Of a stretch of DNA of 64,000 bases, positions 1-64,000 are shown piece after piece (position 1 is the stretch's first letter; each line of letters starts with the position of its first letter). The stretch spans positions 103,459 through 167,458 of the forward strand of contig CAZNNM010000004.1 in the NCBI GenBank assembly GCA_964574415.1, written 5' to 3'. The notes beneath the pieces are model-generated. The model saw only the letters and a list, made by a program, of their open reading frames with translations, did no database searches and was not told the DNA's origin. The DNA comes from an uncultured Rickettsiales bacterium. Its GTDB lineage: Bacteria; Pseudomonadota; Alphaproteobacteria; Rickettsiales; CAZNNM01. The translations under genes were made by a program, and so were the position numbers.

Positions 1-99
1 TGCCCAAGCTTGGTGAGACCTACAACGCATGAACCGTCCTATGGCTAGGCGCGGTGATGTGTTGTATGGTTTATCACTGCCTGGCCCCAATGTATTTTC

Positions 100-657
100 A
101 TGTTAGCACTTCTAAATTCTATCTGGTTGGTCACGATTGCGGAAATCGGAGATAAAACCCAATTACTTGCCATTTTTCTTGCAGCACGGTTTAAAAAACC
201 TGTGCCGATTATCTGGGGCGTATTGCTGGCGACATTGCTCAATCACAGCATTGCAGCCTATGGCGGGCGCTGGGTGGCGGTTTTTTTGAATGATGATGTA
301 TTGTCTATTATTGTTGGGGTGCTGTTTATTATGGTCGGTATCTGGGCATTAATTCCTGATGATGATCATTTCTCTTTGAAAGAGGGGAGTAGCAGTGCAT
401 TTTCCACCAGTTTCATTGCCTTCTTCCTAGCCGAAAACGGTGATAAAACCCAGTTGGCAACGATTACGCTTGGGGCGGAATATAATGCTGTATTGCTAGT
501 GATTCTGGGTACAACGATTGGCATGATGATTGCCAATATACCTGCTGTACTCCTCGGCCAGAAACTCCTCAACCACCTTTCCCTTAAAACCATCCGGATG
601 ATGGCGGCGGTGAGTTTTATTGTGTGTGGTGTATGGAAGCTGTTAGAGGTGGTGTAA
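100..657 (+). CDS. UPF0016/GDT1-family cation (Mn2+/Ca2+) transporter
   Basis: Polytopic 185-aa ORF with the duplicated family signature ExGDKT (EIGDKTQL in the N-half, ENGDKTQL in the C-half). Confidence 0.8.
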   Translation: MLALLNSIWLVTIAEIGDKTQLLAIFLAARFKKPVPIIWGVLLATLLNHSIAAYGGRWVAVFLNDDVLSIIVGVLFIMVGIWALIPDDDHFSLKEGSSSAFSTSFIAFFLAENGDKTQLATITLGAEYNAVLLVILGTTIGMMIANIPAVLLGQKLLNHLSLKTIRMMAAVSFIVCGVWKLLEVV

Positions 658-709
658 GGGAAGTGGGGGGCTAAGGGGTATACTTGCCCTAGCCCCTAGT
701 CCCCAATCC

Positions 710-1699
710 CTAATAATACGTCAACTCCCGCACTTTCCCCCAAAACACCCTATACGCATAGATAGTATAACCAATAATACACGGCAACACCACGAGCGCG
801 CCGATGAGGATGATGAGGAGGGATTCGGGTGCGCTGGCGGCTTCCCAGATGGTGATACGATCTGGCACAACATAAGGATAGAAGCTATAAGCAAGCCCAT
901 GGAAGCCCAAGATGAACAGGAGCATGCCGCCAATCAGCGGCAGGCCGCTATAGCGGTCTTGCTGTGTTGGCAGGCGGCGGAGCAGGTATTCTAAGCCTAG
1001 AATCACCACGCCTGTCACCAGCGGAATCGGCGCCAGCAAGAAGATATTGGGGAAGCTAAACCACTTCTCGAATATCCGTTCGCTGACCAGTGGAGTAGCC
1101 AATGAAACTACTGCCATGCCAAGTGTTGTAAACCATAAACAGAACCGCGCCCAGCGCACGGCTTTTTTCTGCAATTCATGCTCGGTTTTAAGAATCAACC
1201 AGCCTGCGCCTAAAAAGGCATAGCCTGCGGCTAAGCAGATGCCTACGAGTAGAGAGAAGGCGATATGCAGTGGCGTATGGCTGAAGCCTACAATATAGGA
1301 GCCAAGCATATAGCCTTGCGCGAGTGATGTCAGCAGCGAGCCGCCCATAAACACGCGATCCCATAAATGCTTATGATGCGCACGGGCTTTAGCGCGGAAA
1401 TCGAAGGCTACTCCGCGTAAAATCAGCCCTGCTAGCATAATCGCTACAGGCAAATAGAGCGCAGTGAGGATGACGCCATGTGCTATCGGAAATGCCACCA
1501 GCAAGAGGCCAATCCCTAATACCAGCCAGGTTTCATTGGCATCCCAGAAGGGGCCGATGGAGGCTATCATCAGGTCTTTCTCTTCTGGTGTTGCACGGCT
1601 CATGAGAATGCCAACGCCAAGGTCATAGCCATCCAGCACCACATAAATCAGTATCGAAAGCCCCATTAAGAGCATGAAAATAAGCGGTAGATATTCCAT
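710..1699 (-). CDS. cydB: Cytochrome bd-type quinol oxidase subunit II
   Basis: N-terminus MEYLPLIFMLLMGLSILIYVVLDGYDLGVGIL is the typical CydB start. Polytopic, and its start overlaps the cydA stop by 1 nt. Confidence 0.9.
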   Translation of the reverse strand: MEYLPLIFMLLMGLSILIYVVLDGYDLGVGILMSRATPEEKDLMIASIGPFWDANETWLVLGIGLLLVAFPIAHGVILTALYLPVAIMLAGLILRGVAFDFRAKARAHHKHLWDRVFMGGSLLTSLAQGYMLGSYIVGFSHTPLHIAFSLLVGICLAAGYAFLGAGWLILKTEHELQKKAVRWARFCLWFTTLGMAVVSLATPLVSERIFEKWFSFPNIFLLAPIPLVTGVVILGLEYLLRRLPTQQDRYSGLPLIGGMLLFILGFHGLAYSFYPYVVPDRITIWEAASAPESLLIILIGALVVLPCIIGYTIYAYRVFWGKVRELTYY

Positions 1700-3003
1700 T
1701 ATTGTGCCTCCTTCGCCCGTTTGCGCGCCATGTAGAACAGCACGGAAATAAAGGCGATAATCAGTAATACATAGAGAGTAAGATACATAATCAGCGTCGT
1801 GCCAATCATCGTAGCCGGAACGTTAGACGCTGCCTCTTTGACCGTCAGTACTCCATAGACTAACCAAGGCTGGCGACCAATTTCGGTGGTATACCAGCCA
1901 GCAAGCGTGGCAATCCAGCCTGAAAATGTCATTGCCACCAAGAAGAGGCCAAATCCTAGGCCAGGTTGGTTATGCTTGCGTAATTTCCATACGCCAAACC
2001 AGGCGGTGAGGAGCATAAGAATACCCACGCCCACCATAATACGGAAGGCAAAGAACACGGCCGGAACAGGCGGATGGTTACCCTCAAATTCATTAAGGCC
2101 TTTGATTTCACCCTCCATATCATGCGTCAGTATCAGGCTTGCCATTTTGGGTATGCCGATGGCGTAATCATTGCGGCGCGTTTCAGGGTTTGGCACAGCA
2201 AAGATGAGCATAGGTGCGCCGCGCTCTGTCTCCCAAATGCCCTCCATCGCGGCCACTTTAGCGGGTTGATGTTTGAGCGTATTAAGACCATGCAAATCAC
2301 CCACGAAGATTTGCAGCGGGATAAGGAATGCTGCCAGATAAACCCCCGTTTTCATCGCTGTCATTACATCCGGCTTGCGGTCACCTTTCAGCCAGCGATA
2401 GGCCGATATACCTGCAATCAGAAAAGCAGCAGTGAGGCCAGAGGCAATGAGCATATGGATAATGCGGTAAGGCATAGACGGGTTAAAGAGAATGGCGAGC
2501 CAATCCGTCGCATGGGCTTTGCCGTCAATCATCTCAAACCCAACCGGCGTTTGCATCCAGGAATTCAGCACTAGAATCCAGAAGGCCGAAAGCGTCGTGC
2601 CACCGGCAACCAGAATTGTAGCTAATGTATGCATACGATTGGGGACTTTGTTAAACCCAAAGAGCATAATCGCTAAGAAGGTCGCCTCCAAGAAGAACGC
2701 CGTCAGCACTTCATAGGCCAAAAGCGGGCCAGCAATATTGCCGACTTTCTCCATAAATCCAGGCCAGTTCGTGCCGAATTGGAAGGACATGGTTACCCCA
2801 CTCACTACACCAAGCGCAAAGCACAGCGCGAACACCTTCACCCAGAACCGGTATGCATCCATCCAGGCCATATTCTGGGTGCGGTTATAGCGGAGCTTAA
2901 AATACAGCAACACCCATGCCAGTGCGATGGTGATGGTAGGGAAGAGGATGTGGAAAGTGATATTGGCGGCGAATTGAATACGGGCCAACATAATTGCGTC
3001 CAT
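1699..3003 (-). CDS. cydA: Cytochrome bd-type quinol oxidase subunit I (short Q-loop, CIO-like length)
   Basis: MDAIMLARIQFAANITFHILFPTITIALAW... matches the conserved CydA N-terminus. At 434 aa it is the short-Q-loop size class. Confidence 0.9.
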   Translation of the reverse strand: MDAIMLARIQFAANITFHILFPTITIALAWVLLYFKLRYNRTQNMAWMDAYRFWVKVFALCFALGVVSGVTMSFQFGTNWPGFMEKVGNIAGPLLAYEVLTAFFLEATFLAIMLFGFNKVPNRMHTLATILVAGGTTLSAFWILVLNSWMQTPVGFEMIDGKAHATDWLAILFNPSMPYRIIHMLIASGLTAAFLIAGISAYRWLKGDRKPDVMTAMKTGVYLAAFLIPLQIFVGDLHGLNTLKHQPAKVAAMEGIWETERGAPMLIFAVPNPETRRNDYAIGIPKMASLILTHDMEGEIKGLNEFEGNHPPVPAVFFAFRIMVGVGILMLLTAWFGVWKLRKHNQPGLGFGLFLVAMTFSGWIATLAGWYTTEIGRQPWLVYGVLTVKEAASNVPATMIGTTLIMYLTLYVLLIIAFISVLFYMARKRAKEAQ

Positions 3004-3036
3004 GGTGTGTACTCCTTTTGGGTATAATTATAGTAT

Positions 3037-3160
3037 TGTCATACCAGCGTAGGCTGGTATCCAGTCATATACTTGTGAGCGTAGAGAACACATAATGTAA
3101 TAGAGCGTTCGCTGTGTGCACCTGTTGGATAACTGGATTCCAGCCTCCGCTGGAATGACG
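3037..3160. repeat. Palindromic element family PE-1 (GTCAT[AT]CCAGCGTAGGCTGG[AT]ATCCAG ... CTGGATYCCAGCCTYCGCTGGRATGAC)
   Basis: Full copy between the gbsR-like gene and cydA. Terminal hairpin modules plus a central GTGAGCGTAG..CGTTCGCT palindrome. Confidence 0.85.
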
Positions 3161-3175
3161 AGTGGTTCGATCGTC

Positions 3176-3733
3176 TCATTTCTTATTCCCAGGAAACGAC
3201 TTTATCTTATCTTTCAATGCATAAAGCCGGTATACCTTTTCGCCCATTTTGAGTAGATGCACCAGGCGTTCGGTTTCCATTTTTTGCATGTCTTGATACC
3301 AATTGGTGAGCATTTCGATGAGGTCGTGCATTTCTTGCATACGGTGTTGTGCGTAGCGCTCTTCATCGCTGGATGGCCGCTCCAGCAGAATATCGCGCAG
3401 CATGGAGAGGGTAGGGTCGATTTCCCGTTTTTTGCGTTCTTCTACTAAAGTGCGGACGATTTCCCAGATATTATCCGGCGTGGTAAAATAATCCCGCCGA
3501 TCCCCTGGCAAATGCTGATGGCGCACCAGATGCCATGCTTCTAATTCTTTGATCCCCATGCTCACATTCGAGCGCGAGAAGCCCAAAGTCTCCGCAATCT
3601 CCTCCGCATTGAGCGGGCGTTCAGACACATACAGCAATGCATACATCTGCCCCACCGTCCGGTTAATCCCCCACCGGCTTCCCATCTCACCAAAATGGAG
3701 TACGAAAGTTTGTAAGAGTGGGGAGAGTTGCAT
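3176..3733 (-). CDS. GbsR/MarR-family winged-helix transcriptional regulator
   Basis: GEMGSRWGINRTVGQMYALLYVSERPLNAEEIAETLGFSRSNVSMGIKELEAWHLV is a GbsR-type wHTH. Same strand and directly upstream of cydAB. Confidence 0.7.
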   Translation of the reverse strand: MQLSPLLQTFVLHFGEMGSRWGINRTVGQMYALLYVSERPLNAEEIAETLGFSRSNVSMGIKELEAWHLVRHQHLPGDRRDYFTTPDNIWEIVRTLVEERKKREIDPTLSMLRDILLERPSSDEERYAQHRMQEMHDLIEMLTNWYQDMQKMETERLVHLLKMGEKVYRLYALKDKIKSFPGNKK

Positions 3734-3795
3734 AGTAGTTTTCCTAATTTCAGTAATTTCTGAAATTACTATAATTCATGTAGAGAGGGAAGTCA

Positions 3796-3917
3796 AGAGA
3801 GGGCAGGATGCGGCATTCAGGATTCAGGGATTGGTGTTATTTTTAATTTACAGTTGGATAATTGTTCATTGCTCCAATACTAATCCTCTGAATCCTGAAT
3901 GCCGCATCCTGCCCTCT
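3796..3917. repeat. Inverted-repeat element family PE-6 (AGAGAGGGCAGGATGCGGCATTCAGGATTCAGGG ... CTCTGAATCCTGAATGCCGCATCCTGCCCTCT), empty form
   Basis: ~33-bp arms facing each other across ~55 bp, between the gbsR-like and plsC-like genes. Confidence 0.85.
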
Positions 3918-3991
3918 AACTGTTAATTCTTTATTAATAGTTAATATGTAAAATAATATAATGAGACAACAGATAGATAGACAGATGTAAA

Positions 3992-4708
3992 ATGAAAGAA
4001 CTGCATGGCAATGACCTTTCTTCCGGTCTTATAGACCTCTTCCTCCACCATTACACACGCCTACTGGCAAAAATGCAGCGGTTCTACCGTAAGCATGTAG
4101 GAATTGAGCCATTCTTCCGCACATTAGCGCGGTGGATGATTAAGACGCTTTACCGTGTTGATATGCGGGGATTTGAGCAGATTCCGACAACGGGTGGGGC
4201 GTTATTGATCGCTAACCATGTGTCTTATATGGATGGGGTGGTGATCCAAGCGGCATGTTCACGGCCGATACGGTTTGTGATTGATAAGGATATATATAAC
4301 CTGCCTGGCATCAATTTCTTCATGGTGCATAACGGAGCTATTCCGATTGCGCCCACCAAAGAGGATGTGACCAAGGCATTAGACGATATTGCGCAAGGCC
4401 TACAAGAAGGGGATTTGATCTGTATTTTCCCCGAAGGCCAATTGACCTATACAGGGCATTTGGGCCGTTTTAAGCCAGGGGTGGAGTGGATTATCAGCCG
4501 CAGCCCTGTGCCAGTCTATCCGATTGCACTGAAAGGTCTATGGGGTAGCTTCTTAAGCCGTAAATACCGCAAAGAAAAATACCACGGTTTCATGAAAGAA
4601 AAACTGCGCCGGAAAGTATCGGTGCGCTGTGGAGAGGTGATCAATCCTGCCAAAGTGAGCATTGATTCCCTGCAACGAGTGATTTTAAGCTTATTACGTA
4701 AGCCATAA
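3992..4708 (+). CDS. PlsC-family lysophospholipid/1-acylglycerol-3-phosphate acyltransferase
   Basis: HX4D acyltransferase motif (ANHVSYMDGV) and the downstream FPEG motif (IFPEGQLTYTG). Confidence 0.75.
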   Translation: MKELHGNDLSSGLIDLFLHHYTRLLAKMQRFYRKHVGIEPFFRTLARWMIKTLYRVDMRGFEQIPTTGGALLIANHVSYMDGVVIQAACSRPIRFVIDKDIYNLPGINFFMVHNGAIPIAPTKEDVTKALDDIAQGLQEGDLICIFPEGQLTYTGHLGRFKPGVEWIISRSPVPVYPIALKGLWGSFLSRKYRKEKYHGFMKEKLRRKVSVRCGEVINPAKVSIDSLQRVILSLLRKP

Positions 4709-4724
4709 TTTAGGGAGAGGTGCT

Positions 4725-5252
4725 ATGGTTAAACCGAAGGGGTTTTCTGTTACGTATGAAGATCATCAAGCTGCTTCGGCGCTTGCAAAATCTGTTGTAG
4801 TGCAGGTTGTCCAGCGTGCAAATCCGCAGGCGTCGATTACATTTCCAGAAGGTATTGAAAATAGCGAATTGGGAGAAGTATATCTGGCAATGAAATTAGA
4901 TTTGCTAGATTTCCAGCGCAAAGCAAAGCGCCATTTAGGAAATGCCTCTGAAGAGAAAATCAAGAATGACTTAGAGCATAGCTTAGTAGAAGGCCTAAAG
5001 CCACTCGCAAAAGGGCCGCATAAGGGATATCACAGAGCGGATTATGTCACCATAGAGATGGAAAATGATGCGGTGATTAAGCAATCTATTTCTAAAGGCT
5101 ATAAACGCTCTAAAGGGGAAATGGGTACGGAAAGCAAAGGCAATTCAGGCCTGCAAGCAACGTCGGATATGCGGTTGTCTACGGAAACAGCCGTAGAGCG
5201 TGTGAAGCAGAAAAAAGAACAACAAGCAGCTCAGCCTGTCGCGGGGCGTTAG
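4725..5252 (+). CDS. Hypothetical protein (charged, no recognised domain)
   Basis: Uninterrupted 175-aa ORF 17 nt after the plsC-like gene, preceded by GGGAGAGG. No motif recognised. Confidence 0.4.
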   Translation: MVKPKGFSVTYEDHQAASALAKSVVVQVVQRANPQASITFPEGIENSELGEVYLAMKLDLLDFQRKAKRHLGNASEEKIKNDLEHSLVEGLKPLAKGPHKGYHRADYVTIEMENDAVIKQSISKGYKRSKGEMGTESKGNSGLQATSDMRLSTETAVERVKQKKEQQAAQPVAGR

Positions 5253-5296
5253 GTTGTGCTGTGATTGGCGCTGATACCATAGAATCTTGCTCTGCC

Positions 5297-5327
5297 GTCA
5301 TCGCGAGCGTAAGCACGGCGATCCAGG
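5297..5327. repeat. PE-2 half copy
   Basis: GTCATCGCGAGCGTAAGCACGGCGATCCAGG only. No right arm. Confidence 0.6.
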
Positions 5328-5360
5328 GGCTGATATAAAGGGCAGGACCCTGTTTTTTCG

Positions 5361-5586
5361 TGTCATTCACCGACTTGATAGGCGGTACTGACTCATTTTG
5401 AAATTTTGGTTATTTTTCAAGTTTTGTCATCCTTGGACTTGATCCAAGGATCCATCCTAACAATACAGCAAGAATAGGGCTTAGAAGGGCTTTATGTTTT
5501 GGATGGATTCTTGGATCAAGTCCAAGAATGACAACAATGATTTCAAAATGAGTCAGTGCCGCCTATCAAGTCGGCGTATGACAAGA
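5361..5586. repeat. Palindromic element family PE-5 (TGTCATTCACCGACTTGATAGGCGG ... CCGCCTATCAAGTCGGCGTATGACAAG), interrupted by PE-4
   Basis: The arms plus TACTGACTCATTTTGAAAT / ATTTCAAAATGAGTCAGTG form one long inverted repeat split by the 110-bp PE-4. Confidence 0.8.
5425..5534. repeat. Palindromic element family PE-4 (TGTCATYCTTGGACTTGATCCAAGRATCCATC ... GGATGGATYCTTGGATCAAGTCCAAGRATGACA), nested inside a PE-5 copy
   Basis: Full copy. Both arms are hairpins. Confidence 0.85.
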
Positions 5587-5637
5587 GCAAGAGTCATACA
5601 GCAATGCTGATTTGATCAGCGCATGGCGGAACCAAAC

Positions 5638-6495
5638 CTACGCCGTCACTTCCTCAACATAATCATCATAAAGCTTCATCAACTTACATGTCACCTCGCG
5701 TGGGTGGCCGTTGCTGATGACGGTGCTATCGATTTGCACAACCGGAATCACGCCTTGCGTTGTGCTGGTGAGGAAGGCTTCTGCTGCATTTTTAGCCTCT
5801 TCCACCGTATACGGGCGCTCTTCCACCTTCAACCCATGCGCACGGGCGAGGCGTAGCACGGTTTGACGGGTGATACCACCGAGGATGTTTTCATTGGCCG
5901 GATGCGTCACAATCACCCCTTTATCGGTGATAATATAGCTATTGGTCGATGAACCTTCGGTCACAAACCCTTCATCATTGACCAGCCATGTCTCCTGCAC
6001 CTTGGCTTCCACCGCTGCTTGTTTCGCCAGAATATTCGGCAGTAGCGCAATGCTCTTAATATCCTTACGCGCCCAGCGTAAATCACGATGGGTAATCACA
6101 TGGATACCATTCTCACGTGCAGTTGGTGAAGGTGGCTTAGCGCCAAGCAGAGTCATCACCACAGAAGGTGCTGCATCCTTAGGGAAGGGATGGTTACGCT
6201 TGGCAACACCACGGCTGATTTGGATATAAAGCGAATCGTCTTTGCTACGGTTTTTACGCAGCAATTCCTTAATAATAATCTTAAGCGCTGCACGAGACAT
6301 AGGCTCTGCAATCGAAAGCTCCCGGAGCGACCGCTCCAACCGCTCCAAATGCGGTTCACCATCGATCATTATGCCATTCTTAACAGCAATAACTTCATAA
6401 ACCCCATCCGCAAATTGATAACCACGGTCTTCAATATGGACGGCAGCTTGGGAGTGGGGAAGGTAAGATCCGTTGACGTAGGAGATTTGGGGCAT
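5638..6495 (-). CDS. dat: Class IV aminotransferase, D-amino-acid (D-alanine) aminotransferase-like
   Basis: YVNGSYLPHSQAAVHIEDRGYQFADGVYEVIAVKNG...HLERLERS is typical of fold-type IV Dat/IlvE. The length of 285 aa fits Dat. Confidence 0.8.
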   Translation of the reverse strand: MPQISYVNGSYLPHSQAAVHIEDRGYQFADGVYEVIAVKNGIMIDGEPHLERLERSLRELSIAEPMSRAALKIIIKELLRKNRSKDDSLYIQISRGVAKRNHPFPKDAAPSVVMTLLGAKPPSPTARENGIHVITHRDLRWARKDIKSIALLPNILAKQAAVEAKVQETWLVNDEGFVTEGSSTNSYIITDKGVIVTHPANENILGGITRQTVLRLARAHGLKVEERPYTVEEAKNAAEAFLTSTTQGVIPVVQIDSTVISNGHPREVTCKLMKLYDDYVEEVTA

Positions 6496-6499
6496 GTTA

Positions 6500-6530
6500 G
6501 CATTCAGGATTCGGGATTCAGGATTCAGAG
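6500..6530. repeat. PE-6 arm (left flank of the four-helix-bundle gene)
   Basis: GCATTCAGGATTCGGGATTCAGGATTCAGAG. Encodes the last codons and stop of the ORF on the minus strand. Confidence 0.75.
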
Positions 6531-6892
6531 TTTAGCTTTTTTTCTAAGCCTTTAATTAAACCATTTAACATGCGTCCAATCTCAGCGGTTTTCATAAGCA
6601 TCTGCTCTTGTATTTCAGGGGTAATATAGCGTAATTTTTCTGCAATAATCAACTGTGTTTCTAGCTCGGCTAACGAGCCATAAGAGATAGAAAGAAAGCG
6701 AAGGTAATCGCGAGTGCTACGTTTAGATCGTCCTTCGGCAATATTCGAGGGGATAGAAATAGCGGCACGGCGCATTTGCGCGGTTAGCCCATATGCCTCT
6801 TCTTTAGGGAATATCTGTGTAATATTATAAATATATGTTACAAAATCTATGGATTTCTGCCACACAGCAAGCTTTTGATAGCTCTCTATCAT
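6518..6892 (-). CDS. Four-helix-bundle protein (23S rRNA intervening-sequence protein family)
   Basis: KLAVWQKSIDFVTYIY...EEAYGLTAQMRRAAISIPSNIAEGRSKRSTRDYLRFLSISYGSLAELETQL is the hallmark motif set of this family. Flanked by inverted repeats. Confidence 0.85.
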   Translation of the reverse strand: MIESYQKLAVWQKSIDFVTYIYNITQIFPKEEAYGLTAQMRRAAISIPSNIAEGRSKRSTRDYLRFLSISYGSLAELETQLIIAEKLRYITPEIQEQMLMKTAEIGRMLNGLIKGLEKKLNSES

Positions 6893-6897
6893 CTATA

Positions 6898-6931
6898 CCC
6901 CCTGAATCCTGAATGCCGAATCCTGCTCTCT
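6898..6931. repeat. PE-6 arm (right flank of the four-helix-bundle gene)
   Basis: CCCCTGAATCCTGAATGCCGAATCCTGCTCTCT. Its reverse complement closely matches the left arm of the 3796 copy. Confidence 0.8.
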
Positions 6932-8309
6932 AGAAATACTCAAACTTCACCGCAAATATCTTCTCTACTTTCTTCACCATATTGGCCAAGCTTAGGATAA
7001 TAAGATGGTCGCCGGAATGGATGACGGTATCTTCTTGCGGGATGATGACGTCATTGCGGCGGACGATGGCGCCGATGATGACGCCGTGGGGGAGGTCTAG
7101 TTCTTCGAGGGTTTTGTCTACCAACGGGGAGTTGGAGGTTGCTTCGGCTTCGATAATTTCTGCGGTGCCATCACAAATGGAATGCACAGAGCGGATTTTG
7201 CCTTGGCGGATGTGCTGTAGGATGCTGGATACCGTAATCTCACGCGGTGTCACTGCAACGTCAATCCCTAAGGAAGAGACGAGGGTGGCGTAGGAATTAC
7301 TGTTATTAATAAGCGTAATCACCCGCTTTGCGCCAATCTGTTTGGCAAGCAGGGAGGAGAGGATATTCACCTCATCGTCATTGGTCACCGCAATCAGGGT
7401 TTCGGTGGCGGCGGTATTGACTTCGCGTAGGATCTGATGATCAAGCGCATCGCCGTTAATAACGGTGGTTTTGGTGAGTTGTTCGGCAATAAAACCGGCG
7501 CGCTCTTCATCCACTTCAATGATTTTCAGACGGATATCATCATCTTCTTCTTCCAATTGCTTCGCAAGGAAAAGGCCGATATTCCCACCACCAACGATAA
7601 TCACACGGTGCGCTTCTGATTCCTCATAGCCAAACAACGCCATCACTTGTGGCACATGTTTGGAGGAAGAGACATAATAGACTTCATCGCCGTTGAGCAG
7701 CTGGTCGCGGTCATTAGGGATAATGAAATTCCCATCACGCAAGAAACCCAGTACTTTAGCATCCAGATCAGCCATACGTTCGCGCAGGCGGTAGATCGGG
7801 ATGTTGATCAGCGGGCAATCCAGCGTGCAGCGCACGGCGATTACTTTTACTTTGCCATTGGCATACGGAATCGTATCCATCGCACCTGGCACATGCAGGC
7901 GGTGGTTTACAGCGCGGGCGACTTCTAATTCTGGCGAAATAATCACATCAATGGGCAGATGGTCATGGCGGTAGAGATCGCGCCATTGGGCCTTGGTATA
8001 GTTCTGATGGCGGATACGGGCAATTTTGGTTGGCACGTGGAACAGCGAGTTAGCCACCTGGCACGCCACCATATTCACTTCGTCATGCGCGGTTACGGCG
8101 ATGATCATATCCGCCTCATGCGCACCGGCTTCTTCCAGCACGGTAGGGTGAGAAGCAAAGCCGACTAAGGTTTGCACATCCAGTGTATCGCTTAAGCGGC
8201 GGACGAGTTCGGGTTCTTTGTCAATAACGGTGACATAGTTATCTTCATTTGCCAGGTGATGGGCGATAGACGTGCCCACTTGCCCTGCGCCACAGACGAT
8301 AATACGCAT
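6930..8309 (-). CDS. trkA: Trk potassium uptake system NAD-binding component
   Basis: MRIIVCGAGQVGTSIAHHL Rossmann start, a second RCK/TrkA-N repeat (VIIVGGGNIGLFLAKQL), 459 aa. Confidence 0.9.
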   Translation of the reverse strand: MRIIVCGAGQVGTSIAHHLANEDNYVTVIDKEPELVRRLSDTLDVQTLVGFASHPTVLEEAGAHEADMIIAVTAHDEVNMVACQVANSLFHVPTKIARIRHQNYTKAQWRDLYRHDHLPIDVIISPELEVARAVNHRLHVPGAMDTIPYANGKVKVIAVRCTLDCPLINIPIYRLRERMADLDAKVLGFLRDGNFIIPNDRDQLLNGDEVYYVSSSKHVPQVMALFGYEESEAHRVIIVGGGNIGLFLAKQLEEEDDDIRLKIIEVDEERAGFIAEQLTKTTVINGDALDHQILREVNTAATETLIAVTNDDEVNILSSLLAKQIGAKRVITLINNSNSYATLVSSLGIDVAVTPREITVSSILQHIRQGKIRSVHSICDGTAEIIEAEATSNSPLVDKTLEELDLPHGVIIGAIVRRNDVIIPQEDTVIHSGDHLIILSLANMVKKVEKIFAVKFEYF

Positions 8310-9715
8310 TAGCCACTCACTTTTTCATCATTGGTGATATTGAGCAATTTCAGTTTGCGGTGTAGTGCAGAACGTTCCATTCCAATGAAAAACGCAGTGC
8401 GTGACACATTGCCGCTGAAACGGCTTAATTGGGCCAGCAGATACTGACGCTCAAAATATTCCCGCGCTTCGCGCAGTGGCATGGAGATCATATCGGATGT
8501 CATAGACGATTGCGCGACAATCGTTGTGCCAGAAGAGCAAATATCCGGTGGTAGCATAGAAGCAGAAATTCTGCTGTTATCATTGCTCGGCGCCATAATT
8601 AGCAGCCATTCGATAACGTTTTTCAACTGACGCACATTGCCAGGCCAGTTATAGGCTTGCATGGCAATAATGGCATCTTCACCCAGTTCACGCAATGGCA
8701 GGCCTGAAAGGCGGGCGCAGCGTTTGAGGAAATAGTTGCAGAGCAGAGGAATATCTTCCTTACGTTCGGCCAGCGATGGAATCGCCAGTGGCACGACGTT
8801 TAAGCGGTAAAATAAATCCTCACGTAGACGGCCTGCGGCGATTTCTGCTTTTAAATCACGGCTGGACGACGCAATCACGCGCACATCCACTTGCACATTT
8901 ACACCCGTGCCAGGACGCTCAAAACCACGTTCTTGCAGAACGCGTAGCAGTTTAGCCTGTGCAGCAAGCGGTAGGTCAGATACGCCGTCGATAAACAGAG
9001 TGCCACCATGCGCACGCTCTAGAATGCCCATTTTACGGCCACCGGCGATATTGGTGGCGTCTTCTACGCCAAATAATTCTTGTTCAACATGATCCGCCGA
9101 AAGGCTCGCCGCATTTAACACCACAAACGCTTCGCCTGCGCGTTTTGAGCGTTTATGGATCATACGGGCGACGACTTCTTTGCCCACACCGGGTGTGCCG
9201 GTGATCATCACACGGCTGGAAGTTGGCGCTAGGCGCTCAATCGCATGGCGTAATTGGTTAACATTGCTGGAATGGCCGATGAGCTCTGTATCGGCTTCTG
9301 TGCGTAAGCGCAATTCTGCGTTTTCACGTTTCAGGCGAGAGGCTTCAATGGCGCGCTTTAACACTAACAGCAAGCGATCTTCTTTAAACGGCTTTTCCAG
9401 ATAATCGTAAGCGCCTTTTTTAATCGAATTAACGGCGGTTTCGATGTTCCCATGGCCGCTAATCACAATCACCGGCAGAAGAGGGTATTTGCGCTTGATG
9501 ATCTCAAGCACGCCCAAGCCATCCAACTCGCTCCCCTGGAGCCAGATATCCAGAATCACAGCCGCAGGCGGTGTTTCATTTACAGCAGCTACTGCCGCCA
9601 AACCATCCGCTACTGCGCGCGGTGTATAGCCTTCGTCTTTTACAATATCTGAAATCAGATCTCGGATGCCTGCTTCGTCATCGACAATTAAGATATCCAG
9701 TGCCATTAGTATCAC
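8309..9715 (-). CDS. ntrX: Sigma-54-interaction-domain response regulator NtrX
   Basis: REC domain (ILIVDDEAGIRD...DIWL), AAA+ Walker A (GTPGVGKE), C-terminal HTH. Located between ntrY and trkA as in alphaproteobacteria. Confidence 0.85.
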   Translation of the reverse strand: MILMALDILIVDDEAGIRDLISDIVKDEGYTPRAVADGLAAVAAVNETPPAAVILDIWLQGSELDGLGVLEIIKRKYPLLPVIVISGHGNIETAVNSIKKGAYDYLEKPFKEDRLLLVLKRAIEASRLKRENAELRLRTEADTELIGHSSNVNQLRHAIERLAPTSSRVMITGTPGVGKEVVARMIHKRSKRAGEAFVVLNAASLSADHVEQELFGVEDATNIAGGRKMGILERAHGGTLFIDGVSDLPLAAQAKLLRVLQERGFERPGTGVNVQVDVRVIASSSRDLKAEIAAGRLREDLFYRLNVVPLAIPSLAERKEDIPLLCNYFLKRCARLSGLPLRELGEDAIIAMQAYNWPGNVRQLKNVIEWLLIMAPSNDNSRISASMLPPDICSSGTTIVAQSSMTSDMISMPLREAREYFERQYLLAQLSRFSGNVSRTAFFIGMERSALHRKLKLLNITNDEKVSG

Positions 9716-9755
9716 CCTCTAAACAAGTACTAACATGGGTTGTGTTGTTACTATC

Positions 9756-9848
9756 GTCATCGCGAGCGAAGCGCGGCGATCCAGAGCCTACTTAAAGGAC
9801 AAAAGCGTTCCGCTCCTGGATTGCCACGACCCTTGGCCTCGCAATGAC
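9756..9848. repeat. Palindromic element family PE-2 (GTCATCGCGAGCGAAGCGCGGCGATCCAG ... CTGGATTGCCACG..CCTCGCAATGAC)
   Basis: Full copy between ntrX and ntrY. Confidence 0.85.
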
Positions 9849-9915
9849 ATTTACAACCATAGCCGCATAATCTAGACGTTTTAATACCACGCCTGTAATT
9901 ATTTTGCCACATCTA

Positions 9916-12153
9916 CTATGCAATTTTGCGTAAAAATGTCAGTGTAACGTGTGCGCCTTCTGAATTATTCTGCAAAATCAATCGCCCAGCATGATCCTCA
10001 ACAATTTTCTTCACAATGGCCAGCCCAAGGCCAGTGCCTTTAGCGCGGGTGGTGATGTAAGGTTCGGTAAGCCGTTGAATTAACTCAGGAGGGAAGCCGG
10101 GGCCGTTATCAGAAATCACGATATCATAATGATTTCCTTCAACCTTGAGTGCTATAGAAATAGTCGGCTTCTCACCCTCTGGTGTGTTGTAAAATTCAAA
10201 AGCTTCTTCAGCGTTTTTCAGCAGGTTGGTGAACACTTGCGTAAGCTGGCCAGCATCGCAATACAGCATGTGTTTGCCGTCTGGTAGGTCTGGTTTATAG
10301 GTAATGCCATGCTCCAGGCACTCGCGGGAGAAAATGACATTGCGCAGGATTTCTTTCACATCATTATCAGCAAAAACTGGTGATGGAATCCGCGCAAAAT
10401 TAGAGAATTCTTCCACCATTTTGCCAATATGCTCCACATGGCTCATGACAGTATCAGTATATTTCACGAAATTTTTTGGATCCGACACTTCATCCGCATA
10501 TTTACGCTTCAAGCGCTCAGCAGCCAGTTGGATTGGTGTGAGCGGGTTTTTGATTTCATGCGCAATGCGCCGCGCCACATCTGACCACGCTGCCTGGCGC
10601 TGTGCAGAGGCGAGTTCGGTCATATCATCAAAGGTCACCACATAGCCTTCCAGCGCGTTGGCTGTGCGTTCGGAGGCGATGCGCACCAGCAAGGTAAGCT
10701 GCCGCCCTTGGCGCAGGATTTCCACCTGGCCTTGGGCTGGGCGGTCTGGGCGTTTTTCGACTTCTTCCAGCAAATCAGCCATTTCTGGGAAGGCGGAGGC
10801 GAAAAGCTGGTTTTCGAGATTGCCATCAATCGCCAAAAGCTGGCTGGCAGAACGGTTGATGAGGCTGATACGTTGATGCCTATCAAGCGCTACCACGCCT
10901 GCCGACACCCCTGCAAGCACTGTTTCCATAAACAAGCGGCGCGCATCGATTTGGTGGTTGGCATTGATCAGTTCATGGCGCTGGCGTTCGAGCTGCTCGG
11001 TCATCCGGTTAAAGGCACGGGCGAGAGTGCCAATCTCATCATTCTTCGGCCCTTCTTTTACGCGGGCGCTGAGATCGCCGGTTTTTACTTTTTCGGTTGC
11101 AGCAATCATGCGCCCAATAGGGCGGGCAATGCTTAATGCAAAGATCATCCCAAGCCATGCCGCTGCCAGCAAGAGCAATAATGCCACCAAAGCAAAGATA
11201 ATCGAGAATTTCACCTGAATATGCGAAATATCATGCTTCATACGCTGATATTCTGTCGCCGCACCTTTGGTTTTTTCTACATGTTCTAAGACTTTGCTAT
11301 CCACAAAGCGGCCGATTAATAGATAGGTGCTGCTATCGTTAATACCATAGGAATCTGATAAATTATCCAGTTTCACCAGCGCGCGGACGAGATCGTCATC
11401 GTCATTGGTCATTACCACTACTTTTCCCGCATCCGCTTGCTTAATCGCATCCACAGGCAAGCGTTCAAATGCAAAAGAGAAGCCTACACTCGCTTTGGCG
11501 ATAATTTTATTACCACGGAAGACGATGGCATCAGTGAGATAGCGCTCCTTGGCCTCGCTGGAAATAATACGCTGGAAATCTGCGTTATTAACGGGTCCTA
11601 CAAAAGCGCGCCGGTTAAGCTCCGCTGCCATCGCCCATACATCGGAGCTGATCATATTTTTATGTTCTTTTAAATAGGCTTCCGCCACGGCTACAGATTC
11701 CTGCAACGCCGTGCCCACACGGCTATCGAACCAGGATTGGATACCAAAATTAAAGAACAACACTGAAAATATTGCGACCATCACGGTAGGAACAGCCGAG
11801 ACCAGGCTGAAGATCAATACAATACGCGTTTGCAAGCGAGACCCCACCGAGCCTTGCTTTACCTCAACCCATAACCTCACCAAACGGCGCAGCACAATCA
11901 CCATCAGTGATAACAGCAATACAAGATTAATCAGCACCAAGCCAATCACTGCATTAGGATCAGGGCCGAAGGGGCCGTTGGTGCGGGTGATGGTGATATA
12001 AGTAGCTAGGGCAGAGATAACGGCAGCAATAATCAATAAAAACGCCAATTTACGCGTAACCCGCCCTTTGCGTAGCCATAGGAGCATGGCTTTGATGCGG
12101 GTGAGAATGGTGGGGGAGGTGGTGGCGTTTTGCATAAATATGGTACCCGTCAT
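9916..12153 (-). CDS. ntrY: Sensor histidine kinase NtrY (true start possibly the downstream M at MQNATT...)
   Basis: N-terminal TM block, HAMP, PAS-like region, H-box (AHEIKNPLTPIQL) and HATPase (GTGLGLAIVKKIVEDHAG). The annotated ATG lies inside a palindromic repeat. Confidence 0.85.
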   Translation of the reverse strand: MTGTIFMQNATTSPTILTRIKAMLLWLRKGRVTRKLAFLLIIAAVISALATYITITRTNGPFGPDPNAVIGLVLINLVLLLSLMVIVLRRLVRLWVEVKQGSVGSRLQTRIVLIFSLVSAVPTVMVAIFSVLFFNFGIQSWFDSRVGTALQESVAVAEAYLKEHKNMISSDVWAMAAELNRRAFVGPVNNADFQRIISSEAKERYLTDAIVFRGNKIIAKASVGFSFAFERLPVDAIKQADAGKVVVMTNDDDDLVRALVKLDNLSDSYGINDSSTYLLIGRFVDSKVLEHVEKTKGAATEYQRMKHDISHIQVKFSIIFALVALLLLLAAAWLGMIFALSIARPIGRMIAATEKVKTGDLSARVKEGPKNDEIGTLARAFNRMTEQLERQRHELINANHQIDARRLFMETVLAGVSAGVVALDRHQRISLINRSASQLLAIDGNLENQLFASAFPEMADLLEEVEKRPDRPAQGQVEILRQGRQLTLLVRIASERTANALEGYVVTFDDMTELASAQRQAAWSDVARRIAHEIKNPLTPIQLAAERLKRKYADEVSDPKNFVKYTDTVMSHVEHIGKMVEEFSNFARIPSPVFADNDVKEILRNVIFSRECLEHGITYKPDLPDGKHMLYCDAGQLTQVFTNLLKNAEEAFEFYNTPEGEKPTISIALKVEGNHYDIVISDNGPGFPPELIQRLTEPYITTRAKGTGLGLAIVKKIVEDHAGRLILQNNSEGAHVTLTFLRKIA

Positions 12154-12257
12154 CCCAGCGCAGGCTGGGATCCAGTTCTCTTAAACATAAAGCAATAATA
12201 CGGCGTTCATTTCATTCACAAGCGTCCTGCTGGATTCCAGCCTTCGCTGGAATGACA
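12149..12257. repeat. PE-1 copy
   Basis: GTCATCCCAGCGCAGGCTGGGATCCAG ... CTGGATTCCAGCCTTCGCTGGAATGACA. Overlaps the annotated ntrY start. Confidence 0.85.
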
Positions 12258-12264
12258 TAATAGG

Positions 12265-12513
12265 TTACTTTTCCCGCAATTCAATCCCTAACTCGTGAAT
12301 CTTCTTACGTAACGTATTCCGGTTAATCCCTAGCAATTTTGCGGCACGCAGCTGATTGCCATTCACCGCCGTCAGGCTTTTCTGAATCACGCAGCGTTCC
12401 ACTTCATGCATCACGCGGTCATACAGCCCATCGGTTGGCAATTCGCCCTCATGGGCATGGAAATAATCATCCAGATGTTGTTCAACACTAGAGGTTAGGC
12501 AGGCTTTTTTCAT
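12265..12513 (-). CDS. Fis-family (HTH_8) small DNA-binding protein
   Basis: C-terminal GNQLRAAKLLGINRNTLRKKIHELGI is the Fis/NtrC-type HTH. 82 aa. Confidence 0.75.
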   Translation of the reverse strand: MKKACLTSSVEQHLDDYFHAHEGELPTDGLYDRVMHEVERCVIQKSLTAVNGNQLRAAKLLGINRNTLRKKIHELGIELREK

Positions 12514-12515
12514 GA

Positions 12516-13367
12516 CTATGCCTCGTCGCGGATAGGGTTGGTAAGTGTGCCGATGCCTTCGATATCGATTTCACAGATATCGCCTGCCTTCATCCAACGC
12601 GGTGGCTTGCGCGCAAAACCTACACCTGCAGGCGTGCCGGTGATGATCACATCGCCGGGTTGTAGCGTCATCACTTCGCTTAGAGTGCTGATGATAGTAG
12701 CGGTATCGAAGATGAATTCTGCCGTGGTAGAATCCTGCATGGTTTCACCATTGAGACGGGTTTTGATGCGTAAGCCATGGCCCCCTTCCGGCAGTTCATC
12801 AGCGGTGACAATATGCGGGCCAAAACCGCCTGTGGAATCAAAATTTTTGCCGACTGTCCATTGCGGGGTTTTTACTTGATAGTCGCGCAGCGTCGCATCA
12901 TGGAAAATTGAATACCCTGCCACAACAGAAAGTGCCTTATCCTTAGAAACATGCCGTGCTTTTTTGCCGATGATAATCGCAAGCTCGCCTTCATAATCCA
13001 GTTTCTCGGATGCTTTCGGGCGGATGATTGGTTGCTTATGCCCCACAAGTGTATGCGCAAAACGTGCGAAGAAAACGGGGTAATCCGGAATCGGCATATT
13101 GCCTTCCGCTGCATGATCACGGTAATTCAGGCCCACGCAGAGGATTTTTTCTGGCTTAGTAACTGGAGGCAAATAATCCACGCTTTCAGCCATGATAATG
13201 GCTTCTTTAGGGGCCTGTAAGCCCTTCAGCGCATCCACACCTGCTGCCAATAAAGCGCACATATCCTTCGGTGCATCGGGTTTTGCGATGGAGAGGTCAA
13301 TAATCGTATCGCCCTGGCGAATGCCGATGGTGGGGGTGCCGTGTTTATTGAAGGTGAGTAGGTGCAT
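12516..13367 (-). CDS. Fumarylacetoacetate hydrolase (FAH) family protein
   Basis: LDYEGELAIIIGKKARHV..., GDVIITGTPAGVG and GIGTLTNPI are FAH-fold signatures. Confidence 0.85.
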   Translation of the reverse strand: MHLLTFNKHGTPTIGIRQGDTIIDLSIAKPDAPKDMCALLAAGVDALKGLQAPKEAIIMAESVDYLPPVTKPEKILCVGLNYRDHAAEGNMPIPDYPVFFARFAHTLVGHKQPIIRPKASEKLDYEGELAIIIGKKARHVSKDKALSVVAGYSIFHDATLRDYQVKTPQWTVGKNFDSTGGFGPHIVTADELPEGGHGLRIKTRLNGETMQDSTTAEFIFDTATIISTLSEVMTLQPGDVIITGTPAGVGFARKPPRWMKAGDICEIDIEGIGTLTNPIRDEA

Positions 13368-13417
13368 GGTGTGGTCCTTTTTCGTGTAATATCGCTCTTA
13401 TAATTCTTGTCATCCCG

Positions 13418-13516
13418 GACTTGATCCGGGATCCACTGTTATGGTTGCACTATCTATAAGAAGTTAGCTCTTAGCGCCAGTCATGGTAGATTCCGGATCA
13501 AGTCCGGAATGACAAG
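13418..13516. repeat. Palindromic element family PE-3 (TGTCATYCCGGRCTTGAYCCGGRATCCACTGTTATGG ... GGTGGATTCCGGGTCAAGCCCGGAATGACAAG)
   Basis: Full copy between the FAH gene and dusB. Confidence 0.85.
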
Positions 13517-13563
13517 GTAGCAAGCAATGACAGTGTATAAAATTCATAATTTGATAACAGGAT

Positions 13564-14571
13564 CTAAGCCGCCGCCTGCTGCACAACCGCATTCTCCCGC
13601 TCAATCAACGGCATAAAGAATGCTTTAATCGCTTCTTTCACTTCCTCTGGATTGCCCATTTTATTGACCTTATGACGGAATTCTGCAGAGCCGTGCAAGC
13701 CAGTGCTATACCAGCCAACATGTTTACGCCCCATGCGTACACCGCCTTCGATGCCGTAATGGGTGAGGATGTCGTCATAGTGTTCGAGTAAAATGCTGTA
13801 TTTCTCAAACAGTGATGGGTCGGGCAGTTTTTCACCGGTTTCTAGGTAATGTGATGCTTGGTTGATAAACCACGGTTTACCATAGCTGCCGCGTCCGATC
13901 ATAATGCCATCGGCGCCGGATTCTTCCATACAACGGGTTGTGTCTTCAAACGTCACAATATCACCATTGGCGATAACAGGTACGCTGACGGCCTCTTTCA
14001 CCTGGCGGATGAAGCTCCAATCCGCCTCGCCATCATACATCTGCGCACGTGTGCGGCCATGGACGGTGATCATTTTAATGCCAACGTCTTCGGCCATTTT
14101 AGCAAGTCGTGGTGCATTACGGTTGGTGTGATCCCAGCCTGTGCGCATTTTAACAGTCACAGGCACTTTGACAGCTTTTACCACCGCTTCCAAAATTTGC
14201 ACTGCACGGCATTCATCTTTCATCAGTGCGGAGCCGGCATAGCCATTCACCACTTTTTTCACCGGGCAGCCGAAATTGATATCGATCAGCTTTGCACCCA
14301 TATCCTCATTAAGTTTCGCCGCTTCTGCCATCACATCTGGCTCGAAACCGGCTAATTGCACGGATACGGGGAATTCATCCATGGTTGTCGCGCATTTATG
14401 CAAGCATTCACGGGTTTGCATAATCATAGCGCGGCTGGCGATCATCTCGGTAACCACCAGGCCTTTGCTGAAGCGTTTCACCATCCGGCGGAAGGGTAAA
14501 TCAGATACACCTGAAAGCGGTGCGAGAATCACACGGCTGGGGAGGGTGATGGTGTCAATCGTTATGGACAT
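13564..14571 (-). CDS. dusB: tRNA-dihydrouridine synthase B
   Basis: [18 protein letters not shown]..., [20 protein letters not shown] and ITVHGRTR are Dus-family motifs. Confidence 0.9.
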
Positions 14572-14610
14572 TGCAGTATAACCTGGTTAGACTTGGCGTG
14601 ATTTTAATAG

Positions 14611-14729
14611 TGTCATTCCAGCGTAGGCTGGAATCCAGTTATCAGATGTGAGCGTAGCGAACGCTCTGTTTAAGAGTTCACTTGCGTTCACAATTATTGC
14701 GCTGGATCCCAGCCTTCGCTGGGATGACG
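14611..14729. repeat. PE-1 copy
   Basis: TGTCATTCCAGCGTAGGCTGGAATCCAG ... CTGGATCCCAGCCTTCGCTGGGATGACG, between dusB and ispDF. Confidence 0.85.
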
Positions 14730-14784
14730 ATATATGAGTGCCTAAAATATAGGCAAATGACGTACTTGGCAAGGCTATAAACGG

Positions 14785-15954
14785 ATGGAACGGATAACAG
14801 CATTAATTGTGGCGGCGGGGCGTGGTTCGCGCATGGGTGAATCAACGCCAAAACAATACCTTACTATTGCAGGTAAGCCTGTTCTTCGCCATACAATTGA
14901 CGCGTTTTTATCCCATCCGCGCATAAAAAAGCTGTATGTTGTTATCCATCCTGACGATAAAGCGCTTTACGAGCAAGCGGTTGAGGGGCTGGATTTACCG
15001 ACACCGATTATCGGTGGAGCGGAGCGGTATGATTCGGTGTTTAATGGGTTGAATTTACTGGCAGATAAAGCGCCACAAGCAGTGCTCATCCACGATGCAG
15101 CGCGGCCGTGTGTCAGCCATGATGTGATTGACCGGGTAGTGGCGGGGTTGGAGGCGTCTCCGGCAGTGATTCCGGCGCTTGTCGTGAGTGATACGCTAAA
15201 ATATAGCCAGAACAATAGGGTAGAGCGTACTGTTGACCGCCAAAACCTTTACCGGGCGCAGACTCCGCAAGGCTTTCATTTTTCTGCTATTTATTCTGCT
15301 TATCTGCTTGCAAAAGAAGCATTTTTCACCGATGATGCTTCCGTGTGTGAACATGCTGCCATTCCGGTTACAGTCGTAGCAGGTGAGGAGCGTAACTTGA
15401 AAATCACTACAAAGGATGATATGCAGCGCGCAGAATCACTTATTGCTGTCCAGAAATTGCCAGATATCCGCACCGGAATGGGGTTTGATGTTCACCGTTT
15501 TTGCTCGCCAAAGGCGGTGACGGATAACACCATTGCCATTTGCGGTATCCACGTGCCGCATGAGCGTAGTTTAGAGGCGCATTCGGATGGCGATGTGGGG
15601 TTACATTCCTTGGTGGATGCGATGCTGGGAGCGATTGGGGCGGGTGATATCGGCCAGCATTTCCCACCGACTGATCCGCAGTGGAAAGATGCTGATTCGG
15701 CAGCGTTTGTGCGCCATGCTGCTTCGTTAGTGGCGCAAGCGGGCGGGCATGTGAATAATGTGGATATTACCATTATCGGTGAACGGCCTAAAGTCGGGCC
15801 GCATCGGGAGGCGATGCGCAAACGTATTGCTTCTTTACTATCACTCGGTCTTGATCGGGTAAATGTGAAAGCTACAACCACCGAGCAACTGGGGTTTACA
15901 GGCCGTAAGGAAGGCCTGGCAGCGCAGGCGGTGGTGTCAATTATTGTACAGTAA
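14785..15954 (+). CDS. ispDF: Bifunctional 2-C-methyl-D-erythritol 4-phosphate cytidylyltransferase / MEcPP synthase
   Basis: N-half [11 protein letters not shown]...PKQYL (IspD). C-half GMGFDVHRF...[18 protein letters not shown] (IspF). A fused single ORF. Confidence 0.92.
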
Positions 15955-15963
15955 GGAATTGCT

Positions 15964-16515
15964 ATGGCCCGTGCCTATTTGCCCTCTATCTCTCCGTTTC
16001 ATCCGCTAACTATCTTGGTAAGCTTTTTTTGGGTGGGGAAAATGCCTTTTGCGCCAGGGACTTGGGGTTCCCTTCCGGCATTCCCTATCGCTTTTTTAGT
16101 GTTTTTTCATTACGGTAAGGATGCATACTGGATTTTGCCAACGATTATTGCATCGCTGTTGATTATAGGCTCATTCGTTATCCAAATGTATACCGATATC
16201 ACCCGCCGGCCTGATCCGAAAGAAGTGGTGATTGATGAGGTCGTAGGGCAGTTGATAACGATTTTTGCAGCGGCTCCTGTGATGGGCGCTATGCCGGATC
16301 ATGGCGGCAAAGAAGGTTATATATTGCTGGCGGCATGTTTTGTGCTGTTCCGCTTTTTTGACATCGTCAAAATATGGCCAGCATCATTCTTTGATAAGAA
16401 GGTGAAGAATGGTTTTGGGGTGATGATGGATGATGTGATGGCGGGGGTGCAGGCGGCGATTGTGTTGCATATTCTGGTGTATTTTTTCACATCGTATAGG
16501 GTGCTTGGATTATGA
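15964..16515 (+). CDS. pgpA: Phosphatidylglycerophosphatase A
   Basis: [15 protein letters not shown] and VIDEVVGQ motifs, membrane protein of 183 aa. Confidence 0.8.
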
Positions 16516-17000
16516 CAGAGGGTATTACCACGAAGGCCGATTTTGTACTGGAACGCGCGCAGCGTATCGGTGCTAAAATTGCTGTGGCAGAAAGCTGTAC
16601 AGGCGGGTTGCTTTCGGGTGCGCTGACGGATATTCCAGGCTCTTCTGCGGTGTTTGAGCGCGGATTTGTGACGTATAGCAACCAGGCAAAGCATGAAATC
16701 CTAGGTGTTCCTGTCACCTTAATTGAAGAACATGGTGCAGTGAGTGAGCCGGTTGCGGTTGCAATGGCCGAAGGCGCACTCAAAAATTCCCATGCAACTC
16801 TTGCTATCGGTATCACAGGCATTGCAGGCCCTGGTGGCGGTAGTGATGAGAAGCCGGTCGGCTTAGTCTATATATCGTTTGCCCGCACAGGGCAAAAAAC
16901 CCAATGCCAACGGCATGTCTTCACGGGTGGCCGTTCAGCCATCCGCAAACTTGCTGTGACACAGGCGCTGGATTGGTTGATTGAAGCATTGGCGGAGTAG
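16512..17000 (+). CDS. cinA: CinA C-terminal-domain protein / nicotinamide-nucleotide amidohydrolase (PncC-like)
   Basis: [23 protein letters not shown]...GVTYSNQAK...[11 protein letters not shown] is the CinA/PncC signature. Confidence 0.85.
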
Positions 17001-17066
17001 GGGGTAGTCAATTTCTTGCTTTGTCATCCGCCGACGTGATGGGTGTTGCTTTGTGGGTTCTGCTTT

Positions 17067-17176
17067 TGTCATTCCGGGTTTGATCCGGAATCCACGGCGA
17101 CTGATGCTACCCAGTATCATTCTTATACATCATGCTGCCATAACAGTGGATTCCGGGTCAAGCCCGGAATGACAAA
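17067..17176. repeat. PE-3 copy
   Basis: Full copy between cinA and the virB3 upstream region. The right arm contains CCATAACAGTGGATTCCGGGTCAAGCCCGGAATGACAAAG. Confidence 0.85.
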
Positions 17177-17447
17177 GCTCTATTTATCCTACATAAAGAA
17201 CAGACTCGCAATGACAGTGAGCCTACAACAAAACCTGATCAAATCCACGGATGACGGCCAGGTCAACAAATATATAATTCCCCATTTCCTGATGTAAATT
17301 TCCCACAATCATTCGGGGCTATCTGAGGCTGTTGTATGCCCATTACCCTATGTTTTCCCGCGAAAAACCTTGGTTTTGGCGTGATTTCTTCACATTATCT
17401 TAACGCTTGGGGCTTATGCTATTTTTATGGCCGTATAAGCTATAACA

Positions 17448-17476
17448 TTGTCATAAAACTGTAATAAATATATAGT
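17448..17476 (+). promoter_or_regulatory. Candidate sigma-70 promoter upstream of virB3
   Basis: TTGTCA-17 nt-TATAGT about 50 nt upstream of the virB3 ATG. Sequence pattern only. Confidence 0.3.
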
Positions 17477-17525
17477 AGATTAGTTATAGTGGGCTATAAA
17501 CCTTGAGAGGAAGGCTTTTTCAGTC

Positions 17526-17825
17526 ATGGCTGATACAGGAACGTTACAATCTGATCCCCTTTTCCTAGGTCTAACGCGTCCGCCAATGTTATTTGGTGTA
17601 AGCTTTAAGTTCGTGCTTTTAAACGCATTTATCACGGTTATTACCTTCATTCAAACGTCGAATTTCATGGCGTTCGTGCTGATGTTTATATTGCACGGGG
17701 TAGGGTATTTGATTTGCTTTAAAGAGCCGCTATTTATTGAACTCTATACGATTAAATTCCAAAAATGTAATAAGTGCCGCAATAAAATGTATTACGGGTA
17801 TACAAACTCGTATGATGTGTATTAA
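17526..17825 (+). CDS. virB3: Type IV secretion system protein VirB3
   Basis: DPLFLGLTRPPMLFGVSF followed by two TM helices, 99 aa, immediately upstream of virB4. Confidence 0.8.
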   Translation: MADTGTLQSDPLFLGLTRPPMLFGVSFKFVLLNAFITVITFIQTSNFMAFVLMFILHGVGYLICFKEPLFIELYTIKFQKCNKCRNKMYYGYTNSYDVY

Positions 17826-17835
17826 CGGGTTGTAA

Positions 17836-20241
17836 ATGCTGCTAAAGCTGAAAAAAACACGGGCAAGAAAGCAAGGTATTGGCGAACGGGATATGTCGGT
17901 TGCCGAATTTATTCCGTATAAATGCCATTGGAATAACCACACTATTCTTACCAAAAAGGATGAATTAATCCAGGTGATTAAAGTGGGTGGTTTCTCGTTT
18001 GAAACGGCCGATGATGAAGATGTGGACATCCGCAAAAGTATCCGTAACATTTTGTTCAAAGGGATGTCAGCGGGTACATTTGGGCTTTACTTCCACACTA
18101 TCCGCCGTCGCCAAGCGGTGTATGAGGAAGAAGATGTGGGCAATTTCCGCCGTGGCGGGTTTGCATCCTATCTGGAACAAGAGTGGCGCAAAAAACATAT
18201 TTCCCGTAAGGCGTTCGTGAATGAGCTTTATGTCAGCGTAATCCGTAAGGCGGATACAAAAGGTGCGGCGATTGTTGGGCATATGTTCAAGAAGCTGCAA
18301 GAAAAGACGGATAAAGCTAACTGGGAACTGAACATGCGCGAGGCGTATGAAGAGCTGGAGGAAATGACCGCTCGTATCATCACCACGCTGCGCGATTATA
18401 GTCCACAATTGCTGGGTACAACGGAAACGCGTTTTGGTACGCATTCCGAATTGCTACGTTTCTTGGCAACGCTGATCAATGGTGGTGCATCTGCGCCGGT
18501 GTTGGTGAGCGGGATGGATCTTTCGCATTATCTGCCATCGCAACGCCTCTATTTCGGCCATCGTGCGATTGAGATTCGTGGGCAGAAGGGTAGCCGTTAT
18601 GGCGGGATGGTAAGCGTCAAAGAATACGCGCCTTCGACCTCGGCAGGGATGCTCGATGGTTTCTTGCAATTGCCATTTGAATGCGTGATTTCGCAATCTT
18701 TCAATTTTGAAAACCGCCAAATCGCCATCGGGCAAATGCAACTGCAAAAAAACCGGATGATTCAAGCGGAAGATAAAGCGGTATCGCAAATCGTAGAGAT
18801 TGACCAAGCGCTTGATATGGCGATGAGCGGTGACATCGGTTTTGGTAAACATCACCTCACGGTGTTGTGTATTGAGAATACACCCAAGGCACTGGAAAAT
18901 GCGCTGTCTCTGGCCGTGGTAGAACTTGCCAATGGTGGTATCAACGGTATCCGCGAAAAAGTAAATATGGAGCCATGCTACTGGGCGCAATTGCCTGGTA
19001 ATAGTGATTTTGCGGCACGTAGTGCTACGATTAATACGCTCAATTTGGCGGCATTTGCATCCTTGCATAACTATCCGCCAGGCAAGCAACGTAATAACCA
19101 TTGGGGCGATGCGGTGACGGTGTTTGATACAACATCGGGCACGCCGTATTTCTTCAATTTCCATCTACGTGACGTAGGCCATACAACAATTATTGGGCCA
19201 ACCGGTGCTGGTAAAACCGTATTAATGAACTTCCTCTGTGCGCAGGCGCAGAAGTTTAACTGCCGTCTATTCTTCTTTGATAAGGATCGCGGTGCGGAGA
19301 TTTTCATCCGGTCGATTCGCGGTATTTATACGGTGATTGACCCCGGTAAAGCCTGTAACTTTAACCCATTACAGTTAGAAGATTCACCAGAAAACCGTAA
19401 CTTCCTTCTGGAGTGGATGAAGTTACTGGTAACCGTGAATGGCGAGCGTTTAAATGCGGATGAAATCGCGCTGCTGACGCAGGCGATTAATGGTAATTAT
19501 AAGCTTGATCAGGCTGACCGTCAGTTAAAGAACATTGCTCCATTCTTAGGCCTGGAAGGCCCTGGTTCATTGGCGGGACGTTTGGCGATGTGGCATAGCC
19601 ATGGTTCGCATGCGCGGATTTTTGATAACCCAACGGATAGCTTGAATTTCGATCTCTCCTCCACTTTCGGTTTTGAGATGGCGGAATTGCTGAAAGACCC
19701 TGCGGCACTTGGGCCAACACTGTCTTATCTCTTCCACCGCATCAACATCTCCCTCGACGGTACGCCAAGCATGATCGTACTTGATGAGGCGTGGGCGTTG
19801 ATTGATAATCCCGTATTCGCCCCGAAGATTAAAGACTGGCTGAAAGTATTACGTAAGCTGAATACTTTCGTGGTATTCGCGACGCAATCGGTAGAAGATG
19901 CGAGTAAGAGTGCGATTAGCGATACGCTGATTCAGCAAACCGCTACGCAAATCTTCTTGCCGAACTTGAAGGCGACGGATGTGTATCGTACAGCGTTTAT
20001 GCTCTCGCAACGTGAGCATACGCTCATTAAGACAACAGATCCTGGTAGCCGGTTCTTCCTGGTGAAACAGGGTACAGATGCTGTGATTGCGCGGGTGAAT
20101 TTAGCGGGGATGGATAATATTATCAATGTATTATCTGGACGTGCGGATACGGTATTGCTGCTAGATAAAATACGTGCAGAAGTTGGCGATGATCCAGATG
20201 ACTGGTTGCCGATTTTCTATGAACGTGTGAAGCAGTTATAG
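17836..20241 (+). CDS. virB4: Type IV secretion system ATPase VirB4
   Basis: 801 aa with Walker A GPTGAGKT, Walker B-like MIVLDEAW, and the FATQS motif typical of VirB4/CagE. Confidence 0.92.
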   Translation: MLLKLKKTRARKQGIGERDMSVAEFIPYKCHWNNHTILTKKDELIQVIKVGGFSFETADDEDVDIRKSIRNILFKGMSAGTFGLYFHTIRRRQAVYEEEDVGNFRRGGFASYLEQEWRKKHISRKAFVNELYVSVIRKADTKGAAIVGHMFKKLQEKTDKANWELNMREAYEELEEMTARIITTLRDYSPQLLGTTETRFGTHSELLRFLATLINGGASAPVLVSGMDLSHYLPSQRLYFGHRAIEIRGQKGSRYGGMVSVKEYAPSTSAGMLDGFLQLPFECVISQSFNFENRQIAIGQMQLQKNRMIQAEDKAVSQIVEIDQALDMAMSGDIGFGKHHLTVLCIENTPKALENALSLAVVELANGGINGIREKVNMEPCYWAQLPGNSDFAARSATINTLNLAAFASLHNYPPGKQRNNHWGDAVTVFDTTSGTPYFFNFHLRDVGHTTIIGPTGAGKTVLMNFLCAQAQKFNCRLFFFDKDRGAEIFIRSIRGIYTVIDPGKACNFNPLQLEDSPENRNFLLEWMKLLVTVNGERLNADEIALLTQAINGNYKLDQADRQLKNIAPFLGLEGPGSLAGRLAMWHSHGSHARIFDNPTDSLNFDLSSTFGFEMAELLKDPAALGPTLSYLFHRINISLDGTPSMIVLDEAWALIDNPVFAPKIKDWLKVLRKLNTFVVFATQSVEDASKSAISDTLIQQTATQIFLPNLKATDVYRTAFMLSQREHTLIKTTDPGSRFFLVKQGTDAVIARVNLAGMDNIINVLSGRADTVLLLDKIRAEVGDDPDDWLPIFYERVKQL

Positions 20242-20252
20242 GAGATTCCACC

Positions 20253-22961
20253 ATGCTGCGCAGTCGTTTCTTCTCCACCTTTATTCTCTCTGTGGTGTTG
20301 CTCTGTAGTTTTACTACAACAGCACGCAGCGATGACGAGTGGGAGACAGAACGCCAGCGTTTGGTGGATCAAACATTGCAGACATTACAGCAGCAGCAAA
20401 ATGCAACGGGTAGTCAGGTAGTTACCTTTGATACCCGCAATGGCTGTTTGCAAGGCACCTATGCGATAAAAGAGAATGCGGAAGAAAAGCCGTTCATATT
20501 GAAGCTAAAAAAAGGCATCAAGATGGTATGTCCACGAGATATGCTGTCGAGCTTAAATAATAATTACTGGTCTGAAGAAGCGGCCATACAAGCTAATATC
20601 ACCTGGGGTACAGACAGTACGCGTGATGATAAAATCGCGCTGGAATATGCTCCGTGTAAAAACCTGGCAATAAAAAATGCTGATGGCTCTATATCATGCG
20701 ATGCGGCAGGGGTAGAGGCGGGTGACCGATTCTTCCTGGGTAATGCGGAATGTAAAAAATACAGTGGTATTGAGTTCTGCGGTGAACGCCGTGGTAATAT
20801 GATATGTGCGTATATTCCATCGGGTGTGGGTATTATCGATATTGGCTGTATGGGTACCAAAAATACCAGCCAGTTAGCCAGCGCTAATCTGGCATGTTTT
20901 ATGCCAAAATTATGTAATGACGAATCAGCCTGGAAGGCAACGAAGAGCTTCTTCTCTGTATCAGGTACTATTGTACAATGTGTGGAAACAACGCTGAAAG
21001 CATTGTTCCTGGGTGAACATCCTTCGATGAATCCTGCATTGTCGCATGGTAATGAGGGTGATAACCGCGTTGTGTTCAATACACCAGCGGGTGGCGGGCC
21101 AGATTGCCCAGCAGTCAGCATGTTCGATAAAGTGAAGAACATGATGAAGAGCATCGCGATAGCTGCATTGATTCTGTATATCGTAGCATGGGGTTTAAAA
21201 GTCGCGACAAGCGGGCAGCTAGGTACACGTGGTGACTTTATCATGCGTGTTATTACGTTCGCGTTAGTATCATATTTTGCGATTGGAGATGGCTGGAAAG
21301 ATTACTATCCGCATCTGATGAATATCACCAACGGCCTTTCGCAGGCGATGGTGGATGCTGTGACGTTTGGCCAGCATAATGGCGAACGAACGGGCTATTG
21401 CGTCTTTGATCCGCAAACCTATCCAGCCGGCTATGAACATATGGCATTATGGGATACATTGGATTGTAAGATGCTGTCTTATATCCTATCCAATGGTGTT
21501 AATGGTGAGCAATATGCGCCGAAATTATTAGTGGTGGGGCTATTCTCTCTGCTGACCAACTTCTCAGGGATTTTGATTCTGATTTTCTGTGGTGTGCTAT
21601 TGGGTTACTTCATTGGTATGATGGTCACGGCCGTTGAGATTTATATTATGTCGATGATTGGGGTGGCGATTCTGGTATTCGTATCACCGTTATTTATCCC
21701 GATGATCTTATTCCCTTATACCAAAAAATACTTTGAAGCATGGCGTAAAGAGCTAATGTCGTTAACGCTCTATCCTGTGGTGATGATTGCGGCAATGATG
21801 ATTGTGTTGACCAGCTTTGACGTGTTCTATTATGGCGACCCACAAAAGAACGTCTTTACTGGCGAACCAAAACTGGCATTCCAAATGGGTGGTGATCAGC
21901 CGATTTGTGATACGGAAAGCTTCGGTTGCCAATTATACCGCGCTGATTTTGACCCATGGTGGGATAAAAACAAAGGTATTCCAGGTATTGGCTGGTTTAC
22001 TATCGACAACTTTGATTATAACGTAGTGCTATTAGCCTTGGTGAAAATCTGTCTGTTAGGGTATCTCTGGTTTATGTTCGTGCAGAATATCGGGGCATTC
22101 ATGGCTGACTTGTTAGGTAGCCAGCGTCTGGATCCATCCAATATTAAAGATGCGCTTTCCTCGGCGGCAGGTAATGGCAGTACGAATGCGGTTGATCGTG
22201 GCCGTAAAATCATGGGGGCATTTCCAGATAAAGTGGCTAATGCGAGTAAAACCAGTGCGAAATATGTGGTGGGCCGGATTGGCACAAAAACCGATAAGCC
22301 AGACAAGCCGGGCGGAGGTTCGGGAACAGGTACAGGTGGTACGGGCGGCTCAGGCAGTGGGGGCGGTGCAGCTCCAACTAAGGGGGGTGCTGGTACAGGT
22401 AATGCGGCGAACGCTACATCCGGTGGTAATACTGCGGGCAAGACTCCGCCTCCGGTGCCTCCATTCCCAGACCATTTGAAAGCAAAAAATAATGGTAAGG
22501 TTCCACCTCCGGTACCTCCATTCCCAGACCATTTGAAAGCAAAACGTAATAGTGCCGATACGCCAGTGCAACCGCCAAAACAAATGCCATATATTCCTGA
22601 CGATCCAATGAAAATGGCGAAAGAGAAAAAAGATAAGGCAAGAGAAGCTTTCAAGAAGCACCAAGAGGAGCGGGAAGGCGCTAAGTTTGGGCCAAGAAAT
22701 CAGAAGCCTGTGGTTCCACCAAGAGGTGATAGGCCTCAAGTAGGTGCAAAAGAGGACGATAAGGATAAGCCAAAAGATCCGTCATCTCCTCCACCATTGC
22801 CGCAAAAATCAGATGCTGTAAAGAATCAGGCGCCATTTGATAATAGCCCTGAGGCAACGGCGGCGCGTAGGGAGCGTATGGAAAAGCTGAAACATGGTTT
22901 ATCGAATGTGAAGCGTAATCCAACAGGAAATGGAACTCCGCCAAAGGATAGTGATGATTAA
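20253..22961 (+). CDS. virB6: VirB6/TrbL-family paralog 1 (RvhB6-like): Sec signal, Cys-rich N-domain, long Gly/Pro-rich C-terminal tail
   Basis: Signal-like N-terminus, polytopic TrbL-like core (AALILYIVAWGLKV...VFVSPLFIPMILFPYTKKYFEAWRKE), then a ~285-aa low-complexity tail. Confidence 0.8.
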   Translation: MLRSRFFSTFILSVVLLCSFTTTARSDDEWETERQRLVDQTLQTLQQQQNATGSQVVTFDTRNGCLQGTYAIKENAEEKPFILKLKKGIKMVCPRDMLSSLNNNYWSEEAAIQANITWGTDSTRDDKIALEYAPCKNLAIKNADGSISCDAAGVEAGDRFFLGNAECKKYSGIEFCGERRGNMICAYIPSGVGIIDIGCMGTKNTSQLASANLACFMPKLCNDESAWKATKSFFSVSGTIVQCVETTLKALFLGEHPSMNPALSHGNEGDNRVVFNTPAGGGPDCPAVSMFDKVKNMMKSIAIAALILYIVAWGLKVATSGQLGTRGDFIMRVITFALVSYFAIGDGWKDYYPHLMNITNGLSQAMVDAVTFGQHNGERTGYCVFDPQTYPAGYEHMALWDTLDCKMLSYILSNGVNGEQYAPKLLVVGLFSLLTNFSGILILIFCGVLLGYFIGMMVTAVEIYIMSMIGVAILVFVSPLFIPMILFPYTKKYFEAWRKELMSLTLYPVVMIAAMMIVLTSFDVFYYGDPQKNVFTGEPKLAFQMGGDQPICDTESFGCQLYRADFDPWWDKNKGIPGIGWFTIDNFDYNVVLLALVKICLLGYLWFMFVQNIGAFMADLLGSQRLDPSNIKDALSSAAGNGSTNAVDRGRKIMGAFPDKVANASKTSAKYVVGRIGTKTDKPDKPGGGSGTGTGGTGGSGSGGGAAPTKGGAGTGNAANATSGGNTAGKTPPPVPPFPDHLKAKNNGKVPPPVPPFPDHLKAKRNSADTPVQPPKQMPYIPDDPMKMAKEKKDKAREAFKKHQEEREGAKFGPRNQKPVVPPRGDRPQVGAKEDDKDKPKDPSSPPPLPQKSDAVKNQAPFDNSPEATAARRERMEKLKHGLSNVKRNPTGNGTPPKDSDD
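22446..22545 (+). repeat. Tandem 57-bp coding repeat (2 copies) encoding PPPVPPFPDHLKAK
   Basis: CC[GA]CCTCCGGT[GA]CCTCCATTCCCAGACCATTTGAAAGCAAAA occurs twice, 57 bp apart, in frame in the virB6 paralog 1 tail. Confidence 0.85.
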
Positions 22962-23037
22962 GTGATTGATATAAATGGAAGAAAAATTTAAAGAAACTTT
23001 AAAATTTGTGCAATGATTTACGGACTATAATAACCCT

Positions 23038-25197
23038 ATGTTACTGATACAAACCATTGGTATCCTGCTTTCTAGACTTGCTATCATTAGCAAGCTAAAA
23101 GCCTTGGGCGTGTCTGTGATATCGGCGATTCGTCATATTCTTACAGGCTTTGCGCTTATAAGCCTGGCGCTTTCAGTCGTTCCTGCCAATGCCTGGGCGG
23201 AAGCGCCAAGCGTTATGCCGGCGGTCTTCCCATCGCCATTTACAGGCAGTACGCCAACAAGTGAGATGTATACCGATTTAGGGGTATGTACAGATAAATC
23301 CTTATTGTCTATTTCTGAGATTGTCAGTGCGCTTGCTATTGCAGGGTTGCCTGGTTTGGTGATTGCGGCGATTCCCGTTGCGTTCTTAACCTTAATCAGC
23401 GTGTTCGTGATTGAGGGAACGCAAATTGCCTGCCCGCCGGGAGATCCTAATTATCCAGACCGTCCGACTTATTGGAATTCACCCGATACAAAAAATAAAA
23501 TCTTTGTGAGCTATGCGCCATGTACCTGGTTCCCTGTTGCTGTCACTGCTGAAGAGAAGGTGGAGCTTAATGAAAGTGGCTCTTTAAAATATCCAAGTGG
23601 CTATAAATGCCCTGTAGAGCGTTGGAGCGCTGATACATTCGCACTAACCTTAAACGCCGATGGTTCCGGCACTGAAAATTGGAGCCATGCTATTCCATTC
23701 GGTGTGAAGAAAGATGGCGATAAGATTTGTTTGGTGGTGAACTGGGCTATTGAGTTTAGATTAGGCTGCCAAGTATTGCCGCCATCTCCACCATTACCGC
23801 CAGTGCGCCTGCCATGCTTTATGCCGCAAGTATGTAGTGACAGGGCCGCCGTCTCAGAAAGTCAGTATCTCTTCTCCATTACAGGGAACGTAGTGCAATG
23901 TATTGAAGGTGCAGTGAATGCGATTTTGATTGATAGCCGTGTTTCTGGTGCTGATAGAAACTGCCCAGTCACCTCGCTTAGCCAAAACTTCCAGAATGTT
24001 ATGCAGAATACGGTAACGGCTGCATTGATACTCTATATCATGTTCTGGGGTATGAAGATCAGCTTCGGCCAAGGAAGCTTTATTGATTCCCGTGGAGAGA
24101 TATTTAAGAAGCTCATGGTATTTATTCTGGTGGGTTATTTTGCCGTAGGCGATGGTTGGGTGGCCTATTTACCGATGCTCAAAACCATTGGTAATGAGCT
24201 TGCCACAACGGTTCTATCCTCCAGCACGCAAAATTACTGTAACTTCCCAGCTAATGGTCTGCAATATAGTGATAACTATAAAACCATGCAGTTATGGGAT
24301 ACGCTGGATTGTAAGTTCTTAAGCTATATTTTCTCGGATCAAAACTATCCAAAAGCGCTGGCTGTCGGTGGCTATGCTTTCTTAGGTGGTGGTATATTGA
24401 TTCTGGTATTCGTGTTATTATTCATGATCTTCCTGCTTAATATCATGTTTATCGTGGTGGGAACCTATTTTGAATCGGTGATTGCGATTGCGTTATTGGT
24501 ATTCCTCTCTCCTCTGTTCGTGCCAGCTGCATTATTCCCGCAAACCAAGAAATATTTTGATGGCTGGTTAAGCGCGATATTTGGTTATATCTTGTATCCG
24601 GTGATCTTGTTTGCCTTTGTGGCATTAATGCTTAATAGCTTTGATGCGCTTTATTATGGTGATTCAACCAGTAGCGGTAAAAACAAATGGGTGTCGTCAG
24701 AGTCAACCGCAAGCAATAACCCGAATTGTTTAGCGCCAGGTGATCCACGTAAGGGAACACAAAGAGAGACATCTATTTGCAGTAATATCGGCCCGCGTTT
24801 CCAAGAAAAATGTATGATTGATGATAGGTTATACAATACGCATAGAGAGTGTATGAGTGGCTGCGAAGGGGGTGTCTGCTTCCCAGTATGTGATGAAACA
24901 ACCTTTGGGTGCCAGTTATACCGCGTACAATTCCGTAAGGATGATAACTCCTTAGGGGGTGTGCCAATGGTGACTCTCGATGAGACCTTCCGTATGGATT
25001 ATGCGTTATTATCCTTGCTGAAGGTTGCAGGTGTGGGAATGCTGTTCTTCTTCTTCATGAGCATTCTGGGCCCTGTGGTTGCTGAATTGACGGGTAGCCA
25101 TAAGACTGACTTGTCATCCAATTCGTCCGCTAAGTTTAATAATGTTGTGGGCGGTGTGGTTGCAAAAATCCAAAAAGCGGTTTCAGGGAAAGGGTAG
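23038..25197 (+). CDS. virB6: VirB6/TrbL-family paralog 2 (same subclass as paralog 1, no long tail)
   Basis: Shares CFMPQVCSD...ITGNVVQCIEGAV...AALILYIMFWGMK...LVFLSPLFVPAALFPQTKKYFDGW with paralog 1. Confidence 0.8.
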   Translation: MLLIQTIGILLSRLAIISKLKALGVSVISAIRHILTGFALISLALSVVPANAWAEAPSVMPAVFPSPFTGSTPTSEMYTDLGVCTDKSLLSISEIVSALAIAGLPGLVIAAIPVAFLTLISVFVIEGTQIACPPGDPNYPDRPTYWNSPDTKNKIFVSYAPCTWFPVAVTAEEKVELNESGSLKYPSGYKCPVERWSADTFALTLNADGSGTENWSHAIPFGVKKDGDKICLVVNWAIEFRLGCQVLPPSPPLPPVRLPCFMPQVCSDRAAVSESQYLFSITGNVVQCIEGAVNAILIDSRVSGADRNCPVTSLSQNFQNVMQNTVTAALILYIMFWGMKISFGQGSFIDSRGEIFKKLMVFILVGYFAVGDGWVAYLPMLKTIGNELATTVLSSSTQNYCNFPANGLQYSDNYKTMQLWDTLDCKFLSYIFSDQNYPKALAVGGYAFLGGGILILVFVLLFMIFLLNIMFIVVGTYFESVIAIALLVFLSPLFVPAALFPQTKKYFDGWLSAIFGYILYPVILFAFVALMLNSFDALYYGDSTSSGKNKWVSSESTASNNPNCLAPGDPRKGTQRETSICSNIGPRFQEKCMIDDRLYNTHRECMSGCEGGVCFPVCDETTFGCQLYRVQFRKDDNSLGGVPMVTLDETFRMDYALLSLLKVAGVGMLFFFFMSILGPVVAELTGSHKTDLSSNSSAKFNNVVGGVVAKIQKAVSGKG

Positions 25198-25202
25198 ATA
25201 GC

Positions 25203-27869
25203 GTGAGAAGAGTCTTACCATCGTTGCGTTCTTCTCTCCTGGCTCTCGTAGCAATAGGATTCCTATCCGCCTGCGGTCAAAGCCCGTGGGGGCCGCAATG
25301 CGTATTGCCTGCGGATGTGGCAACGGGTGGCGGTGGTTATGAATATATGGCCACCACAGAAGGCTGGGTGAATACCGGTATTTCTGTAATGAAGGATGAT
25401 ATGTTGGATGGGAAGGCTGTCGGCAAAATGCTGCTTTGCCCTGCAACAGGTTCTGCTACATCGATAGCAGTAGATTCACGGAATGAAAACTGGACGCCTG
25501 CTAATCTAAGCGTGCAACAGGGTGATACTTTATATCTGACGATTGGGGAACCAAATGCGGCTGATGGACCTGCTGGAAATAAATGGACACAGATAAATGA
25601 TGGGCCTGAGGCGTGGGATCCTATTAAGAAAATCGTTGGGAATGATGTATGCAGTGCAACAAATCTTGAGCCGTGCTGGAATATTTATGGTGATAATATC
25701 CGTGCGGGTGGTCGTGGTTTAGAGGTTCGGTTCGGAGGTGGGCAAACGCGTGCTGTTAATGAACCAAACGTAAGATTTAATGGTAATGTCGCCCTTGAGA
25801 ATGTGCCTGCGGGGAATGTAGAGTTGCGGGTTTATGATGCCCCTGGTTCTTATGGTGATAATCATGGTGGCTTTACGGTATCGGTAGAAAAAGTAAGCTG
25901 TAAACGCAAAGATGGCCAGAATTTGAGTATGCGTATCGTGCAAGCAGGTCAGAATGTTGCGGATGCAACAATTCAGAGACCCTTGTCGCCTGCATTCTCA
26001 TTATACCAAGTGCCGGTGGATGGTACGATTTGGTTGAAACTATCCGATACCAATGCGGATGGTGGCGATGGCATTTATAATAACAATACAGGTTCTTATA
26101 CGGTATCATTCACCAGTAAGATCCCGGATGATAGCCCAAAAACAACGGTTGTGAGTAAAGCGCTTAATACGGTCATCGTATTCCTGCAAGAAACCTTGCA
26201 AACAACCCAGCGCCTCTTCTTCACAGGGTTGTTGGGCGGTGATTTTGGTACGGCATTACGCGCGGCGTTAGTGCTATATATTATTTTCTATGCCATTGCC
26301 TTTACCTTTGGGATGATCCAATCACCACAAATTGATTTTATCAAACGTTTGGTGAAATTTGCCATCGTTGTGCAATTGCTCAATCCGAACATGGGTTGGA
26401 CATTCTTTAATGACCATTTATTCGTCGTCTTTAACCAAGGGCCGGCATGGTTGATTCATGTGTTTAATAACCTGGAGACGGGTACTATTCCGCCATTTAA
26501 TCCAAGTGATGGAATTAATTGGACATTCTTGGATAAGACGGTAGGGCAATTTATATCGCAATCCTTCTGGATTAAAATAAGCTCGCTGATTTTCTCTGGG
26601 CCTTTGGGGATTGTATATTTCTTTGGGCTTGTGATAGGGGCGGTAGTCTTTACCAAGGCGGTGCTGCATGCGATTTTGATTTATGTGATGTCATTACTCA
26701 CTATGACATTATTGATCGCGATTGCACCGTTATTCATTGCCTTTAGCTTGTTTAAACTGACGGAATCGCTGTTTGAATCCTGGTTGAAGACCTGCGTGGA
26801 ATATTTCTTACGCCCTGTATTTGCGTTTGCTGTACTCACCATCTTCAACTTCATTATGATTGCGTTGTTGATGCGTATCTTAAGTTTTGGCGCATGTTGG
26901 AAATGTATCCTATCCTTTGACTTGGGGATTTCGATTGTACCGAAGCTTTGCGTATTATATTTCTGGCAGCCAGAAGGTTATGATTCCTTATCGCCATTAC
27001 CAGGGGTGTATTTACCGATCAGCCTCTTTGAATTGTTGACCTATCTGGTAGTAGCGTTCTTAACAACGACGATGATCCGCTTCTCTGAAGCGCAAGTATC
27101 CGCTATTGCAGGTTCAACGCGTGGCTTTAGCCTAAGCGCCAAAGCTAAAGGCTTGGCAGATGATATGAAGAAACCGTTCTCAATGGATAAAGCTAGTGTA
27201 AAAGAGCGTAAAGATGCTGCAGATAAGAAAAAATCCCGTAAAGGTGGTTCAGGAGGTTCGGACGATAGTGGCTCTGATGGCAAAGGCGGTAGCGGTTCGG
27301 GTGGTTCGGGCGGTTCAGGAACTGGCGGAGGAGCTGGTGGCGGTGGTGGAGGTTCCGGCAGCGGTGGCTCAGGCGGTTCTGGTTCTGGCACGGGTGCAAC
27401 GGGTACTGGCGGCAGTGGTGCGGCTCCAGGTAATGCGAATAATGCTAAAGGTTCCCCACCTCCATTACCTCCAAAACCAGCGCATATGCGTTCGGCTCCG
27501 ATAAAACCAGGGGCTAAGCCTGGCCAGAAGAAGAATGACAATAAGCCTGGCCAAGGGAATGATGATAATAAACCTGGCATGAAGACAGATGTAAGCGGTA
27601 ATGGCGTGAAAGTAGTGAAGGGGCCAGAGGGCGTGAAGCCTGAGGCTAAAGTGGAAGTGAAACGCCCAACCGCCTTTGCTATACCAAAACCAGGTACTAG
27701 CACTAGCGGCGGCAGCGGTGATGCAAAGCAAAAACCGGTGGTTCCACCAAAACCAGCCAGTTTGACTAACCGTTCTCAATCGCCGGCGACAGATAATAAA
27801 GGTACTGGAGATGGTAAGCCTAAATCACCGCCTCCGGTTCCACCAAGACCTAACAAGCCAAGGAACTAA
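25203..27869 (+). CDS. virB6: VirB6/TrbL-family paralog 3: lipoprotein signal, ~330-aa N-domain, Gly/Pro-rich C-terminal tail (GTG start)
   Basis: Lipobox LSAC. Core LVLYIIFYAIAFTFGM...IAPLFIAFSLFKLTESLFESWLK. Tail with (GGS/GSG)n and PPPLPPKP / PPPVPPRP. Confidence 0.8.
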   Translation: MRRVLPSLRSSLLALVAIGFLSACGQSPWGPQCVLPADVATGGGGYEYMATTEGWVNTGISVMKDDMLDGKAVGKMLLCPATGSATSIAVDSRNENWTPANLSVQQGDTLYLTIGEPNAADGPAGNKWTQINDGPEAWDPIKKIVGNDVCSATNLEPCWNIYGDNIRAGGRGLEVRFGGGQTRAVNEPNVRFNGNVALENVPAGNVELRVYDAPGSYGDNHGGFTVSVEKVSCKRKDGQNLSMRIVQAGQNVADATIQRPLSPAFSLYQVPVDGTIWLKLSDTNADGGDGIYNNNTGSYTVSFTSKIPDDSPKTTVVSKALNTVIVFLQETLQTTQRLFFTGLLGGDFGTALRAALVLYIIFYAIAFTFGMIQSPQIDFIKRLVKFAIVVQLLNPNMGWTFFNDHLFVVFNQGPAWLIHVFNNLETGTIPPFNPSDGINWTFLDKTVGQFISQSFWIKISSLIFSGPLGIVYFFGLVIGAVVFTKAVLHAILIYVMSLLTMTLLIAIAPLFIAFSLFKLTESLFESWLKTCVEYFLRPVFAFAVLTIFNFIMIALLMRILSFGACWKCILSFDLGISIVPKLCVLYFWQPEGYDSLSPLPGVYLPISLFELLTYLVVAFLTTTMIRFSEAQVSAIAGSTRGFSLSAKAKGLADDMKKPFSMDKASVKERKDAADKKKSRKGGSGGSDDSGSDGKGGSGSGGSGGSGTGGGAGGGGGGSGSGGSGGSGSGTGATGTGGSGAAPGNANNAKGSPPPLPPKPAHMRSAPIKPGAKPGQKKNDNKPGQGNDDNKPGMKTDVSGNGVKVVKGPEGVKPEAKVEVKRPTAFAIPKPGTSTSGGSGDAKQKPVVPPKPASLTNRSQSPATDNKGTGDGKPKSPPPVPPRPNKPRN

Positions 27870-27903
27870 CAGGGATTAGGATAGACGACAGAATATAAGG
27901 TTT

Positions 27904-30057
27904 ATGATGAGTTTGAGAGTATTAAAAACATTATTCTTGCTGGGACTGGTAACGCTAAGCGTTTCGGCCTGCGATCTCATCAAACCTAACCCTGAGTGTG
28001 TGGCATCTGATGAGATGGGGGATGTAGTAGGTAGCCGTAAAGAAATTCCATCCTCTTCAGCGGGCTGGAAACCTACGAATGTCCGTGTCACCAATGAGGG
28101 CCCGCTTGTAGTAGAAATCAATAGCGGTACGCTTAATCTTTGCGGCGTTGCAAGCAGTGATGTGAGCGTGATGGCGAGTAAGGATATAACGAATCCATTT
28201 AACTATATGTTCTTTCCTTCAGGGCAAACAACGCCGATTGCTATTGGGCCTTATGTTAGCCCGAATGATATTATTACGATTGAAATTCCAGACCCAGCAC
28301 CACGGCCTACTTATAACCTTTGGGAATATCAAACATCGTCCAACGTGAATATGGTCGCTACGGCGGGTATTCCGCCAAATGCGGAAACATTTTGCACGGG
28401 ATCAGCTAGTGGATGCTGGTTTAAAAACGGGGCAGGTTTACGGATTGGGGTGGCACAATATGGTGGATTCTCTCCATTTGCAGGGATTCCGATATTTTCA
28501 TTCTTAGGTGACTCTGTTAAAGAATCCATTGTGAATTCGAGCTTCCAGCCATTAACAAGTACGACATCCTTTACAGGGTTCTCTGGCCTTTCCACCGCGC
28601 CATTGCGTGTGCCGAGTACATTCTCTCCTGGTTTCCTCGCTATCAGCGTAATGGACGCCGATGGAAATGCTATGAATAACTACGGTGGCTACGCCATGAA
28701 AGTAACCCGTTATGGCTGTCCGAAGAATGACGGTGAAGCATTATATGCCACCATCCAACCATCCGGCCAATCGCCATCCGGTGATCCGAGTGATATGAAA
28801 GAGATGAAGGGTGGCTATGATGGTGGCGCTTGGGGAACGGGTAATCTGTGGCTGAAAATTAAAGATGTTGATAGTGATTTGGGGAATAACGTCGGTAGTT
28901 ATAACGTACAGATTAAAACAACCTATGAGGATTTATTCTCAACCTCTTATTATCTCAATATTATCATCAAGAATATTAAACACACGCTCGAAAAAGCGCA
29001 GATGGCGATTTATCAATCCATCGTGAATACGGACTTTGCCAATGTCATCCATATAATGATATTATTATATATCATTATCTATGGTATCATGTTCACCTTA
29101 GGTATGGTTGAAGATAAGCAGGCGGATTTCATACGCCGCGTGGTCAAAATTGCCATTATCAACCAACTCACCATGCCGGGTAGCTTTGATTTCTTCAATG
29201 ATCATCTTTTGGTACTTTTTACATACGGACGGGATTATCTTATCCATGTCATGAGCAATGCGCATAGGGATATTATTCCACCTTGGACACCTGAATCAGA
29301 GATTGATTTCGGCTTTATTGACGATACGATCGGTATATTCTTCCGTGGTACAACCTGGATTAAGATACTTGCACTATTAGTGGGTGCGCCATTTGGATTT
29401 ATTTATGTGATCATCATCTTCTTGGGAATGTATCTCTTCCTCAAGGCGGTGATTGGGGCGTTGATTATTTATCTCTTGGCGTTGATTGCAGTAACATTAT
29501 TGATTGCGCTTGCGCCTCTATTCATCAGCTTTGCGCTCTTCCCACGCACCAGGAACTTGTTTGATAACTGGATTAGAGAACTGTTTAGCTATGCGTTACA
29601 GCCGGTCATGGTGTTTGCGGCTCTGGCGTTGTTCCATTATATTATGGTGGCCACGATTGAGCGTTTGTTCTCCTTCTCAGCATGTTGGGATTGCGTGGCG
29701 CCGAAGATTCCGATTATTCCAGGCGTATTGGAATTATGCTGGTTTGCCTTCTATACACCACGCAGCACATCGGCGGATGGCGGTTATGATCTCTTCCCAA
29801 TCAGCTTCCTTGAAGTATTGATCTTCTTGCTGGTGGCATATAGTGCTGGTAAGTTCATTGAATTCGCACAAACCTTGGCGAAAGTGCTGGTGGGTAGTAA
29901 TGGTACGCAAAGCTTAGGTGCTACGGCCGCAGGTATTCAGCATAAAGCAGGTCAGAATCTGAAAGGTGCGGTTGGTCGCGATAAGAAGAGCCAGGCACGC
30001 CATAAGCAAGCGGTCAGTAAAGCTCGGGCTGCTAAGAAGAGAGATGGGGCAAAATAA
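27904..30057 (+). CDS. virB6: VirB6/TrbL-family paralog 4: lipoprotein signal, N-domain homologous to paralog 3, short basic tail
   Basis: Lipobox VSAC. Core ILLYIIIYGIMFTLGM...LAPLFISFALFPRTRNLFDNWIRE. N-domain motif NNYGGYAMKV..GC aligns with paralog 3. Confidence 0.8.
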   Translation: MMSLRVLKTLFLLGLVTLSVSACDLIKPNPECVASDEMGDVVGSRKEIPSSSAGWKPTNVRVTNEGPLVVEINSGTLNLCGVASSDVSVMASKDITNPFNYMFFPSGQTTPIAIGPYVSPNDIITIEIPDPAPRPTYNLWEYQTSSNVNMVATAGIPPNAETFCTGSASGCWFKNGAGLRIGVAQYGGFSPFAGIPIFSFLGDSVKESIVNSSFQPLTSTTSFTGFSGLSTAPLRVPSTFSPGFLAISVMDADGNAMNNYGGYAMKVTRYGCPKNDGEALYATIQPSGQSPSGDPSDMKEMKGGYDGGAWGTGNLWLKIKDVDSDLGNNVGSYNVQIKTTYEDLFSTSYYLNIIIKNIKHTLEKAQMAIYQSIVNTDFANVIHIMILLYIIIYGIMFTLGMVEDKQADFIRRVVKIAIINQLTMPGSFDFFNDHLLVLFTYGRDYLIHVMSNAHRDIIPPWTPESEIDFGFIDDTIGIFFRGTTWIKILALLVGAPFGFIYVIIIFLGMYLFLKAVIGALIIYLLALIAVTLLIALAPLFISFALFPRTRNLFDNWIRELFSYALQPVMVFAALALFHYIMVATIERLFSFSACWDCVAPKIPIIPGVLELCWFAFYTPRSTSADGGYDLFPISFLEVLIFLLVAYSAGKFIEFAQTLAKVLVGSNGTQSLGATAAGIQHKAGQNLKGAVGRDKKSQARHKQAVSKARAAKKRDGAK

Positions 30058-33000
30058 TGCGCTATAATATCTTAAAACCTCTTTCGATTGCATTCCTGCT
30101 CTTGGCGCTTACAGCGTGCGAGCAGTCCAAACCGTGTATTGATGCGGACGATTTTGGTTTGCCAAAAATCAATCTGAATGCTGCTGGGAAAAATATCCAA
30201 GGTGCTGAGGAGCGCCAAGTATCGGAATGGGTGGATTCTGGCTTAGTGCTTATTGACCAGAAATTGCTGTTAAGCGTTTATGGCCGCTGGTATCCATGGA
30301 CACCAGGCGGGGTGGATGCTAACCAGAATACGTCCAATAGCGGCTCAAATGAAGGTTTAACCCAGAGTGTGGTGGCCAATCACTGTACGTATGTGCCTAT
30401 GGCCAATGCGATTGATCCGTCTGATTCGTCCTGCGTACGTATCCCATCCAAAGATTGGCCATGTTGGCTGACGAGAGGTATGGGGGTTTACGGCCTAGCG
30501 CTGGAAACTCAAGCCAGCCGTGGTAATAAAGAGGGTGGATATGCCGCTATCTATAACCCGAACCGCACTATGCGCGATATGCGCCAGCCATCAGAAGGAA
30601 CGACCTTCCATTTAGGGGATAGCAGCGTTGCGGGCTTACCGCCAACAGGAACAGATCCTTATGAGCGTGCCGATGATGGCACACCGATGCGCCAGATTTA
30701 TTTTGACTCCATTTCCGATAAAGGCGGTGGGTATGATGGTGACATCAGCGCTTTAGGAAAAAATGGCGCCCGGATGTATGACCGCCTGTATTTCAAGATT
30801 CTGGATACGTTCTATGCGGATAACGCAGGTTCTATGGTAGTAAAAGTACGCCACGGTGCTGCAAACCCTGATCCAGGGCCGATTGAGACGTTGATTAAGT
30901 CGATTCAGACGATTTTGAACAATTCAGCGAAAATGGTTTATAGCTCGTTGGTAGGGCAAAATTTTGAAACGGGTGCGATTGAAAACACAGCGCCTATGAT
31001 GGCCGTGCGTGCGCTTCTGGTGTTGTATATTATGTTCTATGCAATTTATTTTGTCATGGGATTGGCAAGTGCAACAACAAAAGATTTAGTGATACGTACC
31101 TTTAAAGTAGGTGTAATTGTGGCTGTGACTTCTCCACAAAGTTTTGATTTCTTCACCAACCATCTATTCGTTTTGTTTACAGAGGGTGCGAATGAAATCA
31201 TTAATTGGATATGTAATGCTATTATCGGTACAGGGCGTAATGGGGGTGATGTTACCCGCATGGTGTTCTTTGATGATATGCTCTATAAATTCACTGCATG
31301 GGAAACCCATGCCAAGATTTGGTCATTGATCTTTGATCCAAGTGTGGATTGGGGTGGTGTGATGCATCCGCCAAAAATTGAAGCATTTGTCTATATTCCA
31401 ATTATTTACATTGCGATTTTCATGTTCTTAATCGCATTGGCAAAATGTGTACTGTTCTATTTGATCGCATTGATCGTGGTTGCCTTGCTCATTGCGGTAG
31501 CGCCGATCTTTATCGTGCTGATGTTATTTGAAAAAACCAAAGAGTTGTTTGAAGAATGGTTAAAGCAACTGATTACTTCAGCTATGCAGCCAATCATCAT
31601 CATGGCATTCATGAGCTTGCTCTATGTGGTGATCATGCAAAGCCTGTATGACACGGTAGGCTATCGTGCATGCTGGGATACATGGTGGACAGGTGAGTTC
31701 TGGAAAGAAAGCTTCATTGATATTTACCCGCAAGGTGGATTCAAGTTCTGGATGCCAAATATCCGTCCTGATGTATGGGAATATCTCTGGGTGCCTCCAT
31801 TCTATAACCAAACCGTCAATGATGTGTTGATCCAAGCAAGTTTGGAAACAAATTCAACGGATATGTTGAGCGCGTTGCAAACGTCTGCGCCGGATTTATA
31901 TAATAGCATCATGGCGCAATGCGGTGGCCGGAACTCTACCTTAATGTATGCCGTACAGGATTGCCGTTTGGTGGATTATCCATCGCTCGATCCGGATATT
32001 TATTTAGATAAATTATTGCGTGTCACGGGTGGTTCTACGGTAACGTTCTTGGATATTCTCACATTTGGTATCGTGATTTATCTGATGTTATTATTCACCG
32101 ATCATGTGCCTGCAATTGCACGTAACCTCACTGGCGGACGCCATGCTGGTAACTTTGAAGGTGCTGCTGGCGGTGCGTGGGGTGCTATTAGCTCTATTGG
32201 TGGTGGTGCGCTGGGTATCGGTGCGCGTGTCACAGGCGCAAGTAAAATTACGGCGGCTGTCAGACGTGCGAAACATCAATACCAAGATGCAGCCAATACG
32301 GGCTTTGGTATGGTCAAACCAGGCGGTGGGCCGCTTAATAAGATTAAGGATGGCATTGGTAACATCAAACCAATTAAAGCGGTTAATGATAAGCTGGATG
32401 CTGCAAGCAAGCATATTGATAAATATGCGAAGATTGGTGAGAAACGCATCGATAAAGCACGCCATGCAATGGGTGGTGCAATTGAGAAGGCGGATGGCCT
32501 CATCGGAGGCAGAGATGCACCGCTGGGTGTTGGCCCGCTTGCTCCAGTTAAGAGCGCTCTGGACACAGCCTATAACGCTGCGACCTTAACACCGCGTGCT
32601 GTGAATGCGCTGCATAATAAGATCAAAGAAAATAAAGAGAAGGAGAAGGCTGAGGAAGAAGCTAAGCGCAAGAATGGTGGCGCTGGTGCTCCTGGTACGG
32701 GCGGTACTGGCGCTTCCGGTAGTGGAGGTACTCCGGGTACTCCAGGCGGTACTGGTGCTTCCGGTAGTACAGGTACACCAGGTACTCCAAGTGGCTCGGC
32801 TACTCCAGGTACACCAGGTGCTGATAATAAAGGTAAGCCTACGCCAGATGATGTTGCACGTGATGCCGCTGTATCCAAGGCGAAGGATGATCAGCGTGAT
32901 AAAGATGATAAAGCTCGCGCTGATGCTAAGGCCAAGGATGATAAAGACAGAGACGATGCAAAAGCTAAGGATGAGAAAGATAAATCCACAGCAGATGATA

Positions 33001-33401
33001 AGGCTCGCGCTGATGCTAAGGCCAAGGATGATAAAGACAGAGACGATGCGAAAGCTAAGGATGAGAAAGATAGATCCGCAGCAGACGCTAAATCCCGTGA
33101 AGATGCTGATGCAAAAGCTAAAGCCGATGAAGATAAGGCTAAAGCAGATCGTGCGCAATCATCCTCTGGACCTGAGCTGGTGCTAGACGATCAGTTCAAA
33201 CAAGGGCAGCAAGCCCAAACGCCAGAGAAGAAAGGCTTGTCGCAACATGAGAAAGACCGACTCAGTAACGAGCTTAACTTCAAGAGGGCTGAATTGCTCA
33301 AGCTGGAACGCGATCCACTCAGTAATAGCGATCCAAGATTGCGCAGCCAGATCAATGCCTTGAAAGCAGAAATCAGCGTTATTAAGGGCCAGCTTGATTA
33401 G
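30057..33401 (+). CDS. virB6: VirB6/TrbL-family paralog 5: lipoprotein signal, largest (1114 aa), ~430-aa Gly/Thr/Pro plus Lys/Asp-rich tail
   Basis: Lipobox LTAC. Core LVLYIMFYAIYFVMGL...VAPIFIVLMLFEKTKELFEEWLKQ. TAATG overlap with paralog 4. Confidence 0.8.
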   Translation: MRYNILKPLSIAFLLLALTACEQSKPCIDADDFGLPKINLNAAGKNIQGAEERQVSEWVDSGLVLIDQKLLLSVYGRWYPWTPGGVDANQNTSNSGSNEGLTQSVVANHCTYVPMANAIDPSDSSCVRIPSKDWPCWLTRGMGVYGLALETQASRGNKEGGYAAIYNPNRTMRDMRQPSEGTTFHLGDSSVAGLPPTGTDPYERADDGTPMRQIYFDSISDKGGGYDGDISALGKNGARMYDRLYFKILDTFYADNAGSMVVKVRHGAANPDPGPIETLIKSIQTILNNSAKMVYSSLVGQNFETGAIENTAPMMAVRALLVLYIMFYAIYFVMGLASATTKDLVIRTFKVGVIVAVTSPQSFDFFTNHLFVLFTEGANEIINWICNAIIGTGRNGGDVTRMVFFDDMLYKFTAWETHAKIWSLIFDPSVDWGGVMHPPKIEAFVYIPIIYIAIFMFLIALAKCVLFYLIALIVVALLIAVAPIFIVLMLFEKTKELFEEWLKQLITSAMQPIIIMAFMSLLYVVIMQSLYDTVGYRACWDTWWTGEFWKESFIDIYPQGGFKFWMPNIRPDVWEYLWVPPFYNQTVNDVLIQASLETNSTDMLSALQTSAPDLYNSIMAQCGGRNSTLMYAVQDCRLVDYPSLDPDIYLDKLLRVTGGSTVTFLDILTFGIVIYLMLLFTDHVPAIARNLTGGRHAGNFEGAAGGAWGAISSIGGGALGIGARVTGASKITAAVRRAKHQYQDAANTGFGMVKPGGGPLNKIKDGIGNIKPIKAVNDKLDAASKHIDKYAKIGEKRIDKARHAMGGAIEKADGLIGGRDAPLGVGPLAPVKSALDTAYNAATLTPRAVNALHNKIKENKEKEKAEEEAKRKNGGAGAPGTGGTGASGSGGTPGTPGGTGASGSTGTPGTPSGSATPGTPGADNKGKPTPDDVARDAAVSKAKDDQRDKDDKARADAKAKDDKDRDDAKAKDEKDKSTADDKARADAKAKDDKDRDDAKAKDEKDRSAADAKSREDADAKAKADEDKAKADRAQSSSGPELVLDDQFKQGQQAQTPEKKGLSQHEKDRLSNELNFKRAELLKLERDPLSNSDPRLRSQINALKAEISVIKGQLD
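32907..33086 (+). repeat. Tandem 90-bp coding repeat (2 near-identical copies) encoding DKARADAKAKDDKDRDDAKAKDEKD[KR]S[TA]AD
   Basis: Copies at 32907-32996 and 32997-33086 differ at only a handful of positions. Confidence 0.9.
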
Positions 33402-33408
33402 AGATATA

Positions 33409-33446
33409 ATGGCGCATCACGGATAATGATGCGCCATTGAGTTTGG
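33409..33446 (+). terminator. Hairpin terminator candidate after the virB6 array
   Basis: Perfect 11-bp stem ATGGCGCATCA / TGATGCGCCAT with a 7-nt loop, 8 nt after the stop. The T-tract is weak (TTGAGTTTGG). Confidence 0.5.
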
Positions 33447-33510
33447 TGGGTGAGATGGTTGAGGCTATATAAGCTGACTCTTGTCAGTTGCTGCATGTCT
33501 CGTATTCTAT

Positions 33511-33596
33511 TGTCATCGCGAGCTTAAGCGTGGCGATCCAGGGACAGAGAAGCTAGCCTCTGGATTACCACGTCGCCACCGCTCCTCGCAATGACA
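33511..33596. repeat. PE-2 copy
   Basis: TGTCATCGCGAGCTTAAGCGTGGCGATCCAGG ... CTGGATTACCACGTCGCCACCGCTCCTCGCAATGACA. Confidence 0.85.
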
Positions 33597-33631
33597 GAAA
33601 ACCATGCAACGCTGTTTAAACTATTGATACT

Positions 33632-33740
33632 TGTCATCCCGGACATGATCCGGGATCCCCTGTTATGGTAGTGTCATTGATAAGAATTAAGCTCTTAGCG
33701 CCAGTCTTGGTGGATTCCGGGTCAAGCCCGGAATGACAAG
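33632..33740. repeat. PE-3 copy
   Basis: Full copy, preceded by CTATTGATACT as in the 43582 copy. Confidence 0.85.
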
Positions 33741-33760
33741 AGCGAAAGCCATGCAACAAC

Positions 33761-33784
33761 CCGGATCAAGTCCAAGAATGACAG
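33761..33784. repeat. PE-4 half copy
   Basis: CCGGATCAAGTCCAAGAATGACAG only. Confidence 0.55.
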
Positions 33785-33807
33785 GGATATATAGCACTTG
33801 AATAGTG

Positions 33808-34287
33808 CTACTTTATCACTGTCCGCCGAATCTCTTCGCCCCATTCATCCACCAGCTTTTGCTGGTCTTCCTTAAGGCTGGAGATTTTGATTTGGGCGCG
33901 GGCGGTGAAGATGAAGGCGATGAATTGTGGCATGATCCATACCATCATCCAGCCAAAAGCGGCCGCACCATAGCAGAGCAGCCATACATAAGGATCTGTA
34001 ATAAGATTCTGCACAGCACCGACAGATTCTTTGCCTTTCCACAGTTCAAATAAGAACGGCAACACGCCCATGAAATTAAACGCCCCAATGGTTTTAGACG
34101 CGCATTTGCCATGGCCTCTATCAATCACCGAAGCGACTACGGCAGGCATCATGCTTAAAATAAGGAACACCAGCGCATAGATGGAAATGGTGGCGATAAG
34201 TATGCAGGCCAGTACCAGGATCGTTTTCCCTACAACCCCTACACCTTGTATCGGTTTGCTATGCGTGCTGCGGTTCTTTTTTGCCAT
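33808..34287 (-). CDS. Hypothetical 4-TM membrane protein, co-oriented 10 nt downstream of the kinase-like gene
   Basis: 159-aa ORF with about four hydrophobic helices. No family recognised. Confidence 0.45.
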   Translation of the reverse strand: MAKKNRSTHSKPIQGVGVVGKTILVLACILIATISIYALVFLILSMMPAVVASVIDRGHGKCASKTIGAFNFMGVLPFLFELWKGKESVGAVQNLITDPYVWLLCYGAAAFGWMMVWIMPQFIAFIFTARAQIKISSLKEDQQKLVDEWGEEIRRTVIK

Positions 34288-34296
34288 ATTGTGTCC

Positions 34297-36546
34297 TTAC
34301 ATCGTCCGCATCATCAATAATAGAATTTCAATCGAGCAGAAGAAATACGAGATCACCACCGCTAGCCGTAAACCATAGCGGTAACCAAGGCTGGAGACGG
34401 TGCTTTTGCTATCTAATTTGGAGATTTCCTGGCCGATTTCTTGATATTCCTCAATCGCCTCTTGATAGCCAATCATATCCTGCATGATATATTGCGAATC
34501 GGCGATGATCTGGAAGAGCTTGATCAAATTACCATCTTTAGCGACTTTGCGGATATTACTATGCAGTTCTTTCTTGATTGTCTTGCCATGTAAGATACTG
34601 GTTGCACTGAGCATCTGATTTGCCAGTGCTTCCGAAAGCGTACGGAGTTTCGCGCCGGTTTCTTTTTGTGCGAGCATTAAGAGGGCAAGGGCTTGTATAT
34701 GTTTATTCCCTGCAAATTCAGGGAATTTCTCCAGGGTTTTGACCCGGATTTCATTGTTTAAATCGATGCGGTTAGCAATAAATGCGGCGATGTGGCGGTC
34801 AAACGGATAGTCTTTAATCGTTGTTTTGCTATCCAGAATTTCAAGTAATTCTGGCAAAGAAATCGGCGCCTCTTTAATCACTAAGGGGCTTTGACAAGGC
34901 AGGAACGGGTTGATTTCATAGAGACAACGCTCCATGCCAAATCCAAAGCCTTTTTTGCTGAGGAAGTTCATGCAACGTTTTAAATGCCAGAGATATTCAT
35001 TCTTGCTCTTCTTCTCTCCTGGAGGCGGCTTGTGGTATTCCAGGAAATTATACGAGATGAGATAGCCAATAAGCTGAATATAATCACGCTTATGGGTGCT
35101 ATAAGCATAGGCAAGCAAGGGTGCGATACCATCGATATTAGTCGAGATATCTTTAATCCGCATCGGCCCTTCCGGGTCAAGAATAAGGGTGGTGCGGGTG
35201 ACTAGCTCATCATCCTCATCAAATGTCGTGCGGATGGAGAGGCCCTTTTTCATGGTGATTTTATCTGCTTTGCGCAGCTTATCGGCCATATCAGGATCGC
35301 CCACGCTTCCTTCTACCCATTTAATCAGCTTATCTTCGCGCAGGAATTTCTTGGCGCTATCCCAATAACGGAACAAATCATGCGCAAAAGCGCGGCGGTT
35401 GAAATATTGCTGGCCGTTAAAATGTAATGAGCGTGTTGCTTCCACAATCGGTGGAACGCGCACCAGGTTGAAGCGCTTGCCTTTGACCCATTCGCTCAGC
35501 TGAATATGATGCCATCGAGTGCCTTTCTTATCGTTGAGCAGGCCGCGGCAGAGGTCAAGCATATAAGGCGAAAGTGGTTGATTGCCGACCAAGGTGTTAA
35601 ACGAACCTTTGACCATTTTCGCACGCAGAATCTCTTCATCATCCATTTCTTCTACGGTATTGCGACCGCTTAGCATAAATACGGCTAACACGCCAAGCGC
35701 ATAATAATCCGCCGAAGAATCGCCTTCGCCTTTAGCAATAGGCAATGCACAGCCGCGTTCAATTGGCTCATAGACCATTTTCTGTGAAAAACCACAAGGC
35801 TCTGACACACATTCGCGTACAGAAATATTCAAATTTTCATCAAAGAACACATTCTCAAGATTGATATTGCCATGTGTCACCCCGATTGCTTCTAACTCAC
35901 CGAGCATTGCATTAAGCGGGGTGATGATTTTTTCCACGAGGAACTCTTCCGTGCAGGCGCCGGTTTCTTTCATATATTGCGCCAGCGAAATGCGGCGTCT
36001 TTCGGGTAGTGGTAATACCACAACGCAAAAATGCTCCTGGAAGGAGGTAAGAAAGGTCACATCACAGGCAACGGGTGTATTAAGGGTAAGATCGCTAAAG
36101 GTTTTGAGCGTATTAATAGCAGAAAGCCGCCAAGGGATAGTCTTATCCAGCACCAGGCAATAATATGCATCCTCCATTTTACGCTTCTTATCATGCACCA
36201 TATAGGCGCGCGCAAAAGTGGAGGTTAAATTAGGCAGGGCGTCGTTTGTATCAACATAATACTGTCCGCCGACATGGTTTTCTGTTTTCTGGCGGATGAG
36301 GCTGCTAAGTTCTTTCTTCTGGCTAAAACTTGCGCTGGATTCGGTATCTTTCCCGCGTAAAGCGGCCACCATATCCTGTTCAGCATGAGAACTGCCGATC
36401 GTATCAGCGCCACTGGTGCCGTTTTCCTCTGTCTCAATAATATCATCAGAGCCAGCGGCCACCACAGGCGCATCGCTAGGCATGGAGAAGGATTCTTCCT
36501 CCTCAAACTGCCCTTGTTGCTCACCTGTTTGTACGTCGTCTTTCAT
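34297..36546 (-). CDS. Protein-kinase-like (probably catalytically degenerate) protein with acidic N-terminus and C-terminal TM anchor
   Basis: Kinase subdomain pattern: HGNINLENVFF (cf. HRDLKPEN), ISVRECV in place of DFG, YEPIE (APE-like), ADYYALGVLAVFMLSG (DxWSxG-like). Last ~25 aa are hydrophobic. Confidence 0.55.
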   Translation of the reverse strand: MKDDVQTGEQQGQFEEEESFSMPSDAPVVAAGSDDIIETEENGTSGADTIGSSHAEQDMVAALRGKDTESSASFSQKKELSSLIRQKTENHVGGQYYVDTNDALPNLTSTFARAYMVHDKKRKMEDAYYCLVLDKTIPWRLSAINTLKTFSDLTLNTPVACDVTFLTSFQEHFCVVVLPLPERRRISLAQYMKETGACTEEFLVEKIITPLNAMLGELEAIGVTHGNINLENVFFDENLNISVRECVSEPCGFSQKMVYEPIERGCALPIAKGEGDSSADYYALGVLAVFMLSGRNTVEEMDDEEILRAKMVKGSFNTLVGNQPLSPYMLDLCRGLLNDKKGTRWHHIQLSEWVKGKRFNLVRVPPIVEATRSLHFNGQQYFNRRAFAHDLFRYWDSAKKFLREDKLIKWVEGSVGDPDMADKLRKADKITMKKGLSIRTTFDEDDELVTRTTLILDPEGPMRIKDISTNIDGIAPLLAYAYSTHKRDYIQLIGYLISYNFLEYHKPPPGEKKSKNEYLWHLKRCMNFLSKKGFGFGMERCLYEINPFLPCQSPLVIKEAPISLPELLEILDSKTTIKDYPFDRHIAAFIANRIDLNNEIRVKTLEKFPEFAGNKHIQALALLMLAQKETGAKLRTLSEALANQMLSATSILHGKTIKKELHSNIRKVAKDGNLIKLFQIIADSQYIMQDMIGYQEAIEEYQEIGQEISKLDSKSTVSSLGYRYGLRLAVVISYFFCSIEILLLMMRTM

Positions 36547-36738
36547 GCTCTACCTTGATCTGAAACACTTCTTCCCTTTATCTACTCTAGTATTCCTTTG
36601 TAAATATAGGGTTAAAAAAGCGGGAGATCGTGGCTAAGCGTCGCTTTTGTGGAGAAAGGGAGGGGATTTGGTATATGAAATATTAACGATCTTTATACCC
36701 CTATACGAAGTAAAACACACGAAATCCCAAAAACCTTG

Positions 36739-45074: not shown

Positions 45075-45230
45075 TTATATTCTACCCATTAACATCAGGA
45101 TAATCAGTATAATAAGCACGGTCCCTAAGCCACCAAAGGGGTAATAGCCCCAGTTTTTGCTATAAGGCCAGCTCGGAAATGCCCCAATAAGGAGCAAAAT
45201 CAGGATAACGAGTAAAATGGTCGAAAGCAT
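45075..45230 (-). CDS. DUF3309-like small membrane protein (51 aa, below the ORF-track cutoff)
   Basis: My translation is MLSTILLVILILLLIGAFPSWPYSKNWGYYPFGGLGTVLIILIILMLMGRI*. The FPSWPYSKNWGY...GGLG pattern fits that family. Confidence 0.6.
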   Translation of the reverse strand: MLSTILLVILILLLIGAFPSWPYSKNWGYYPFGGLGTVLIILIILMLMGRI

Positions 45231-45241
45231 AGTATCTCCTC

Positions 45242-45499
45242 CTAGTCATTGGGGTTGTCATGGGGAGCGTCAATATCTTCCACGGCATCATTGACGCTGT
45301 CTTTCAGGCGTTCGCCTGGGGTACGGTCTTCTAATTCACGCGCAGCTTTATCGGCGCCCTTTGGCAGCTCATGTATCGCATCGCCTATTTTTTCAGCGGC
45401 ATTGCGGTTATCAGGAGCATTGAGTACGAGATAGCCAACAATTGCAAGCACGGCAATGATGAGAATACCTAGGGTAACGTTAAGAGAGGATTTCTGCAT
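45242..45499 (-). CDS. Hypothetical small membrane-anchored protein
   Basis: 85-aa ORF with one N-terminal TM helix and an acidic tail, 11 nt upstream of the DUF3309-like ORF. Confidence 0.4.
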   Translation of the reverse strand: MQKSSLNVTLGILIIAVLAIVGYLVLNAPDNRNAAEKIGDAIHELPKGADKAARELEDRTPGERLKDSVNDAVEDIDAPHDNPND

Positions 45500-45676
45500 A
45501 TAAGCTCCTGTAGTGAAGATTGAAAATATACTTACAACTGTAGGGTGAATAATGGGTGGTGTCCAGTAAATTTTCTGTTAAGGGATTATATTTCCAGGAA
45601 ATAATGGGATAATTATGAATATATAGAGAGAAGGGTATAGAAAATTTATAAGTGGGGCTGGTTATGCAATACCTCG

Positions 45677-45913
45677 TGTCATTCACCGATCAAGTGGGTG
45701 TTGTTGGATGGCTCGCCGTCACTGCGAGGAGCGTTAGCGACGTGGCAGTCCATCTCTATGGTTTCTCAGTTCTTTAAAGCCTCCATGGATCGCCACGCTT
45801 ACGCTCGCGATGACGGTGGATATGTTGTCATACGCCGACTTGATCGGCGTATCCATCAAAAATATATAGCTTATTTTTTTAGGATGGATTCACCGATCAA
45901 GTCGGTGAATGAC
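45677..45913. repeat. Cluster of PE-5 hairpin modules interleaved with a PE-2 copy
   Basis: TGTCATTCACCGATCAAGTGGGTG (45677), TGTCATACGCCGACTTGATCGGCGTATCCATC (45826), GGATTCACCGATCAAGTCGGTGAATGAC (45886). Confidence 0.7.
45706..45814. repeat. PE-2 copy (opposite orientation)
   Basis: GGATGGCTCGCCGTCACTGCGAGGAGCGTTAGCGACGTGGCAGTCCAT ... CCATGGATCGCCACGCTTACGCTCGCGATGAC. Confidence 0.8.
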
Positions 45914-45968
45914 CGTATATATTTTTTCGTTCACGAAAATGTATATATGAGTAGATGACACGGTAAGT

Positions 45969-47798
45969 TTACAACAACGCTTCCAACGCCAAGCTTCTCG
46001 CTTGAGTATTCAACCCAATACTGCGCAATGAGAGAAGCGATTGGCGTAAGAGGTTGGTGTCGTAGCTTTCTGGCGTTTTGGTGCTGAGCAGTTTGAGCAC
46101 CAGTAACGCAATTTCTGCACTGCGCTTAGGGGCGTTGCTGTCTTCAGGAGAAAGTGTATGCAGACTATAGATAATCTTCCAATCCGCATCGTCTTTTTTA
46201 TCATCCGCACTATTAGCGGTATAAAGACGGGCAGACAGGTTACTGGTGGATGGGCGATAGCCTAGGCCTTCCATGATAGCGTTCATTTTACTAAGAATCG
46301 CATCGTTAGTCAGATCAATTTTCAGGCGGTTGCTCTGTTCATTGCTGGCCCACCATTGGTTTAAATCACTGCCATCGGCCAGCGCTAGCAAGAAGGAAAG
46401 ATAGGCAATGCTTTTGGTATTATTGCTGGAGGCAATCGCGCGGTTTTCTAGAAGAGAGAACCAGCTTCGCGCTTTGGCCTGATCGCCTGCGGCAGTATAG
46501 AGCTTCACGATATCGGGAATAAAATCGAGCGTTGTGCTATCCAGATTTTTGGGTGGTGTAGGGATTTTATCCTTTAAGATGGCATAAGCAATACTCGTCA
46601 GCCCATCTTTCTTAAATTGCATAAAGGCAAGCTGAACGGAGGCAATGTCGTTGGCTTTTTGATAGAGCGCTGCCCGTTGCAATGCGCCGGTTGCTTTTTC
46701 CTTGGGGGCTTCGGTTTCCTTATAGAGTTTAGCAAGGAAATCAGCGGGTAGCGCATGATAAAGATAGGCCTGCTCTGCCGCTTGAAGGCGTAACTCGCCC
46801 TCCAACTGAGGGTGATGAGCCAGAGTTGCAAGGATGAGCGGGTGTAAGCTATTCAGCGTCGCATTCTTCGGCAGCGCAGCACCGGATTCTACCAGCATAA
46901 CTGCATCCAGCGCTGAAAGTGGCGTTGGGAAGGAGATGGCGGTAGATGTGGTTTTGATATCTTTCCGTAAGATTGCATCAATGGCCGAGTTAATATACGG
47001 CAATGTATCAGGATATTCATCCTGCAACAGGCTGAGTGCAAATTGTGCTTTATCGGATTGGTTAGTCACCGCAAAGCAAAATATCTGCGCCCGTTGCCAG
47101 AAGGCAGAGGCTTTGCTGCTATTAGCATCCATATAAGCCGCTACAGCATCACAAGCATCTTTATAAGGGGATGTGTTGCTTAAGAAGGCAAGTTCGGTGC
47201 GATGTTGGGTGATAGAGTTGCTACGTGCATTAGCCGGAAGCCGGTCATATAACGTGCCAAAGGCTGCGCGATCCCCCATCTTATACAGTGCCTTCAGGCG
47301 CAAATCATTCAAGCCCTCGCCTTTACCGCTCGGCGGTGTAGCAGAGGCGAGGAGGATATCTTCTTGCAGTTTATACAATGTCGAAGAATAGATACGGCCT
47401 GAGAGTGAGGATAGCAACAATGTTGCTGCCTGATATGGTGTATCAGCCCACATAGTGGAGCTAAAATTCGCAGAAGAAGTGCCTATAGTATCAGGAGAGG
47501 GTGGTTCTACAGGCTGTGCGGTAACCGCCGGAGGTGCGCTGATAATGGCCGCAGGGGCTTCATCAATAGCGGATTGTGGTTTTGCTGAAGGTAAGGCCGG
47601 CGGTAGCGCAGGGGCAGGCTGGGTTTCAATAACGCCAGGTTGATTGCCCATAGTGGTACCTGGCTGCACAAATTCTTCTTCAGACTGAAAAGCCTCAGGC
47701 GTAGCCTCAAGCACAATAGGCCCAGCAGCATAGGCGCTGGTGGTGAGTAATGTGGTAATAAGAAGTGCAGAACCCTTAATTAAACCGCGCATTATCAA
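45969..47798 (-). CDS. Hypothetical secreted/periplasmic protein with Pro/Ala-rich N-region
   Basis: Signal-like N-terminus (LLITTLLTTSAYAAGP). 609 aa, helical-repeat-like composition, no motif recognised. Confidence 0.5.
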   Translation of the reverse strand: MIMRGLIKGSALLITTLLTTSAYAAGPIVLEATPEAFQSEEEFVQPGTTMGNQPGVIETQPAPALPPALPSAKPQSAIDEAPAAIISAPPAVTAQPVEPPSPDTIGTSSANFSSTMWADTPYQAATLLLSSLSGRIYSSTLYKLQEDILLASATPPSGKGEGLNDLRLKALYKMGDRAAFGTLYDRLPANARSNSITQHRTELAFLSNTSPYKDACDAVAAYMDANSSKASAFWQRAQIFCFAVTNQSDKAQFALSLLQDEYPDTLPYINSAIDAILRKDIKTTSTAISFPTPLSALDAVMLVESGAALPKNATLNSLHPLILATLAHHPQLEGELRLQAAEQAYLYHALPADFLAKLYKETEAPKEKATGALQRAALYQKANDIASVQLAFMQFKKDGLTSIAYAILKDKIPTPPKNLDSTTLDFIPDIVKLYTAAGDQAKARSWFSLLENRAIASSNNTKSIAYLSFLLALADGSDLNQWWASNEQSNRLKIDLTNDAILSKMNAIMEGLGYRPSTSNLSARLYTANSADDKKDDADWKIIYSLHTLSPEDSNAPKRSAEIALLVLKLLSTKTPESYDTNLLRQSLLSLRSIGLNTQARSLALEALL

Positions 47799-47934
47799 TA
47801 ACTTTCACAATTTCCTCTGTGGCTGGCTGAGCGCCTTGAGATACGGCGATTACTAGAATAATCACTGCTAAAATACCCACGCCAATAAATATTGGTAAAC
47901 GGCTCTTGCCTTGGTTGCGAGCAGATCTGCGCAT
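47776..47934 (-). CDS. Possible small single-TM protein (internal Met of the 109-aa track ORF)
   Basis: MRRSARNQGKSRLPIFIGVGILAVIILVIAV... is a basic N-terminus plus one TM helix. Overlaps the downstream gene start by 23 nt. Confidence 0.3.
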   Translation of the reverse strand: MRRSARNQGKSRLPIFIGVGILAVIILVIAVSQGAQPATEEIVKVIDNARFN

Positions 47935-48087
47935 AATCTTTTCCTTATAGATTAGTTTTTGTTGAGAGAGTAGCGCTTTCTGATTATGCTGGCAAGAGTT
48001 GTTATAGAATAGACGTCCACAGAAAGTGAGTTTTTGTGGATGTCTAGGCTGTGTCGCCATTCGTCTTTTGCAGCTGCATGAAGACAA

Positions 48088-48675
48088 ATGCCGGCACAAC
48101 CTCATAAAAGGAATGAACCAATGGGAGTATTACTTCCCCAAAGTATAGTATTAGTAGGTCTGATGGGATGTGGTAAAACATCCGTTGGTATGCGTTTGGC
48201 AAAACGCCTAGGGCTGCCATTTAAAGATACAGACCATGAAATTGAAGTGCAGGTTGGCTGTAGCATCTCCATGTTATTCGAGGTGCAAGGTGAAGATTAT
48301 TTTCGCAAACGCGAATTGGAAGTGATCGAGCAACTGCTGGCGGGTACGCCTTGTATCATTGCAACAGGCGGTGGAGCGTTTATTCAAGAGCCGGTGCGCA
48401 CACTGGTGAAAGAAAAGGCGCTATCCGTATGGTTGCGTGCGGAATTGGATGTATTGCTTGAGCGCGTCTCCCGCAAACGCAACCGTCCGTTATTAGAGCG
48501 TGGCGATAAAGCAGATATACTGCGCCAGTTAATGGAAGTACGTTATCCTATTTATGCCGAAGCGGATGTGACGGTAGATAGCAATCCTGGCCCACATATT
48601 GCGGTGGTAGACCAAATTATAGAGACATTAAAGCTTCGTTATCCGGGGCTGGATATAACAGAGAGTGTAGAATAA
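48088..48675 (+). CDS. aroK: Shikimate kinase (start may be the Met at 48121)
   Basis: Walker A LVGLMGCGKTSVG, DTD motif (FKDTDHEIE), GGGA motif. Confidence 0.9.
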   Translation: MPAQPHKRNEPMGVLLPQSIVLVGLMGCGKTSVGMRLAKRLGLPFKDTDHEIEVQVGCSISMLFEVQGEDYFRKRELEVIEQLLAGTPCIIATGGGAFIQEPVRTLVKEKALSVWLRAELDVLLERVSRKRNRPLLERGDKADILRQLMEVRYPIYAEADVTVDSNPGPHIAVVDQIIETLKLRYPGLDITESVE

Positions 48676-49793
48676 TGACCGTATCAACCGAAACCCTTCG
48701 TGTAGAATTGGGCGAGCGAAGCTATGATATTATTATGGGCGAACATTTGTTAGAGCGGCTGGGTGAATATGTTGCTGCCTTATCGCCGAAGAGTCAGGTA
48801 TTCGTCATTACCGATCACACTGTGGCGGAGCATCATTTAAGCGCAGTAGAGTTATCCCTGCAAGCGTCCAGCATTAAATACGAAGCCATCATCCTCCCGC
48901 CAGGTGAGCAGACAAAAAGTTTTGCAGTATTGGAGTCATTGCTGAGTGAAATTCTAAAGCGCAAACCAGAGCGGAATACATTGCTCGTAGCGCTCGGCGG
49001 CGGTGTGATTGGTGATTTAACAGGCTTTGCAGCAAGCATCCTCTTACGTGGCGTGCCATTCCTGCAAATCCCTACCACCTTGCTTGCGCAGGTGGATAGT
49101 TCTGTTGGCGGTAAGACGGGGATTAATAGCAGCTATGGCAAAAACCTGATCGGAAGCTTCTATCAGCCTTGCGCTGTGCTGGCGGATGGCATTGTGTTCA
49201 ATACATTGCCGCAACGTGAATATCTGGCCGGCTATGCGGAGGTGGCAAAATATGGGCTGATCAATAATCTTGAATTCTTTGAATGGCTAGAAGCCAATGA
49301 GCAGGCGATTCGTGATCGTGATAATGCGGCTATTCGTCATTGTGTACGCACAAGTTGCCAGGCAAAAGCGGATATTGTAAGCCAAGATGAACGAGAGGGT
49401 GGGGTGCGTGCGCTCCTCAATCTCGGCCATACATTCGGCCATGCATTTGAGGTGGAAACCGGCTATACCGATGCACTCCTGCATGGTGAAGGTGTGGCGA
49501 TTGGTATGGTGCTTGCCTTTGCACTTTCGGCGCAATTGGGTCTATGTCCGCAAGGTGATTATGATCGCGTAGTGGCGCATTTAAAAGCCGTAGGCCTGCC
49601 AACATCACCACTCGATATACGCCCTGATTGGGATATAGACCGTCTGATTTCAGCTATGTATCAAGACAAAAAAGTTCAATCTGGGAAACTTGTTTTCATC
49701 CTCGCACGCGGAATTGGTAAATCCTATATCGCAAAAGATATTGATGAACAAGAGGTTAGAGTGGTGTTGGCTAGGCTGTTAGAGGTTGAGTAA
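48675..49793 (+). CDS. aroB: 3-dehydroquinate synthase
   Basis: LGGGVIGDLTGFAA, PTTLLAQVDSSVGGKTGIN and NLGHTFGHA motifs. Overlaps the aroK stop. Confidence 0.92.
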   Translation: MTVSTETLRVELGERSYDIIMGEHLLERLGEYVAALSPKSQVFVITDHTVAEHHLSAVELSLQASSIKYEAIILPPGEQTKSFAVLESLLSEILKRKPERNTLLVALGGGVIGDLTGFAASILLRGVPFLQIPTTLLAQVDSSVGGKTGINSSYGKNLIGSFYQPCAVLADGIVFNTLPQREYLAGYAEVAKYGLINNLEFFEWLEANEQAIRDRDNAAIRHCVRTSCQAKADIVSQDEREGGVRALLNLGHTFGHAFEVETGYTDALLHGEGVAIGMVLAFALSAQLGLCPQGDYDRVVAHLKAVGLPTSPLDIRPDWDIDRLISAMYQDKKVQSGKLVFILARGIGKSYIAKDIDEQEVRVVLARLLEVE

Positions 49794-49917
49794 ATGCTTT
49801 ACAAAATGGGGGAAGGGCGTTATAGTCATAGATAGAGAGGAACGGTTTCCCGTCCCCCTCGTTGTGTTAAAGGAAATGTTGTACTAACTCAATGAGTTCG
49901 TTCAACACTCCCAATAA

Positions 49918-49952
49918 CAGCAAGGCTATTTCGAGTAGCCTTGCTGTTTTTT
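49918..49952 (+). terminator. Strong rho-independent terminator 125 nt downstream of aroB
   Basis: Perfect 11-bp stem CAGCAAGGCTA / TAGCCTTGCTG, 7-nt loop, followed by TTTTTT. Confidence 0.65.
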
Positions 49953-50119
49953 CAAGAGCATCTCTTTTCATTGGAATCTCCTTAGAAAAGTTAAACACTC
50001 CTGCGTCAGCAGGCTATGAGCCTTTGCTTATGTGCCTGCTTTCGCAGGTGGCTTATGCTTTATGCATAAGTTGAGTTATTTATGGAAATAATATGATGTG
50101 TGTCTATAATAAATATACA

Positions 50120-51106
50120 TCAATGCACATATTCTTCCCCAATGCTTTTGGCGTGTTTTTCGATGATGGCGAGGAGGGATTTGGTGGGGATGGGTTTGGT
50201 GTGGTATTCGTTCATACCGGCATATAGCCAGCGTTTATTTTCTTTGCCGCTTGGTTCCTGGCCGATGCCGATGATAATGCGGTAATGCTCTGCCATGCGG
50301 TCGTAATTGCGGATGCGGTAGGAGAGGTAATACCCATCTTGGCCAGGTAATTCGCAGTCGATCAGCACAATATGTGGGTTTTCTTCGCGGATGATATCAA
50401 CTGCATCTTGGCAGGTGCTGGCGAGGGTGAGATTATAGCCTAGATCAGCCGCTGCTTGTGTGAGTGTATGGCAATTGGCTTCAAAGCGGTCAACAAATAG
50501 GATGCGGATATGGGAATAATCAGGCTTCTCAGCAGGTGGATTGGATTTGGTTTGAAGAGGTAGAGGCTTCTCCACAGTAAGCAACGGGCGTTGTTCATTG
50601 ATGGAGTGGACAAGCTGTTGCATATCCTTTTCGCGCTGGTCGAGATAGCGCCTTATATAATAATCCAACCGGTCTTTACGCACGGGTTTTAGCACGTATC
50701 CGCTAGCGCCATAATTCATCGCTTCGGTGACATCTTCTTTGCGCGAGCTGCCGGTTAGCATCACGATAAAGGCGTGTTTATCGAGAGAGATAATATGTTG
50801 CAAAAACTCAAAACCATTACCATCGGGAAGATCGATATCCAGGAATGTAATATCGGGCAAATGGCGTTCATACATAATAATCCCATCTTCAATCGTGCGT
50901 GCGAAGATGCATTCGTGATGTGGCAAAGCATGTTTGACGACACGGCTAAAAACGGAATGGTCTTCGACCACTAGGATAAGCAGGCGTTCTTTCGGTGTGG
51001 TGGGAAGTGGAGGTGGAGTAGGGAAGCTCTTCATGCTTGCTCCTTTGGTGTCATAGGGAATGTGAAATAAAACCGGCTGCCTTCGCCCGGTGCGGAATCG
51101 ACCCAC
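50120..51106 (-). CDS. Response regulator with two receiver (REC) domains and no output domain (likely start at MKSFPT..., about 51034)
   Basis: REC1: LILVVEDH...FLDIDLPDGNG...MLTG...LKP. REC2: ILFVDR...VLIDCELPGQDG...HTKP. Confidence 0.75.
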   Translation of the reverse strand: MGRFRTGRRQPVLFHIPYDTKGASMKSFPTPPPLPTTPKERLLILVVEDHSVFSRVVKHALPHHECIFARTIEDGIIMYERHLPDITFLDIDLPDGNGFEFLQHIISLDKHAFIVMLTGSSRKEDVTEAMNYGASGYVLKPVRKDRLDYYIRRYLDQREKDMQQLVHSINEQRPLLTVEKPLPLQTKSNPPAEKPDYSHIRILFVDRFEANCHTLTQAAADLGYNLTLASTCQDAVDIIREENPHIVLIDCELPGQDGYYLSYRIRNYDRMAEHYRIIIGIGQEPSGKENKRWLYAGMNEYHTKPIPTKSLLAIIEKHAKSIGEEYVH

Positions 51107-51804
51107 ATATTACCACCATGAATCTCAACTATCTTACGTGCAAGCGCAAGGCCTGCACCGCAGCCTGGGATGTTTTCTGGGGTTTCGGGGCGTTGGAAGA
51201 GTAGGAAAATGATTTCCTGGTACTCTTCGCTAATACCGATGCCATTATCCTGCAAACAAAATTCCCATTGCGGCGCAGGTTGACCTGGGAGGTGTTTTTC
51301 TTCGGCACTAAGATGAATGAGCGTTGCTTTGGCAGCAGGATCACGGAAGGTGAGGGCGTTGTCTAAGATATAGCAGAAAAGGCGCTCTAGACGTGATTTA
51401 TTAGCTGTGATAGTAGGCAATGAGCCTTCGGTGATATGGGCGTTAGTGTGTTTAATCGCATCGCGATATTTCGTTTTTACCTCTTGCCAGACATGAGTAC
51501 AGTCAACCGTTTCAGCCTTGGCGTGATAGGTTTCCAAGCGAATATATTCGAGTACGGCCTGGAGCATTTTTTGCATATGCACGGTTTCTTCTGCGATTTT
51601 CCATAAGGAAGTTTGGCAGGAAGGAGGAAGGGAGGGGAATGCTTTTTCTAGCACATCCATATGCTGTTGGATAACCCGTATCGGCGTTTGCAAATCATGG
51701 GACATAATATAGCCCATCAACTCCATATCCTCTTCCAACCGGCGCGAAGTGGGGAGTAAGGGTGCATTCGCAGTACTAGGTGCAGAAAGAGATTGCTTCG
51801 CCAT
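51031..51804 (-). CDS. Soluble sensor-less histidine kinase (HisKA + HATPase only)
   Basis: H-box MSHDLQTPIRVI about 35 aa from the N-terminus. N and G boxes (DNALTF; GAGLGLALARKIVEIHGG). No TM or sensor domain. Confidence 0.8.
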   Translation of the reverse strand: MAKQSLSAPSTANAPLLPTSRRLEEDMELMGYIMSHDLQTPIRVIQQHMDVLEKAFPSLPPSCQTSLWKIAEETVHMQKMLQAVLEYIRLETYHAKAETVDCTHVWQEVKTKYRDAIKHTNAHITEGSLPTITANKSRLERLFCYILDNALTFRDPAAKATLIHLSAEEKHLPGQPAPQWEFCLQDNGIGISEEYQEIIFLLFQRPETPENIPGCGAGLALARKIVEIHGGNMWVDSAPGEGSRFYFTFPMTPKEQA

Positions 51805-51965
51805 ATGCCCTCTATAATGGTTATTTAATGGAAATAACTATACTTATAGTTGTATATGGGTTTGTTTAAGGATTGGTTAATAGTGTGGTGGGGTTATGTG
51901 TTTTTCTCTGTCCTTTCAGTAACGCATGGATCGCTTCGCTACGCTCGCGATGACGAATAGTGCTT

Positions 51966-52074
51966 TGTCATTCTTGGACTTGATCCAAGAATCCATCTAA
52001 AATATAAAGCCCTTCTAAGCAGCATTCTTGCCTTAATATGAGGATGGATCCTTGGATCAAGTCCAAGGATGACA
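51966..52074. repeat. PE-4 copy
   Basis: TGTCATTCTTGGACTTGATCCAAGAATCCATC ... GGATGGATCCTTGGATCAAGTCCAAGGATGACAG. The internal segment is the reverse complement of the 5425 copy. Confidence 0.85.
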
Positions 52075-52130
52075 GTGCTAATATTTTTATGCAAAGAAAT
52101 ATAAATAGGAGTAGATGACGAGTATGGTTT

Positions 52131-52167
52131 TGTCATTCCGGGCTTGACCCGGAATCCACTGTTATGG
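52131..52167. repeat. PE-3 half copy
   Basis: TGTCATTCCGGGCTTGACCCGGAATCCACTGTTATGG only. Confidence 0.65.
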
Positions 52168-52227
52168 CGGCGTGATTTTTAAGAATAAGTTGCTTCGTTA
52201 AAGCGCATGATAACTATCAGTAAGAAT

Positions 52228-53985
52228 TTAAGATGTAGCTTCTCTCCGCAGCACAAAACGTAACGGGCTTACCGTATCAACCAGCTTTTGTGTGAGTGGC
52301 AATGGCTCTCCAGTGATCTGACAGGCTAAAAGTTCGGCGCCAATGGGGGTGGAGATAATGCCGCGTGAGCCATGGCCGAGGGAGGTGTATAGCCCATTAC
52401 CTAACGCCCCAATCATCGGGCGGCGGTCAGGGCAGGTGGCGCGGAAGCTTACACGGCCGCCAGTGATAGCAGAGTTTGGGAAAGATATATAGGATTGTAG
52501 ACGGGCGATATTGGCATGGTGATCTTCTTCGCGTAGAGCGGATTCCGTATCATCCGGCTGGAAGGTAGACCCCGTGCAATGTATGCCATCACGGGCAGGG
52601 ATGATATAGCCATCACCACATATAACAGCCTTTAATGCCGTGCTTTTGGCAGTGCTGCGCATATAGCTAAGCTGGCCACGAATGCTGCGTAACGGCAGGG
52701 TTGCTGTGGTGGCGAATGATTTCGCTTCCAACGCATTAGCCATAATCAATATGGGTGCCTGAAACTGATCATTCACATGCCATTCACCATCGTGATGGGT
52801 GATGGAGAGGGCTTCGGTGTGATAGTGAATGCGGATGGATGCTTTGCGGGCTTGTAACATACATATATGCGGAGGCTCAACCCATCCACCGTGTGAGAAC
52901 CATAGGCCGGCTTGGGTGAGGAGAATTCCGGTGTGATCTGACGCTTCTTCAGCGCTAATAGCACACACTATGCCTGCATGAATGGCGGGGTGATCGGGTT
53001 GGGTGTGATGGGAATAAAAAACCCCTGTCTGCGCCCAACGGAGTTCGGGAAAGTGATGGAAATAATGCAGGGCATAGTTATAGGCGGCCAAATAGAACTG
53101 CCCCACCGGATCTTTCGGCCCTGCAAGCAATGGCATGATAACACCGGCAGGATTGCCGGAGGCTTCCTGCGCAAGGGCTGGATGGCGTTCGAGAAGTGTT
53201 ACATCCCAACCGCGCCGTGCTAGCGCATAAGCGCTGGACGTGCCAGCCAGGCCGCCGCCGATGATGATGGCGCGTTTATCGGTGAGACGTGGTGTTGAAA
53301 TGGGATGTTCATAACATCCCGTCAACATCTCTCGCTTCCGCCCAAAGCCGGGTTGTTTGGTCAGCGTAAACCCAGCCGAGGCCAGGCCGCGCTTGACAAT
53401 GCCTGCGGCGCTAAAGGTTGCCAGTGTTGTGCCAGCATGGCTTAAACGGGCGATGTGCTGGCAGACGGTTTCAGACCACATATCAGGATTACATTTGGGT
53501 GCAAAACCATCCAAAAACCAGGCATCGGCAGAGGCATGGAGCTGTGGTAATATCTCCTGAATATCCCCAAGCGCCAAAGTCAGCATCACACGGCCTTCGT
53601 CTAAAAGAATGCGGTGCAGACCAGGCAATAGGGGCGGATAGGCTTTCAGCACCTCTTGTGCCATAGGATTGTCACCATGAATACGGGCGAAATCAGTGGG
53701 TGAGAGCGGGTATTTCTCGATGGAAACAAAATGCAATCGTGCCTGCTGAGGAGCTGTTTTGCGCCATAATTCCCAGGTGGTGAAGAAGTTGAGGCCGGTG
53801 CCGAAACCGGTTTCAATAATGGTGAAACAGTCCTTATCTTGCCAGGCTTCTGGCAGATTATTACCGCGCAGAAACACATATTCTGTCTCGGCCTTGCCGT
53901 GCTCTGGCGAAAAATAAATATCCCCAAACAGCGCCGAGCGCGGTTCATTGGCGGTAGACCAGTCTAAGGTGGCGTAGTGGAGCAT
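52228..53985 (-). CDS. mnmC: Bifunctional tRNA mnm5s2U34 methyltransferase / FAD-dependent cmnm5s2U34 oxidoreductase
   Basis: N-terminal DWS...PRSALFGDIYFS...ETGFGTGLNF (MnmC MTase) followed by IIGGGLAGTSSAYALARRG (DAO-type FAD domain). Confidence 0.88.
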   Translation of the reverse strand: MLHYATLDWSTANEPRSALFGDIYFSPEHGKAETEYVFLRGNNLPEAWQDKDCFTIIETGFGTGLNFFTTWELWRKTAPQQARLHFVSIEKYPLSPTDFARIHGDNPMAQEVLKAYPPLLPGLHRILLDEGRVMLTLALGDIQEILPQLHASADAWFLDGFAPKCNPDMWSETVCQHIARLSHAGTTLATFSAAGIVKRGLASAGFTLTKQPGFGRKREMLTGCYEHPISTPRLTDKRAIIIGGGLAGTSSAYALARRGWDVTLLERHPALAQEASGNPAGVIMPLLAGPKDPVGQFYLAAYNYALHYFHHFPELRWAQTGVFYSHHTQPDHPAIHAGIVCAISAEEASDHTGILLTQAGLWFSHGGWVEPPHICMLQARKASIRIHYHTEALSITHHDGEWHVNDQFQAPILIMANALEAKSFATTATLPLRSIRGQLSYMRSTAKSTALKAVICGDGYIIPARDGIHCTGSTFQPDDTESALREEDHHANIARLQSYISFPNSAITGGRVSFRATCPDRRPMIGALGNGLYTSLGHGSRGIISTPIGAELLACQITGEPLPLTQKLVDTVSPLRFVLRREATS

Positions 53986-54115
53986 AGGCCTGTTGCATGG
54001 GTGAAGATTGGTAGGGTAAGTGAAGTTAACCTATGCGGAAATGAGGTTCAAGGGGAGAGTGTGCCGTGGGATTGCCATCCTTGGATCACGTTGGCGTTGT
54101 TGGATGGCTCTCTTT

Positions 54116-54224
54116 TGTCATTCCAGGCTTGACCCGGAATCCACCAAGACTGGCGCTTTCACCTAGATTCTTCTACATTACGCCCCCATAAAAGTGGATC
54201 CCGGATCACGTCCGGGATGACAAT
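54116..54224. repeat. PE-3 copy (inverted relative to 43582), followed by an extra half arm at ~54255-54279
   Basis: TGTCATTCCAGGCTTGACCCGGAATCCACCAAGACTGG ... CATAAAAGTGGATCCCGGATCACGTCCGGGATGACAAT. The internal region is the reverse complement of the 43582 copy. Confidence 0.8.
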
Positions 54225-54285
54225 TATCAGTAGCTTAGGTAGCTATGCAACAACGCCGGGTCAAGCCTGGAATGACAAGTTTATC

Positions 54286-54738
54286 TTACAAGGGTGGAGT
54301 TGAAGAGGTGTCGGTTTGTGTCGTAGCCTCTTGTGCATAAGATGCATTGCGTTTTAACGTTTGACGTTTTACTGCTGTGGTGGTTGGTAAAACTTTCAGG
54401 CTGTTTTGATGTGTGAGTTTTTTCTCTTGAGGTTCTGGTGTTAAATGCAGAGTGAGGAATTCCATAAGAATATTTTGAACTTTAGAATAACCCACATTGT
54501 CTGAAGGAGTTTCAACCAAATGCTTATTATATTCAAGATGGTTTAATACACGTCGTGTAGTATCTGGGTTGATATCATCAGCGGATGTAAGATTATAATT
54601 TTTAAGCACAAAATTAACAGCATCGACAAAGGCGCGTCTATTCTCAAGGTCGCTTTTTAGCCCTTCTCCTGAAAAAAGCGCAATATGTTCACTGGTTGCA
54701 ATAATGGATTTAATAAGGTCTCTTTTGTGTTTTGACAT
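54286..54738 (-). CDS. Hypothetical protein (orphan)
   Basis: 150-aa AT-rich ORF with an S/T-rich tail. No motif recognised. Confidence 0.35.
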   Translation of the reverse strand: MSKHKRDLIKSIIATSEHIALFSGEGLKSDLENRRAFVDAVNFVLKNYNLTSADDINPDTTRRVLNHLEYNKHLVETPSDNVGYSKVQNILMEFLTLHLTPEPQEKKLTHQNSLKVLPTTTAVKRQTLKRNASYAQEATTQTDTSSTPPL

Positions 54739-54761
54739 AATAGTCTCCTATTGGTTTTTAA

Positions 54762-64000: not shown

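Follow-up and report, generated by a model that had tools for sequence, protein, structure and literature searches.

Tandem virB6 genes following virB3-virB4 have been described in Anaplasma phagocytophilum (VirB6-3/VirB6-4) and, as RvhB6, in the Rickettsiales (PMC7648143, PMC2653234). In these extended VirB6 proteins, a TrbL/VirB6 core lies between large hydrophilic N- and C-terminal regions, and the C-terminal extensions contain repeats, are specific to a lineage and evolve fast. The C-terminal repeats of Anaplasma VirB6-3 and VirB6-4 are accessible to trypsin on intact bacteria, and their release to the host has been proposed (PMC7648143). A hydrophilic C-terminal domain is also carried by the VirB6-like TraG of the F plasmid and SXT; in the account of it given in PMC7648143, this domain exerts its effect on the partner cell, by way of mating-pair functions and of entry exclusion with TraS.

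The DNA analysed here, referred to as the window, comprises 64,000 nt of an uncultured Rickettsiales bacterium (CAZNNM01; assembly GCA_964574415.1, contig CAZNNM010000004.1, positions 103,459-167,458). It resembles the Rickettsiales systems in gene arrangement, in protein layout and in the character of its C-terminal extensions. Compared with Anaplasma VirB6, however, its tails are short, at ~260-285 aa instead of thousands of residues; they do not consist of long tandem repeats, and they carry a defined 12-14-residue proline motif that, as judged from sequence alone, is under purifying selection. A full-text literature search returned no report of a proline-rich motif of this kind on a VirB6 tail. 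The TraG domain, in contrast to the tails, is folded and works between bacteria, and no sequence similarity between TraG and the window tails was found.

The operon and the tails of paralogues 1 and 3

Positions 17526-33401 of the window contain a Rickettsiales-type (rvh) operon with virB3, virB4 and five VirB6 paralogues (Table 1). The VirB4 protein shared 57-70% identity with its counterparts in Rickettsiales MAGs. All five VirB6 ORFs matched Pfam TrbL/VirB6, with the order virB3-virB4-5xvirB6 and sizes of 902/719/888/717/1114 aa, compared with 1055/674/971/886/1154 aa for Rickettsia RvhB6a-e (PMC2653234). Paralogue 1 consists of a signal peptide, a Cys-rich periplasmic N-domain, a seven-helix VirB6 core (aa ~286-620; AlphaFold pLDDT 70-87) and a C-terminal tail, while paralogue 3 has a lipoprotein-type signal (LSAC), a beta-rich periplasmic N-domain, the core (pLDDT 70-91) and a tail. 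Paralogue 1 matched TrwI/VirB6 of the R388 stalk (8rt9_F) with a Foldseek probability of 1.0 and TMt of 0.58, and TrwI was also matched at the sequence level, in line with VirB6 identity. The assignment as VirB6 paralogues made in the earlier note was thus borne out by Pfam, the TrwI fold match and the virB3-virB4 context, and paralogues 1 and 3 are best explained as extended VirB6 (RvhB6-type) subunits of a Rickettsiales-type T4SS. The tail of paralogue 5 is composed of a Gly/Thr/Pro linker, Lys/Asp/Ala-rich 90-bp repeats and a coiled coil at the end; the peptide LPPSPPLPPVR was located within the periplasmic N-domain of paralogue 2.

Table 1. Features of the operon and of the tails of VirB6 paralogues 1 and 3 (L001, L035 and L041 are related loci)
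Feature	Coordinates	Strand	Basis
virB3 (99 aa), first gene of the operon	17526..17825	+	ORF; orthologous gene in L001, L035, L041 with Pfam VirB3
virB4 ATPase (801 aa)	17836..20241	+	Pfam CagE_TrbE_VirB, E = 3e-53
VirB6 paralogue 1 (902 aa)	20253..22961	+	Pfam TrbL, E = 1.7e-16
P1 basic segment adjoining core, moderately conserved (aa 621-685)	22113..22307	+	48/68 aa identical to L001, pN 0.21
P1 Gly/Ser/Thr-rich spacer, length variable (aa 686-731)	22308..22445	+	pN 0.41, pLDDT ~30
P1 F-type motif copy 1 PPPVPPFPDHLKAK (aa 732-745)	22446..22487	+	identical in L001
P1 F-type motif copy 2 PPPVPPFPDHLKAK (aa 751-764)	22503..22544	+	in second unit of 57-nt direct repeat
P1 charged helix (aa 785-808)	22605..22676	+	AlphaFold; block pLDDT 67-83
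P1 conserved block GAKFGPRNQKPVVPPRGDRPQVG (aa 809-831)	22677..22745	+	20/23 aa identical to L001, pN 0.077
P1 SSPPPLPQK (aa 844-852), weakly conserved proline site	22782..22808	+	L001 counterpart NPPPPATPPK
VirB6 paralogue 2 (719 aa)	23038..25197	+	Pfam TrbL/VirB6; 32-aa short tail without proline motifs
VirB6 paralogue 3 (888 aa)	25203..27869	+	Pfam TrbL, E = 2.4e-20
P3 Gly/Ser-rich spacer (aa 681-751) with 9-bp codon repeats	27243..27455	+	pN 0.49, pLDDT 26-32
P3 K-type motif PPPLPPKPAHMRSAP (aa 752-766)	27456..27500	+	11/15 aa identical to L001, pN 0.18
P3 27-bp tandem repeat, KPGQKKNDN-type Lys/Pro/Gly units	27515..27585	+	TRF, 2.6 copies
P3 K-type motif QKPVVPPKPASLTNR (aa 843-857)	27729..27773	+	11/14 aa identical to L001, pN 0.11
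P3 C-terminal R-type motif SPPPVPPRPNKPRN (aa 875-888)	27825..27866	+	fits PxxPxRP; pN 0.16
VirB6 paralogue 4 (717 aa)	27904..30057	+	Pfam TrbL/VirB6; short basic tail without proline motifs
VirB6 paralogue 5 (1114 aa)	30057..33401	+	Pfam TrbL/VirB6; ~430-aa tail of other make-up

The last hydrophobic helix of paralogue 1 ends at ~aa 617-620 and is followed by a tail of ~280-285 aa; the tail of paralogue 3 is ~260 aa long and has the longer Gly/Ser run. Both tails were predicted to be disordered in the AlphaFold models, in which pLDDT was <50 over the full length of the paralogue 3 tail (675-888) and throughout the paralogue 1 tail except two short helices. Short helices of low confidence were predicted at aa 628-673, and the charged helix (Table 1) was the only paralogue 1 tail segment of fair predicted confidence.

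The presence of proline-motif tails on paralogues 1 and 3 was confirmed. All peptides quoted in the earlier note were found in frame and in place: GGGSGTGTGGTGGSGSGGG and KPVVPPRGDRP (aa 818-828) in paralogue 1, and GSPPPLPPKP (aa 750-759), QKPVVPPKP (aa 843-851) and KSPPPVPPRPNKPRN (aa 874-888, the C-terminus) in paralogue 3. The GAKFGPRNQKPVVPPRGDRPQVG block holds the class II site PVVPPR plus an RGD. A 57-bp repeat had been described as exact at 22446-22545; the repeat is real, but its units (22437-22493 and 22494-22550) were identical at only 50/57 positions (88%), and it was not reported by Tandem Repeats Finder. The two motif-coding 42-nt stretches within it differed at two sites, both synonymous. 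In the paralogue 3 spacer, the same program reported 9-bp arrays at 27292-27316 and 27330-27353.

The statement that the tails do not align outside QKPVVPP[RK] proved too strong, as BLASTP without composition correction aligned both collinearly, in the order Gly run, PPP[VL]PP[FK]PxH, QKPVVPP[RK], SPPP[LV]P. Because the tails are homologous and collinear, common descent explains the shared QKPVVPP[RK] better than independent convergence. The tails showed no sign of having recently exchanged sequence by gene conversion, the longest common DNA word being 13 nt.

Motif frame, conservation and distribution

Sixteen motif instances from the four tails of the window and L001 could be placed in one frame, PPxΨPP[K/R/F]P[A/D][H/S][L/M][K/R] (also given as Px[H/S]). 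Each tail carries an array of three to six copies, and the selected unit, at ~12-14 residues, is longer than PxxP. In the core, P(2), the aliphatic residue (0) and P(-2) were each present in 15/16 copies and P(-1) in 16/16; in the flank, the counts were 16/16 for K/R/F(-3), 14/16 for P(-4), and 10/16 for both L/M(-7) and K/R(-8).

L001 is the only close orthologue, and synonymous sites between it and the window are saturated (pS ~0.6 everywhere). Across this divergence, both PPPVPPFPDHLKAK copies were identical at 28/28 residues, with 16 synonymous and no nonsynonymous changes. A rough binomial estimate for 0/63 nonsynonymous sites changed gave P ~2e-14 at the linker rate and P ~0.007 at the VirB6-core rate (0.075). 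The K/R motif blocks had pN of 0.11-0.18, the linkers 0.35-0.5 together with large indels, and pN in all motif blocks was 3- to 5-fold below that of the linkers. Non-proline positions of the motif (F/K, D/A, H, L/M, K) remained fixed. The paralogue 1 spacer, in contrast, was identical at only 14/27 alignable residues with one 19-residue indel, the paralogue 3 spacer at 22/63, and the variable linker with the 27-bp repeat was absent from the L001 orthologue (alignment gap). The number of motif copies was not the same in the two species either (F-F in one, F-K-F in the other), as is seen when motif arrays evolve. Orthologue comparison had been named as a test that could refute the earlier proposal; with the one close orthologue available, the motifs were kept and the linkers drifted. 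This species pair points to purifying selection on the motifs rather than low-complexity drift. At single sites, PVVPPR became PVVPQR in L001 and SSPPPLPQK lost its PPLP, the PxxPx[RK] (class II) fit being kept in both; the L001 counterpart of paralogue 3 ends in NPPPVPPKPKKP.

Of the genuine coding frames across all 64 kb of the window, only those of VirB6 paralogues 1, 2 and 3 contain PPxPP. In the six-frame ORFs of the window and 35 related loci (357,000 aa), the extended motif occurred nowhere else apart from one antisense-frame match. The proline motifs were confined to two genomes, the window and L001, with none in ~50 VirB6 proteins adjoining virB4 (33 loci), in ~45 database homologues or in L035, and no tail homologue outside the clade was found. 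In L035, whose VirB4 is 74% identical to that of the window, paralogue 1 has no tail and the tail of paralogue 3 is only Gly-rich, which marks the feature as recent and as one that the machine can do without.

Fit of the motifs to SH3 ligands

PxxP-type patterns have a low information content. The class II pattern PxxPx[RK] attributed to the tails holds for PPLPPK, PVVPPK/R and PPVPPR and is kept in L001, but it fails for PPPVPPFPDHLKAK, which was rejected as such a ligand for having Phe where a basic residue is expected. As a class I ligand, PPPVPPFPDHLKAK would rely on an upstream Lys that is not conserved in L001. With Phe at the key basic position, the F-type copies are thus not canonical SH3 ligands.

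The ArkA peptide of yeast Ark1p is KPTPPPKPSHLK (PMC8634643), with hot spots at P(2), K(-3) and L(-7) (PMC3520974). The cortactin SH3 consensus is +PPΨPxKPxWL (bioRxiv 10.1101/2022.04.06.487297), and the Dictyostelium Abp1 SH3 domain binds tandem PxxPx(0-2)RP, which occurs in an Acanthamoeba kinase as well (PMC3708727). Published SH3-ligand patterns were satisfied by PPLPPKPAHM, PVVPPKPASL and PPVPPRP of the window and PPVPPKPAHLK of L001. The paralogue 3 motif PPPLPPKPAHMRSAP fits the extended class II (Abp1/cortactin-type) ligand, and PPPVPPKPAHLK of L001 has 8/12 positions in common with ArkA, including all three hot spots. Like class VIII/extended class II ligands (ArkA, cortactin, PakB), the copies combine a class II-oriented PxxP core with a basic residue at -3, Pro at -4 and a hydrophobic residue at -7; His or an aromatic residue at -6 and Lys at -8 are frequent additions, and the copies occur in tandem in a disordered region. 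Unlike these ligands, they lie on a bacterial inner-membrane channel subunit instead of a eukaryotic cytosolic protein, the basic residue at +3 is present in only 3/16 copies, and Phe replaces Lys/Arg at -3 in 5/16. For the K/R copies, the extended Abp1/cortactin-type ligand is a closer match than generic class II.

Possible roles of the tails

Neutral drift, in which slippage and composition bias would have made functionless Pro/Gly runs, is hardly credible. The Gly spacers do behave in this manner (9-bp and 27-bp repeats, indels, pN 0.4-0.5), and the missing motif tails of L035 and the lack of tail homologues outside the clade would agree with it; the substitution pattern of the F-type copies, the low pN of the motif blocks and the absence of recent gene conversion would not. 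Moreover, PPP[VL]PP and the extended motif occurred in none of 20,000 composition-preserving shuffles of either tail, and PxxPx[RK] counts compared with shuffles gave P = 0.002-0.01. The PPP[VL]PP runs had also been read as profilin, EVH1 or WW ligands, as in actin-modulating effectors, which we consider very improbable. PPPVPP and PPPLPP resemble formin FH1-type stretches, and each window tail has one PPLP and one PPR site. However, EVH1 (FPxΦP, PPxxF), WW PPxY and GYF motifs and runs of at least five prolines were absent from the tails (longest run 3 in the window, 4 in L001), and PPLP was not conserved in L001, which leaves this claim without specific support; conservation also extends past the prolines on their C-terminal side, to residues that profilin, EVH1 and WW domains do not recognise.

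Bacterial envelope spacers can likewise contain Lys/Pro-rich segments, a point counted against host docking; the Pro-rich region of TonB, an inner-membrane-anchored envelope-machine protein, acts as such a spacer. An extended segment of comparable type is the proline-rich tract of VirB10 (PMC2653234). Passive TonB-like spacers, with flexible Gly and stiff proline segments spanning the periplasm or keeping distance without a specific ligand, would suit the Gly-rich basic tails common in VirB6 of related MAGs (Gly fraction 0.1-0.29), the Lys-Pro-Gly repeats of paralogue 3 and the paralogue 5 tail, which resembles a long charged rod. They would also suit the assembled R388 machine, in which only VirB6 α1 and α2 lie in the membrane and the C-terminal hydrophobic helices are in the periplasmic stalk (PMC9259494). 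Yet this role is improbable: spacers should constrain composition and length rather than sequence, those of TonB and VirB10 are dipeptide-like without conserved non-proline positions, and relatives do without such segments, whereas here length and linkers drift and non-proline motif positions are fixed. Rather unlikely, though less so, is docking of a bacterial partner that tunes assembly or substrate recruitment without host contact, either in the cytoplasm (VirD4, chaperones, effectors) or in the periplasm (VirB8, VirB9, VirB10, N-domains of other VirB6). It agrees with the classical topology model, with the conservation of the core-adjoining basic segment and the two tail helices, with the non-canonical F-type copies, with the net charge of +2 to +4 at the tail ends, and with proline-rich contacts known inside type IV systems, e.g., the VirB10 proline-rich region (PMC2653234). 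Against it, the motifs are missing from all other VirB6 examined, in machines whose conserved partners are the same, neither the operon nor the window showed a domain of the kind that reads proline helices, and the K/R copies fit the eukaryotic SH3 consensus over 8-10 positions.

The reading tentatively preferred, at somewhat less than even confidence, is that the motifs are putative docking sites for proline-helix-binding domains of a eukaryotic host (for the K/R copies, Abp1/cortactin-type SH3) on clade-specific disordered VirB6 tails. SH3 binding, a eukaryotic partner and exposure or release of the tail are parts that we infer. Surface exposure or release of extended-VirB6 tails has already been proposed (PMC7648143), so that part is not new. 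Among the observations counted against host docking, the best conserved copies are the F-type ones, selection was seen in one species pair, and L035 does without the motif tails. [quoted passage not shown] For A. tumefaciens VirB6, a determined topology with a cytoplasmic C-terminal tail is cited in PMC7648143.

Paralogues 1 and 3 have each acquired a clade-specific C-terminal tail, predicted to be disordered, in which a moderately conserved basic segment is followed by a Gly-rich spacer that evolves fast and varies in length, and then by a motif array. Under host docking, the K/R copies would engage host Abp1/cortactin-type SH3 domains that organise cortical actin, and multivalent capture would come from the several copies per tail and from a machine holding as many as five VirB6 subunits. 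To reach the host, the tail might pass from the periplasmic stalk of VirB6 out through the channel in the outer membrane, a route suggested by trypsin shaving for the Anaplasma VirB6-3/-4 tails, or it might be cleaved off and then translocated. The position of the C-terminal hydrophobic VirB6 helices in the R388 stalk was likewise counted in favour of a route to the host. On sequence grounds, host binding by the tails is plausible, the motifs suggest that the secretion channel itself may contact the host, and the overall interpretation of the earlier note is partly supported.

Multivalent capture of host SH3 domains, redirecting actin and membrane machinery, is known from EspF of attaching-effacing E. 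coli, which binds the SNX9 SH3 domain (PMC2064658), and from EspFU/TccP, which binds IRTKS/IRSp53 SH3. These proteins share with the tails short proline-motif arrays in disordered regions, but they are soluble, dedicated type III effectors whose repeats span 47 residues, whereas in the window the motifs are joined to a structural component of the secretion apparatus. The window also encodes more metabolism than classical Rickettsiales, an observation that was counted against host docking.

The operon and the fold of its VirB6 proteins

A compact operon, virB3–virB4 followed by five consecutive virB6 ORFs (paralogues 1–5), was found on the + strand at 17526–33401. All five paralogues matched TrbL/VirB6 (PF04610) with 61–74 bits, the curated cut-off being 25.9. 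The order virB3–virB4–tandem virB6 was common to three related loci from Logan assemblies (L001, SRR21902431; L035, DRR438525; L041, SRR9107545). The window VirB4 shared 57–70% identity with its counterparts in Rickettsiales metagenome-assembled genomes, the closest named VirB6 homologues were Wolbachia VirB6 proteins, the neighbours of the operon were alphaproteobacterial (NtrX/NtrY-type regulators, TrkA, an IspDF fusion), and the paralogue sizes parallel those of Rickettsia RvhB6a–e (1055, 674, 971, 886 and 1154 aa; PMC2653234). Judged from these features together, the operon is a Rickettsiales-type (rvh) type IV secretion locus of an uncultured relative.

Coordinates of features in the window
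Feature	Position (nt)	Strand	Details
virB3	17526-17825	+	first gene of operon
virB4	17836-20241	+	Pfam VirB4 families matched
five virB6 ORFs	20253-33401	+	902, 719, 888, 717, 1114 aa; intergenic gaps -1 to 76 bp
212-aa ORF	22016-22654	-	antisense of Gly-codon run
57-bp repeat units, paralogue 1	22437-22493; 22494-22550		50/57 nt shared
RGD, paralogue 1	22722-22730		aa 824-826
LPPSPPLPPVR, paralogue 2	~23779-23810		aa 247-257
lipoprotein-type signal, paralogue 3	25203-25280		LSAC
220-aa ORF	27041-27703	-	antisense of Gly-codon run
lipoprotein-type signal, paralogue 4	27904-27975		VSAC
lipoprotein-type signal, paralogue 5	30057-30125		LTAC
tail, paralogue 5	32683-33401
45-bp repeats, paralogue 5	32700-32789		Gly/Thr/Pro
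90-bp tandem repeat, paralogue 5	32903-33092		2.1 copies, 93%; Lys/Asp/Ala-rich units
749-aa ORF	34297-36546	-	convergent with last virB6
339-aa ORF	43873-44892	-	three ~110-aa internal repeats
RTX calcium-binding repeat protein	58213-60780		855 aa

In AlphaFold models built with about 30 homologues, the VirB6 cores were helical with pLDDT 70–90. Paralogue 1 had seven long core helices (residues 286–320, 326–343, 347–372, 397–411, 437–476, 491–527 and 589–620), five of them hydrophobic (α1, α2, α5–α7), as in TrwI of R388. Its model matched TrwI/VirB6 in the R388 stalk (8rt9_F/7o3v_F) with a Foldseek probability of 1.0 and TMt 0.56–0.58, and TrwI was also found by phmmer (E = 0.0011). Extended VirB6 proteins are defined by at least five hydrophobic helices and a large hydrophilic N- or C-proximal domain (PMC12857230); in the window, N-domains of about 290–380 aa were present in all five paralogues and C-terminal tails of about 260–430 aa in paralogues 1, 3 and 5.

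The N-domain of paralogue 1 is Cys-rich and is preceded by an ordinary signal peptide. In paralogues 3, 4 and 5, lipoprotein-type signals were followed by beta-rich N-domains of 300–380 aa, and a PA-IL-like lectin match in paralogue 3 was weak and below threshold (E = 0.0097). The five paralogues may be set beside the R388 stalk, which has a VirB6 pentamer at its base and a VirB5 pentamer on top (PMC9259494); VirB5 is missing from rvh systems (2025 Wolbachia tomography preprint). A stalk with one subunit per paralogue and the large N-domains in place of VirB5 would be an obvious possibility.

Proline motifs in the tails of paralogues 1 and 3

All peptides quoted in the earlier note were found in frame and at the places it had given, and the tail of paralogue 1, which it had put at about 285 aa, extends about 282–285 residues beyond the last hydrophobic helix. 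This tail consists of a basic segment, a GGGSGTGTGGTGGSGSGGG... run, two copies of PPPVPPFPDHLKAK (aa 732–745 and 751–764), KPVVPPRGDRP (aa 818–828) and SSPPPLPQK (aa 844–852). The tail of paralogue 3 carries a longer Gly/Ser run, PPPLPPKPAHMR from aa 752, QKPVVPPKPASL from aa 843 and a C-terminal SPPPVPPRPNKPRN. According to the residue at position −3, in SH3-ligand numbering, the motif copies were divided into K-type (GPPPVPPKPAHLKG, SPPPLPPKPAHMRS, QKPVVPPKPASLTN), R-type (SPPPVPPRPNKPRN) and F-type (TPPPVPPFPDHLKAK).

Two statements about this region had to be revised. The 57-bp tandem repeat described as exact consists of units that are 88% identical, and it was unreported by Tandem Repeats Finder (20000–34000). 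The tails, said not to align outside the shared motif, gave one collinear alignment by BLASTP without composition correction, in the order Gly run, PPP[VL]PP[FK]PxH, QKPVVPP[RK] and SPPP[LV]P. Recent gene conversion between them was rejected, as the longest identical DNA word was 13 nt and the shared motif codons differ at synonymous sites. Collinearity without a longer shared DNA word suggests, at the level of sequence, that one tail was copied onto the other paralogue before the split between the window species and that of L001, and not by recent conversion.

Both tails are predicted by AlphaFold to be disordered. In paralogue 1, residues 625–902 had pLDDT <50, excepting short helices at 785–808 and 866–882; in paralogue 3, residues 675–888 had pLDDT 26–37 throughout and no secondary structure. 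The motif regions of both tails, with pLDDT <50 and no secondary structure, are thus predicted to be as accessible as class II ligands have to be.

Neither PPP[VL]PP nor the extended pattern occurred in 20,000 shuffles of either tail, and PxxPx[RK] counts compared with shuffled tails gave P = 0.002–0.01. Across the 64-kb window, the only true coding frames with PPxPP were those of VirB6 paralogues 1, 2 and 3. In the four tails (paralogues 1 and 3 of the window and of L001), 16 instances anchored on the PP[K/R/F]P core shared one frame: proline at position 2 (15/16), an aliphatic residue at 0 (15/16), proline at −1 (16/16), −2 (15/16) and −4 (14/16), and Lys, Phe or Arg at −3 (7, 5 and 4 copies; 16/16). 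Further downstream were His at −6 in 7/16 (Arg in 3, Ser in 3), Leu/Met at −7 in 10/16 and Lys/Arg at −8 in 10/16. As a single frame extends across positions 2 to −8, the selected unit comprises 12–14 residues and not a bare PxxP.

Selection was assessed by comparing the window with L001, which carries orthologues of virB3, virB4 and paralogues 1–4. The VirB4 proteins were 96.5% identical, with pS 0.52–0.66 and dS 0.9–1.6; synonymous sites are saturated, and amino-acid conservation between the two loci is therefore informative. Whole tails evolved faster than cores (pN 0.26–0.33 vs. 0.075–0.126), and the rate was very uneven along the tails. The PPPVPPFPDHLKAK copies were identical to L001 at 28/28 residues, with 16 synonymous and 0 nonsynonymous changes; for 0 changes at 63 nonsynonymous sites, a rough binomial estimate gave P ~2e-14 at the linker rate and ~0.007 at the VirB6-core rate. 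The block GAKFGPRNQKPVVPPRGDRPQVG of paralogue 1 had a pN of 0.077 and all three motifs of paralogue 3 had 0.11–0.18, as against 0.35–0.49 in the Gly spacers and inter-motif linkers, where indels of 19–41 residues were also observed.

In L001, the paralogue 1 array reads F-K-F, with an additional PPPVPPKPAHLKG relative to the window, and paralogue 3 carries an F-type copy, PPTPPPFPDRLKAK, that window paralogue 3 does not have. For this one species pair, the low pN of the motifs relative to the linkers agreed with the proposal that the motifs are under selection; the objection that they might be simple low-complexity drift failed for the motifs and held for the Gly spacers only. As far as sequence comparison can tell, the motifs are selected short linear motifs within a drifting scaffold.

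The tails were narrowly distributed. In 5.8 billion proteins one close relative was found, L001, and its proteins were the sole close matches in full-length searches. An exhaustive HMMER search of 1.84 billion representatives with the whole paralogue 1 tail returned only the L001 orthologue and no source of the tail, and a word-indexed database search with the post-spacer part gave nothing at E up to 10. A genome scan with VirB4 yielded 33 loci with VirB4 identities of at most 70%, in which about 50 VirB6 homologues adjoining virB4 had Gly/Ser-rich basic tails with no PPxPP or PxxPx[RK]; the motifs were likewise absent from about 45 additional database VirB6 homologues, mostly from Wolbachia. 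A metagenome scan with the paralogue 1 alignment found four loci at 23–27% identity only. L041 agreed with the window at all 13,094 nt; it represents the same strain and therefore provides no population variation.

L035 shares the gene order of the window operon; between the two loci, VirB4 is 74% identical and the VirB6 cores are far more diverged (33–38% identity). The L035 paralogue 1 orthologue is 609 aa long and without a tail, and the tail of its paralogue 3 orthologue is Gly-rich only. The former (L035 6985–8814) stops directly after the last core helix, and the whole tail was therefore gained or lost within a short evolutionary time. The searched sequences indicate that the motifs are confined to the window/L001 species pair and that the tails are young, clade-specific additions.

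The RGD tripeptide of paralogue 1, also present in L001, falls within GAKFGPRNQKPVVPPRGDRPQVG, which is the best-conserved block of the tail outside the repeats. In the Cag secretion system of H. pylori, the VirB5-like CagL binds integrin through RGD. The tripeptide in paralogue 1 may be due to chance.

Candidate readers and a possible route to the host

The earlier assignment to class II SH3 ligands (PxxPx[RK]) was only partly upheld. PVVPPR, PPLPPK, PVVPPK and PPVPPR fit the pattern, which is kept in L001, with four PxxPx[KR] sites per window tail, and PPPVPPFPDHLKAK does not. F-type copies, the best conserved of all, which have Phe at −3 (5/16, among them both paralogue 1 copies of the window), contain no PxxPx[RK], and their upstream Lys, which would fit class I, is unconserved. 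At position +3, a basic residue was present in 3/16 copies only (Lys, in the QKPVVPP type), the others having Pro.

The yeast Abp1p SH3 ligand ArkA, KPTPPPKPSHLK (PMC8634643), engages the domain through a class II PxxPx+ segment and, on a second surface, through a C-terminal segment (PMC7514057); P(2), K(−3) and L(−7) are its three hot-spot residues (PMC3520974). The cortactin SH3 consensus is +PPΨPxKPxWL (bioRxiv 10.1101/2022.04.06.487297). In Dictyostelium, the Abp1 SH3 domain recognises PxxPx(0-2)RP motifs that lie in tandem in PakB and are also carried by an Acanthamoeba myosin-I kinase (PMC3708727). The K/R copies fit these Abp1/cortactin-type patterns (PPLPPKPAHM, PVVPPKPASL and PPVPPRP in the window, PPVPPKPAHLK in L001), and the L001 peptide agrees with ArkA at 8/12 positions, all three hot spots among them. 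P(2), K/R(−3), P(−4) and L(−7) were all present in window paralogue 3 copies 752–766 and 843–857 and in three L001 copies, and the C-terminal copies had R(−3)P(−4) without L(−7). A WH2-like reading of HLKAK was rejected on inspection, as it is preceded by prolines and has no amphipathic helix.

Sequence features (signal peptide or lipobox, Cys-rich loops, a KK/RK loop) support the classical topology, in which α1, α2, α5, α6 and α7 would span the membrane, with the N-terminus in the periplasm and the tail in the cytoplasm. A. tumefaciens VirB6 is cited in PMC7648143 as reported with a periplasmic N-terminus and a cytoplasmic C-terminus. In the assembled R388 machine, the membrane holds α1 and α2 only, the hydrophobic α5–α7 make up the periplasmic stalk, and the structure lacks the last 70 residues of VirB6 (PMC9259494). 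Topology prediction is indecisive because the predicted membrane helices α5–α7 lie outside the membrane in R388; it was rejected as a decisive test, since the five-helix model puts the tail in the cytoplasm and the R388 structure contradicts its premise. Surface exposure has been indicated, by trypsin shaving, for the C-terminal repeats of VirB6-3/-4 in Anaplasma only, and their cleavage and release into the host have been proposed (PMC7648143). To contact the host, the tail would have to leave the periplasm by way of the outer-membrane channel, or be clipped and translocated. The last 25 residues of the tails have a net charge of +2 to +4, which is compatible with a type IV translocation signal and not specific for one.

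On these grounds, we tentatively read the motifs as multivalent docking sites for host proline-helix readers. The K/R copies would dock Abp1/cortactin-type SH3 domains of the host, and exposure or release of the tail would bring the motifs to these readers. It is somewhat unlikely that the motifs instead dock a bacterial partner at or in the secretion machine; such a partner would suit the classical topology and the non-canonical F copies, and against it speaks that every other rvh system examined has the same conserved parts and lacks the motifs. More doubtful is the proposal that these VirB6 proteins are "cis-effectors", whose disordered tails would be threaded or clipped through their own channel and whose SH3-docking array would tether the machine to the host cortical actin/endocytic machinery.

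That the tails are passive spacers is improbable given sequence-specific conservation alongside free length variation; nor did they resemble a TonB-like (X-Pro)n spacer, as the non-proline motif positions are invariant and spacer length and sequence vary. The suggested profilin, EVH1 or WW ligands have very little in their favour, since FPxΦP, PPxxF, PPxY and runs of at least five prolines were absent from all four tails (longest run 3–4) and PPLP was unconserved; an ELM-style scan of the same tails found no Homer or GYF (PPG[WFYML]) motifs. Neutral drift is scarcely credible, being contradicted by the window/L001 substitution pattern of the motifs.

Extended VirB6 tails, and the idea that such tails act on the host, are already known (PMC7648143), and SH3-capturing proline-repeat effectors are described in bacteria, as for EspF (PMC2064658). 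A full-text literature search (VirB6 with "proline-rich") found no report of VirB6 tails with an array of selected SH3-ligand-like motifs. A 2025 review describes the function of extended VirB6 proteins and their multiplication in Rickettsiales as "not yet known" (PMC12857230), and it is "a mystery" in the words of the 2025 Wolbachia tomography preprint. Most extended VirB6 tails are featureless repeats that offer no experimental handle, whereas the two window tails carry a short motif under sharp selection, for which there is a specific and well-studied candidate reader; this turns tail function into a direct question of binding and localisation. Binding of a host SH3 domain would make a structural secretion-system subunit a carrier of host-mimicking linear motifs and would support the surface-exposure or release model from Anaplasma; with a bacterial partner, the motifs would reveal a contact for assembly or recruitment that is new to rvh systems. 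If the cis-effector reading were true, the C-terminal extensions and the paralogue expansion of Rickettsiales VirB6 would acquire a concrete function. The tail feature is known from two uncultured genomes only, and we infer all functional steps.

Further features of the window

In paralogue 2, LPPSPPLPPVR was found in the periplasmic N-domain directly before a conserved CFMPxxC; L001 has the identical motif, and the L035 orthologue has PRPRPLPP. Proline motifs of the family therefore occur outside the tails as well. The tail of paralogue 5 has a different architecture, with no proline motifs; it ends in a coiled-coil-like segment and is reminiscent of TolA-type charged rods. Two minus-strand ORFs opposite the tails of paralogues 1 and 3 were rejected as genes, their poly-Pro/Glu products being antisense of the Gly-codon runs, and they are liable to gene mis-calls.

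The 749-aa ORF had no Pfam or NCBIfam match. It combines an acidic N-terminus, a kinase-catalytic-loop-like HGNINLENVFF and a C-terminal hydrophobic segment, and from these features it is possibly an effector-like orphan. The 339-aa ORF had no Pfam match; Lys-rich linkers separate its repeats, each of which forms a bilobed hydrophobic hairpin (…AAGLGCAASLASGAV…LAPLAL…), and its architecture resembles that of inclusion-membrane (Inc-like) proteins of intracellular bacteria. The flanking regions (1–16000 and 37000–64000; GC 47%) showed a gene content richer than in classical reduced Rickettsiales, including NtrY/NtrX, TrkA, cytochrome bd, flavohaemoglobin, MscS, the RTX calcium-binding repeat protein, aroB, trpC and MnmC.
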